Made by a program: the position numbers and the translations under genes. This document shows positions 1-64,000 of a stretch of 64,000 nt of DNA, piece after piece. The notes under the pieces are model-generated. The model searched no databases and was not told the DNA's origin. It worked only from the letters and a program-made list of their open reading frames with translations. The stretch is from positions 5,768,001 through 5,832,000 of the forward strand of contig NC_087245.1 in assembly GCF_037042905.1 (NCBI RefSeq). The letters run 5' to 3'. This stretch comes from Lytechinus pictus. Lineage: Eukaryota. Every line of letters begins with the position of its first letter. Position 1 is the first letter of the stretch.

Positions 1-139
1 CTCATTGTCATAAATTGGGACATTAAAAAAAATAATGTTGGAAATTGGTTGGAATGCCAACCAAATTTAAGAAAGACATGGGTTTTGTCAACCAAACAAG
101 TGTTCCCTCGATGGAGTTTGTCCCATCAGAGCCCATTCG

Positions 140-720
140 ATGTTGAGAGTATTTCTCTGTTTTTTTGCTGATAAAGTCAAACAGGTTGATGAAAGCTTTA
201 GAAGCTTCTTGTATGATGGTGAGGTATCCCCTTGTTCGGCTGGTGCTGCTGGTAGGTCGGTGGTGGTCGTTAGGGATACAGGGGCTGCACAGTCCCTGAT
301 GGTGCCAGGGGATTTGGCTCTCCCTCAGGAGAGTTCAGAGAATGCCAAAGTCTTAATTCAAGATATTGGCCCAAATTTCATGTCGGTTCCTTTGCATAAG
401 GTCGACTTAAAATTGTGACCTAGTTAGTGGTCCTGTGACTGTTGGTGTCGTTCCAGAATTACCCATGGAAGGGGTTGATTTCTTGTTAGGTAACGACTTG
501 GCTGGAGATGGTCTAGTGGTTTCGGAGAAGCCGGTTGAGGTAGCTGAAACTTAATTGTTGCAGGAAGATTTTCCAGCGATTTTCCCGGACTGTGTTGTCA
601 CTAGGTCTCAGACTCGTAGAGCTGAAAATGATGATGCGGATTCTGCTTATGTAGAGGAGAGTACTGATGTCTGGTTAGCTGAAACCTTTTTCAAGGATTT
701 AAATGGGGATAATGTTTCAC
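140..720 (+). mobile_element. Degenerate Gypsy/Ty3-like LTR retrotransposon pol remnant (aspartic protease region)
   Basis: Reads VVVVRDTGAAQSL (DTG active site) and VPLHKVDLK. After a +1 frameshift near 413 it continues DLVSGPVTVGVVPELPMEGVDFLLGNDLAGD, and then, past a stop codon, FPDCVVTRSQ. These motifs are typical of Gypsy proteases. Confidence 0.85.
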
Positions 721-919
721 TCGGTGTAGGACTAGTTCTTAATCAAAGGACTGTAATTTTCACATGATTGAATTATGGCAGTTTGATGCAGATAAATTTA
801 TGTCAGTAATGCCCTCTTCCCTCAATATTTTTTTATATCTTAATTTGATCTATAAGAACAGTTTTGATCATCTGATGTCATCGAGATTATAATCACCATA
901 AGGAAGAACAGAATGCGCG

Positions 920-982
920 ATGGATATTTTGAAGTTAAGAGATCTTTTGATGGAACTAGTAGAAGAACTGAAGATTACCAGA
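920..982 (+). CDS. CCDC73: CCDC73-like first recognised coding exon (MDILKLRDLLMELVEELKITR)
   Basis: ATG at 920; donor GTAAGT at 983; phase 0. Confidence 0.75.
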
Positions 983-3900
983 GTAAGTAAAACAATTTCA
1001 TCCACATTCCCTTCCTTTATTCACATAATGATAATTGATGTATATATATATCATTTAGGTCTATATGCCCTCTCAGTCATATTTGCCTTTCAGTTTAAGT
1101 TGAATGTCGTATGTCTAAAGGTCTTAAATAAAGGGGCAGCATTTTAAGGGATGGCATTTGAATCAACATTTCACCGAATTCCAGAAAAAGGGTGATACAA
1201 AGGATTTGAAGAAGATTTTGCGTATTTTAGGTTCAACTGTCAAATAAAAAACACTTTCAAAGACAAAAAAAATAATCCCTGTAATAAAATCTTGAATAAT
1301 TGTGAACAGTACGAATAAGAATTGAACTGTACACAGATATGATTGTTCGTCATTTTTATGTAAAAAGTGGACATATTCCTTCAGAAAATAGAAGTTCATT
1401 CATTGTTTATATTCGTGATTCATTTCATATTTACTTGTTATTGTTATTTTCCTGAAAGAAAATGATATTTAAAGATAGTCCAATTGAAAATTCAATAATT
1501 GTAGGCAAAAGGGAAATTATTAAGCACCTAAGAACAAGATGGGACTTTGATTATCAGAAGTGAATACATACATTGTTATAATTTGAAAAAAAGATGGAAA
1601 AGTCCCGTCCCACAAACAGTCGAACGTGAAAAAAAATCAATACAGCTATAATTTCTCATTTTGTCTCGCATGCATAGCAGAGCGAGACTGTGGGCACCGC
1701 TTCTTCGAAGGCGGCGTCAACATCAAATCTTAACCTAAGGTTAAGTTTTGGAAATAACATCATAACTTGGAAAGTATATGAACCTAGTTCGTGAAACTTG
1801 GACATAATTACTGAACATCCTGCCTTGGTTTCAGGTCATATGACCAAGGTCAAAGGTCATTTAGGGTCAATGAACTTAGACCATGTAGGGACAATCAATA
1901 TCGAAATCTTAACCTAAGGTTAAGTTTTTGAAATGTCATCATAACTTTATATTATCATATTTCATGAAACTTACACACAAGGGTTATAAAGTATTACTCA
2001 ACATTCTGTCCGAGTTTCAGGTAACATGACCAAGGTCAAAGGTTATTAAGGATCAATAAACTTTGGACAGGTTAGGGGTATTTGTTGAATTTCCACCATA
2101 ACTTTCATTTTTTTATAGAGCTAGTTCATAAAACTTGGACATAAGTGTAATCAAGTATCAATAAACATCCTGTGCGAGTTTCAGGTCACATAACTAAGGT
2201 CAAAAATCATTTAGGGTCAATGAACTTTAAAAGACCATGTTGGGGGAATCAATATCGAAATCTTAACCTGAGGTAAGTTTTTGAAATGTCATCATAACTT
2301 GAAAGGATATAGACCTAGTTCATAAAACTTAAAACATAAGAGTAACCAAGTATCAATAAACATCCTGCCCGAGTTTCAGGTCACACGACTTAGGTCAAAG
2401 GTCATTTAGGGTCAATGAACTTTGGGCATGTTAGGGGTATTTGTTGAATTTCCATCGTAACTTTAAATTTGTTATGGAGCTAGTTCATAAAACTTGGACA
2501 TAAGAGTAATCAAGTATCACTGAACATCCTGTGTGAGTTTCTTGTCACATGACCAAGGTCGAAGGTCATTTAGGGACAATGAACTTTGGTCATGTTGGGG
2601 GTATTTGTTGATTTGGCATCATAACTTAAAAAGTTTATGGATCTAGTTCAGAGCGTGATCGGTTCATCACGGACGGACATTTGATAGATTTTGAAAATTT
2701 TAAAGGCTTGTAACAAATTAGGAATAAGATAAGCAAGGTTCCTTTGTGTTTTATAGTGAAGGGTAGGACAAAGTATGCCGAATGATGTAAAAAGTTTGTT
2801 GCCATGGTAACCTACAAACATAAGTATCCACTAAATGTGCCATATCACGGACAGACAAGATAGAAATGTGGTTTTCAGAATTTTTGTACATTTTTATAGT
2901 TTCTATCTAAACAGCTTACTATTAACCAATAATTGTTAATGCAAGTAACACTCAGGTATGGCTTCTATGTTCAGCATATTGAATTCTAGACCAATATCAA
3001 ACTTTTGAGAAAATTGCAAATATTTTCCATCAAGGACGGACACAATAAAAATACATTGAAAGTACCTTGTAAGAAGTTCTTATTACTTTTTTTTTAATGG
3101 GGGGGGGGGAGAACAAATGCTAATATATTGATGATTTGTACATTTCTGAATATGATTAAACAGTATTAGTTGCACAATCAAGTTGCTACAAATTCAATCA
3201 AGTTGATACAACTTGATTTAAGTTGTAGCAACTTGATTTCTATGCTAGACGCACTGTATAATCTAGACAGTATATGATTGCTTTAAACACAGTTCTTGTC
3301 AAAATCGAATGTAAAGAATTATCTAATGCACATTGTCTTCTTTTCAAATGACAGAATACTACTTGAAACCAACTCAACATCTATTTGATCAATGAGCAAA
3401 GATGCTTTATACTCTAGGTCCATTAACTAAAATAAATCTAAAAGATGCTGATCCTTGGGTATGACACCCCATAACATGAACAGCCCTCATGTATTTGAGT
3501 TCCGAATAATTGTCAATACCATTTTCACTGCAAATTGAAACAAAAATTTAGTAACTTTTTCTACTTATTTATGTTTGATGATAGATTAATGTTCTGAGTG
3601 CTAGAATATGCAAACCAAATAAGAGTAACTTTGAAAACAACAAAACTAGAGTAAATTGAATTGAGTAAAATATCCGTCCGTGATGAGAGGTTACAGCACC
3701 CCATGAAAAAATTGTATATTCCAGTACTTTCAGAATGATCATCAATCTTCATGAAACTGAGTTCTTTGAAACCTAAGATATTAAAGATTATCTTAAAAGC
3801 AATTTTGATAGGAAAATTTCAAAAAAAAATCACCTCTATGTTAACCCTTAACCGATCATACTGAGCCTATTCATGAAACATAGACATAAGGGTAATCAAG

Positions 3901-6900
3901 TATTGTTTTGCACACATCTTAAGCCCCCCTCACACCTAACCGAATTGCCTGAAATATGCCTTGCGATGGCTGGCGAAAGGCTTTTTTTTTTATCGTTTTC
4001 AACGGTAACTGATAGTAAATCATATTTACCCTTCGTGTTTGGGTTCGTACAACTTCAGAACTAACAGCGGCGATTATTCACATTCGCGCGGAAATTTTGA
4101 ACACGTTTAATATTTCCCGACGAATTGAAAAATCGTTGGTCATCTGTTTAAATTCGCATCTTTTATTTAGTATGCGGTAATCGTTCGTTTATCGTTCGTG
4201 TTTTATTGTCGCGCATAGTCCATCATCGCGCTTTTGCCAAAGTGGACCGATCTCGAAAGAACCCTTAACGAAGCAACACGATGACACAACCGTACAATAA
4301 CGCCCGATCTATTCCCTCGTCTTCGTTTCTAATCGCACGTCATATCAAACCATTGCTCACTGTTCGTTCGTCTTATTGGGTTATATCAACCCTTTGCTCG
4401 CCTTCGGCTGCAATTTACTCAAAGAGGTGACCCGAAAAATTGATGTCCTCCGCATGTCATATTTATCCTTCGCTTACCGTTCGTTGATAAGATTTTACAT
4501 TAGTTACTGATCGCATGATTTGACGGAAATTTTATATGAATTCGTTGATTTGGCGTTTTCCCATTCGTCACCCTTCGTCCGCCTACATTAATCGGTCAGG
4601 TGTGAGGGGCTTTTAGATCACATGATCATGGTCAAAGGTCATTTTGGGTCAATGGACATATTATTTTATTATCATATGAATGTTTTCTCTTGTGAATAAT
4701 TATTCAATGGCTGTTTTCAAAGTGAGCACTGCTGCTATATCAAATCGCGTAATGCAGGCGAGACTGCCAGAGGCGTTCCACTTGTTCATATTAAAGATGT
4801 ATAACGATGGAAATTCATATTTTCTTTATTTGTTATTGTGTGATCAGACCAAATGTATCCTTAAAAAATAATTGGTAAATAAGGCAACCACCTCCCACAT
4901 TATTTTTCAATTTTTGTAAAGAAAGGGGTAAAAGGAGAAGGAAAAAATAGTTGTAAAGGGAAAGAAAGATGGGAGAAGGGTGCAAAATATTAGGTGTGGG
5001 CTGTGTAAAATGTCTCTACATCTAAATTGAGAGAAAAAAAAAACAGTGTCACCTTTAGTTTGTCTTGCCCCCCCCCCCATCGAAATATCCTTACGCTAAC
5101 CCTGGGATCAATTATATCCTCCATTCCATGTGTGCTGAAAGCTAATAATCCTAACAAATGAACAAATGCCATATGAATAAGCAATAAGAAAAAAAAGTTC
5201 ATGAGCATCAGCGGAATATATCTAATCCTATATTTTTCAACACCCTTGTCATGAAAATCGCTTTAAAATTTCACAAGAGTAGTGTTTTTGTGCAAAGGTC
5301 CAGACAAGTGTAGTGAGGTCAGAAATATCCAATATGTCATAACGAGTCACTGAGAAAAAGTGACATATCTTCAAAAATAAATGCAGAATTACTAGCCAAA
5401 TGAGGAAAAGCTAAGCCTGGTAAGTAGTGATTATATAATCGATGATTCTCTATTTCCATTTTCTGTTTCTTTCAATCTTGTTCATTTTAATCCCATTTTC
5501 CCTGATGCCGGTATATAATATTTTTTTGGGTAAAAAATAATACAGGCTGAAGTGACAGAGAACGAAGATCGTATTCAGCAACTTGTGAACGAATGCCATG
5601 ACAAAGAGAGAAAATTGGTGAGAAAAAATATACTATATGACGCTTTGGTGTAGACAGTATAAGAAAGAATTCTAAAAATAGCATAATTCAAAACATGAAA
5701 CGCCTGATTATGATAAATGTTAAAGAATAAAAATAAAACTTGGAGTCACTCAAATATCTTGTAAATTACACAGTTCTGAATTTAGACTCTGACAGATTTG
5801 TATAGAAGCATTAAAGGGGAATCCAGCATTAGCCATAAAATGTTGTGTTGGGAAGGAAAAAAAATAAATTAAACAGAATGGTGAAAGTTTGAAAGAAATC
5901 GAACAAGCAATAAGAAAGTTATAGCTGCTTTAAAATTAAGATCACTAGTAGTATGTAGATTTCAAATTGGCAACTGGGTAAGTAAATTATGACAAGGGGC
6001 AAGGACAACTTTCCCATAGGCCATGTACTTTATTATCAGGGATTTGTGGTTTTCTCCTTAAGTACCCATTCCCCTGGGGCAGTAATCTAAATATAACCCA
6101 GGTGGTATATTGTTTAATGTCCTCATGAATGAAAAATATAATTTGAAATAAAATTTTTGGGAACAATGACATTTTAGCCATAATATGTATTGGAGTACAT
6201 GGAAGAGTAGTCCTTGCCTTACATCACTATGACATCCCATATGCAGCCAGTTTGAAGTCTCCATGAGTGTAGTGATTACCAATATTTACAATTTTTTTAA
6301 ATTCATAACTTTCTTGTTGTTTGTCCAATATTGTTCAAACTTTCACCTATCAACTTGTCTGATTTTTCTTTTTCTTATAAAAACAAGTTTTTATTTTGGT
6401 TGGATTCCCCTTTAATGATGAGAATGATTCGAATCTTGATTGACATACTGAGAATTTTGTCCGTAGCATGTCTTAATAATCACCAATAAAATTAACTCTT
6501 TTGCTCATAATGTATAATAAAGCTGCTATTTTGAGTAAAAAAAAAATCGTTGAGCAAATTAGTAATAATTAACTGGTTTTGGTAGAATGAAATATGGTTT
6601 GTTTCACTGACTTCATTATCAAACTATTTGATTCATACCATTCGATCAATATTCAGTATTGATGTCATTTTGATATTCATGAGATATTCATGGGTAAACA
6701 AATGATTCTAGCTCATTCGTCGAGCTAAAAACTGCTGAATATTCAATTAACTACATCGCTGCACAGGTATACAAAGATGTTTGAATGTTTTATAAGTTCC
6801 AACTTCCTCTATTTCGGAAGTAACTATTTTTTATAAGATGCAAAATTGTAGTGGAATGTATTTTTTTTTGTTAGGCATGGTGAATTTTCTTTTCTGCCCG

Positions 6901-9900
6901 TAAACAACAAAATTTATATCGCTTTCCCACACATCCAATTTATGATATGAGGTTTCTCTTAATCTAAGCTGACAAGTTTAAGTTGATTTCCTTTTATATC
7001 AGCTAACATGCAGATATTATATATTTTCTTTTCTGATGTTATTGTAATGAGGTTTGTGAAGAGTTAAGTATTTTGGACGATTTCAGCTATGTTTTCGTCT
7101 GATTTTCAGCTCACTTTAGTTTTCCTTTGTACAAAGTTTGGGAGCGCTTTCAATTTCAGCTTTTTCAACACTTTTGAGCTTTTTTTTCCCAGCTCTTTTC
7201 TCTTTGATCACTCACACCACTGTGTAACCTAACATTTTGAGTCTGAATTTTCATTGAAGGAAGAGGAAGCTCTCATGGCTCTGTCTCTAAGAGACAAACA
7301 TATAGAGACTGAGGACATTTTGAGCAAAACATCGGATGATAAGATGAAACACCTTGAATCTGAAAAGGTGAGATAATAAGGGGAAAATCGAAATTGATTG
7401 GGAAAGACTGTAGAAGTATTAGTATTTGATCTCGATATTGTCATTCGTATTTTTTTTTTTTTTTAATTTTTTTTTTTAATTACTTAGGAAAGGAGCAAAA
7501 GTCTTGTAATGAACGCTTTTAAAAGGCTCACGGCTTACAATTTTGCATTAAATACACATCAGAATAAAGTCAGGCGCCACTTTTCTGACTGCGTCAATAC
7601 ATTCACATATATGGTTTATTGAAATGTGAATGTATAAAGTCCACTTTCATCAAAAGTTTTGACTTTGTGATGTCACAAATCGTGTGATCTGAGTTTTTAA
7701 AAAGGCGAAATTTTCTGGAATCATGAAAGTGAATTTTATCTCTGAGGGCGATATACCATTACACACATCATTTCATACCTCCTTCAATGAGAATATAAAC
7801 TACATGATACAAAGTGTAGCTGCTCGCACTGATGGCTCTGATAACGTCACAACTTGTTAACTTTAATTCATAACTCTCATATAATAAAATTTCAATCTAT
7901 CCTTCACTAATATTTTTAATTTTCTGCTTTATTTAGAACCAACTTATATTCAGGGTGAAGTTTCATTTCAACATGATCATAGTACTAGTATTAATCTTGT
8001 TTCAACTTGGATGCTTAGGAGGTGCAGGTCTCGGCTAGCTAGTACTATTGGTGGTAGTTTCGGGTCTTTATATTCAACAAATCCCATTAATCAATGTAAT
8101 CTCTGAGAATTTACACATGGCTATGCAGATGAAAATAAATCAGTTTTATTACAGCAGCAAATCAAATTTAGTGTACAGAGTTAGCACTTAATAGGGGGTG
8201 GGATGGTGAAAAAGTCCAACTTATTTTGCTATTTTTAACTTTTCCCTTTCCCTCCTGGTTCCAGTCTAAACTTCAGTTGGCTGTAGAGGGCTGGGAAAAG
8301 GAAATAAAAACAATGAAAGAAGTGGTCAGAGCTTTAGAGGTATGTATTTATTGTGTCACAATATTTTCTATTATCAAAATTATTTTCCTCCCCTAGTATT
8401 TACTTCAGTTGGACAAAATAAAACCATTAAAGAAAAAACCTAAATCGGATATAAACAAGAAAATCATTGCCTCTTTAAATTCGCATAGATTCTGAAAAAC
8501 GGTATCTTGCACAACATGGCAATTTTTGCAAATACCCAAGCATACTGTATTTTTTTTTTTTAAATCTTAAATAATTTATTTCAATTTGATTCACTTCATT
8601 TATATAATTGGAAAGACAGAGCTGCCCAGTAGTTCTGTAATCAGTAGGTCTACTAAAAAAATGCGAAGAATACTTATTTTTTCATGCAAAATACTGATGT
8701 CAAAATCATCAGTTTCATGTTGTCCTATGCCATTTCTATGGTATATCTTTGAAAATAGTTGTTTCCTCATCAAAATACTGATTTTCAGTTTTTAAAATAC
8801 TGAAAAGTTGTTCAGGTTGGCAGCTCTGAAAAAAAGAATGGTGACTATGTTACATCATCGATACCCTCAAATACCGCTACTGATAAAAAGATGATTGAGG
8901 GTCATTTGAAATTATATATTAAAGTCACTAAGGCAAGCTTCGCTATTGCTTCATCCATGGAAAGTTGCTATATTGCTCTTATTACGAGAAGTCTAGGTTT
9001 AATTTAGAACAAAGATTTGCCTTTCCGTTCTAGCAATGGTGTGATTTAATTTTCATGTGAGACACACTCACATGCACGCGCACACACACACATTGTAATT
9101 GTTAGATTTATGATTAACCTACAAGATCAAGTGGAAAAAGGATAGATTCAAGATTTCATATAGAGACATATATAAATTTTCAAAAAAGGGAGGGTGTGAC
9201 ATCATTCCGCTACGTTTTCCTCCATTGTGATGAAAATACGAGTTAATATATAGCTATATTATTAAAATCATATTATTTTCAGTCAGTGATTTCCCGTTAA
9301 AATTGTAAATTTGGGAAACCGTTTTCCTTACATAACCCAAAGTAGGCATAACAAGTGAACTAGATTTTATGTATTTGATTTCACCCTAGCTGTCCAAGTA
9401 CAACCAAGATAAAACGGTTCGAGAGCTGCAACACAGACTCCAAACCCAGGAAAGGAATAAGACGGCACATGCTGAACAGGTGCTAGATATCGATAATAAA
9501 TGCAAGGGTCTTCAAAAAGACATGACATTTTATAGGGATGCACTGGGCATCCTTAAAAGGGAAGGTATGTTTGAAAATAAAAGAGGCCATTTCAGGATTT
9601 GAAATGACAATGATTATGTTTTGCGATAATTAAAAAACTGTTTGAAGGACCAACTTCAAACTCAGTTCATGTATGATCTGATTATATTTAGGATCATGAG
9701 TTAAAAGGTCAATTATGATACTTGAGATTTCCCCCATTTTTTGTGGTTAATGATGGACCTTTTTGCTCATTTGTGCATAATCATTGGAGTAGATATACGT
9801 GGCCCTCGTGGACGTGAAATTAAGTTGCTCAAGATTGGTCATTACTGATTATTAGTTATCTAAGAAAGAATATCCGGCGTTGTTGATTGTACAAGGTGCC

Positions 9901-12900
9901 AGGGACTGCAGGGGTTTTTCACCCCAATTAAATACATTTAAAAACTAATACGCTTTAGATATATTCATTTCATTACTGCTTTTCTATACAGTAAATTCTC
10001 AGACACATTTTACTCAACGACCCACTTTCTAACTCCTGGGGCCCGTAACACAAAACTTAGCAATGATCGTATAACATTTTTTTACAATTGATTCCATAGA
10101 CTACAATGTACATTATTGTACAATCAATCGTAAAGATCAAGCGTATGATCAATCGCTAACATTTGTGTTACGGGGCCCTGGTTGTCATGTTGGTGTCTTC
10201 CTCCAAATAAAACACACCTATCCTTGTATTAATTTGACAGTCAGTGAAGCTGGTGTATTGAATATGAAGTTAACAGCAACCAACATTCATCAGAGTTGCG
10301 AGATATCCTCATTGAAAGAAGATCTTAATAAGAAACAACAAGACATCATAAAGCTACGTGCCCATGTCACTGGCATGCCAGACAAAGAGAGCAACAAGAG
10401 GGAGATGATCGAATTACAGATAGAAGAACTAACCAAAGAATTGAAACAGGTAAAAAGAAAATGCTACGTAAAGATTTGAAATATGTTTTTCAGCGTAACA
10501 TTTCCCCTGTCATGTTGCCGATATGAATGATACCCCCGGATGATACCCCAGCTTTTCAAGGTGGAGCAGGATATTTAATGACACGCTTCTTCACCTGGAT
10601 GGCGACCAATAAGGCCGGAATAATGCCTACATACAGTCTACTGACGATTGGTGCCTTTAGCGCCTTAAGCATTTTGTTGTGTTAAAAGAATCGAAGAATA
10701 ATGGCACCCCACTAATATCAGTGTTTTTTGTTGGTAGTGGAATACGTCTGAAATGTTTGATGAACTACTTTCACAATTTATCTATTTAAAGAAATGAGTG
10801 AGGGTAATGGCACTTGAACCATTTGCATGTTAGTTGGGTTATAAAAATGTGTTTTGAACGTACTTTCTATATGAATGTAAGAATTCTGTTCTAATCTCTA
10901 CAGAGAATGGAAGGCGATTATCCGATACTACGTGGCCACGGAATGCCATTCGCACTTTGATTTTTGTCCAATGATGTATTCATTTTTCTTTTGTACCATG
11001 TAATTCATATGAGTCAACATAATGATATTCAACCAGTCCATGGTTCACTTTTATAAACTTGATTTAGTATGTAAATGAAGTCGTCAAAACCAAGTCCTCC
11101 CCTCCATTTTTATCCATCCACAGGTTGCACTTATAAACCAAGATTTGAAGACTCAGTATGAGGAGGGTAGACGAGCTAATCAGGTAGTACTAATTTCATT
11201 TTCCAAATATGCATAGTTACAAAATTGAGTTAGATTAAACTATATTTGATGCATAGAACAATTCTGCTTACTAAACCATAACATTCCTCATCATTTAGTC
11301 ATAGCCTTTTAAACTGATTCTCACAGACAGCACACTATCGTTACCCTCCTAAACAGACCCACAATTACCTACCCACCCTCGCATACACACACCCACACAC
11401 CCTTACCAACCCATAATTCCACTAACCAGGATTATATATTCAATAAGATACAAGAAGAAGAAAACTGTACTTATTCCAAATTTTTACAACTGTGGTTCAC
11501 TTTGCACTGCCACTCTATATCCCCACACCTCAAGAAAATTTCTTTTTTTGCCTCGAAACGTTTGATGTCGCTAATTCCACTGTTGCTCTTGTCTTTGTTT
11601 TCGCTCTATTATACGTAGTTCATATTGAAAGTAGACCGGTTCGAAGAACATTTTTCAATAATAAGCTAGCGAACGAAAAAGTCATGTTAGTTAATATGTG
11701 CCCAAAATACCATTTAAATAATATTTTAGCAAAGTGAAAATTTGAAACAAAGATATTAAAATATGTACCTAATTAACGTGCAATATTTATTTTAATAAGG
11801 TTTTATTGTTATTCATTAATAACATTACATGTGCTATTTTAATCATTACCAATTTCTTCATATCTCGTTATCAATTTTACTGTCTTCATTTTTATTGGTA
11901 ATAACATAATTGTTATGGTTGTTATCATTTGCATTTATCATTATAATTGTTAGGATTACAGTGTATGAATATGATTATTAGAGAAAGCATTGTCTGCATC
12001 ATCATATCATGTTGATTTGCAATAAACTCTATATTGAACTTATCTTTTATCTAGGTTACACAAGCACAGTTACAAGAATGCCAAGACCTGTTGCAACGGT
12101 TTATGACATCTACCGACGAGCTCAAAAAGAGAACTACCCAGCAAGAAACCCAAATAGCCACGCTAATGAAAGAAAATACCGATGTGTCAGAGCGACATTC
12201 AAGAGCAAAATCAGAAATCGCCGAGCTACGCCAAGTTATGAATGAACGGGACTCCAAGAAAAAAACCGAGGTAGATATTGTAAACGACCATAAGCATACT
12301 CTTAGATACAAAATTAAATAAGAAAAGAAACCCCCCCAAAAATATGCTAAAGTGAATCTAGTTATAAATATCTTGATAGAAATTATACTTGTTTAAATGT
12401 TGTCCCTCAGTCCTCAGGTCCCCAAAATTACATATTACATATTCCAAAATTACATTAAAAATTAATGTATAAACTGTGTTTTTTTTTCTTTCTGTCTCGC
12501 CTGCATAGCAGAGCGAGATTATAGGGCTCGCTTTTTCGATGGTGGCGGCGGCATTGTCTACATTGAAATATTAACCAATGTTTTTTTTTTTCAAATGTTA
12601 TCATTGTACCTAGTTAATTAAACTTGGACATTAGGGTAATCAAGTATCACTGATCATTATGTCCCTAAACAGGTCCTTAGACTGGAAGAGGAAAATGAAA
12701 AGATGAAGAACGACCTCAGTAAAGTTAGGAAAACTGTGCTTAATCTTGAAAATATCAACGCCAGTTGGGCATCTAAAAATCATGCCATTACAAAGGAAAT
12801 GGAAGATTTGAAGGTAATATGATACATTAAATTTGAGAAGATTTTAATACTATCAATAATTTGTTACGCTTGCATATTGATGTGAGCTTTGTTGATATCT

Positions 12901-15900
12901 ATTATGCCTAACGTAACCAGTTTACGTGTTCAATAAAAAAGCAATATTACATTAGTACCTACAAGGAAGTATTTGCATTATATGTTTGTAGATTTACAAA
13001 ACTTAATTATGAAAAAGAAACGTTCGACATACTGTAATGTGGTAGTCGGAGAACTTTTTAGATAATGAAAATTTGAGCTACCTTTAAAAACGCTGGATCA
13101 TGTCGATGCTTTTTGTGTTTTGAATTTATTTCTTTTTCCAAACTTAATTGCGCTTTCGAGACAGGAGTACTAAAGTTTTTATTATCTCTTCAAATGCAGA
13201 TGAAGCTAGAATCCTCGTCTGCCGAATTAGACAAGATGAAGCTCCCGATTCACAAGAGTGACATCGAAAGTCAGACTAATTCAAACACCAATTTGGACAA
13301 TTTCGATGCAAGTTCTATCATGACAGGTGCCACGGATCCCAAGACTGCAGAAACATTTCAAGAGTCGGAGATTACTGTAGAATCGCAAACGATTGAACAA
13401 AAAATAAAGGAAGATGCCCAAGTGATAGGAGAGCAGAAAATGCAACAAGAAGAGGTGAGGAATAACCAAAAAGAGGATATCACTGCCAGTGTGCCAGAAC
13501 CCACGAATGATAGCCTTAATGGAGACAATACACAATGCACAAATGATAATGCGGATGTGCGAGAGACTAATAACCACTCATCAGATAACTTCAAGGATGA
13601 CAGACGTATTGGAGATGTGTCAGTGATGCTGATGGAGAACCCAACAGGCAAATATGATAGATCTAGCGTACATGGGATGTCAGCAGAAGAAGGCATTAAT
13701 CAGCATCAATTTCAGAGAAAGGTTACTCCAGGTACTCTGGATAAGACAGGATACTTGACTGAAGAGCTGCACTCGAATGCTGAGGATTCTCAACTGAAAA
13801 CAATCGAACCAGGACAGGATGGCAATGAAATCAAGATAATGAGGAAAACAATATCAAATACGGTCTCCCTCGATGCATCCAGAGAGACTTTGAAAGGTCC
13901 TGCCAAAATAAGTTATATTGAAGATTCTCAGGCACGTACGGATGATAAACTACTTGAAGCTGAGACAGGCAACGATGCAGAAAATATCCTGCCCGTGGAC
14001 AATGAACAAGTTTCGCCGGTGCAGGAAGACAAGACATCACGCATGATAGATATTGATACTGTTCATAAAACACGAGAAGGTACTGCTAACCAAGCACAAT
14101 TGCTTACTGATACATCTGCAGTATTGGGAAATCTGGATGAGGTTGAGGTTTGCAATGAAGATATTCTTATACCCAGCACCTACGAAGAAGAAAAACTTGC
14201 GTGCTGCAGAGGGCAAGAAAATCAAGAAATGCACCAAGCAGATTTGAGTGGATGTGAGAAAGATGCTGTTGATTCAAGCGAAAGTATGCTGTCAGTGGAT
14301 GTACAGACTGAACGAGGAAAAATTAATTCACCTCTTTGCGAGACTGGTCAGAAGAGCCTTGTGAGTTACCAAAAAGGAGCAAAACCAATTGAACAGATAG
14401 CAAATAAAAGCACGTCGTCTTTGACCTCAGTACTGACGGAAGCAGATGAAGTGCCTGAAACCAAAGAGGCAGAGCATACAAATAAGATAGTTGCAGTGGA
14501 AAATTATTCTCTTTCTGAAACTACTGTGCTCCAAGGTGCTCAGCGTACCAGCAGTTCATATTCAGGTAATAATTCCAGAGATGTACATGAAAAACCTGAG
14601 CCAGCTACAAGTCTCTGTGGATCAGGTAACTACAGCAGCTTGTGGAAGAAAGGAAAATTCTCTCCTGTCACGACAGATCCTACCTGCCTTCAAACATCCA
14701 AACAGAAGATGGCAACTTCATTGCATCAGTTGTCAAGTCCTCCATTTGTTATTAAGTCTTCATTATCTCCCTCGGATATGGCTTCTTGTCCTCTCAATTC
14801 AGACTCGGAAGCAGTGTCCACTCCAAGCAACACCGATGACCGTCAAAGTTACTCTCTGGCTAAGACAAGGTTGACTTGGTCATCTCCAGCCATAATGAGG
14901 ACCAACATGATTGGAAGAGCAACATCATACTCATCAAGGAAGGATCTTGATCCGTTGAGAATGCAACCAACTAAAAATATCAACATCGCAACAGAAACGC
15001 CGCATGTACCGTATTCACACTGCCATTCGTCAGCCCAGCAGCTCCATCAATCGCTTTGTCATATTGTGTGTGCAACATCTTTGACGTCCACAGTCACATC
15101 GATTGATCAAAAGTGTACAGTACCAAAATCTTTTGGGATTTCTCAAGAGTGTACCCAGGAGGCATCCAATAATAGATCCCTTGAAATTCAGGAAGCTGTG
15201 CCAAGGCCCGGGAGACCCATCTTTGACAAACAATCTAACGGAGAAGACCAAGAGAAAACTTTATCCAAGCAGGTAGGAACATGTATCTCAATCCCCAATT
15301 TTCTCACCTATTGGCTTCACTTGCGACTAAAACCGTGAGCACTGAACAAGTCTACATATGAACGAATCCATGCATTTGTGATTAATCTCTGTGCACGTAT
15401 TTTCCATGACCCCCGTTATGGCGTAGTTGTTTTAAATTAGTTAAACTTAGGCCAACTATAAAGTGGTTTAAAGTAACGATGGAGACGCAATTTTACATGA
15501 TTTCCGGATAAGGTAATAAGACAAAAGGGACATTTTTCTTCAATAAGTGACTACCGACAATTGTCAGAAATTTGTTAAATAATTGTAAAATATCAGTCTC
15601 ATTTTTTTTTTATATACAGTCTATATCCAAGTCGTATTATTGTTTTAGGAGCTTGAAAGTAGTAAACAAATAACCCTATGCAACTTGTATGCTTTCTTAA
15701 AGGAGAATGAAACCTTTGGAACAAGATAGATTGTGTGAAAACAGAAAAATCAAAGAAACAGACCAACGAAAGTTTGAGAAAAATTTGACAAATAATGAAA
15801 AAGTTATGAGCATTTGAATATTGCGATCACTAATGCTATGGAGATCCTCCAATTGGCAATGCGACAAAGATGTGTGATGTCACTTGTGAACAACTCTCCC

Positions 15901-16883
15901 CATTACTTTAGTATATATTTCACTTAAACTGCCTCTTTTATCACATCTATCAGAAGATCATGTGTTATTTCTATAGGAGGGCATGTAATACAGATTTTTA
16001 AAGAATACATCATAGATAAAGAGTTTGTATCACCATAAGAAAAAAGAAACATTTAGGGGTATTTTATAGTCCATCAAAGGGAAAGTTGTTCACATGTGAC
16101 ATCACACATCCTTGTCGCATTGCCAATTGGAGGATCTCCATAGCATTAGTGATTGCAATATTCAAATGCTCATAACTTTCTCATTATTTATCCATTTTTT
16201 CTCAAACTTTCTTTGTTCTTATTCTTAGATTTTTCTGTTTTGACACAAGCCTAATTGTTCCAAAGGTTTCATTCCCCTTTAATGCGTTGATATAAACAAG
16301 GATATATTAATTTGATGGAAGTACTTTCCACACTACATGTATTGTGATGCGGAAAGAAGAAGAAAAAAACATTCCGAAGAACTCAAATTAAAACAAACAC
16401 ACCCAAGACAAAAACGGAAACATTTACCTCAAGAAAGGAACACCAGTCGTTCGTAAAGTTGCTTTATGAAACACCCACCCGGGCTTTTGTTTCCTTTTTT
16501 TTTAACCAAACGTATGATTTCAAAGGGGAATAATTAAACTAATGAGCATAAATTCAAAGATAAATTTCTCGACGTCTAGTTTAACTCTTTGTGAGTTGTA
16601 ATTATAATCTGCACTTGGGTGAAAAACTTTGCGATTCTTCTTGTAGGATCCCAAACCAACTACGAAGGTTTCAAAGTACCCTACCTTATCGTTCAGTTTT
16701 CCAAACCGACCGCCTATCGTCATAGACCAAGTTCATGGAGGTGCCGGAGATGCGGGTGGAGACGTCAGTCTATTCTCAGATGAAGAAGGCGAGGAAGACA
16801 TGGCAGATGATGTGGCTAGCCAGATCAATCGTATCCAAAATTTTCTGAAGAAGGACCGGTTGAAAAGGGCAAAATTGGAATGA
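920..16883 (+). CDS. CCDC73: Coiled-coil domain-containing protein 73-like; join(920..982,5546..5617,7260..7367,8265..8339,9390..9564,10241..10449,11124..11183,12055..12270,12673..12813,13200..15272,16647..16883), about 1142 aa
   Basis: All introns are GT-AG with matching phases and the joined frame is open. Peptides resemble vertebrate CCDC73 as recalled from memory: LRDLLMELVEELKITR, KMKHLESEK-SKLQLAVEGWEKEIKTMKEVVRALE-LSKY, CEISSLKEDL, and the C-terminal SQINRIQNFLKKDRLKRAK. A large low-complexity penultimate exon is present. The true start may lie upstream. Confidence 0.85.
2651..3869. mobile_element. Non-autonomous DNA element nested in the Helentron-like element
   Basis: Interrupts the host unit CTAGTTCA|TGAAAC. 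Ends are imperfectly inverted (TGATCGGTT ... AACCGATCA). Dispersed CATCACGGACGGAC-like motifs occur near 2665, 2843 and 3029, and inverted near 3672. Confidence 0.55.
3921..4612. mobile_element. TIR element (possibly PIF/Harbinger-like MITE) nested in the Helentron-like element
   Basis: TIRs AAGCCCCCCTCACACCTAACCGAAT and ATCGGTCAGGTGTGAGGGGCTT; CpG-rich interior unlike the flanks. Confidence 0.7.
5546..5617 (+). CDS. CCDC73: CCDC73-like exon (AEVTENEDRIQQLVNECHDKERKL)
   Basis: TACAG acceptor, GTGAGA donor, 72 nt, phase 0-0, coiled-coil composition. Confidence 0.75.
5811..6415. mobile_element. TTAA-flanked MITE (Kolobok-like)
   Basis: TTAA-AGGGGAATCCA ... TGGATTCCCCT-TTAA with degenerate longer inverted arms. 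Confidence 0.75.
7260..7367 (+). CDS. CCDC73: CCDC73-like exon (EEEALMALSLR...KMKHLESEK)
   Basis: AAG acceptor, GTGAGA donor, 108 nt, phase 0-0. Confidence 0.8.
8265..8339 (+). CDS. CCDC73: CCDC73-like exon (SKLQLAVEGWEKEIKTMKEVVRALE)
   Basis: Polypyrimidine tract plus CAG acceptor, GTATGT donor, 75 nt. Confidence 0.85.
8617..8828. mobile_element. Small hAT-like MITE
   Basis: TIRs CAGAGCTGCC / GGCAGCTCTG; internal AAAATACTGA motifs; TSD only partial. Confidence 0.5.
9390..9564 (+). CDS. CCDC73: CCDC73-like exon (LSKYNQDKTVRELQHRL...ILKRE)
   Basis: TAG acceptor, GTATGT donor, 175 nt, phase 0-1. Confidence 0.85.
10036..10180. mobile_element. Short palindromic MITE
   Basis: GGGCCCGTAACACAAA ... 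TTTGTGTTACGGGGCCC inverted ends. Confidence 0.65.
10241..10449 (+). CDS. CCDC73: CCDC73-like exon (SEAGVLNMKL...LTKELKQ)
   Basis: CAG acceptor, GTAAAA donor, 209 nt, phase 1-0; lies within ORF 10165..10479. Confidence 0.85.
11124..11183 (+). CDS. CCDC73: CCDC73-like exon (VALINQDLKTQYEEGRRANQ)
   Basis: CAG acceptor, GTAGTA donor, 60 nt, phase 0-0. Confidence 0.75.
12055..12270 (+). CDS. CCDC73: CCDC73-like exon (VTQAQLQECQDLLQRF...KKKTE)
   Basis: TAG acceptor, GTAGAT donor, 216 nt, heptad-rich. Confidence 0.8.
12493..12655 (+). mobile_element. Truncated copy of the Helentron-like element
   Basis: GTCTCGCCTGCATAGCAGAGCGAGAT head, GGCGGCGGC, and AAACTTGGACATTAGGGTAATCAAGTATCACTGA all match the copy at 1660. 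Confidence 0.7.
12673..12813 (+). CDS. CCDC73: CCDC73-like exon (VLRLEEENEKMK...EMEDLK)
   Basis: CAG acceptor, GTAATA donor, 141 nt. Confidence 0.8.
13200..15272 (+). CDS. CCDC73: CCDC73-like large exon encoding about 691 aa of acidic, Ser/Thr-rich, probably disordered sequence
   Basis: Lies within the 741-aa ORF 13113..15338; CAG acceptor ending 13199, CAG/GTAGGA donor at 15273, phase 0-0. Confidence 0.85.
15697..16282. mobile_element. TTAA-flanked foldback MITE (Kolobok-like) with about 200-bp inverted arms
   Basis: TTAA-AGGAGAATGAAACCTTTGGAACAA ... TTGTTCCAAAGGTTTCATTCCCCT-TTAA; arm 15697-15897 mirrors 16081-16282. Confidence 0.85.
16647..16883 (+). CDS. CCDC73: CCDC73-like terminal exon (DPKPTTK...SQINRIQNFLKKDRLKRAKLE*)
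   Basis: TTCTTCTTGTAG acceptor; TGA at 16881-16883. Confidence 0.8.
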   Translation, partial: DPKPTTKVSKYPTLSFSFPNRPPIVIDQVHGGAGDAGGDVSLFSDEEGEEDMADDVASQINRIQNFLKKDRLKRAKLE

Positions 16884-16922
16884 CCACTTTGCTGTTCCAC
16901 CTTATCCAAGAAGACATACCTT

Positions 16923-16928
16923 AATAAA
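16923..16928 (+). promoter_or_regulatory. Candidate polyadenylation signal AATAAA of the CCDC73-like gene
   Basis: AATAAA about 40 nt after the stop codon, followed by T-rich sequence. Confidence 0.45.
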
Positions 16929-17762
16929 GTAAGGAAATAATCACTAAAGTTCCCGTATATTTATTCCTTTTTTTCGAAGAAAGTCTTTATTCAGTATTTC
17001 ATCATATTATAAATGATATAATTAAATGCAAAATACATGTAGTACATTACGTACAATATTAACTTTATAGATGACAAATTTAAATAAGCTCGATGTGCCT
17101 TGATCCATCAAACGTACATTAAACTTATTTTGTTGCATATTCATATTGTGTTCTGACTCATGCTGATATTTAATTTTTATTACGATGAAAAAAAGGACAA
17201 CATCTAGTTGAAAAATATAATATTTAGTATAAATATCAAAAATTAAACGAAGATTAATTTCCACCTGGTATGCCAAATACATACTCAATAAAAATAACTT
17301 CATTGCACTTTCAAGAGTGTATTTTTAAAATCACCCCCCAAAATCTGAGTTTTTTAAATATTTTTTTTCTGTACATGTTTAATGTTGTACGTAATGTATT
17401 GCATCTATTTTACATTTGATTATACATGTATAATTTGTGGAGAAATATTGAATACTTTCAATATAAAAATCGACGCGTAGAGGGGCATTCCCAAAATGAA
17501 AAAGCAGTATTTTAATGTGTTTTGAACACAAATCAGAATGTAATATACCAACATTTTTCAAATACTAGTTAACACCAAGAATATGAATATTTTAGTTTTG
17601 AAAATATTTAAGCTGTGTTGATAAATAACATTTACATTGAATGATATAAAATTTGTTCCAGGTAGCAATTGGTTCTGAAAGAACTATCCATTTGTTTGTG
17701 AAATAAGAGTTGTAACATTTTTCTCAACACATATTTTATGAATAAATTTACATACCTTCGTT

Positions 17763-17876
17763 CAGTGGCGGACCGTGACCCGGAGGAGACAAAGCATTGG
17801 AGGGGCTCAGCATTGTTCACAAACAATACAGTGCCCCTCCAATCAATCGTCTCCTCCGGGTCACGGTCCGCCACTG
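17763..17876. mobile_element. hAT-type MITE with perfect 28-bp TIR and 8-bp TSD
   Basis: TIR CAGTGGCGGACCGTGACCCGGAGGAGAC; TSD CCTTCGTT at 17755-17762 and 17877-17884. Confidence 0.9.
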
Positions 17877-19959
17877 CCTTCGTTGATTTATTTCTCGCGC
17901 ATCCTCTTTCTATCTCTCAACTCTAAACCACGATACATTTTTTGAAAACAAAACCTCTACGGAACGTGAACGTTTTTATTTTGACAAATAAAAACGGCAG
18001 CGATTGTCTTGTTATTGTTTTAAGAAAGCCAAAATGCCCCATGTTACAGGTCCTAAATAACCCTCTTTGACTTTGCATCTTAAATGTGTTTTCAGTTAAA
18101 CTTCACAAGGACTTTCCTACTATCCACACAACTTACCTTCGGGCAACCATAAAATGGGGAAATTATATAATTTGTATAAAATAAGATATGGTGTTGCTTT
18201 CTTGACATTGCTTGTCAAACCAGACAAGGCCTTAAATATCAACTGGGGCAAGAACTCTAACATGTTAGTCCGAAACTTGCAGTGATATTTGAGAAAGTCT
18301 ACTTACCAAAAGTCAGATCTTAAACAAGCTGAGAAACGTACCTTGCCCAGAAAATATGTCAACATCTTTATTTTGTGTTTATGAAGATTTAAGTCAAACA
18401 CACATTCGGCTCAGCATTTTATAGTAAAGTCATGTGTGACTTTACGAAGAGGTTTATTCCGGCTTTGATTTTAAAAGCAGAAAGACTGGATAATATCCAA
18501 ACCCAGTTATAAAGTTCATGGATTCATGGATGTTTCTTTCCTGAAACTGATGCTGCGTTATCCCCTTAGGGGAATAGGGCACCCATGAAATAATTGTAAT
18601 TATTAATGCCACGGTAAATTATCCCCTTAAGATTTGTTAATGGAGGCGCCATATACAGTTGCTTGATTTACTACTTTCGATACTGCACTAAATGATATGT
18701 CAGACAAGAGTTTCGTGCATTTTATTCTTTATATATATGTAAGGCATCATCTTAAGAAAAAATCTTATCTTCTCATTGTTACTTCCCCGTTTATTTTTGT
18801 TTGTTCCTTTTAATGAGGTGCAGTAATTGTTAGAAAACCTTGGAATATAACATTCGTCACTGACCTCGACACATATGTCTCGGGATTGCACCTTTAAAAG
18901 GACATGATGCCCGTTGCACAAATGATAATCAAGAGCAAGTCCCAATCACAGTTTAATAAATTTAATTCCATTTTTAGAATTCCGTTTGTTTGCAAATTCT
19001 GTTTGCAACGGAATTCTGATGTTTGCTATTCAAAACAAACCATGCATTGAAGTTGTGAAATATCCAAGTTCATTTGTTTGATAAAGCAAAATGCAACTCA
19101 AGCGGAGCTCGAGCGAAAACAAAATGGTCCATATAGACTTAGCAAATAATGAGTGGAAAATGTATATCTACTAAAATAAAAGTATTTTCTCCAGAAAAAT
19201 CTCGAATGGAAGCAGTTTGTCAAAAACATAAACATGGCAAGCGATTGCTCAGACAAAACAGTACATACATGTAGATATTCATAACAAAATGTGTAACGGT
19301 AACATTTAAAATGGTACGCATAACCCACCCCCCCCCCCTTTTTCCACCAAAAAAATAAACCAAAACCTTTAGCTCGTAAATGAGTCCTGGATTTAGTGTC
19401 AAAATGAACGGAATTGCATTTCTTTCGATGTTGCCAAAGTAGCTCCTTGCTTTACTGGATCTTTAAACAAGTGCACTCAAAAGCCTCGTCCAGAGAATTT
19501 TTTTGGGGGGGATTATGCATTGATTAATATTCCAAAGATATTTATTTAGTCACAACCCAGACGTAGGCCGTGTTGATCGGAGGAAGGGTCTGAGGGAGCT
19601 CAGAGGAAAGGTCGGAGTAGTGCCCGTCTGGACAGAGTTACTTCGACCAAGATGCTCCTGGAAAGGGTTAGCAGTTAAATTAAGTGCCTCCATCCATTCC
19701 CCATGCTATATCGATACTTCCCATTTCTTAAGATTTGTCACTTTTTTCAGTAGAAAGGGAGTTTAATTGCCTATTCAAAGTCTCCCTCTTAATAGTTCCC
19801 CGTTTTGAGAGAGCCAACCTGGGAATAAAAGTATAATTCTTCAATGCAACATCATATTCATATTTCGAGGGGGGGGGGGGTGCCCGCTTTCTTTCTATGT
19901 TATGTACCCTGCACTTCTCTGTCCCTCCCCTCTTCTCCCCCTCACATCCCCCCTCTCCC

Positions 19960-20230
19960 CCTAATGCTATTTTGTTTGTAATGTAACTAAGTTTATTTAG
20001 GGGCTTGCCTTTTGTACAAGCTTTGCTTTTTTCGGCAAGACCCTCCGTTTTACTTTAAAATACAATTGTCATACTAGGTAATTTTATTTATTGAATTGTG
20101 TTCCTTAAATCTAAGATTATGTTATGTATATTTTATTACGTCTTGCATTATTTTCGACCTTGTTTTGTTATACTTATCATGCTTATGTTGTGAAACGGAA
20201 ATCAATAAATCAAATCAAATCAAATCAATT
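19960..20230 (+). mobile_element. Probable 3' tail of a CR1/L2-like LINE
   Basis: Stem-loop-like GGGCTTGCC...GGCAAGACCC, AT-rich 3' UTR, then AATAAA and an (AAATC)n tail. Confidence 0.45.
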
Positions 20231-23200
20231 CAATACTGTTTCAACATGTTTCAACTGTTTCAGCTCGCAGTTGAGAGCATATTCTCACTTCAACTCTAAT
20301 TGAGGTATTATGAACACAAATCTACATGTAAGTTGATATTTCCCCCTTGCTGTTATACTGTACTCATTTAATCGTTGATCAAAGTGAACATGATAATGTA
20401 TACACGTGCATGTATATGATATACACGTATTTAGAAAACATTTGGCCCGATATCACGCAAAGAGTTTTCTTAATTATCCAATAGTTGGAAGCAAGTATTT
20501 TAACCCATTTACATCTTTGTGAATAAATTTTAGCATTATATAAAATTTCAAGCTAAACTCGTATCTGTGTTTGTGCCATGTCGTTTGGATGTTTCTAACG
20601 TTACCTTTAATTCAGCAGAATAAAATAATGTGAAACCTACAACTTTTTCTCGATTGATGTTCAATGTCGATATTTTGTTTATTTGTTGGTTTTTCATATA
20701 ATTTTTGTTTAGGGAGCGGGATTTTCGGAGGAAAGGCGTGAATGGGATTTACACAAATACTGCACATTTATCTATTTGTTAAATATGTTAGCAAAGTCAT
20801 GGCCTAAAATGCAATGCCTGGATTGAAATTATTATTAAAATATATAAATACAAAGTACAAAACACCGACCATTGCGTCATAAGATGAAAAATAGAACGTT
20901 ATGAAAATTCTAATGTGTGCATTACTTTAGTAATTTCGTTGTGTCAGAATTGAGTTGCCCCAATTTATAACCTTTTAAAACCTGATTCTTTGAGGCAACA
21001 ATTGTTCACCACCTTTCCGTCTTGCAAGCCGATAAGACGAATTATGGCAACTACATTTTTGTGCCTGTCTGAAGGCAAGTCATCGTTACGAAATGAGGTT
21101 TCATACAAAATTTCAAAAATGAGTTCTTGCACTCAATTGAATGATACATTAACATCACAGTGGACTGTTATTTCCCTAAGGGACTAGGCAAGTCTGGATA
21201 GCAGCATGTAGATTCCAGTTTGAAATGAGATATCTAGATTCGCTCTTTCTCATTTGGAAATGATAACTTTGATGACAAAATATGTAAATTATGTGCACTA
21301 AATTTACGTCATAATGTCAGAGATGGAGGTTACTTGATTAATTCCTCTTCATAAAGAATGGCAACATTCAGCGGGTGTTCAGCATCGCACGTCATTTTCT
21401 GTACATTCAATAAATGCCTTTGGTTTATTTTCAATAATTACTACCATTATTAGGAGAAGGTCTTAAGCAGTTAAGAAAGCAATTCCAAAAATTGTGTACA
21501 TCCAACGACGTTTCTGACATAATTCGACTCTTTTTATTATCATTATTATTATAGACCCCTCAAAAAAGTTTGGAAATCTGAGTTTGGCCATTAATTTCTC
21601 CCAGCTCCCAATTTTACACAATGCATATTTGATATCATTCAAAAAGATCATTTAATTTTCTTTAAAATGATACCATGCTCGATATGATCATGCCATCACG
21701 AAAAGAGCAGGACTCAAAAGTGTTGGATGAGGTCTGAATTGAAAAGCTGCAAAACGAGCAGAAATAGTCATGAAGGGTCAATAAAGAACATGATTCCTTT
21801 GTCTGTGTCAATAGAGATGAAAATCCATTCAAATCAAGCCCCTGCTTTTTCATTTTTGATGTTTTGGTGTGGTTTATGTAGTGATGGTTCTGTGATATAA
21901 CATGGTTTGAGTCGTGGTTTGAAATACCCATGCATGTTTGTTATGGGTTTGCTTATGCAGATGTGTGTTTGATTCCATGTTAATGTTAAGGTGCATGAAA
22001 ACAAAAGAAACCGCTGAGAAACTCACTCATCACCACGGAAAAAAGAACATTGACTTTCAATATTGTGTCATTTCGCAACTTTTGAATTTTGACCATGCCC
22101 CTCATTTCAAGGCACTGCACCTCCATGTGAACCATAATCATATGTAGGATATCATCTTTAAGAGGATTAAATGATCTCTTCATTGGTATCAATCACACAT
22201 GAATATTCACTAAAACCGAGGAGGAATAATCGATCAAATCAGATTTCCAAACTTTTTTGGAGGAGTTTATATTGGACGCACACAGCTCTCAGCATGCTCA
22301 GAATGAATTTTTATGTATGCTGACATTGTGCAAACTGAATGAATGGTAATTTCAAATTCAAAGCATAAATCTTTTATTCTTCCACTATGAAACATCATTA
22401 GAAAAAAAAATCATCACTACTGTATAAAATAAGATTCTTACCATACATTTCTATGTATAGACTTTATTTCAATGGTGACACATTACATGGATGTGTTATC
22501 AAATAAACTTTGTACAAATTTATTTAATTTATAATATCTATAATGCACAAAACGAATTTCATCCATTATTATAAACACAATTGAAGAATGATCTAATACA
22601 CTTTAGATACTGGTATATAAAATGTACTAAATGTATAAATCTATACAAAAATAAAAACTTGATGTAAAAAATGTGCGCTTTATCTTTCATCTTCATTGTA
22701 CATTGAGTTCATTAGAACTTTTCTTTTCATTCTAGCACTTCCATTTACAGATTCGCAATTATAACAAAAATATATTATATCACATTTTCCTAATTATGTA
22801 CAGTGATTTTCATGCAGAATAAGTATTTTATCTCGATACTAAAGACATTGTTTTTTATTTTTATTATTTATTTATTCATTTATTTTGTGGGGGGGGGGGA
22901 TTACGGGCCAGAAAACAAACAACACGATAGGCCTAACTACTGTAGATATAAACATTTTGCGATGGAATACTGAGTGTATTACTGCTATGTACAGGTGTCA
23001 ATGATTACCATACCTTATTTCAAATCTATACATGTTTACAATAATGTACGATTACGACTACTGTATCTTTTTTCTTTCCTCCTTCATGTCCTTGTAAAGG
23101 AAATGTAATATTTGAAAAAAAATTCTACAAAGAAAATCCTCAAAGTGTGACAATTTAACGTTTAGATCTTTTTTTGTTATTATTACTTATTACTTATACG

Positions 23201-23384
23201 GCGCTTTTTCCATAAGGCCTAAAGCGCTTACAATGAAAATACTAAAAATAGATAATATAATGCTAAAACTATGAAACTACAAACTAGGGCTAATCATGAA
23301 TATCATGAATCATTAATATTCTTATTCAAAAACATTTCTCGCCCAATTTTCTACGTTTTAGGAAAATTAATTATATTTACTACC

Positions 23385-23562
23385 AGGGACCCGTTTCATA
23401 AAGAGTTGCAACTGTTGTAACTTTGCTATTATGGTAACTACCATGGTAACCTTGATTTTGATTGGCTGCTGAGCCCTGTTGCCATGGTAGTTGCCATAAT
23501 GGCAAAGTTATAACAGTTGTAACTCTTTATGAAATGGCCCCTAATGATTAAATAATTTGAAT
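23385..23562. mobile_element. Palindromic MITE
   Basis: GGGACCCGTTTCATAAAGAGTTGCAACTGTTGTAACTTTGC ... GCAAAGTTATAACAGTTGTAACTCTTTATGAAATGGCCCC; a degenerate relative lies near 55215-55360. Confidence 0.75.
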
Positions 23563-26094
23563 GATTTGACTAGTTCTTCAAAGTGTACCTAGCATTTATA
23601 TAACCAAACCACCTTGCCCTAACTCACACCCACACTTACACACTCTCCCACACACATACAAGCATCCTAACACACAAAATATATACAAATGGCTTAATTA
23701 CAATTCATTTACTCCGCAATTAGGATTTTGCGATCAAATATGTTAGATAATTGTTGTTAGAAGTCAAACATCTTTAACACAACTAAGCGCAAAATAATTC
23801 ATAAATGCAATATGAAAATATGCCATGATATATGATATACATGTATGTGATACCAAGTAACAAAGCGCAGTTGAGTATATGCACATAGTAACTGCGCTAT
23901 ATAATTGGACTTACTATTATTATTATTATGATCTACTGAATCCGTAAAAATTACGTATTGAACAAGTCGGATGAAATATTTGATCACTGGAATCAAATAC
24001 CTCGTACAAAAATAGCGACATGAAATCATCTATGCATCCAGGAGCAAATACAGATTTCTTGGGGTTGGACACAGAGAGAACTTTCTAAGTTACTAGAAAT
24101 TTAACAGCAGGGCTTATCGATCAAAATCTTTTTACAATGCCTTTTAGGAAAAAAAAAGAAAGCTTCTTACTCATGGACATTTTTTTCATTTTCACACCCT
24201 AAATGGGAATACACCTTTGGGGTTGTGATGATAATACTTGAAATTTGTGTTGCACATAAATATTGGTAAAGACTCTTATTTGCTTTACAAATGTCAATAC
24301 ACCAAATTATATTATTTTTAGAATAAGTCATACAAAATAGAGAAAGTAACTTCAATACATAGAAACTACAAAATTAATTTAAAACATATCACTTCCATAC
24401 ATATTTACACGATTCATAACATTGTACTAAATTTGTGTATCACTTTTATAGGCCCCTGGTTTGCCCCCTCTTCTCAATTTACGCCTGAAAGAACAAACAA
24501 AACAAACAGGCCAAACAATATACATATATGCTTTGTTTGATACAAAATACTACATAGGCGTTCATAAAGTTGTTAATGTAACTTACATGTACATTGTTGG
24601 TCTGATTATAGTGTTTCAAATACAATAGCTCCGGGGATAACATTTCATGGCGTAGTGGTGGTGAAGGGATGATACGGGAAGTTTGTAATTTTCAAATTGT
24701 ATTTTATTCGTATATATGATTCTTGGATTAAAACGTTTCGACCTCCAGCTTTTTGATTAAACAATTAGCTGGACTCACATTGGAATAATAACTTGATATA
24801 AATACCTACATAATGGAGGCTTTCGGTGTCACGCCTGCTGCTCTCGCATATCTGGGCCACAAGTACTGACAAAACCCACTCTAGCTTCAAACCCTTTAGT
24901 CACCTTACTTAAAACGTATCACTATATACCAGTCCATAACGTTTTCACAACACCGGGACAGGATTCACCGCAAAAGGAGTTATCTTGAATCAAGGCTAAT
25001 CTTGCACTTTTTAAAACCAAGGATTGTGGTCCAGGATGATCCTTATGCGATACATTATATTTAATTGGGATACTGGCTTTAAAGAAAAAAAATTCTTCCA
25101 AAACAACCTCTATAGGAAGCAGCATAAATACTGCACAGATTGCATAGAATATATTGTTTATATAAATTATTAGTAGATTTCTTTAAAACACGGGCGTGTA
25201 CTGGTAAACGCCCATGACAAATGATTTCGCAAGATCTATACTGATTGAGTCAGAAATGAAAATTACACCTCAATAATCGACAATTTAAAGAAAACTCACG
25301 TCATAAACACAAACCTCAAAAACCTTTTGCAAATATCCTGAAAGAGTATATCTTGTCAGAAACAATTGGCATGGTTATATAGTGGATTTATTGCAAAAAA
25401 ATATATTTGTACAGCTAACATGGTAATTGTTTGATAAGCACTGTTCTCATTTAATGTAATTAAATAAACAGGTATTGTGCAATGATGTTTACTGCTATTC
25501 ATTTACGTTTATGACGTAATGGATATTTTGATTAATCATGTTCATTTCCGCCATGCCTAACTCTGACATGAATCAATTTGTAAATCACCCCAAAAAATAC
25601 GTTCCGAACATCAAATATACCACAAATAAGTGATATTAAACCGTTTGCACGATTTGGGAGGAGTTACTCTTTCATAAAATACAAAACTGCTATCTCATAT
25701 CAAACAATAAATTTATATATATACATATATATGTATGTATGTATATATATGTATATATATATATTAATGAGGCAAAGTGGTAATGCATTGTACTTTGTTC
25801 CAACAGTTTATTTTAAATTCCAAATTTTCGACGTTAAACATACGTCTTCCTCAGGGATACAATAAACTGAATATATATATATATATTCAGTTGATAATTT
25901 TATAACTTCAATATCAGTAAGTCCATAGAATGGATGTTCTATATATAAAGTTTTTGTTTATTTTGAGCAGTCATCTTTTCTTCAATCAATAATTTCATTA
26001 ACATTGGATTAAGTGGATGGGAAAATTAATGTAACACTTTTTGGAATGTACCTATCGCTATCCCACCATAATCTTACCACAGACTCTCTCTCTG

Positions 26095-26288
26095 GTGACA
26101 CGACATTTGTTCCTGCGACAATTGCTTCGGGATTAATATCGTCTGAGATATAGGGTTAGGGTTGCAATAGGGTTTTATCTTAGGTTTATAGGAGAGGGTA
26201 TAGTGTTAAACCCAGGGTTGAAGTTGGTCATTCGATAAGTGTATGGAATTTAGAGCGGAACAATATTGTCGCCGGAGCAAATGTCATT
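26095..26288. repeat. Short interspersed inverted-repeat element with internal TAGGGT motifs
   Basis: GACATTTGTTCCTGCGACAAT ... ATTGTCGCCGGAGCAAATGTC flanking TAGGGTTAGGGTT. Confidence 0.55.
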
Positions 26289-27119
26289 TTAAGCCTGATG
26301 ACTTTTACATGTATTTTATTTATTGTAATATTTTTCACCACTTTGTAGAGAGCTAGAAGGGCGTTATCACTATAGATTATCAATGGTATAGCGACCTCCT
26401 AGTTCTCAGCTGATGACATTTAAGAAAGCAAATCTTATTTGGAGTGACAAACATCAATGAGTTTTGGCTGAAAAAAGTCTACCGGCGTGTGAATGGGTTG
26501 TGAACTTTTGTAGATAAATACGGAAAGAGACTGGGATAGAAACCTCCATCAAATGAACAGCTAAAGAAATATCCAAATGTTATCCATGATCAACCGCCAT
26601 TTCTGTGAAAAAAATGATTGATAAAGGATGCATAATCTCTACTAGTACGCCTTAAACATTTTATAATTTCTCATCCTGAAAGCATGGAAAGTTTTATGTC
26701 TTTGCCCTGTTTGGCAAATGTTTTCTTATTTATCCTTCAAGGAAGGCAAGTCCCTTTGTCATGTTTGCGTTTAAAAATTGAATTTCAAATGACAGAGTTT
26801 TTGCAACCGCAACGCAGAACGCTTTCGGGAACATAGAGAATGTATTGTCAAATGCCCTTCATGACAAAGTCTTTGTCGACGGTTAGTGAATCGAAATAGT
26901 AAAAATAATCTGGACAAACGACATATTTTCAACTTTTCGTCAGCTCTGAAACGTATACTGCTGTTCCGATTAACCAATTTTCGACGAAGACCTCCAAGCT
27001 TATCTTATGATATGACTTGCATTTTCAATTCATTTTCAATGTTTTATTATCAGTTCCTCGTAGCGGTGCGAAAACTCCGTATTTTCTTGAAAACGAAAAA
27101 AAGGTACATTAATGGTACA

Positions 27120-27228
27120 TCAGATAAAGGCCTTCACACATCCCCTCCTCACCCCGTCAGTTACAGCGGTCGCTGTAGTAATGGACTCGAAATTTCGTGA
27201 ATTGTTCATCACATCTGTGCTTAGCATC
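27120..27228 (-). CDS. Probable terminal exon ([35 protein letters not shown])
   Basis: CAG acceptor, phase-2 compatible, TGA at 27120-27122; AATAAA on the minus strand at 27043-27048. Confidence 0.5.
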
Positions 27229-30200
27229 CTGTCCACAAATTTTCTACACCTTTAGTGTGTGTATACATGTATATATATCGGGTTCCTAATCAAAGAACTT
27301 CGATCGAACATACGGTCAGACTAGGACAAAAATATCTTGGTTTCGTCGAATGATCTCTAGAAACCCAGTTTTTTTTTTTCTTTTATCTTCAATTTTCTTG
27401 AAATTATATCCTTTTCCTGATTTTTTTTCTTTACCTTTCCTTATCACAAAAAGGGCGCGTTTCTATCCAAGTCCCGCAGAAAAGCAAGAATATGCCTTTA
27501 AAGTAGTCCCAGTGGGGCCAGTGAAGCGTCAAAGAAAAACATTGAATTACTATTTTTTTTATAAATGGTGATAAAGGTTTCGGTGATATCTTTCAACTTA
27601 CCCCACTTGCGTCTTGTTACGAACATTATCGAGTAAGCTTTGACAAGTCGATAATTGATCTTCACTTGCACAAAAATCGAATATATCACACGTAATGCCT
27701 GGCATTAAGGTATCTTGAATACAATCTGAAAGGCAAGTGAAAACAAATAAATATACAAAAAAACAGGGGGAAATGAAATATCATTAGCTCATAATTGTCG
27801 GTGAAGATGTAAGAATCCGGTTCCATGGCGATTTAGAAGCCTGGCTAGAGTATCTAAGTGCAAGCTGAATATGTCGATCTGAAAAGGGAACCTTTTAAGT
27901 TCTGTTTGACATGTACGGAACTTATTAAGTTGTTATGTTGGTAAAGTGTCTGCCTTTCGAACCAAAGGTCGCGGGTTCAAGTCCTCCCTGGGCGGATGAC
28001 TGAAACCTGCGTGGTGTGTAAACGTCTCTCCACTGTTCCATATAATCATGCAGGCTATGTTACAGTGGGGAAAACACTCCGTCCCTCGGATAGGACGTTA
28101 ATTGAGGCCCCGTGTAGAGGAGAGCCATCATCTTTGCACGTTAAGAACCCACATCACTATTCGTATAAGAGTAAGGGGAAACTCGGGTGTAGTGGTCCAC
28201 CTGCATTCCCCGATCAGTTATATCGGGAGGAGAGACCTGCGGGTCATATTGTTCAGTTCGTTTTTCGCCTCCCAAGCACAGGTGACGCCAAACAAATTAC
28301 TACTACTACAAATGATAATGATTATGATAACGTATTTCACTAAATGAGCAAGATGTGCGGGAAGCTCGATGTATGAGAAAAGTACTCATAAATATCGCCA
28401 CATATAATGACAGAAGCCACTGTTTAGTCACCTTAAACAGAAGATGCCGACAATATAGTTGGCACATGGATATATAGGGGGCTTGCCGTAAAAAGAAATT
28501 GTATTTCATTGACTGTTTAAAAGGACACCAAGACCAAAATACATTTCGCTTAAACTCAACCATTCGAGATGGACATTATTGCTATTATTATAATAATTAT
28601 TAGTACTATTATTTCTATTATTATTATCATCATCATCATTAGTGGTAGTATCATCATCATCCTCATCATCACTTATAGGGGGCCTATGGCCATTACTGTC
28701 ATTAATAACTTACAACAAATTGTATATTGTTATGTAACCAGATCAATATTACTCTGTTAGTGTTAAAATATTTAAGCGTCCACTGCAACACAATTTCACA
28801 ATGTCTAAATAAATAAAAAAATAATAAAAGAAAATGGGGCAGTGAAATTTAATTTTCACATTCTCCAGATATTCGTATATTCGCTGTTGTGACTGTATTA
28901 TGGAAATAGGTGAAAAACAAATAAGAAATCCAGTCGAACGAGTGACTAGCCACACTAAAATATGACTTGAAAAAAAACCCACAGCAATCACAAAACAAAA
29001 TTTTGACTATACCTAGAGTGAACATTCAAATAACTGGGCTGGTAATGCTATACCAACGTAACTGACATCAGACCGATGGGTCTGGAGTCAGTTGGTATGA
29101 CTTTCGCAACCGTTACTTACTTCTTCTCTGATCACAGTACTGCTTCATTTTATTATCCCAACAAAGACCAGCTGCTCCGCAAAAGAACTTGTCCTCGCTG
29201 CAAGCTGTAGCAAATGACAGAATGTGGAAGGATATTTCAGTATCGTAAGTTAAATCAAACCACTGATATATGGCGAGATTTTTTTATTTTTTTTTCATTA
29301 TTTTTCTTTTTTTGAGCATTGCAAGCAACACAAAACTGAAATATATCACACTTTATTGTTGATTGATTAAATGCCGTCAAACTCCATCGAAATCATTATT
29401 ACAGATAGATATTTATCCAACATTTTCTTGTGCAGAAAAAAATGTATACATATTTCAAAACAGACCATCTCTTATTAATGGGGAAGAGGGATTATCATCG
29501 AATGAAATTTCCAGTTCTGATACATTATGTCTACTCCAACATAAACTTGATTTAAATGAAAAAGAGAAAGATAAAACATACCTAATGCTGAAAATTCATC
29601 AAAGTCGGATGTCCAATTAGAAAATTACTACATTAAAATTTTCCTTTATTTTCAGAAATCAGTTATATGCACAACGTAATGAAGTGCAAATGGGATGATG
29701 TCACTCACTTATTGACTAGTTTGGTTGTCATTGTTTTGCACATTCGCCAATAAGGAGACTCTTCATTCCTCCTAAGTCCATGGTTGAACAAAGATAATTC
29801 AACATGTTTATGGAGGCAATTTAACATGTTCAATATTCTATGTCAACGTTGATATCTTTTTACTTTTTGCGTGGCAATACATTTTGAAAATTATGTACCG
29901 AATTGTTTGTTATGAGTAGAAAGTTCAAATATTTCGTATTTCTCATAATAGTGAGTGGCTGACGTCATCGGTTCCTTCATTTACTGAATCAGTGTGCGCA
30001 TATTGTTTGGGAAACTGTTTGTGAAAAGCAAAAATGTCAAAATATCATATTTTTCTAAATTTACAATTGATTTTTTGCTATCTACACAAATTAAATTTTT
30101 GTTGCGGTGGACTTGCACTTTTAAAGAGATAAATGCAGTTAAAATAATTGAAACAATAATACTAATAAGCTCGTTTCTTCGGCTTGTTATTTTAATATTA

Positions 30201-31113
30201 TTTTAAATTCTTACTGCAATTTTGCTCATCTTTTCCGTCATCACAGTCGAATACCTCATCACAAACATAGTGCCCATGTATACATCGGTTGTCACATGCA
30301 AACTGGTGTGATGCACAATCTGAGTGGAAATAATAGAAAACGAATAACAATAATAGTTAAGATGATACTTATTACTAATATTATAATTATAATCACGTAT
30401 ATTACAAGGAAAATACTGACACTTTTATTCTAACTTCCGCCATTTGCGTGATGAAGTTTAGGGTAGTTCCATACCGTTAAATCCACCGGCGCAGTTTGCT
30501 TTTAAAAATACCGTACGAGACTGAACGTAGCTAGTAGTAGTAGAAGCAGCAGCGGCAATAGTAAACAAAGCAATAGTAGAAATAATAATGATGGTGGAGT
30601 TGGTCATTGGTGATGGTGGTGCAACACTAGTATCATATATAAATTCTACAAATCAATAAATGATTTAGATGCAAAGACCATAATGCATGTACTTACCGCA
30701 TCCGTCTTCATCCTCTCCATTCTCACAATCTTTACGACCATCACAAAGCCACGAGTGCTGTATCCTTATTCCTTCTGGACATGCGTAGTGGGTCTCAGGG
30801 TTGTAGTCTAGTAAATGTAAAATATGATTTTTTTTTCACAATCAAAGAAACGATAAGAATGTTTTAAATAGCAAGTAAGCATTGAAGGAACAAAACCATA
30901 TGCTAGTATTAATTAAGTCAGACATTTGAAATATATATATTTTTATTTATATGGGCGATTTTAAGCAAAAGCGGACATTTTCCAAAAAATCGAATCGGCT
31001 CTAATTCAAATCTTGAAAACAATTTTCTATCAAACTTTTTTTTTCTTACGCATCTCTTTATAGGAGTATCCGAAACATACGAAAAAAATTATATACATGG
31101 GACTACAAATATG

Positions 31114-31146
<33 letters not shown>

Positions 31147-31189
31147 ATGTATATACATATATTTATATATATATATAAATAAATATATC

Positions 31190-31220
<31 letters not shown>

Positions 31221-34200
31221 TCACTTATTTCAATTTAAGAGAAAACTATCGTTTGTTTTGTAATTTTCAGTTGGATAATCTGGAGGTCATGATTTTAAAT
31301 CATATTAAAAACTGTAAAAGTGACAGAACCAAGTATTAGAAAAGGCACGTAAAAGTGTAATGCGACTGACCGTGGAATCGCCCATACATTAACAATGTTA
31401 CTTTGTAATAAAGGTGTCCCTGAAACAGCATAACAAATTATCATAACATAATCAAATTATAGAGTTGGCCTAGATCATTTTATCAGACCCTATGCTACCC
31501 CATGCTAAAATGTGGTAGGATTCTCAAATAAATGTTCATGAGTAGAAAGCTCATTTCATGATCTAACTTCTATAAAATTTCATTGGTCACGCTTCGGCGG
31601 TTTTAAATACACACTCTGTTACGTAACAGTGGTGCATTTTAGCCCATTCTAAGTTTTCAGCATTGATGCATTTCTGCATTGTCTATGGCATGTCAACCCC
31701 CACTTTTACATCCAGGATCTGAGCAGGGACATTTTCCTAATCATATCCAGGCTCATCAAAACATAAACAGAATGACAAGAAACATAAAAAAATAAGTTTG
31801 TTTGATGATTGACCAACTTGAAAGAAAATATGAATGATGGATGAGTGAAATAAACTGAAAAGAAGAGGAATCCACAAGTTAATCACCCTTTGCGAAAAGG
31901 AACTTTACCAGAGAAAAATTTGACTTTTTTTTTCTTTTAAAAAGTTGCATTGAATTAACTTGACCTCAGTAGCTCATCAACTATCCGTTCCCGTAGCAAA
32001 TGCGAAAACTCAATAGTGAATGGACAAATCGAAAACTCGATTGGTATTATATTTGTTATTGTTGCAAGTACTCACGACAAATATCGTTGCTCTCGTCTCG
32101 CATATTACTGCAGTCATAAAAGCCGTCACAAACAGCCGTTTCTGATACAAGCTGACCGTCCGAGCAGTTGAAATACGCTATAAGTACGCACACAAATAAA
32201 AATGCCAAACGGATTAAATCAATCATTTTGAATCATACTGGTATTGAACAAGTGACTCTTTGTGATGTCACACTTACCACCACTACAATTTTGTATTAGT
32301 ACTGTTACAATTATTATTATCATCATTATTATTATTATCGTAATCACACTTTCAACACGCCTATGTTCCATTTTACATGAATCGTTGAAGTTTGGGCCGT
32401 ACTTTCGGTATAAAAGTTAGGTGGATACTGGATATTGCCCACTTTCTCAAATCATGTATCATTAAGTAAACAAAAAACTCACTTCTTTACATATTATGAA
32501 TTACTAGTGATGTTACGGTACATCAGTCCCAGTCACTCACAGAATCTGATCCTTTTTATCACAGTCACCTCGATGAGACCCATAAATCTACTTACAACAA
32601 TCCCTTTCGTCGCTGCCATCACCACATGTGTCAATGCTGTCACATCGCAATTGATCCAAGATACAACGCCCGTTATCACACTGAAATTGGCGCTCTGTAC
32701 ATTCTTTATGGGGGGGGGGGTAGAACAGGAGTTAACTCGGCATCAGAAAAAGGAAATATCTTAGCTTAGAATATTCCATCATCTAAATAAGGCTTTCACA
32801 CTTCAATGATATTGATAACTATTGTCATTGATCAAAGAAAAATCGTAATTACCCTTTTTTGTCAAAACAACTGGATAACAAGAAAACATTTCGTAAACTT
32901 CCAAAAGAAAACATATACCACTCTTGCCATGGTTTTATGCTAAACATGTTTACATCATTTTATAAAACGGCTGCCATAGCTGAGGTATCTAAATAACAAG
33001 GGCGACATACCATAACCCTGTGGGAGCAGGTATCGGCGGATGCGATTGCAAGTTTGATATATACGAATTACACCAAGGAATACATAGCTTTGAATCATAG
33101 ACAAAACATCGATATTTATATATTTCATCGCCAGTTTGTGGGGAGACTACAAAATAAAGAATGATGTTTCTTGCGTAAGTATATTTTAACCTGAAACTGC
33201 CTCTACATCAGAAGACTTAAATAATAAGAATAATGGGATGTATGAGATGTGCGCAGTGCTTCTCTATGTAAATCAGCCTGATTATTGGTCTCTCTTCGTC
33301 TTATAAATTCCAACGAAATCGCATTAATCATCTTAATTTACGTAATTACCTTATATACACAGCTAGGGCTTATTAGTTTTAGGAGGTTTTTTGTTAGCCT
33401 TTTGTTGTTGAAAATGCTCAAAAATACTTGTTTTTGTTCTATGACTGAAAACAATTTATAACATTTTATTATTATGCGCTGCATAAATGGTATTTCATTA
33501 TCATTTTTATTAAACTTGACAGACTGGCTTCACGTAATCTTATGGTATATCACATAATACTCAAAGATTCTTTTGACATTCTTACCACATTCTGTTTCAT
33601 CCGACATGTCTAAACAATCCACAAATCCGTCACACATCCATTCCAGTGGAATCGATCCATTTCCATTTTTGCAGTCAAAATCAACTGAGGCAGGTCAAAG
33701 GAAAAATACATTATATTATTTCCTTTTCGTTTTGAAAAAATATTGATTTCATTATCTGTAAATCAGGACAAAAATATGAACCTTTCTAAGAACAACCCTC
33801 CTGATACAGCGTGACGTCACGTAATACTGTTAGACGGGGGAACATGTATTAAACTAACAATGTTGTACTCCGTAGCTTATATAGTTCCCATTTATCATTT
33901 TCACTTTCAGCTCCGGTCTGGGTCTTTGAATATCGGGGAATTCAGAGAAATTAGGGCAAAGTTGGCTCAGTCGGTAAAGCGTTAGCCTCTTGTCGAGGCC
34001 CTGTCGGCTGCTTTCCGAGCGAACATGGCTAAGTAAGGGATATAGCGAAGCAGAGCGCCGCGAGACAGGGCCTCTTGACATCTGAGCCGAATTTCACCGA
34101 CTTTATTTTGTTTTTTATTGTTTTTACCAATATTCCGACCAAGAACTGGTCGGTGAAAATCATCCAATGAGAGCGCGGGCCGCTATGACGTCATATTGAA

Positions 34201-37134
34201 TAATCATGAGTCATCTTGAATGGCGACCCGTGGATTCTTGACGAAGAGTGACGACAAAATATCAGAGAGCATTGAATATGCCTCTAAAATGCTGAATATT
34301 GACCGATTTAAGGATTTGCAAGTCGATGAAATTAAATCTGCACTGAAAAGACGAGAAGTTTTTGTAAATCTACCCACAGGATATGGAAAAAATGTAATCT
34401 TTCATGCGATTCCACTATGCGTCGATTATCGATCTCCGCTGTGCAGTGAGGGAATGCTTGAGTGGCGTTGCTTCCCCTTGACTCGAGTCTGACCAGCGGC
34501 TGACCAGTATCTCCCGGGAAGTTTCGGGGCGGTGATGGGTCTGTTACGGCCAGTACTAGTAGTAGCACTAGTAGTACCACTACTTGTAGCATTTTGCTGG
34601 TTATATCCCCTTTAGTGTCCCACAATCAAATGAATCCCCTGCAGAATAGTGGACTACTATAGTATTCCGAACCCCGGACGAAACAGCTTTGACATTTCAT
34701 TGGTTTACTAGGTGACCGGTAATATCATGACTCGACTCATGTATATTCATTAGGAAGACGTTCCTCATGAATATATAATTCAGCTCAGATGTCAAGAGGC
34801 CCTGGCTCGCGTCAGGCCTAATTCGCTTTGCCAATTAGGAAATCCCTCGCTTCGCTCGGGAAGCAGCCGCCAGGGCCTCGACAAGAGACTAGTAAAGCGT
34901 CTGCAGTAAAGCGTCTGCCTGTCGAACGGGTGGAACAAAGGTCGCTGGTTCGAGTTTATCCCGGACCGATGACTGAAGCCGACGTTGTGTGTAAACGCCT
35001 CTCCCTATTCAATAGATGCAGGATATGTTACAGGGAAAACACTCCGTCCCTCCGATAGGGCGTTGAATAGAGGCCCCGTGTCGAGCAGAATCATAAACCT
35101 TCTCACGTTACGAACTCATTGCACTCACCCCGGTGTAGTGGTCCACCTGCACTCTCACAATCAGTTTTATCGGGAGGAGAGACGTACGGGTCATGGTAAT
35201 TCAGTTCACGTTTCGCCTCCCAGGCACAGGTGACGCCAAACAAATAATAATAATAGTAATAAAACAATGTAACATTTTATTCCAGAATAAAATTCTATCC
35301 CTCTAAAATGTGCAATGTACATGTGTATATACCGTGCGTATAAAAAAACGGGACAGTTTTGAAAAGTCTATCAAAATTCTGTTTCAAATTATGATGTTTA
35401 TATTTTGTTGTTAATAGATGATCTGAAGTCTTATCTTTCAAATGCCATTAAAAATATCAGTTCATGCTTGAGCGAACATGGAACACTTTTGTGAGGGGCT
35501 GTACAAAGGCTTGCGCCAAATAGCAGAAAAGGAGAAATTACTGATCATCAGACTTCTTGCTTATCAGCAAACGACCTTTGACCCCATCATCCTCATGGAT
35601 ACACATGTAGTATTACCCAAGTATGCCAAGTATGAACATGATTATTGCAGAAATAAAGAAATCGGAGCAAGTTGAACAAAAACTTAAAAAAAGGATGGAC
35701 ATGACCACATATCATTTGACCTTCCGACCCCTAGACGACCTTTAACCTCATCATCCTCATGGACAGATATGTAAAATTATCCAATGATAATATTTACCAA
35801 GTATGAACATAATTGATGTAGAAATACAGAAATGAGAGCAAATTGAATACAAACTAGCAAGAAGTCTGATGATCAATATTTTCTAATTTTGTGGCGTTTG
35901 GCGCAAGCCTTTTTTTTAACCCCTCACAAAAACGTCTTGTGTTCGCTCAAGCATCAACGAAACTAATTTAAAAAGAAAAGCATTAGAAAGATAAGACATC
36001 AGAGCATATATTAATATAACAATATATAGACATCATAATTTAAAACAAAATTTTGATAGACTTTTCTAAACTGTCCCGTTTTTTATACGCACTGTATAAT
36101 ACAGCGCGTCCCAAAAAAAATGTCCCCCTGACACAGGATTGAATAAATTCTAAAATGTGGTAGTATTCTCAAATAAATGTTCGTGAGGAGAAAGCTCATT
36201 TTATGATCTAACTTCTATGAAAATTTCATTGGTCGTGCTTCAGCGGTTTTGAATACACACTCTGTTACGCAACAGTGATGCATTTCAGCCCATTCCAAGT
36301 TTGCAGCATTGATGCATATCTGCATTGTCTATGGCATGTTAACCCCCATTTTTACATCCTGGATCTGAGCAGGGACATTTCCCTTATCATACCCAGGCCC
36401 CTCAAATCATAAACTTGGGTATGTTCAGAAGAACAAGAAACAAAAAATAAGCTTGTTTGATGATTGATAAGGGGACTCAGTGCACCAACTTGAAAGAAAA
36501 TGTGAATTATGGATGAGTAAAATAAGCTGAAAAATAAAGGGGAATCCACAAGGTAATTACCCTTAGCGAAAAAAGAACTTTAACAGAGAAAAAAAATGAC
36601 TTTTTGTTTAAAAAAAGTTACATTGAATTAACTTGACCACAGTAGCTTATTTACTAAAAAGTAATACAAACAAAAATGCGGTATTAGGTATGAATTAGGC
36701 ATGAAACAAACATGACCCGTTGTCTTAATCATTGTGCATCTCCCGTTATCAAACATGAAATGAACTGTCAAATATTGTTTTTGCCCTTCTGAACATGCTC
36801 ATGGTTGTGATTTGATGAACCTGGTTTGATCATGGTGATTTCCCTGGTCAGATCAGATAATTCCTTGGTCAGAATGGTCAAAGGGGGTTGATATGCTAGA
36901 AAGTGCAGAACACACAGTAGTGCTGCATGCATGCAAACTTGGAATGGGCTGAAAAGCACCACTGTTACATAACAGACTGTGTATTCAAAACCACTGAAGC
37001 GAGACCAATGAAATTTTTTAATAGAAGTTAGAACAATAGACGAGCTTCCTAACTCCACACATTTCATTGAAAATAATTTTTATTTTTTTGAAGTAATTTA
37101 GCCGCATATAAGAGGGACATTCTTTTGGGTCGCG

Positions 37135-37189
<55 letters not shown>

Positions 37190-40104
37190 GAAGAATTTAG
37201 TTGCAAAAGGGGTTAGGTCCACTTTGGACCATTCAGAGAAAAACAATGCTTTTTATTCTCACTTATTGCAATATTCTTATGCGAAACTGAATTTCCATGA
37301 TACCCTACCATGAGAACATAAAATTGGGTATAAAAGAAATCTACCTGTCTTCATATTTTTAAAGATATTATTTTCCTAAAAGAAATCTATGTGGACCTAA
37401 CCCCTTTTGCAACTAAACTGAAATGGACCTAGCCCCTATTTAAAAAAAAATGTGATTTTTCTTTGCCATTTTAGTTCACTGTTTAATAGGAATTTCAACT
37501 TTTCTTTGGTATCATCTTATAGAGCTACTAAAAATCTATACATTGAGACATAAAAATCAAATTTGATTAAAACAATGGACTTAACCCCTTTTGCAAGTGA
37601 GCTCTTCATATATATAAAATATATATATTGCACATTTTAGGAGAAGTTAGCATTGCATATTTTACTGAGCCTGCTAATCATTATAAACGAATGTAATCTT
37701 TGACATTGCTATCGTCTATAATTTATAAATAATATCTTTGTATCCTTACCCGGTATCCTTATAAATAACCATGGCTTCATAATATTACGATCGTATTTGT
37801 CAGTTGAGAGTAAATTAGTGGTAAGCAATATGTTCTAAATGTAATCGAAAAGTATACATACTGGGTGGTAAAGCAGTCTCGTTGTATATGATGTGCCAGA
37901 AGTCTGAGACGGCAGACACATTTGTGAAATAACTAACTTCGCCGCATTTGGGACCAGATGAAACGAGACCTATTAGGTGCCATGATTCTGATAAAGTATC
38001 TTCACAAACTAATGGACTTCCACTGTCGCCCTGAAGGTAAACAAGGAAAAGCAAAAACAAAAAAAATTTAAAAAAAGTAGAAAAGAATAGTGAGAAAGGG
38101 AAGCAGATGTAGTAATTGCTCCTATGTTCATGACACTGGCGGATCAAGGTGCCCCCCCATTAAATGAACCATGATTACATGTTTTTTTTAGTGGAAAACG
38201 TTATTCCTGACACAGTCCCCCCTTTTTTAACGTCCTGGACCCGCCCCTGATTCATAATGTTGAATTTTTGGTTAGGTTTGCAACTGAATCTGTAAAAGGT
38301 CTCGTAGAGAATGAGACATCTTCTACATTTTGCTTTCGGCAAACTGAGAAACCAAGTTTCATTTCCAAACACCCATATCTTGTACTGTTACTCTGTGGTA
38401 GTTATTATGTTGATACTAAAGGGATAACGTAATTGCGAGCGACTTACGCGAGGAAACCGGCAAAACTTTGAATATTATATAAATTATGTATAATTCAAAT
38501 TTGTTTGGTAGTTTGACACGGCCCTTTGTTGACCTATTGTAAATCAAAAGAGTGTCGAGTCTTCCGATAAACTAACGAACATAATAAAATCGGCCCATCT
38601 TTCAGAAAATTTTGATGCAAATACGGTGTTGAAAATATCCTTAACCAAAATAAATTCTCCTCTTCTGAGAAAATATACATACAACATTATACATCTCTGA
38701 ACCAGGAGGGGTTTTGAAGCTCTTATTATAGCCTGTGCATGTGGATAATTTAATAAGCCACTCTTTGAGTGGAAATTGAGGGCAAACTCTATTCCAAATG
38801 CAGGTTAATTGTTATTCTTCACCATCCATCACAACACACATTCTCCGCACTTGTGCCTTTTTTCTAATATGTTCATGGTTGGACGAACACATTTAAAAAA
38901 ATAAAGCAAGGAATTATAACATAAGATTTCTATGGTTTAAATGCATTTTTATTTATTAACGATTTCTCAATATCTGTTGACTGAAATGTAAAAAATCAGT
39001 GGCGGATCTAGGATTTAAAATGGGGGGGGGGGGGGGAGAGGCTCCAAGATATTGGACGGGGCATTAACATGTACATAAGTATTTTTATTTTATTTTAAAG
39101 TGGGCGCTCGTTTAAACCCATACGACGATACGCCACTGGAACTTGTAACCCTGTAACTGTACACAGTTCTTTGAGTCACTCTTGTGACTCTTAAAAATTG
39201 TCAATTTGATTTGATCTCTGATCGCTCATGCATTAATCATTACACCTCACTTTTCTCACGGAGATTGGTCATGGGTGTTAAAAAAAACCTGCGACATTAT
39301 ACATCTGAAAATTATTCCGTTCAAAAGTGAGAGCATTTGATGAAGGAGGCATTCATTTTGTTGATTAGAGACGACTTTAATAGAAGAAACAGAAAATTCC
39401 CACTCCTTTTCCACTTTTGTGGTGAAGAAGGTGACTTCGATCCTCTACCCTCCACATAAACAAAACAATAAGCCATTTCTTTACATTTTGCAGTACAAAG
39501 CAAACGTGCTGTTGGAATTTAATTAAATCAACAAAAATGGGATTTGGGAAGCATCTATGAAATTGTTTTTACTCATCTATTTTATTATCATTACTGTTAT
39601 ATTATCATCGTTACTATCGTCATCATCATCATCATGAACATCACCATCATCATCATCATCATCATCATGAACATCACCATCATCATCATCATCATCATCA
39701 TGAACATCACCATTTCATTATACCTTACCCGACATGGTACGCTAATGTGTGCCAAGAGTTGTCTATTATCCTCATAACCTGCGCAAAGCCGTTGTGGTGT
39801 TATTTGTAGCTCTTGTTTTCTGCTGATTCTTGAGGCCCACTCAAAGCATTCTTTGGGTTTAATCAGGGGGATCTCAGCATAAACTAATTCAGTATTTTCG
39901 TCAAAAGGAAATTCTGTCAAAGAAAGCAAAATAAAGAATCACTTCAACAAAATAGTCGGTCAGATTCTTCTTTCAGTGAAACAACATCGGGTATTGGGTA
40001 TATGCATTCATTTATTTTCCACAAGATAGTTCCTTATGTTCATAATATTATTAATGAATCCATGCGTGTATATGTCCATATGTGTATAATATGAAGGTGC
40101 ATGT

Positions 40105-40135
<31 letters not shown>

Positions 40136-43100
40136 CATGTCTGCATATCTCGCATCAATGGCATAATCTCCCATAGTAGTTCGAGTGTTGTATTAGAATC
40201 TGATTTAAGACGTCATATTCATCCATCGACATCTGTAATGGGATGCAAGTTCATGTTCGTCTTTGATATTAACGTCACTTGTTACTTTGTAAAATTACAC
40301 TTGTCATTAGTGTCAGTAGTGAGATATGAGTGCATTCATCCCTGGTGCTGATGTCAGGAGGGGGTATTACTTTATTTCATTTGGTAACGATGTCATGAGT
40401 AGAATACAACCCCATGCTATATCTGGTACTGATATTAGGTGCAGCATACAAACTCATTCCGTTTCTGGTACTAATGTCAGCAATGGGATACAACCTCATT
40501 CTGTCTGGTACAGATGTCAGGAGTGGGATAAAACCTCATTCGGTCTCCGGTTCTGATATCAGCAGTGGATACAACCTCATTCAGTATCTGGTAGGCCTAC
40601 TGATGTCATCAGTGGAATACATTCAGTCCATGGTACTGATGTTATTAGTGGGAAACAACCTCATTCAGTATCTGGTACTGATGTCAGCAGTGGGATACAA
40701 CCTCATTCAGCCCATTGTACTGATGTTAGCGGTGAGATACAACCTCATTCAGTTTCTGGTACTGATGTCATCAGTGGAATACAACCCCATTCAGTCCATG
40801 GTACTGATGTCATCAGTGGAATAAAACCTTATTCAGTCTCTAATACTGATGTTATTAGTGGGATACAACCTCATTCAGTATCTGGTACTGATGTTATTAG
40901 TGGAATACAACCTCATTTAGTCTCTGGTACTTATGTTATTAGTGGAATAAAACCTTATTCAGTCTCTAATACTGATGTTATTAGTGGGATACAACCTCAT
41001 TCAGTATCTGGTACTGATGTCATCGGTGGAATACAACCTCATTCAGTCTCTGGTTCTGTTGTCATCGGTGGAATACAACCTTATTCAGTCTCTAATACTG
41101 ATGTTATTAGTGGGATACAACCTCATTCAGTATCTGGTACTGATGTTATTAGTGGGATACAACCTCATTCAGTCTCTGGTACTGATGTTATTAGTGGGAT
41201 ACAACCTCATTCAGTCTCTTATACTGATGTTATTAGTGGGATACAACCTCATTCAGTCTCTTATACTGATGTTATTAGTGGGATACAACCTCATTCAGTC
41301 TCTGGTTCTGTTGTCATCATTGGAATACAACCTCATTCAGTATCTGGTACTGATGTCATCGGTGGAATACAACCTCATTCAGTCTCTGGTTCTGATGTTA
41401 TTAGTGGGATACAACCTCATTCAGTCTCTGGTACTGATGTCAGCAATGGCATACAACCTCATTCCAGCAGAAGCCAAGGGGATAAACATCAACACTCTTG
41501 TATTGAAATCAACATGGGATACGTCTAACTTCATCTTGGATATTGATGTCAGAAGAAAGATAATATCATGTCCTTATTCCAATATTGATGTTAGCAGCGG
41601 GATATGATTCCATTACATTGACAATAGACCGACTTCTGAATTCTGATATTATTTTCATTAAAAAATATGAATGATTATTTGCGAGGTGTGATACCATGCC
41701 GTTTACGATTTACAGAATGACATGGATAGAAACTTCTTTTATTGATAACCTTAGATGATTTTTTGTGATACAAAATAGATATATTGATGTCAAATGTTCT
41801 ATGAAAGTTCATTTCATCAATAATTCGATATAATCTTGTCACCCTGATACATATAACACTTACCTCTTCGAGCGGTAAAGCCCCAACCTGCGACTATGCA
41901 CTTTTTCCCCGGATCATACAAGTCTGAATTTATAAGAGATTCCAAACAAATAGTCCTCACATGATCAGTTATTTCAAACGGCCTGTCAAGCTTTAACAAT
42001 ATCATATCGTAGTTGAATAGCACTGATTCTTTTGAATACCCTGGATGAACAATGAATCTAATAACAGATCGCTCCTGGGTTCCTTCGTCGTAGGTTTCCC
42101 GATGAATCGAACCTGCAACTACCGTGATGTCAGCAGCTTGTGCTCTCCGTGATTTGTCAAAGAGAGTCCTGAAAAAATATGAAAGAATATATACTTTTCA
42201 ACCTTTTTTTACCTCTAACCTTAAAAAAGGGGGACAATATTAGATCGAAATAAATACAAAACAATTAAAAGTGACTAGAAACTGCGTGCAGAGCTAAAGT
42301 TGAGTAAAATGGCAATTTAAATGGCGAGTCTCTCTTATCTAACCTTGATATGAACTTAGCGTATACGATAGTAGGAACTTATCGAAGGATGATGGTGAAT
42401 GCAATGGGATCATTTTACGATTGATTTCCATGAATGGACGTTATTTCAGAAGGAGACTTGCTATTTCTTATACACTCTGATTTCGAGGCACAGTTAGTCT
42501 AAACATTGAGCAGGTCAATGACAAAGTGAAATACAATCTTATGCGAATAACGCAACATATATATCATCCACTTGTTATTTCATAACCTTACTTACACACA
42601 ATGTGCAGCTGTGAATACCCACTGAGGATCAACAATAACACCGCCACACACATATCCGTCGTTTTCCCGGATGAAAACTTGCCACGGCCATTGGCCTATC
42701 TCTGAGGCCCGCCCATGTACCACACGTCTGTGCCTCGTAGTAAAGCCAGGCCGAGTCCCACAATTCAACTGGTTAGGTAGGGTGGTCGAAGGTGGGACGT
42801 GACTGCTGTGATCTGGTGTAGACACTGGAGATGAGGAGGATAAAGATGAAGAGTCTGAGTCTGTTTCGAAACCTGAATGGGATAGTTGCAGAGGAAAATG
42901 GTCAAGATGGCATCATTATTTCACAACATTTCTCTCGCACTAAAATCATTTTCCTTACGCAGTTTTTCTTTAACCCTACCGGGACAAATTTGTTCAAGAG
43001 CATTATTATTGTAAGGAAGGTGACCAAACTATCGAACTTCATCGGACGTCGTGTTTTGTTGTTTAGAGTATACTTAAGATGAAATAGAAAGATGATTTGC

Positions 43101-44069
43101 ATACAAATTACGTACAATGGTTTTTGTTTTGTTTTTGGTTCTTTTTTTATGGGGGGGGGGGTATACAAAAGGAAGGATGCGGGTACCTGAGCCCTGGTAC
43201 GTACTGCAATACCTTAAAAAGGCAGGTATCATATATTCTCGACGTACGTGCCAGTTCATAGCGATTATTATACCACCGTGATTCATGTACATGTATGTGT
43301 TCGACTTGGTCCCGCCAATTAGGAAAAAAAACTGTTGTCATTCATCTTGACATTTAACGCTCTGTTGTGTGTGATCTTTTATCGACATTAAACGACAAAA
43401 ATATCAAATGTGATTTTTTTTTTATAGGGTTTCAACTTTTTCTAACAGGAATACGAATTATTGAGAATTATGTCTAGTTAAGAGATATAAGCTATGTAAG
43501 GAAGCGCTGTTTTTAAGACGTCCTATTTTATGACATACAAAGTGGTGAACCAATTAAACAGTCTGCTGCCTTTCCCAAACTGACACAACCCACGCCACCC
43601 TGGCGGTCGAAATTGTGTATTGGAACGTGGTCTAAAACTACAGGGCGGAGTACAGAATGTATTTTGGATGCCTTTTTAATTGGACATGATACGTCTCTCA
43701 TTGACCCTGGATATTTTGAGGAGACCATTTCTACATTCAATTATCCCCATTTGATATAGAAACGTTATATACCTTACTAAAGATGGATTTGCCTTAATAG
43801 GAATCTGGTTAGAGATTTGACTTACCAGGATGGTAAACACCTGCGATCAAGCCCACAATCAGCAAGACGACAACTACAAAGAAAATGGCGGCCATAACCA
43901 TGTATTTGTTCTTCTTGAACCTGCGTTGCCTGAATACGACAACGTGACGTTTTGCGATGCCATTGACGCCATTGGGAACCACTTGATCATGAACAAGATA
44001 GGCACCGTCGACGGTTTGAGAGTCGACAGTTGAGGATGGTCGGTGGTAGTTAACTGTCAAGTTTATCAT
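27120..44069 (-). CDS. Type II transmembrane S1 serine protease with C-terminal LDLa repeats; complement(join(27120..27228,27602..27725,29121..29204,30215..30319,30697..30807,32076..32177,32596..32703,33586..33684,37862..38030,39729..39913,41864..42168,42596..42872,43826..44069)), about 673 aa
   Basis: [26 protein letters not shown] follows basic RQRRFKKNK. Protease motifs: CG...[58 protein letters not shown]. Phase-1 LDLa exons follow. All junctions are GT-AG and in frame. The last two exons are less certain. Confidence 0.85.
27602..27725 (-). CDS. Cys-containing penultimate exon ([40 protein letters not shown])
   Basis: TTTCAG acceptor, GTAAGT donor, phase 1-2, open frame. Confidence 0.65.
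27937..28312 (+). mobile_element. tRNA-derived SINE (tRNA-Arg-like head; resembles sea urchin SURF-type SINEs)
   Basis: TGGTAAAG A-box remnant, TTTCGAA anticodon-like loop, GGTTCAAGTCC B-box; body shared with the copy at 34892-35260; (TAC)n tail. Confidence 0.75.
29121..29204 (-). CDS. Degenerate LDLa-like module 6, N-terminal part ([27 protein letters not shown])
   Basis: CAG acceptor, GTAAG donor, 84 nt, phase 1-1. Confidence 0.75.
30215..30319 (-). CDS. LDLa module 5 (6-Cys; [34 protein letters not shown])
   Basis: Phase 1-1 exon, canonical LDLa. Confidence 0.9.
30697..30807 (-). CDS. LDLa module 4 (4-Cys; [30 protein letters not shown])
   Basis: Phase 1-1 exon. Confidence 0.88.
31110..31220. 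repeat. Imperfect (TA)n microsatellite
   Basis: Seen directly; other (TA)n tracts at 25712-25763 and 37138-37183. Confidence 0.9.
31506..31975. repeat. Partial copy of the element at 36102-37137
   Basis: Near-collinear with 36150-36650 (TAAAATGTGGTAG...CTTGACC-CAGTAGCT). Confidence 0.8.
32076..32177 (-). CDS. LDLa module 3 (4-Cys; [32 protein letters not shown])
   Basis: Phase 1-1 exon, TAG acceptor, GTGAG donor. Confidence 0.85.
32596..32703 (-). CDS. LDLa module 2 (6-Cys; [35 protein letters not shown])
   Basis: Phase 1-1 exon, canonical LDLa. Confidence 0.9.
33586..33684 (-). CDS. LDLa module 1 (4-Cys; [31 protein letters not shown])
   Basis: Phase 1-1 exon with W-x-CDG-x-x-DC-x-D-x-SDE motif. 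Confidence 0.88.
33955..35260 (+). mobile_element. Second SINE copy, split by the insertion at 33983-34891
   Basis: Head GTTGGCTCAGTCGGTAAAGCGT (33961-33982) resumes at 34892 as GTAAAGCGTCTGC...GGTTCGAGTT, continues to GGTGACGCCAAACAAA and ends in a (TAA)n tail. Confidence 0.75.
33983..34891 (+). mobile_element. Non-autonomous AcademH-like DNA transposon with a RecQ-type helicase fragment (34220..34492)
   Basis: TAG...CTA termini; about 110-bp imperfect TIRs; 9-bp TSD GTAAAGCGT at 33974-33982 and 34892-34900; internal [31 protein letters not shown] resembles RecQ Q-motif/motif I. Confidence 0.8.
35332..36094. mobile_element. TA-flanked foldback MITE (Tc1/mariner-like)
   Basis: TA-CCGTGCGTATAAAAAAACGGGACAGTTT ... 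AAACTGTCCCGTTTTTTATACGCACTG-TA with about 200-bp inverted arms. Confidence 0.8.
36102..37137. mobile_element. TA-flanked foldback MITE (Tc1/mariner-like), a second family
   Basis: TA-CAGCGCGTCCCAAAA...ATGTCCC / GGGACATTCTTTTGGGTCGCGCTG-TA; arm 36150-36350 mirrors 36880-37075; followed by (TA)n. Confidence 0.75.
37190..37607. mobile_element. TIR MITE with ATAT flanks (possibly Sola-like)
   Basis: GAAGAATTTAGTTGCAAAAGGGGTTAGGTCCA / TGGACTTAACCCCTTTTGCAAGTGAGCTCTTC; an internal TIR copy lies near 37393. Confidence 0.65.
37862..38030 (-). CDS. Protease exon 5: catalytic Ser (GDSGSPLVC); no stop, ends at a phase-1 donor
   Basis: CAG acceptor before GGCGACAGTGGA; GTATGT donor at 37861. Confidence 0.88.
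38997..39138. mobile_element. Small hAT-like MITE
   Basis: CAGTGGCGGATC ... GATACGCCACTG ends with an internal G-run. Confidence 0.5.
39600..39715. repeat. (CAT)n microsatellite with a repeated CATGAACATCAC superunit
   Basis: Seen directly, just after the donor of protease exon 4. Confidence 0.85.
39729..39913 (-). CDS. Protease exon 4 (LVYAEIPLI...ECFEW...LCAGY...SVPCR)
   Basis: CAG acceptor, GTAAG donor, 185 nt, phase 1-0. Confidence 0.88.
40330..41465. repeat. 42-bp minisatellite, about 27 copies, in protease intron 3
   Basis: Consensus GTTATTAGTGGGATACAACCTCATTCAGTATCTGGTACTGAT; produces 14-aa periodic ORFs. Confidence 0.92.
41864..42168 (-). CDS. Protease exon 3: catalytic Asp (NYDMILLKL) through AGWG
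   Basis: TTTTTCAG acceptor, GTAAG donor, 305 nt, phase 2-1. Confidence 0.9.
42596..42872 (-). CDS. Protease exon 2: Ser/Pro/Thr stalk, activation site RHRR/VVHG, catalytic His (TAAHC)
   Basis: CAG acceptor, GTAAG donor, 277 nt, phase 1-2. Confidence 0.9.
43826..44069 (-). CDS. Protease exon 1: cytoplasmic tail and signal-anchor TM helix (the exon extends 5' to an acceptor at 44163)
   Basis: AAGATG start; basic cluster followed by about 22 hydrophobic residues; GTAAG donor, phase 1. Confidence 0.8.
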
Positions 44070-44889
44070 CTTGTTTAGCTGATATGAGCGCCTCGGAAGA
44101 TGAATTCGTCAACACGATCTCCTTTCCTCCCTCCTTTTTGTCTTGGCTGCCAGACAGCACAACCTGTGAAAGGGATTAGCAATTGAAGTTATTTATTAGG
44201 GTTTTTGAATTACTCTCAGATATTTTAAAGAACCAACCTCATTATGACACAAAGTGAAGTAAATTGCAAGAAAATGTGCAGATAATGATTACAAAATATG
44301 TACATCGTGGAATGGCCGTATGCTGGCGTACTTATCAACATTAACTGAAAAATAATCCATGTTACCAAGATCCTAAAACCATAACAAGAACAAGAGCATC
44401 TGATTGCAGTTTGAAAATAACTGAATTATTTCAAACTGTCTATGATTCACTGTTGACGAGCAATTGCATTCACAAGAAATGTCTATTTTCATTAATCTAT
44501 CAAAGTCTATTAGGTCATGTAGGTTATACAAACTAAGTAAGAATGGTAGATTCTGACTTTTGGAAGAGGTTAATCCTTTGAAATGAATCCATTCTTAATG
44601 AGCTCATCAAAAATGCGGATCGCATTAAATCTAATCTAGGGAATATTCGTCATCACGCAGACGGGCGACGTGGCTATAAAGACTTTTTAGAAAGAAATAT
44701 TTTAATACACACTATAATACCTTAATGAAGTTAATATAGAGTGTGTAGTAACTATTCTGGAGAGTAAGTCCTTAGTTTCCGCCATAAACATGTGTGTGAC
44801 GGTGTGTGTGGATGTGTGTTGTGATGATTGGGTGTTTACATTGATATATGGAAGGGTCTGTTCCGGGTGTGTTGGTTGGTTGGTTTTTT

Positions 44890-45605
44890 GTCTCACCTGC
44901 ATAGCAGAGTGAGACTATAGGCGCCGCTTTTCAGACGGCGGCGTCAACACCAAATCTTAACCGAAGGTTAAGTTTTTGAAATGACATCATAACTTAGAAA
45001 GTATATAGACCTAGCTCATGGAACTTGAATATAAGATTAATAAAGTATTATTGAACATCCTGCCGGAGTTTAAAGTCACATGACCAAGGTCAAAGTTCAT
45101 TTAGGGTCAATGAACTTTGGCCAAGTTGGGGGTTTCTGTTGAATTACCATCATAACTTTTAACGTTTATGGATCTGATTCATGAAACTTGGACATAAGAG
45201 TAACCAAGTATCACTGAACATCCTGTGCGAGTTTCAGGTCACAGGATCAAGGTCAAAGGTCATTTAAGTTCAATGAACTTTGGCCATGGTCAGGGTTATT
45301 TGTTAGATTAACATCCAAACTTTGAAAGTTTATTGGTCTAGTTAAAAGAACTTTGACATATGAGTAATAAAGTATCACTGAACATCCTGTACGAGTTTCA
45401 GGTCACATGACCAAGGTCAAAGGTCAATGTACTTTGGCCATGTTGAGGTTAGTTATTGGATTGCTGTCATAGCTTTCAAAGTTTATAGATATAGTTTATA
45501 AAATGTGAATATAGGGGTAATCCAGTATCACTGACAATTCTTAGGTCGCATGATCAAGGTCAAATGTCATTTATTGTCAATGAACATAGTATTTTATCAT
45601 TATAC
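44890..45605 (+). mobile_element. Helentron-like element copy, 3'-truncated, with about four 164-bp tandem units
   Basis: GTCTCACCTGCATAGCAGAGTGAGAC head; units start near 45081, 45244, 45408 and 45551. Confidence 0.75.
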
Positions 45606-46518
45606 GTTCTCTTTTCGCATCCTCTTATAGATTGAGTTTCCCGTTTAACACGAAGTAAGAAATAGTGGTGGGAATATACATTTCCCCCTCGAACTGAACT
45701 ACTTCTCTTTCCGTATATTTCATATAGCATTTCATGCAGTAAATCCATAGGGATTACGATCATAAATCAAACGAAGTTATCATTAGATGCATAAAAAAAG
45801 CGATTTACTTGGATTTTTTAACTGTCAGCCGTAAAGACAAAACGATTTATTTCTAAAGACAAATAGTCATCATGTTCGCACAGGACGGAAACCGTACCTG
45901 TAACCAAGGATACGGTTGTAACAAAAGTAAAAAGGATTTCAGGAATAATAATATCAAAAGAATAATACGTTAGACGAATGGATCCTTGAAATATTCTTGC
46001 CTACACTCTTTGTTGAGAAAATGATTGTAGCAAGATATGATTGTTAAACTTTTAAAGCAAACAAGCAAGTAAGGTTAACGGATAATAATTCTTATAGACA
46101 CAAAACATTTGATAGTGGGTAAAGGCAATTATCACTTCTGTCGCAAAAATAGTGCTTATTTTCTCTGACCAAATTCCTTCATTATACAAAATGCAATATG
46201 ATAAGTGATGCAGAAATTACTCTGACCCCAAATTTGATGAAAGATCAAAGCTGCAGTGCTTTGCAAAAGATTGGAATATTTCACCCTGCTCCCACGTCCT
46301 ACTTCCCGCCCTCTATACGTGGTTTCCATTTTCCACTCGGTGCCATAAACCACGGTAAGCCGATTGCTCGAATAGAATATTTGATGATCAAATTTTTGCT
46401 CTATTGACGAATTCGATAACGACAAACTGAATGTGCACTCGCTGTTAATCATCACATTTTGCTCAGTTGCACGAAGACTGGATTTGATAATATCCTTTAA
46501 TAAAACAACTTCGAAATC

Positions 46519-46696
46519 CTGGGGGCCGTTTCATAAAGCTGTTCGTAAGTTAAGAGCGACTTTAAGAACGACTAGTGAACCTTTCTTACGCGCTTAAAAC
46601 CATCGCCAAAGAATATACCATTTATGACAAGAAATGATCACCAGTCGTTCTTAAAGTAGCTCTTAACTTACGAACAGCTTTATGAAACATCCACCA
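46519..46696. mobile_element. Palindromic MITE
   Basis: GTTTCATAAAGCTGTTCGTAAGTTAAGAGCGACTTTAAGAACGACT ... AGTCGTTCTTAAAGTAGCTCTTAACTTACGAACAGCTTTATGAAAC; a fragment lies near 16440-16480. Confidence 0.8.
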
Positions 46697-49642
46697 GGTC
46701 ACGCAAGGGCCACAAACTTTAACCAGAAAGACACGCACCTGCTATGTTAGACGCACAGGTCGCAGAAATTTGTTAGGGGTCGATATAATTAAATGTAACT
46801 ACTATTACGTTCATATGTGTTTTGCTGTTTTTTATCATGTAAAATTCGTGCAAATTGAGCTTTTTGATTTGATGTGGAATGTATTTTGATGTAAATTCTA
46901 ATAAAAGGTTGTTGCAATTCGGCTATTCAGCCGCTATAGATACCCTTGTTGTAATATTCGTTTTAAATAAATAAATAATTAAAAAGAAATATTGCAGATA
47001 TAATGACATCACATCTTAATAAGAAGCATATTGTTTAATGAGCCACACTGGTAAAATGAAAATGTGGGGGGGGGGAGTAGATTCCAGTGGTATAAATCCG
47101 GTCCGAGCAGGAGGGGGGGGGGCGTGATGAAAATATTTTGGCTGAAAATTTCAATTTTTTGCGGCAGCCCCACAACGTGTACAAAATATTACTTCCCCTT
47201 TTGTGACGAAGGACAAGGCCTACATCATTTTTTTGTCATCCCTGTTTCAATGGTTTTGTAATGACATTACATGTAAATACAGCGAGTGTCGTTTCAAATA
47301 ATGTGCACATGTATAAACAAAACAAAGGAAAATATAAGCGGTAACTGATCAATAACGAAATGAAACTTCAGAATAAAATTTTTAAATTTTTAGGAAGCAA
47401 AATTATATTATTTTAATTATTGTACGGCAATTAAAGATCTACACATTAATAATAGTATTAATCATTCAATAATCAAACTATAAAGATCGTTCCTTTCTTG
47501 TATTGTTGCCCATCCGGCGATTGGCGGTAGTGATGAATTCATGAATGATTTATTAAATCAACCAATGAATAATATACTCACAATAGGTTGTGACCTATGG
47601 CATAAACTTGAATCTGCAAGAAATTTTTTGACATAGCATTTACTCGCACGTTTTTAGTAAAAACGTGGGCATTTTCTATTGCATTTAGGATATTCAGTTG
47701 CTTTTTCTATTATAAGAGCAATGCAGATACCGTGTTCAATTGGCACAAGTTCCGTGCCAGAAATCGATCCCCGCGATTTCATATGTGGAGTATGCGGCTT
47801 TGCACTGTTGAAAGTACATTTTGCACAATGTTCATATCAGTGTGACAACTTGCATGTGAATGTGAGTGTAAATTCATTTGTTTAATATATTAAAACGCTT
47901 CATTTTTAAAGTACAATTCCATCTTTTTAAAGGGAATGTTGATCGATTTTCATCCGGAGGCAGAGCTTGACAACATAGCACCGTGGCGACAGGTGGATTT
48001 GAACATGGTGCTTAAAACACCACCTTGACGACAAATCAATACTTACAAGGAATATCCAGTAAATAAACACAACGGCGAAAGGTACGAGGTAGACTTTCCT
48101 TCATTTTCTTTATACAACACAGCTATACTACTGATTGAAAGCAGTACAGTCATTTTTAACTATGGAAAATCAGGTTTCGCTTATATATATACATATATAT
48201 CTGCTAATATCAATATACTTTACCTTGGGCGAAACTAGCGATTTTTTTATATATAAAACAAGACTAACAGTAGATTTCTCAATCGAATATTTTGGGTGTT
48301 GTAGATTTACAACTGTGAATTGTATACTCTTATCCCCCCCCCCTCTTATCCCCCCTTCCCCTCAACATCAACGATTTGAAAAACCATAGTGTATTTGATG
48401 TATGAAATTCCAAAAAGGGTGCAATTCCCTTCTAACAGAGAAAAGACTACATTAAAATTTTGACTAGTGCAGTAAATTCAACAAGAGAAATATGTATCTC
48501 TTAAAAGGAGATTCGTCGCCAACTCGACGCTCGGGAGATGTTTGTCTTCTTTAATGAATTTAAAAGGAGCAGCGATGACATAAGTTATCACGATACCAAC
48601 GAAAATGGGAGTAAGGGAAAATTGGGACTCTTGGTGCCCGAATTCGCTGAGGTACAGAGGGGGCCAATGACTCTCAAATGTTTCACGACCAATAAAAGGA
48701 AAAAAGAAAGAAAACCAGTAAAGAAATCTACATTAATAACTAAGTAGGGACAATTTTCAATCATCAAGGACCGTCCTTGCCCATTAGTAAAATGCAGACA
48801 AAATCGTCAAAATAGAATTAAACAAAACCCAAGACATTCTGCAAACTGCAAGTCTGGAAGTACAAGTCTTTTGAAACTAAAAAGAGAAATGTAGCAAATG
48901 GTGGGTACCCTTTAACATGTTATATCGTTTGCAGGTACCTCATAATGTGTGCCAAATTGCTAAAATATATATAGAAATAGGCAGATTTATTGCTCGGTCG
49001 CTGCTCTTACTCGCATAAATTATCATCTGGCATCTTACTGGAGGGAGCTGTCACAGATACCATTCATATCAACGACATACGGTATATTGAGTAATATTGA
49101 GGACATGACACAAATTAATTTTCACTGATGAAATTTGTAACTATTGCCTTGCACTGTTTGTAGCGCATTTTTAAGGACAGCGTTGCAGAGTTCATGTACA
49201 GGCAATTAATTTTCCCGCTCAGTCAACACGCTCCCCTGCATAGGCTTGTAGCTAGAACGCATAATTCAGGATGACGTCACGCATTTCCCAGTAGGTAGAT
49301 GACAAAATGATGCAGCAATACACCAAGAGAGCTGTCTATAATTATATATTTTTTTTTTAATACTGTTTTTATTCTGATTTCATGAACAAATAGTTACATA
49401 ACATTTCAAATCACATATAATACTTTACATTTCATATTTTTACTTTTTTTTCACTAACTTAATATAATCATGAATCATATATATCTTAAAAGAAAACAAT
49501 GAAATCAGTTATTATAAAAATGCTTAAACACCAAACTTCCCCCTCCCCCCCCCGCCCCAACACACACACACACACACACACACACAACACACCACCCCCC
49601 ACACACACACACACATTTTTTTTTGGGGGGGGGGTTAGCTAA

Positions 49643-49986
49643 GGCTGCGTTTATGCGACCTCAAGCCAGAATCATGATCTGAATATTGATGCGTTTGGAT
49701 GTTAGAAGACCCCACAGAAGGCAAGAGTCAAACCGAAAGTAGCCCAACACAACAGCGAGGTCATAGAATCATGGTTGTAATCACGATATCGTTTATTCGA
49801 ACATTTTCGTACGTGATTATGCAGAAACGTCTTTCCAAACGCCCCTTTTTTCGTGTTTCATGTTTGTGATTCTAATCATGATTATATTCAATTTCGACTA
49901 AACGCAATCGTGATTCTGCAGAATCATGATTTGAATCATGATTCAGATCATGATTCTAGGGTAAAAAGTGGCGGATAAACGCACCC
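49643..49986. mobile_element. PIF/Harbinger-like MITE with TAA TSD
   Basis: TAA-GGCTGCGTTTAT ... ATAAACGCACCC-TAA; internal AATCATGATT palindromes. Confidence 0.65.
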
Positions 49987-50459
49987 TAAGAATGTGTGAC
50001 GATGTCCACCTACCCATGAAGTATTCTAGTATGAAAGTGTAAATTCCGATAGACCTGGGAGAGCCGTCCAGATAGAAGCTAAGGGGAACCATCTTACTCA
50101 ATAATCCGTTAAAGTAACCTGTAAGCCGACTAACAAGCTTTCAATGTTGGAAAGCAATGATTTTATCTCCAGCTTATCCCTGTTAGACCAGTTCTTTGGC
50201 GTAGGAGTCAAGGGAACATGTCCAAGGAGAGACAATAAATGGATCAGAATGCTCACAAGATGGTTAAGAGACGTTACACTCTTTACTGCAGTTAACATGG
50301 TTAAGGATGAAGGAATCAAACCATGCTCATCTACACGTTACTTTGTGATGCGTATATCATGTTATTTTAATATCAATACTTTTACTATTACTTCTATACT
50401 GCTGCTATTTCTACCACCAATGCAGCTGTCGCTGCTGCTATCCCTACTTCTTCTATTTC

Positions 50460-50498
50460 CTACTATTACATCTACTAATAATACTACTACTATTACTG

Positions 50499-50543
<45 letters not shown>

Positions 50544-50552
50544 TTACTACTT

Positions 50553-50607
<55 letters not shown>

Positions 50608-50608
50608 G

Positions 50609-50639
<31 letters not shown>

Positions 50640-50715
50640 GTACTACTACTACTACTACTGCTACTGCTACTACTACTACTACTACTATTACTACTTATAC
50701 TACTACTACTTACTA
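50460..50715. repeat. (TAC)n microsatellite
   Basis: About 250 bp of TAC with few interruptions; source of the poly-Thr and poly-Ser ORFs. Confidence 0.95.
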
Positions 50716-53700
50716 GAGCTATTATCACTACCACTACTTTTGTTATGATATACACACACACGCACACACACACACCCTTAAATATCTTGGAGTTTTTATA
50801 GATAGGGAACTTAAATGGAATGTTCATTTTGATCACATGTGTTCAAAAATTGGTAAAATGAATGGTTTCCCTGGCAGACTTAGGCGATTTGTTAATGAAT
50901 CTAGTTTAAAATTAATATATTCTTTGGTTATAATTCCACACTTTAATATGCTGATATTGTCTGGCAATCTGCATCTATAAAATATTTGACTTTATTGCAA
51001 AAGCTACAAAGTCGAACATGAAGAATTATCCTGAAAAGTGATCAATGATGTAGTGAAATGGACAACTTTGAATACTCGGCAAATGGAACTAGTACGTAAT
51101 AATGTTTAAAGTTGTGAATAATTCTTAACCTGAATATATCACAAGTTTCTCTCTGCGTACAGAAAATCACCTTAGTCTCCTAAAACCAAAGTTAAATAGC
51201 TGTAAACGAACATTTTTGTATAGGGGACTACACTTAACAAATTACCAATTTATTTGTCTTCTAGTCCAATTATTCAGTCCTTTAAATCCATTATTCAATT
51301 GTATCTCGGTTTCCATAAATGTTTTGCCTGTTTGATTGTTTTTAGGGGTTGGTGTGGTGAGGTGATTGTCTTTCTTCTTTTTTTTCTTGTAATGTATTCG
51401 ATTAAGTATTGTGTATATTTTTTATAATTATATATATTTGTTTTATATGCATGTATTTACGTTATAAAGGACTTCATGGAAGAAGAGTGGTATTTTGTTA
51501 ATACCGCTGAAATGGGCCATCCTCCATATTTTATATGATTTATACGATTTTTAAAATTAGAACATGTATATAATCTTATCTATTTTATATAGAAATGAAT
51601 AAAAAGAAACAAACAAACCCTCACCCACATTCATATACATGGCTATACAAAGCATTAAAACAAATTTTGTATTTGTTCTTTTGTTATTTGATTTTCATTA
51701 TGCGAATAACATAATATAGACTATATTATTCGATACATATCAAGATAGAGTTTTACATCCAAATCCAGAAAGCTATTATTCCAAAATCATTTTAGAATTA
51801 AATTTACCGAACATCTATAACTTTTCAGTTATTGATACCTTACTTTCAACTCTGACACCACACACGACCAAATAAATTAATCTGGACTGCTGGAGGGCAA
51901 TCCGTTACAATATGGAGACTGATCAGCCAGTGATGAAAGAAACATTTGCAACCCTCGTTCATTAACAAAGCAGACAATATGTTTACTCAAAGTGAATAGG
52001 GACAAATAATTTGCTCGCCTGAGGCAGAAGACAGAATTTCGTCTCATGATATTTTTATTAATAATGTATATAACACATTTCTTTAATAACATTTTTATTT
52101 GATATAAGATAAAATAGCAGTGTACATGTAGATAAAATGCCTTTCCCACTCGGCCATTACGAATATGCGGAAAAGATATTCGCATAATGATTTCTGATTC
52201 AATATGAGTTTGATTAAGATAGGTATTTAAACAGCAGTTCTCTGATAAAAGATTAAAATATATATTGAGGTTTTATTACATCTAATTCAATTGGCCTACA
52301 ATAATTAAAAAAACACCATGGTTCATATCGGGTAACACATGCGAACAACATGACAGTAAAACATTTTTTATCGCAAAACACCTTAATTTGTTTAATTGTG
52401 CCAATTATATAGGCCTGTGCCAATTATATAGGCCTATCAGCTAATTATCCTTATAACCATTAGTCGGCTTCATCGCTCTATAAATTCAAATCCATCAACT
52501 AAAAGTCAGTGCTGGTTGATTGTGTTCAGGCACAAGTGATTTGATCGATCGCTGCATGAAGTATATCACTTAGATATGTCTGAAGTGCTTTATCAACAAC
52601 CATAATACCGATTTGTATCGTGTCATAGACAGGACGTTTCTTTATACGCTTTTCAATATAAAAGGACAAATGCAACTTCATCATCAAACGAACAATTCAA
52701 AGAAACAAATATCTTACCGGCTTCAGATGTATATCACTAATAGTCTGGCCCGTCGTATAATGTAACAACTCGTTATACAGTGACGAGGGTTAATCCCGGG
52801 TAAGTGCCTCAGAGAAAGCACTTCTTCCAACGGAGAGGGGTTTTTCTCATTGATGTCAACATAAATCCCCAGGTTTGATACTAACGCTTGAGATAAAATT
52901 ATCGATAGACTCAAGCCTGCACGCTCGCAACCCAATACACTAAACTGCAAAAGTACAGTACAATTGCCTATGCGATTATGTATTTTGTTATCATTGGGTA
53001 GATTTTCAAAGTCTCATTAGATTTGTTTGACATTTTCCTTAATTTCTTTTGGTGTATACAAGTAACACCGTCCATTCAAAAGTAGACTGTAAAAAGAACA
53101 TTAACCCAAATAAGCACCTACCTTTGTCATTGTAAGGAATCGTTCTGCTTTGTTACAAGAATTTTAGTCATTATAGGAATAACGAATACTGCATACCGAA
53201 AGGAATATTGCCAAAGGGGCTGCTAGTTTTCAAAGTGATATAAAAAAATATGAATTTAGAAAAAGCCCGATAAGCCCTGCAAAGGAGGCAGAGAATTGAC
53301 TCACTTTAAAGGTACACGGATTTATAGCTCGAAATGTTTGTGAGAGTTTCCATAATTGTTGCAATATTGAAGTATCTTTAGCTCTTCGTCAGATTTGGGT
53401 CAGCTGCAACGCTTCCAAATTTGTGAACTTTTATATAGGGACTGTGTTTGGGCATCCGCAAAAAACGTACCTGTTATTTTGGTTTTTATTTAGGTATATT
53501 TTAAACCTAGGATGATAAGCCTCTTATACCACTCTTTAATTTCGACAATTATTTGGCTTACACACATGGCTTTGTGACATGGGGCTAAAACGTCGCAATA
53601 TCTTTCTTCAGATCGAATCAACAACAACAGTCATAATAATGATAATGATTATCCTTATGAATTGATAATTATTAAAATATAATGATAAACATTAAGAAAT

Positions 53701-55507
53701 CCCTGTGCAAATGGCCGATACGTGCGTACACCTCGCAAAACCATTGAGGTGCAAGTTAGCTCTTCAGCGAGAGTCCGTGTCTGTTGTACACCCATGTACT
53801 CTTTGCGTGCACCCCGCCAGTCTCGCTGATAGAATTATTATGATATAGATATAGTTGATTTGTGATCGGAGATTACCCGAAATAATAATGCACTAACGCA
53901 TTTCACTTAACCTAAGTGAAATATATTTTTTTCAAATATTTAAAATTTATGTGATGATGATTGTTTCAATAACACATTTGATTAGGTATACATTTGGAGA
54001 AACAGTAGATAGAGCTATAGTTGAACCACAACTATCATGACTATAAGCACAAGTAAAAAAAAAAGAAAAGAATCGGATCATATCGCTAGAGACCTCTTCC
54101 GCTCTCAGCGCTTCTCACTGGCATAGCGGGAAGAATCTTGACTACGGATAAAACGAATTGAGTTCGAGTCCCAACTAAGGTAACTAAAAAAATCGATACA
54201 AAAGTGAATGGACCGGAAGGCTCGACAATCTGTTTGTTACTTTAGGTGGGGGTACATCATGCACCCTAAGGGATAGACGTGTACACCCTCTAAGGTGCAG
54301 ATGGACACCCCCAATACGGGTGCACACTGTACTACACCCTTATTCGGGGTGTACGTGTGCGCCGCTAGGGGTACTCGTATAGGGACAAGCCTGTGCACCC
54401 CTAGGGGCGTAAAATTGAACCCGAATTTCTTAGTGTGTACAGTAACTCGATAAAATATCTTTCTCAGACATGTCAGATTGCCTATAACGCCTATAGCCTG
54501 TCAATATTTCGTCTTTTCCAGCTCCCAAATGTTTGTGTTGGACTGCGTAATGATAATATATCAATCATCTTCATCAGCAGCAGCAGTAGCAACATCATGA
54601 TAACTATAATTGTATTGATATCAATACGATTATTACATCATAAAAAAATTACCACGTTACGATGCTGAGCATCGTTATAAGCACTTTAGCTACATAATTG
54701 TATTAAAAAGGTATTTATATGATATTGGGGGTCACTGTCCAGTCAATATGGTAATAATAATGATAACCACAATAATAACAACAACAACAATAATAATGAT
54801 AATAATAATAATAACGTCATATACATAGCAAATCTAAAATCAAGGAGGGGCAAAAGCTTATTCAACTTTCCGACTATTAGGTAAACATAATGATGTCTTT
54901 AGTTACAAACTGCCTTGAAAGGATGTTCATTTAGAATTAGCAATGTAGTTTTCTGTAGCATCCTCTATATGACAATGTGTGATAAGAAGCAGAAAAAAAT
55001 CAATGAAGAGTAAATACAGATGAAAACATATAGCATCTTAGCCATCAAACAAATCAAGAAAATCTTTCAATCAAGCAGCTCTCTAAGTGGAATCATGACC
55101 ATGATCAATACGATATGAAGATATATAATCATGAATCCCCTTAGTCGTTGTATTTACTTTTCAATAAGAAGGAAGAGTTATTGATTGCACTTCCGAGTTG
55201 TACGATCTGGAGTCTTTTTCATGAAGAGTTACAACTAATGGAACTTTGTCATTGTGGTAACTACCCTGGTAACAAGACTCAGCAGCCAATCACAATCAAG
55301 GATTCGATGGCATACCTACAACAGCGGCAAAGATACAATGGTCATATGTCTTTATGAAAAGAGTACCTGTGATACGCATAAATTTATTATATGAAAAGAA
55401 GGCTTTTCTAGCAATTCTTATCCTTCGACATATTTAGTGTCCCCTCTCATACCCTAGCTTCTGTGAATAAGCTATTTCACAGATGTAACTGTGCATGGGT
55501 AGTAAAG

Positions 55508-55511
<4 letters not shown>

Positions 55512-55581
<70 letters not shown>

Positions 55582-55606
55582 GTATATATGTATGTATATG
55601 TATATA
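55512..55606. repeat. (TA)n/(TATG)n microsatellite
   Basis: Seen directly. Confidence 0.9.
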
Positions 55607-57123
55607 TCCGCTTGTTTATTTTATTCGATACAGACTGAAACGGAAGATAGTGATTGACTTATATTGACTTGTTCATTTGACTTTCTCTGTAACCACAGTA
55701 TTACATACCTCTATAAATTTTTATTACTTATGTTCGGCGTACAAGTTAAAAATCTTGGTTAGATCAGGCTACATAGGGCAGTATACAGATGAAAAACTTC
55801 CTAAGTGTGAACTAAATATGACCCGACTCCGTTACCCTTTCTGTGTTGTTACGCCATTTCTGAGAAACCTTTCTATGTAAGGACACAACCTCAAGTCTTT
55901 TTGCTTGTCACATTTGACAAAGAGGTATCATAGGAAACATTAGATATTAAATCTGCTTAGTATTTCCTCGCGGAAAGCGAAACCATTAAAGCTCTTCCGG
56001 TCAGCTGGGGAAAAGTGTCTCGAGCGTTGGGAGAATCTATGACAAAATGCTTTTAATCCCCGTAAGATAATACAATACAATTTTTACAAGGAGAATGTGC
56101 ACGCTGCATGTAAAAACGACTTTACATCAAAATGCCCTGGAAATCTAGGGTGCATAGTATTACGATAAAGGAGAGCTCGTCAATTATGGCGAAAAAAATG
56201 AAGTTAACACGGTAGAATGAATAAATCAGTGTGAGAAATGAGAGTCAAACCAATCATCAGGAAATATGGTAAATTTGTGAGGCTTTAGGAGTAATTGAAT
56301 GGTAACAAACGGGAAAATGGGTCGACTACATATATATTACATTTCATATTATGAAGCAAATATGAAAACATTAGTTGAACTTATCTTTGGTCATCTTGTC
56401 TCCCCTAAATAGATAAATAAATAGATTTATGATATGAGTAATACCGACAATTAAAGGTCGAAATTAAGATGTAAAGTAATCATGTGAACATGCTTGCAAT
56501 ATCATTTACAATATCTATATTACTCACAGGGATTTGGAAATGAAATACAATTTCCTGCGGATTAAATAGTATAAGAATGGCGTTATTTAGGTCCGACTTC
56601 AAATAGTATGTGTTGGGGTTAATAGTTTACTTTTTGACCGCTAATTGATATCCAGGGCAGCTGTAACATAACACGCGTTCTTCAAAGATATTTTAGATAT
56701 TGTAGAGAAAGACATAACCGTCAAACATTATGTGTTTGCGGTATGGAATGAGACAATTCATTTTTTATATATAGTTCGGTATTGTACTTATACGTAAGGA
56801 CATGAAACGCGAAGGTGGGTCTTGGAACGATTTTAACATGGGTTAAAAAAAATCATGGAATAAAAACATGGAATAAAAAAAATCACAAGCACAAAAAATG
56901 AATAAATAAAGAAAAAGGAAACAAAGCCAACATGATTTGCACATGTTGCTACTGTTATTATATCCACATCTGTTAGTTTTTTTGTGAAGATGGTTACGCA
57001 GGTTTACAAACAACTCAGTACAGGAAGAGTGATACAGAAAAAGCGGATATGCAACCTTAACATGTACGGAAAGGGGAAAATAAAAGTAGTTTTATATGTC
57101 AAGGTTGCACACCCTCCTTCTCA

Positions 57124-57154
<31 letters not shown>

Positions 57155-60100
57155 TGACCATACATAAACACACAATATAGGCATATTTCCACCACACACA
57201 TACATGCACGCACGTACGCACACACCCTAAACATATACCACAAAAATGGGAAATAGCGTTTTGATACGATTGACGAGTATACCGACTTCTCTATAAAGAG
57301 GGAAATGTCGAGGTATTGTCTGAAAAATCTGCAACTCTACATTAACCTTTCCTCGTATACAGACGTGAACTCACGCATATAATCGATAATATGATCTTAG
57401 TGGGTGATTTTTACCGAGATGATTTCATTAGAACTCAATTTGCCACCGAGAATGAAATAGACAAAATAAAAATTGCTTGAAATGATTTGGAACTGACATT
57501 CTCCAGTGAAAATATGACAATTGCATGTCATGTTATAGTGATACGTGAACTTCAGATAGTTCATTGGAGTCCATTAAAAAAAAAATTACATACCGCAAAG
57601 TAAATATTGAGGCCCACTTGGTATATTTGTTTATAACATCGAAAGCTGGGAATGCAAATTATGTTTAAGACAAAATCTATTGTTTGGGGAATTTTGTGTG
57701 AAGTTGAAATTGAAATGAGTAAAGTGATAAAACTCAGTGTTGTTTTATCATGACTTTAATCAGGCTCAATACATTGATATAATGTACCAGAGAAAAAGAG
57801 ACCTATACATAAATAGACGATGTTCATAGTTTCATACTAAACGGATGACAGGTCAAAGTATTTACATGGGTTACAAAACAAAACATTATAAACTGAAGTA
57901 ACACATGCCAATATATAATGATTACATATACATTAATTCAATTTGGCACAGATATGGAATACTAACCAATTGTCGTGCGTTTTTACACAAACTAATTAAT
58001 CAATGTTTGTCTACCTCAGGGCTTAAATTGATCTTTTTATGTTTTGATATCTACCTTAGATTATATTTTATATTACAGAATATTGTCATCATAACATGTT
58101 CCAATGGAGATTCTGTCGTCAAGTTTGGGTCTGATCTATTTCCAAAGAAAATAATACAAAATCATTACATAGGTTTGACTCTTTAACAAAAATGAAAACT
58201 TCCTTTTTTATTTTATTTTTTCTCATAACTTAGGATAGTCGTACAAACTATCCGTGCCCATGATTACTAAAATATACTGTTTTCTTATTGTTTTCTTATT
58301 GTTTATCTAATCAACTATTATGGGGTTTCTATTCTATAAAGCATTTTATCAATCTATTGTATATGTACAAAGCATTCTATCAATTTGATGCTCATTATCT
58401 TGCGTGCGAAAAGTCGGTTAGCCTGACACCCTGAACAGCTGTCTTCAGCGATGAGTAGATGTGGTGAAATGGTGATTGCATCAGACTGATTTGGCAATTT
58501 AAACAGACTATGGTCAAGATAGAAATGAGCCAGATGATATTATTTACTAAATCTGTCTACCATCAAGACAATGCCAAATTTGAGATGGCGTCAGATCGTT
58601 TCGTATGGAACACGTCATTATAAACGGGAAGTCGTCTTAAAGAATGCCCTTGTTTTAATTAATGTCCAGCCATTTTTAATGATTTTGGAAAAGTTTCTCT
58701 GGAAGGTGGTCCTTTCATTTTAGGATGAATTCAAATACTAATGCAATTTAGCATAATACGGTTTAGCAAAAGAATTAACGTTTAAGATAATAGTTCAAGC
58801 TTTATCTAATATCACTTTTCTACATTCATTAAAATGACATGAACTATGTAAACACTAACACAATGATAATCAACACGGTCGTACGTAGCGCCCAGTCACC
58901 CGCTCCTCCCAAAATTTTAGATACGTACATTTTCATTCCAATTTTTCCCAGAATTCTATTAAAAAGTGAACACCAGTTTTCGATTCGAACTTATAATAAG
59001 CGACTTTTTCTCGTGGTGGGGTATATTTTATTTTATACACAACACGCTTATGGTGGATGATGGTAGAAAACAAAGGTACCCTGTAAAAGCTCAAGAATCT
59101 GGCCAATGCAGACCCCTGGTAGAGCTGTCAACGGTTGGATGTCGGGGTTGGTATTATGAAAACATCTCCATACGTGGCGGTGACATGGATTCCATCCAAT
59201 TACTAGGTCCCTGTCTGAGTAAGCAAAGTTGGGGACTTAAAAATAGAATGAAACCAGCAAGGTAGATTGACGATTAAGTGAGAAAATAGTAAGGAAGGAA
59301 GAATAGTAAAGAACTAAGGAATGGGAAGGAGAAAGGTCGAGAAAGAGACAGAAAAAGGGAGAGAGAGAGAGAAGCAAATAGAAATGAATGAAGGGGGAGA
59401 AAAGGACAGACAAAATATTGCAGAGAAAGTGTGAAATATACATGGAATAATTATGTTTTAATATTTCCATATGACCTGCTCCTACCCCGTCACATCCCAA
59501 GAAACCACGATGCACAGAGGGGTCAACTGCAGGCCTACATTACAATGCCTAGGTCTCTATATACGGTAAAAGTAATAAGTAAAAAGGTGAGTAGTTATCA
59601 TGTTTTATCTAGATTTGTATCAGATCATGATGTTAACTTTGGATCTTATGAATGTCGGGTTCCTAAGCCTCGTAAAGCATGTCTTAAACAAGCAACATGC
59701 TGAGGAAGCAAACCAACAAAACCCGCGCGAAAGTCCCCTTTCTGAATCAAACTATGCTCGCCTACTTTCAATTGCCTCCTAAATACGATCTGACAGGATT
59801 GCGACTCGCCTAACATTCACTTTCCTCGCACATTCTCCGAACTTTCTGCCCTACAGTAAAGCTTAGCAGATGTCCAGAAATTCGATATGCGGAGAAAAAG
59901 GACTGACGAAATTGCCGCACTATGCCGGAGAAAATTGGTTTCTTGTTCGGTCCATCAGGAGCAATCATGGATGGCGATATAAGAAACACGTTTACAGACA
60001 TGGACAGTTCTCAACCTACTCCGCAACTTCCATTCTTTATCATTCGATTCATGTTGTTGTGTTATGAAATCGATTAAAGTATGTGAAAGAATTGAGAGAA

Positions 60101-63100
60101 AGGCAAGAGGTGTAAAGATTGATTATAAATACAAAAAAACCCGAGAGGTTACGGAATAGTGACTCGAACGTTCAACCTTAATCAGGTATGTGACGAAAAC
60201 CACTATGACGAAAGCCTCCCCCATTTCTCTTTTCAAGATAAATTTTACACATGTACCAGCGAAAACAAAAATGACAAACTTCTGCTTGTGACTCATACAT
60301 TGGATATACTTGAAATACTGTCGAGCTTTTCTGTTTGCTCTCTTACGATTGACTAGATCCGTCGCTTGATCTTGACAGTCAAAAACTCTGTCTTCCTTAA
60401 AGAGGAAATCCATACTGACGTCATGTTGATTTTAATGAAAACAGAAATTGAGATAAACATGAAGGAAATTCGCCCCCTCCCGCCCAAAAATAACCATATT
60501 TTCAATTTCGTGACGTCAAAAACAACTTATACATGCCACACACGTCAAAGAAATTACCTAATGTATCATATATAAAGTCATTGCGATTTCAATTGAATTC
60601 TCGAACCATTTATAAATATGACTTCTTCACGACATAGGAGCGTTGGTTAAGCGATGCGTTGAAACATGTAATTGAATGGAGAGGTAATGTCATTTTCAAT
60701 TTTCTGAGAAGATTGTTCATGGATTGTGTGCCTATATTGGAGCTGCTCGAGTAATGAAATAAACACACACACACAATCATAACTCTGGTAGTCTTTGATG
60801 AACATTCGCTATACCTTTATTTATATCTTTCTCGGTTTTTTCTGTTTTGTACAAACCACATTTGCGTCTGAGTGGAGTAACCCCTTTAAACGTGTGATCC
60901 TCTCATTTATCTTTATCTTTGAAAGAAAACGATTTGCTGCTCCAATTGTCATCTAGTTGTAACCACGGTGTGGTAATGAACAGATGAAGATGATATTTTC
61001 TAACCAAAGTGTCAACTGAGGAAACTCCTACTTCATGCCCGGCATTCGCCTCAAGTTCAAATGGTTCATATACAGCGTGTGGTTAACTTAAATGGTAAGT
61101 CCACTCTGATCATGTTGTTTCCAGTTAAAACCTTAAAAATCTTTTAACAATAGAATAGTTGATCATAAATGCCTTGTGTGGGTTTTTTGTTCATTCCAGT
61201 TACATTTTGTGTGCAGCTAGCGTATATCATGTCACATGGTATAAAAGTCCCGACTCTTGATCCGTGCCTGCTTTGCATGCTTCGTTTATTCTTTTTTTTA
61301 TCGACTCAATAAGAGTGGACAATACCTTTTAGGAAGGGTACGTAGACAGATCTAACTCCCTGGACTTAAACGCTCCATATGCTGCCATAAAACAAGGTTC
61401 ATTGATCATGTTGTAGGCCCTTAGAATGAGGCGCTATATTTAGGATGCATATGGAATAAAGAACATTTCATATTGAGAAAACGTATATCTGTATAAAGTT
61501 TTAAACATATACCTGAGCTTATATATTTTTATCAAAACAATTCCCCAAATCCCTCTTTCATGTACTTATGTTTTCGAAATGATATCTTACTAAAATCCTG
61601 AATCTTGAAATCTTGAAATGATGACGAATAAAACCACAATCTATTCCGACAAATGTGTACCGTTATGTATTGGAATCAATAGTTTACGTTTTCTCTCCTA
61701 ACATTTGGACTGAACACTTTTCCACATTTCACAATTTTAATCTATTCTATATCATTTATCAAAATATATGTTTTCCCATATTTGCACTATTGTATTCTAT
61801 GAAAATAAATTAAACGTTTCAACCGAAACCCCATTGCCCTTGTAAGGGGCAATTATAGCAGGTCTTGATAGGAACACGTGTGTTCTTTCCCTAATAATAT
61901 AGGTTAACAGAATCAACATTGGATTTTTTTCTCCTTAAGTTAAACCTTTTCAATTCAGGGGAGGACAAGAATACTACTGTACTAAAACACGTCATACATG
62001 TAAGGTATACGATGAGGTGTAGCGTTAGTCCTATTGCCAAGTATTCTTGGGATAACACTTACATAAATCAGTCATCTTTGTTGAAGACAATTTTGTATCG
62101 TAAAATGTAATCACTAGTTAACTCTGAAATAAACAGTATGTGCACTCCTCAATCAAAGATTGACAAAGTTAAAGTCTTTATTTGTTAATCCCATTTCTAA
62201 TTTATCTCTTTTTTTAAGGGATACTCACAACTTCTCTGGCATGAATGGAGGCAAACATTTCTTTATTACCCTTTTCTGACATTTAATAAATACCATCAAC
62301 GATTAATGTTCCAATGACCGTATTTGGTTGAAAATGAGACTGGCTGGAATACTCCCACAAGGAGTGAAAGATGTGCATACATTGTGTACGGGAGAGACTG
62401 GAATCCGATGACCAGGGTAATTTTTTTAGCACTTGGAATAGTATGTCTTAAACGCATTATATATCACCAGATCATTATCATATTATTATCGTTATTTTCT
62501 TACCAGATTCCACATCGGAAAGGACATCAAATAGAAAGAGGAAAAGGCTATTTATAAATAGCCCCTAATCCGAATCAGAAGTTTGATCTGTCCCCGTTTA
62601 TTCGTTTGTCCCTCTCTCGGGGATCAGCCCTACTGGTGATCTGGGCACATTTACACTTATTTAAGTTTTGTAATGGGCAGATGGTATACAAAATAATATT
62701 ATTTTATTTATCGCACTCGGAAACATTTTCATCAGTGATGCGCATACTCCAGATAATATCAACGCTTATTGCGACTCTACCTTATATGCATGTAGATCAA
62801 AGATGATAAACTTAGTGATGAGTGGAACATCATTTTGTATCCAAGTGGTAAAATTACAATTTATCATGTGATTCCCTTTCAAATTCCCTTGTATGCCAGT
62901 TGAGTCCAGGGCAAGTACTAAAATGGCGCCCCTATGTTATCTGACTCTTCCCCCTTTGTTTCGCCTTTGCCCATCCCCTCTCTTTAAATAAGTTTTCCTT
63001 GTTTGCACCCCCTGAAAGTGGCGACAAGACATGAACCCAATGTCCTCTCAAATCATGCTGGAATGACCCTATTGTTTCAACAATATTTTCCATCTTGGAT

Positions 63101-63559
63101 TGGCGATAACAAACGAGATAGCTGTACGTGTAAAATAAACAGATGATTCAAACTACAAGAGGAAAAAAATCAATTAGCCGTTCGCCTCGAGTAGACAACA
63201 TGCCCATCGATCACAATATCAAACAATAACCCTCAATAACGTGTTATGATTGGAATTTCATCTTCTTTTCTTTGTAAGTGAAATTTGTATCACTTTTACC
63301 ATATTTACCAATGGATGAAAAAAATGATGTCATTAATGTCACTAGAGTGCCTGAGGGGTCAGAGTACAGAGTGCCCAAATAATTGTTTCTGCCTTTTTGG
63401 CTGTCAGAAAGTACTTCCGGAAATGGCGGTGACCTAATATTTGTCCTCCTGATGTACTTGTCCCAAACATACACACATGCAGCCTCCCTCACCAACAAGT
63501 ATGTACACTCTTCTACTTAATATATGCAGTTGCATAATGGATAAGTGCGTTTTATAAAT

Positions 63560-63880
63560 TGTATTACTTAAATCATTATTATACTTTATACTATTACCAT
63601 TGTTTTCTTGTTTACTATCTATATAATAATTATCGTATTAATCAGATTATTTTCTAAATCGTTATCTAAATCATTATTATTTAGTATATACTATTAATAT
63701 AATCATGTCACTTTTATCATTATTATTACTCGTATAATTTTAATGATTTTAATCATTATTATCATCATTAATATTATTATCATTACTATTAATGATAATC
63801 ATCATCATTAATATTATCATCATCATTATTATTACTTGTATCATCATCATCATTGTCATCAACATTATTGTTCTTATTTG
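63560..63880. repeat. ATT/ATC-rich low-complexity tract
   Basis: Degenerate trinucleotide repeats. Confidence 0.7.
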
Positions 63881-64000
63881 AATTTAGTATCTTCACTGAA
63901 GTAAATGTTTTTCCCATGGCTTGCATTGTTAAAAAAAGAATTTGGCTCAAATTTGCACCAGTTGACGACGAAGGAAAGCAATAATTTTTTCATACTTCCA

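Follow-up and report, generated by a model that had tools for sequence, protein, structure and literature searches.

An echinoderm family of predicted type II membrane serine proteases with the LDLa array C-terminal to the protease domain

A stretch of 64,000 nucleotides of the Lytechinus pictus genome (hereafter the window, to which all coordinates refer) carries one gene whose product, with a rough probability of 0.6, belongs to an echinoderm family of type II membrane S1A proteases and, as predicted from the sequence, is activated by a proprotein convertase, is tethered by a disulfide, differs from trypsin in specificity and bears a C-terminal binding arm of LDLa repeats. The gene, LOC129254382, comprises 13 minus-strand exons, from the ATG at 44069 to the stop at 26590 (Table 1), and its product of 641 aa is identical letter for letter to RefSeq XP_054748855.2 (Lytechinus pictus). 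From the N-terminus, the protein consists of a cytosolic tail, one membrane helix, a Ser/Thr/Pro stalk, an S1A protease domain, five LDLa repeats, a degenerate repeat and a Cys-rich tail. Orthologues with the same domain order occur in nine echinoderm species (sea urchins, sea stars and one sea cucumber); since they share it at 37-59% identity, the order is not a product of chance, and the membrane-protease-LDLa layout proposed in a first-pass annotation of this DNA is real and conserved.

Table 1. Exons of the L. pictus gene and the features that they encode (window coordinates).
Feature	Position	Strand	Support
Exon 1: 56-aa cytosolic tail and TM helix (helix ~43842-43901)	43826..44069	-	sequence and RefSeq match
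Exon 2: S/T/P stalk, tether Cys119, furin-type RHRR (42735-42724), predicted mature N-terminus Val132, His172 (42603-42601)	42596..42872	-	
Exon 3: protease, Asp228 (42008-42006), tether partner Cys248	41864..42168	-	
Exon 4: protease, S1-pocket floor residue 189 = Val334 (39740-39738)	39729..39913	-	
Exon 5: catalytic Ser340 (38024-38022), short 220-loop, C-terminal helix, phase-1 donor 37861	37862..38030	-	
Exon 6: LDLa 1, four Cys	33586..33684	-	Pfam PF00057, 38.1 bits
Exon 7: LDLa 2, six Cys	32596..32703	-	Pfam, 39.9 bits
Exon 8: LDLa 3, four Cys, most divergent	32076..32177	-	Pfam, 24.8 bits (cut-off 24.1)
Exon 9: LDLa 4	30697..30807	-	Pfam, 36.6 bits
Exon 10: LDLa 5	30215..30319	-	Pfam, 35.9 bits
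Exon 11: degenerate LDLa-like half repeat, four invariant Cys	29121..29204	-	no Pfam match
Exon 12: Cys-containing tail, predicted helical, no known family	27602..27725	-	no Pfam match
Exon 13: final codons (protein ends GNGG), stop 26592-26590, 3' UTR to ~26207	26207..26602	-	contigs and RefSeq match

The first-pass annotation ended the gene at 27120; the last coding exon in fact begins at 26602 and closes with the stop at 26592-26590, and the contigs of three of the four RNA-type runs compared have piece boundaries at 26602/26603. Both an end at 27120, which needs a candidate acceptor at or near 27249, and a possible last exon with Cys at 27214 were rejected, as the reads and RefSeq use 26602. 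This true 3' end, the loss of Asp189 and the furin-type site are points absent from that annotation. Scans of the 64-kb window for tRNAs and Rfam families returned no matches.

As had been noted, the exon with the GDSGS motif (38030-37862) runs without a stop up to a phase-1 GT donor. Should transcripts continue past 37861 as far as the stop at 37815, protease and LDLa exons would lie on separate transcripts; this stop is reached in frame after 16 codons of intron 5, and older models of S. purpuratus, whose orthologue is XP_011662030.2, are split in two (P0010, P0012). We consider such an arrangement highly improbable. Record 2 of run X1 (2581 bases) holds the last exon at record positions 1-397 and exon 5 at 1131-1298, leaving a gap of 733 bases, the exact sum of the seven exons 6-12; record 13 of run X10 extends 525 bases beyond exon 5, the sum of exons 6-10. 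Because the spacing is exactly that of the intervening exons, read-through is not the main form. Contig pieces matching exon 4 (39728-39915) and exon 5 (37862-38029) recur in runs X1, X10 and X4, and in three runs the exon 5 pieces end at 37862 while the contigs go on. Moreover, the old S. purpuratus split falls inside the protease, with P0010 keeping the GDSGS exon joined to the LDLa array, and the gene models of nine species concur on the joined form. One transcript thus unites the protease and LDLa exons across the junction from 37862 to 33684, the evidence for which consists of the exactly matching lengths and a single variant at 33647 of equal contig depth. In the raw reads of RNA run X11 (6% of the run read) the bins that cover exons 4-10 have a mean depth of 0-0.3. 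The sea-cucumber orthologue (547 aa) is present whole, as one reading frame, in two Logan contigs of 2170 bases.

The start codon at 44069 is borne out, as are the membrane anchor and the stalk of about 40 aa noticed on the first pass. There is one hydrophobic helix (residues ~57-76, Kyte-Doolittle 3.3), with a net charge of +6 before it and -3 after it, followed by a stalk of 39 residues (56% S/T/P) without any Pfam module. The helix is predicted to be a single N-terminal anchor with the N-terminus inside, and the basic segment before it would hold that end in the cytosol. The anchor is present in six of the seven orthologues tested, the exception being due to the Holothuria orthologue, which is without a cytosolic tail and has a weak N-terminal hydrophobic stretch (1.6). 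Between Lytechinus and Diadema, the cytosolic tail is 89% identical as against 58% for the protease.

A furin-type R-X-K/R-R motif stands ahead of the protease in 9/9 orthologues, as opposed to 0/186 other protease domains; in L. pictus it reads RHRR and is followed by Val132. Cys119 and Cys248 are invariant among the aligned orthologues, and we infer a bond between them that tethers the pro-chain to the catalytic chain. Read from this motif, furin probably switches the family protease on: a furin-like proprotein convertase would cut R131-V132 and, because this would occur in the secretory route, the enzyme would reach the surface already active, with self-activation unneeded. The Cys119-Cys248 disulfide would then tie the catalytic chain and the LDLa tail to the membrane stalk. 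Corin, activated by PCSK6 and disulfide-tethered (PMC11756421), offers a precedent.

The S1 domain is complete, as had been claimed: Pfam PF00089 matches residues 133-380 (E 2.9e-46), and the catalytic triad of H172, D228 and S340 is intact and in order. The equivalents H57, D102 and S195 and both tether cysteines are invariant in 6/6 aligned orthologues, and the S195 and H57 motifs are kept in all nine. In an AlphaFold model (an earlier one, from 6 sequences with pLDDT 46, was set aside) the protease has pLDDT values mostly of 80-97, and the model aligns with thrombin over 258 residues (Z 36, rmsd 1.9 A); fold-search matches of the whole model are taken up by the protease domain. Fold and triad place the domain in the S1A (chymotrypsin-fold) family, with catalytic activity as the prediction.

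The S1 pocket of the family departs from that of the controls. Residue 189 is Val or Gly in 9/9 orthologues, whereas it is Asp in 142 of 186 control protease domains; in the short 220-loop, three residues separate C220 from 226, where 131/131 controls have at least four; and Trp215 is replaced by Ser, Tyr or Gly. Judging from these positions, the family protease probably does not cut like trypsin (the role of Asp189 in the S1 pocket is treated in PMC7914634). Without Asp189 and Trp215, and with the short 220-loop, its cleavage would follow neutral or hydrophobic residues and probably be confined to few substrates, bearing in mind that specificity inferred from residues 189/216/226 can mislead, as with NSP4 and crab collagenase. 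That Arg/Lys cleavage is retained through a displaced pocket acid, namely the Glu368 of the short loop, which is invariant in 9/9 orthologues, appears quite unlikely. That the pocket charge can move from 189 to 226 has been documented (PMC7914634); however, when the loop is aligned on the YT/FT motif, position 226 holds Ser, Gly or Asn and the Glu falls two residues before it, and the same CGE is found in Asp189 enzymes such as TMPRSS13.

Some of these changes would also suit a protease that is nearly inactive or strictly cofactor-dependent, in a protein whose chief role is that of a membrane receptor or scaffold, its protease fold and LDLa repeats capturing a ligand. Together with the altered Trp215 and the shortened 220-loop, the Acanthaster orthologue has Phe in place of Gly193; between urchins and sea stars, the LDLa array is 45-47% identical and the protease 37-38%; and the strong conservation of the cytosolic tail in urchins points the same way. 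Yet three echinoderm classes retain the triad and Asp194 as well as the activation site and a Val/Ile N-terminus, which is unexpected for a dead enzyme, and we regard a receptor of this kind as rather unlikely.

All six exons that the first pass read as LDLa-type are indeed phase 1-1, but only five of them exceed the Pfam Ldl_recept_a cut-off; the sixth, exon 11 (29204-29121), retains four Cys and is without the acidic cluster in 9/9 orthologues. LDLa 1 is missing its first disulfide pair in all nine, and repeats 1, 3 and, in urchins, 4 are without one pair. The strict acidic pattern is present in repeats 1, 2 and 4 in 9/9 orthologues, in repeat 5 in 8/9, in repeat 3 in 3/9 and in repeat 6 in none of the nine. 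By analogy, we infer that the arm is a Ca-dependent binding module: the five acidic repeats would bind Ca2+ and serve as a docking site for a substrate, a cofactor or a matrix protein, and the C-terminal arm would do the job of the stem domains in vertebrate TTSPs. The Cys-rich exon 12 (27725-27602) follows the LDLa exons, with predicted helices at 611-615 and 618-637 (pLDDT ~50-65). It matches no Pfam family, its best Atlas score is 0.84, and a profile of the family tail finds nothing outside the family above 2.4 bits among the pooled proteins.

Beyond urchins, sea stars and sea cucumbers, no orthologue appears among the best 150 matches from the representative library (down to 278 bits, and crowded by LRP-type and multi-protease proteins) or in the other searches made. 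The suggestion that the protease is possibly uncharacterised has held up: RefSeq labels the L. pictus protein uncharacterised, and none of six family identifiers was found in the literature searched, a body of text with supplements and most subscription papers outside it, such that mention in a proteome or expression table is possible. The same literature gave nothing pairing PRSS50 with sea urchin and nothing pairing LDL modules with the cortical granule serine protease of sea urchins, and no listed title or abstract opening dealt with this family.

Domain shuffling is already known to be common among invertebrate S1A proteases, and RefSeq gene models exist; what is new is the absence of Asp189, the short 220-loop and the furin-type site in all nine orthologues. 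Five repeats in the same pattern are preserved over three echinoderm classes. Most likely, the enzyme would process a pericellular protein or a zymogen through a single limited cleavage. More tentatively, and on balance doubtfully, we envisage an echinoderm-wide class of back-to-front type II proteases, furin-activated at export and with a non-trypsin pocket, in which the LDLa tail selects the substrate and the conserved cytosolic tail controls the place and time of display, possibly at the egg or embryo surface. Such enzymes might act as the standing trigger of a pericellular protease cascade, as a deuterostome membrane-bound counterpart of ModSP/Nudel. Lytechinus pictus is a tractable animal, and hence knockdown and substrate tests are practical.

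Among known systems, the TTSPs (hepsin, TMPRSS2, matriptase, enteropeptidase and corin) likewise combine an N-terminal single-pass anchor, an S1A zymogen, a disulfide tether and LDLa modules; the best Atlas clusters are TMPRSS3/2/13 at 0.89-0.90, and corin is convertase-activated, as we propose here. TTSPs have a C-terminal protease that cleaves at Arg/Lys (PMC13578396). In contrast, the echinoderm protease lies 40 residues from the membrane with every module C-terminal to it: instead of standing last behind a modular stem, it occupies residues 132-386 with 255 residues after it, and the Asp189 pocket is missing in 9/9 orthologues. Thus, the family retains the anchor and the tether yet reverses the order and appears to lose trypsin specificity, implying that neither a C-terminal protease nor Arg/Lys cutting is required of a membrane-tethered S1A protease.

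Nudel, whose bee version has the layout 3LDLA-SP-3LDLA-pSP... (PMC1761132), shares with the family a membrane region and a protease directly followed by LDLa. The echinoderm protein might then be a shortened deuterostome relative, comprising the first protease of Nudel and the LDLa that follow, and remodelling the egg coat or embryo matrix. A collinear BLASTP match to a bee Nudel (residues 131-598, 29% identity) and an AU test that does not reject one clade of the two (p 0.18) agree with this, and FastTree loosely groups both in a 27-member assemblage with ovochymase-like and corin-like domains; IQ-TREE (LG+G4), however, does not join them, placing Nudel with corin-like domains (95) and leaving the echinoderm family without a sister. 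The Nudels compared (P0241 among them) are of 1600-2000 aa, with upstream LDLa, a second protease-like domain, Asp189 and a normal loop, whereas neither upstream LDLa nor a second protease-like domain is found in the family protein or, by tblastn, elsewhere in the window. Further, Nudel domains are absent from the top BLAST matches of the family protease domains, and Nudel repeats are the best match of none of the family LDLa repeats. A shortened Nudel relative with such a role at the egg coat or embryo matrix is unlikely in our estimation, while kinship with Nudel as such may exist.

Nudel had rightly been cited for LDLa modules after a protease, but it is not alone: 25 non-family proteins of 298 pooled have a protease directly followed by LDLa, including crinoid, hemichordate, amphioxus, annelid, nemertean and brachiopod mosaics. 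Mosaics such as Antedon XP_071959501.1, Saccoglossus LOC100377031, Glandiceps XP_077990430.1, Lingula XP_013421045.1 and Owenia CAH1772368.1 resemble the family in having LDLa arrays after a protease; several are type II with SEA domains, and the one from Antedon has a single protease, with LDLa repeats at its end. They differ in size (1400-4300 aa), in their SEA, Frizzled, SRCR, CUB or EGF stems and, mostly, in a second C-terminal protease; they are uncharacterised gene models, and their protease domains fall outside the echinoderm family in the IQ-TREE tree. The insect ModSP/HP14 proteins are similar in having 4-5 LDLa and one protease without Asp189 in ~650 aa, but their LDLa-Sushi-Wonton modules precede a C-terminal protease, they are without a type II anchor and they form a separate clade (99). 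Complement factor I has LDLa modules, an RRKR activation site and two chains on one disulfide (PMC9569754). It differs in being secreted, with LDLa upstream and Asp at the pocket floor. CGSP1 is, like the family members, a sea urchin S1A protease; it has LDLa repeats and is secreted and trypsin-like, with its protease C-terminal. It has been grouped with acrosins (PMC2689223). Hence, because a protease followed by LDLa is also present in Nudel and the large invertebrate mosaics, the echinoderm layout is best seen as a compact variant rather than a new kind of architecture.

Strand reading and splice-site testing resolve LOC129254382 into 13 coding exons on the minus strand; all 12 introns are GT-AG with compatible phases, and the 641-residue translation is the same as Lytechinus pictus RefSeq XP_054748855.2, named 'uncharacterized protein'. 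The first-pass annotation had set the 3' limit at 27120, off by one exon choice: the chain equal to the RefSeq protein ends at 26590, its exon 13 contributing no more than the last four codons, besides the 3' UTR. The C-terminus encoded by this last exon, GNGG, recurs in 4/4 aligned urchin proteins; that its terminal Gly is an amidation signal is speculation.

Coding exons of LOC129254382 and other features, in window positions
Feature	Positions	Strand	Basis or remark
Coding exon 1	44069-43826	-	splice model
Coding exon 2	42872-42596	-	splice model
Coding exon 3	42168-41864	-	splice model
Coding exon 4	39913-39729	-	splice model
Coding exon 5	38030-37862	-	splice model
Coding exon 6	33684-33586	-	splice model
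Coding exon 7	32703-32596	-	splice model
Coding exon 8	32177-32076	-	splice model
Coding exon 9	30807-30697	-	splice model
Coding exon 10	30319-30215	-	splice model
Coding exon 11	29204-29121	-	splice model
Coding exon 12	27725-27602	-	splice model
Coding exon 13, coding part	26602-26590	-	splice model
Cytosolic tail	43902-44069	-	predicted
Dispersed repeat, two intronic copies	27941-28297 and 34906-35245		75% alike; strand-biased RNA reads of X11 reach about 3000
Tandem array, 42-base unit, 25.9 copies	40382-41464		intron 3; long open frames on + strand
Coiled-coil frame	10075-10476	+	matches CCDC73 weakly (25.9 bits against a cut-off of 27)
753-codon frame	13077-15335	+	no Pfam hit
Long imperfect palindromes	15697-16282, 46518-46698, 23391-23537		resemble miniature inverted-repeat elements
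Dispersed repeat just upstream of LOC129254382	44886-45585		matches 1659-2650

The coiled-coil and 753-codon frames probably represent a neighbouring gene. The intronic repeat looks like an expressed SINE; its reads are mostly 90-95% alike and so derive from other copies, and tRNA and Rfam scans of the window gave no hit.

The junction from 37862 to 33684, by which the exon carrying GDSGS had been proposed to continue into the LDLa exons, is supported by assembled sequence. Four runs were aligned over 25800-40000, exons 1-3 lying beyond that stretch. In the 2581-base contig of run X1, the last exon (1-397) is separated from exon 5 (1131-1298, followed by exon 4 at 1299-1486) by 733 bases, the exact sum of exons 6-12; in the 1989-base contig of run X10, the 525 bases beyond exon 5 are the exact sum of exons 6-10. 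The junction is deduced from length sums, together with a variant at 33647 in exon 6 that shares the depth of the X1 contig. In run X4 the exon-5 piece stops at 37862 and is followed by 30 more bases. No depth is seen in the unique intron bins, indicating that the contigs are spliced, though these runs carry no RNA label on record. Independently, the Holothuria orthologue (547 residues) is wholly encoded as one frame in two Logan contigs of 2170 bases. Given this frame and the two length matches, it is hardly credible that protease and LDLa exons belong to separate transcripts. On the other side, raw reads of the RNA run X11, of which 6% was read, reach only depth 0-0.3 in the exon 4-10 bins, so that expression in this run is low or absent. 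A depth-2 X10 contig over 29314-30244 keeps intron 10, and a protein read through it would end five residues past LDLa 5; the older S. purpuratus model P0011 also departs from the chain at intron 10.

The protein begins with a predicted cytosolic tail (1-56) ending in a basic run (+6), followed by the sole predicted membrane helix (57-76), a stalk (80-118) that is 56% Ser/Thr/Pro, and an S1A domain (132-386) retaining His172, Asp228 and Ser340. Six LDLa-type exons had been proposed; five score above the Pfam cut-off, whereas the sixth is a half repeat lacking the acidic cluster, and after it comes a Cys-containing tail, predicted to be helical, that matches no known family. An AlphaFold model from a 66-sequence alignment (mean pLDDT 75, pTM 0.66; protease mostly 80-97, repeats 75-90) superposes its protease on thrombin with Z 36 and rmsd 1.9 A over 258 residues. 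In the cytosolic tail, Lytechinus and Diadema share 89% identity, against 58% for the protease; identity to sea stars is only 20-25%, and that between the two sea stars is 58%. Such conservation suggests a putative trafficking or binding motif.

Full-length relatives with one protease followed by five LDLa repeats occur in L. variegatus (98% identity), S. purpuratus (80%), Diadema setosum (59%), Holothuria leucospilota (39%), Asterias rubens (37%) and Acanthaster planci; those of D. antillarum and A. amurensis, retrieved through cluster look-ups, were aligned without a separate domain scan. Among the 150 best matches listed from the representative library, three proteins, all family members, fitted the profile in one piece over nearly its whole length. 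The first disulfide pair is missing from repeats 1 and 3 in every member, which argues for inheritance of the array as a block. Among 79 domains selected from 354 (a 27-member FastTree neighbourhood minus one near-duplicate, LDLa-followed domains and named references), six family protease domains group together as a clade (SH-aLRT 97), for which the tree gives no resolved sister. The Holothuria sequences (P0014, P0317, P0318) have an N-terminal signal-peptide-like stretch and no cytosolic tail; the protein may be a secreted family form or an incomplete sequence.

The furin consensus is R-X-K/R-R. This motif precedes the mature N-terminus in 9/9 family members, related orthologues that do not count as independent events, versus 0/186 controls: of 347 pooled non-family domains, the 186 distinct ones with both motifs locatable by pattern, being search hits rich in insect proteases rather than a random sample. 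At position 189 the urchins have Val, the sea stars and the sea cucumber have Gly, and 0/9 members have Asp; Asp189 occurs in 142/186 controls. Trp215 is replaced by Ser, Tyr or Gly, Gly216 is retained, and the loop from Cys220 to residue 226 encloses just three residues, where all 131 controls with a readable loop have at least four (six in 125). Gly193, before the catalytic Asp-Ser, is Phe in the Acanthaster orthologue P0155 and Lys in the Lingula mosaic protease P0159. The tether positions Cys119 and Cys248 are invariant. A non-trypsin pocket fits a convertase site: an enzyme that does not cut after Arg could not activate itself at Arg131, and the convertase site would supply that cut. Arg/Lys cleavage is attributed to Asp189, with exceptions named (PMC7914634, in part).

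From these observed features we infer each functional step of a mechanism to which, as a whole, we assign a probability of roughly 60%: the protein would be anchored at the cell surface in type II orientation, be cut on export by a furin-like enzyme, remain held to its membrane stalk by a disulfide, cleave after neutral or hydrophobic residues, and dock a partner through the LDLa array in a Ca2+-dependent manner. The C-terminal helix of the chymotrypsin fold terminates close to the tether disulfide and away from the active site; hence the array, C-terminal as proposed, need not be 'distal' and may sit where the stem of a TTSP (type II transmembrane serine protease) sits. A weak enzyme serving as receptor or scaffold is unlikely, and basic specificity kept through Glu368 is quite improbable.

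Nudel combines two protease domains with eight LDLa repeats and a transmembrane region (PMC4676143, in part), shows in the honey bee the order 3LDLA-SP-3LDLA-pSP and a pocket of trypsin type (PMC1761132, in part), and has an eggshell role in mosquito (PMC10576393, in part). A Nudel-like egg-coat protease is rather unlikely: a bee Nudel aligns collinearly (29%) and monophyly with the family is not rejected (p-AU 0.18), but the tree places Nudel with corin-like domains and repeat-by-repeat profiles show no preference for it. Nudel does have LDLa directly after a protease, as had been noted; in all, 25 non-family proteins among 298 pooled show this order, 23 of them exceeding 1200 residues. Two further L. 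pictus mosaic proteases are XP_054757656.2 (P0239), type II with nine LDLa ahead of a Gly189 protease, and XP_063951984.1 (P0156), with four proteases, two followed by LDLa pairs. CGSP1 has been placed near acrosins (PMC2689223, in part).

Our literature search, subscription papers and supplements lying outside it, found no paper on the family, whose gene sits in RefSeq under uninformative names. We regard it as a membrane protease conserved in echinoderms, with its domain order reversed, a convertase site and a non-trypsin pocket, which is real, testable and moderately surprising. Corin is likewise activated by a convertase, PCSK6, and kept tethered by a disulfide (PMC11756421, in part), and an RRKR site is present in complement factor I (PMC9569754, in part). 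By definition, TTSPs combine an anchor at the N-terminus, non-catalytic domains and, at the C-terminus, an S1 domain that cuts at Arg/Lys (PMC13578396, in part); the family resembles them in anchoring and activation but departs from two defining features, and is therefore not filed among them. A single protease beside an N-terminal anchor, the stem being empty, occurs in 0/25 of the non-family proteins with protease then LDLa; the nearest, Antedon XP_071959501.1, combines an anchor, a SEA and Frizzled stem, one protease and then LDLa arrays.
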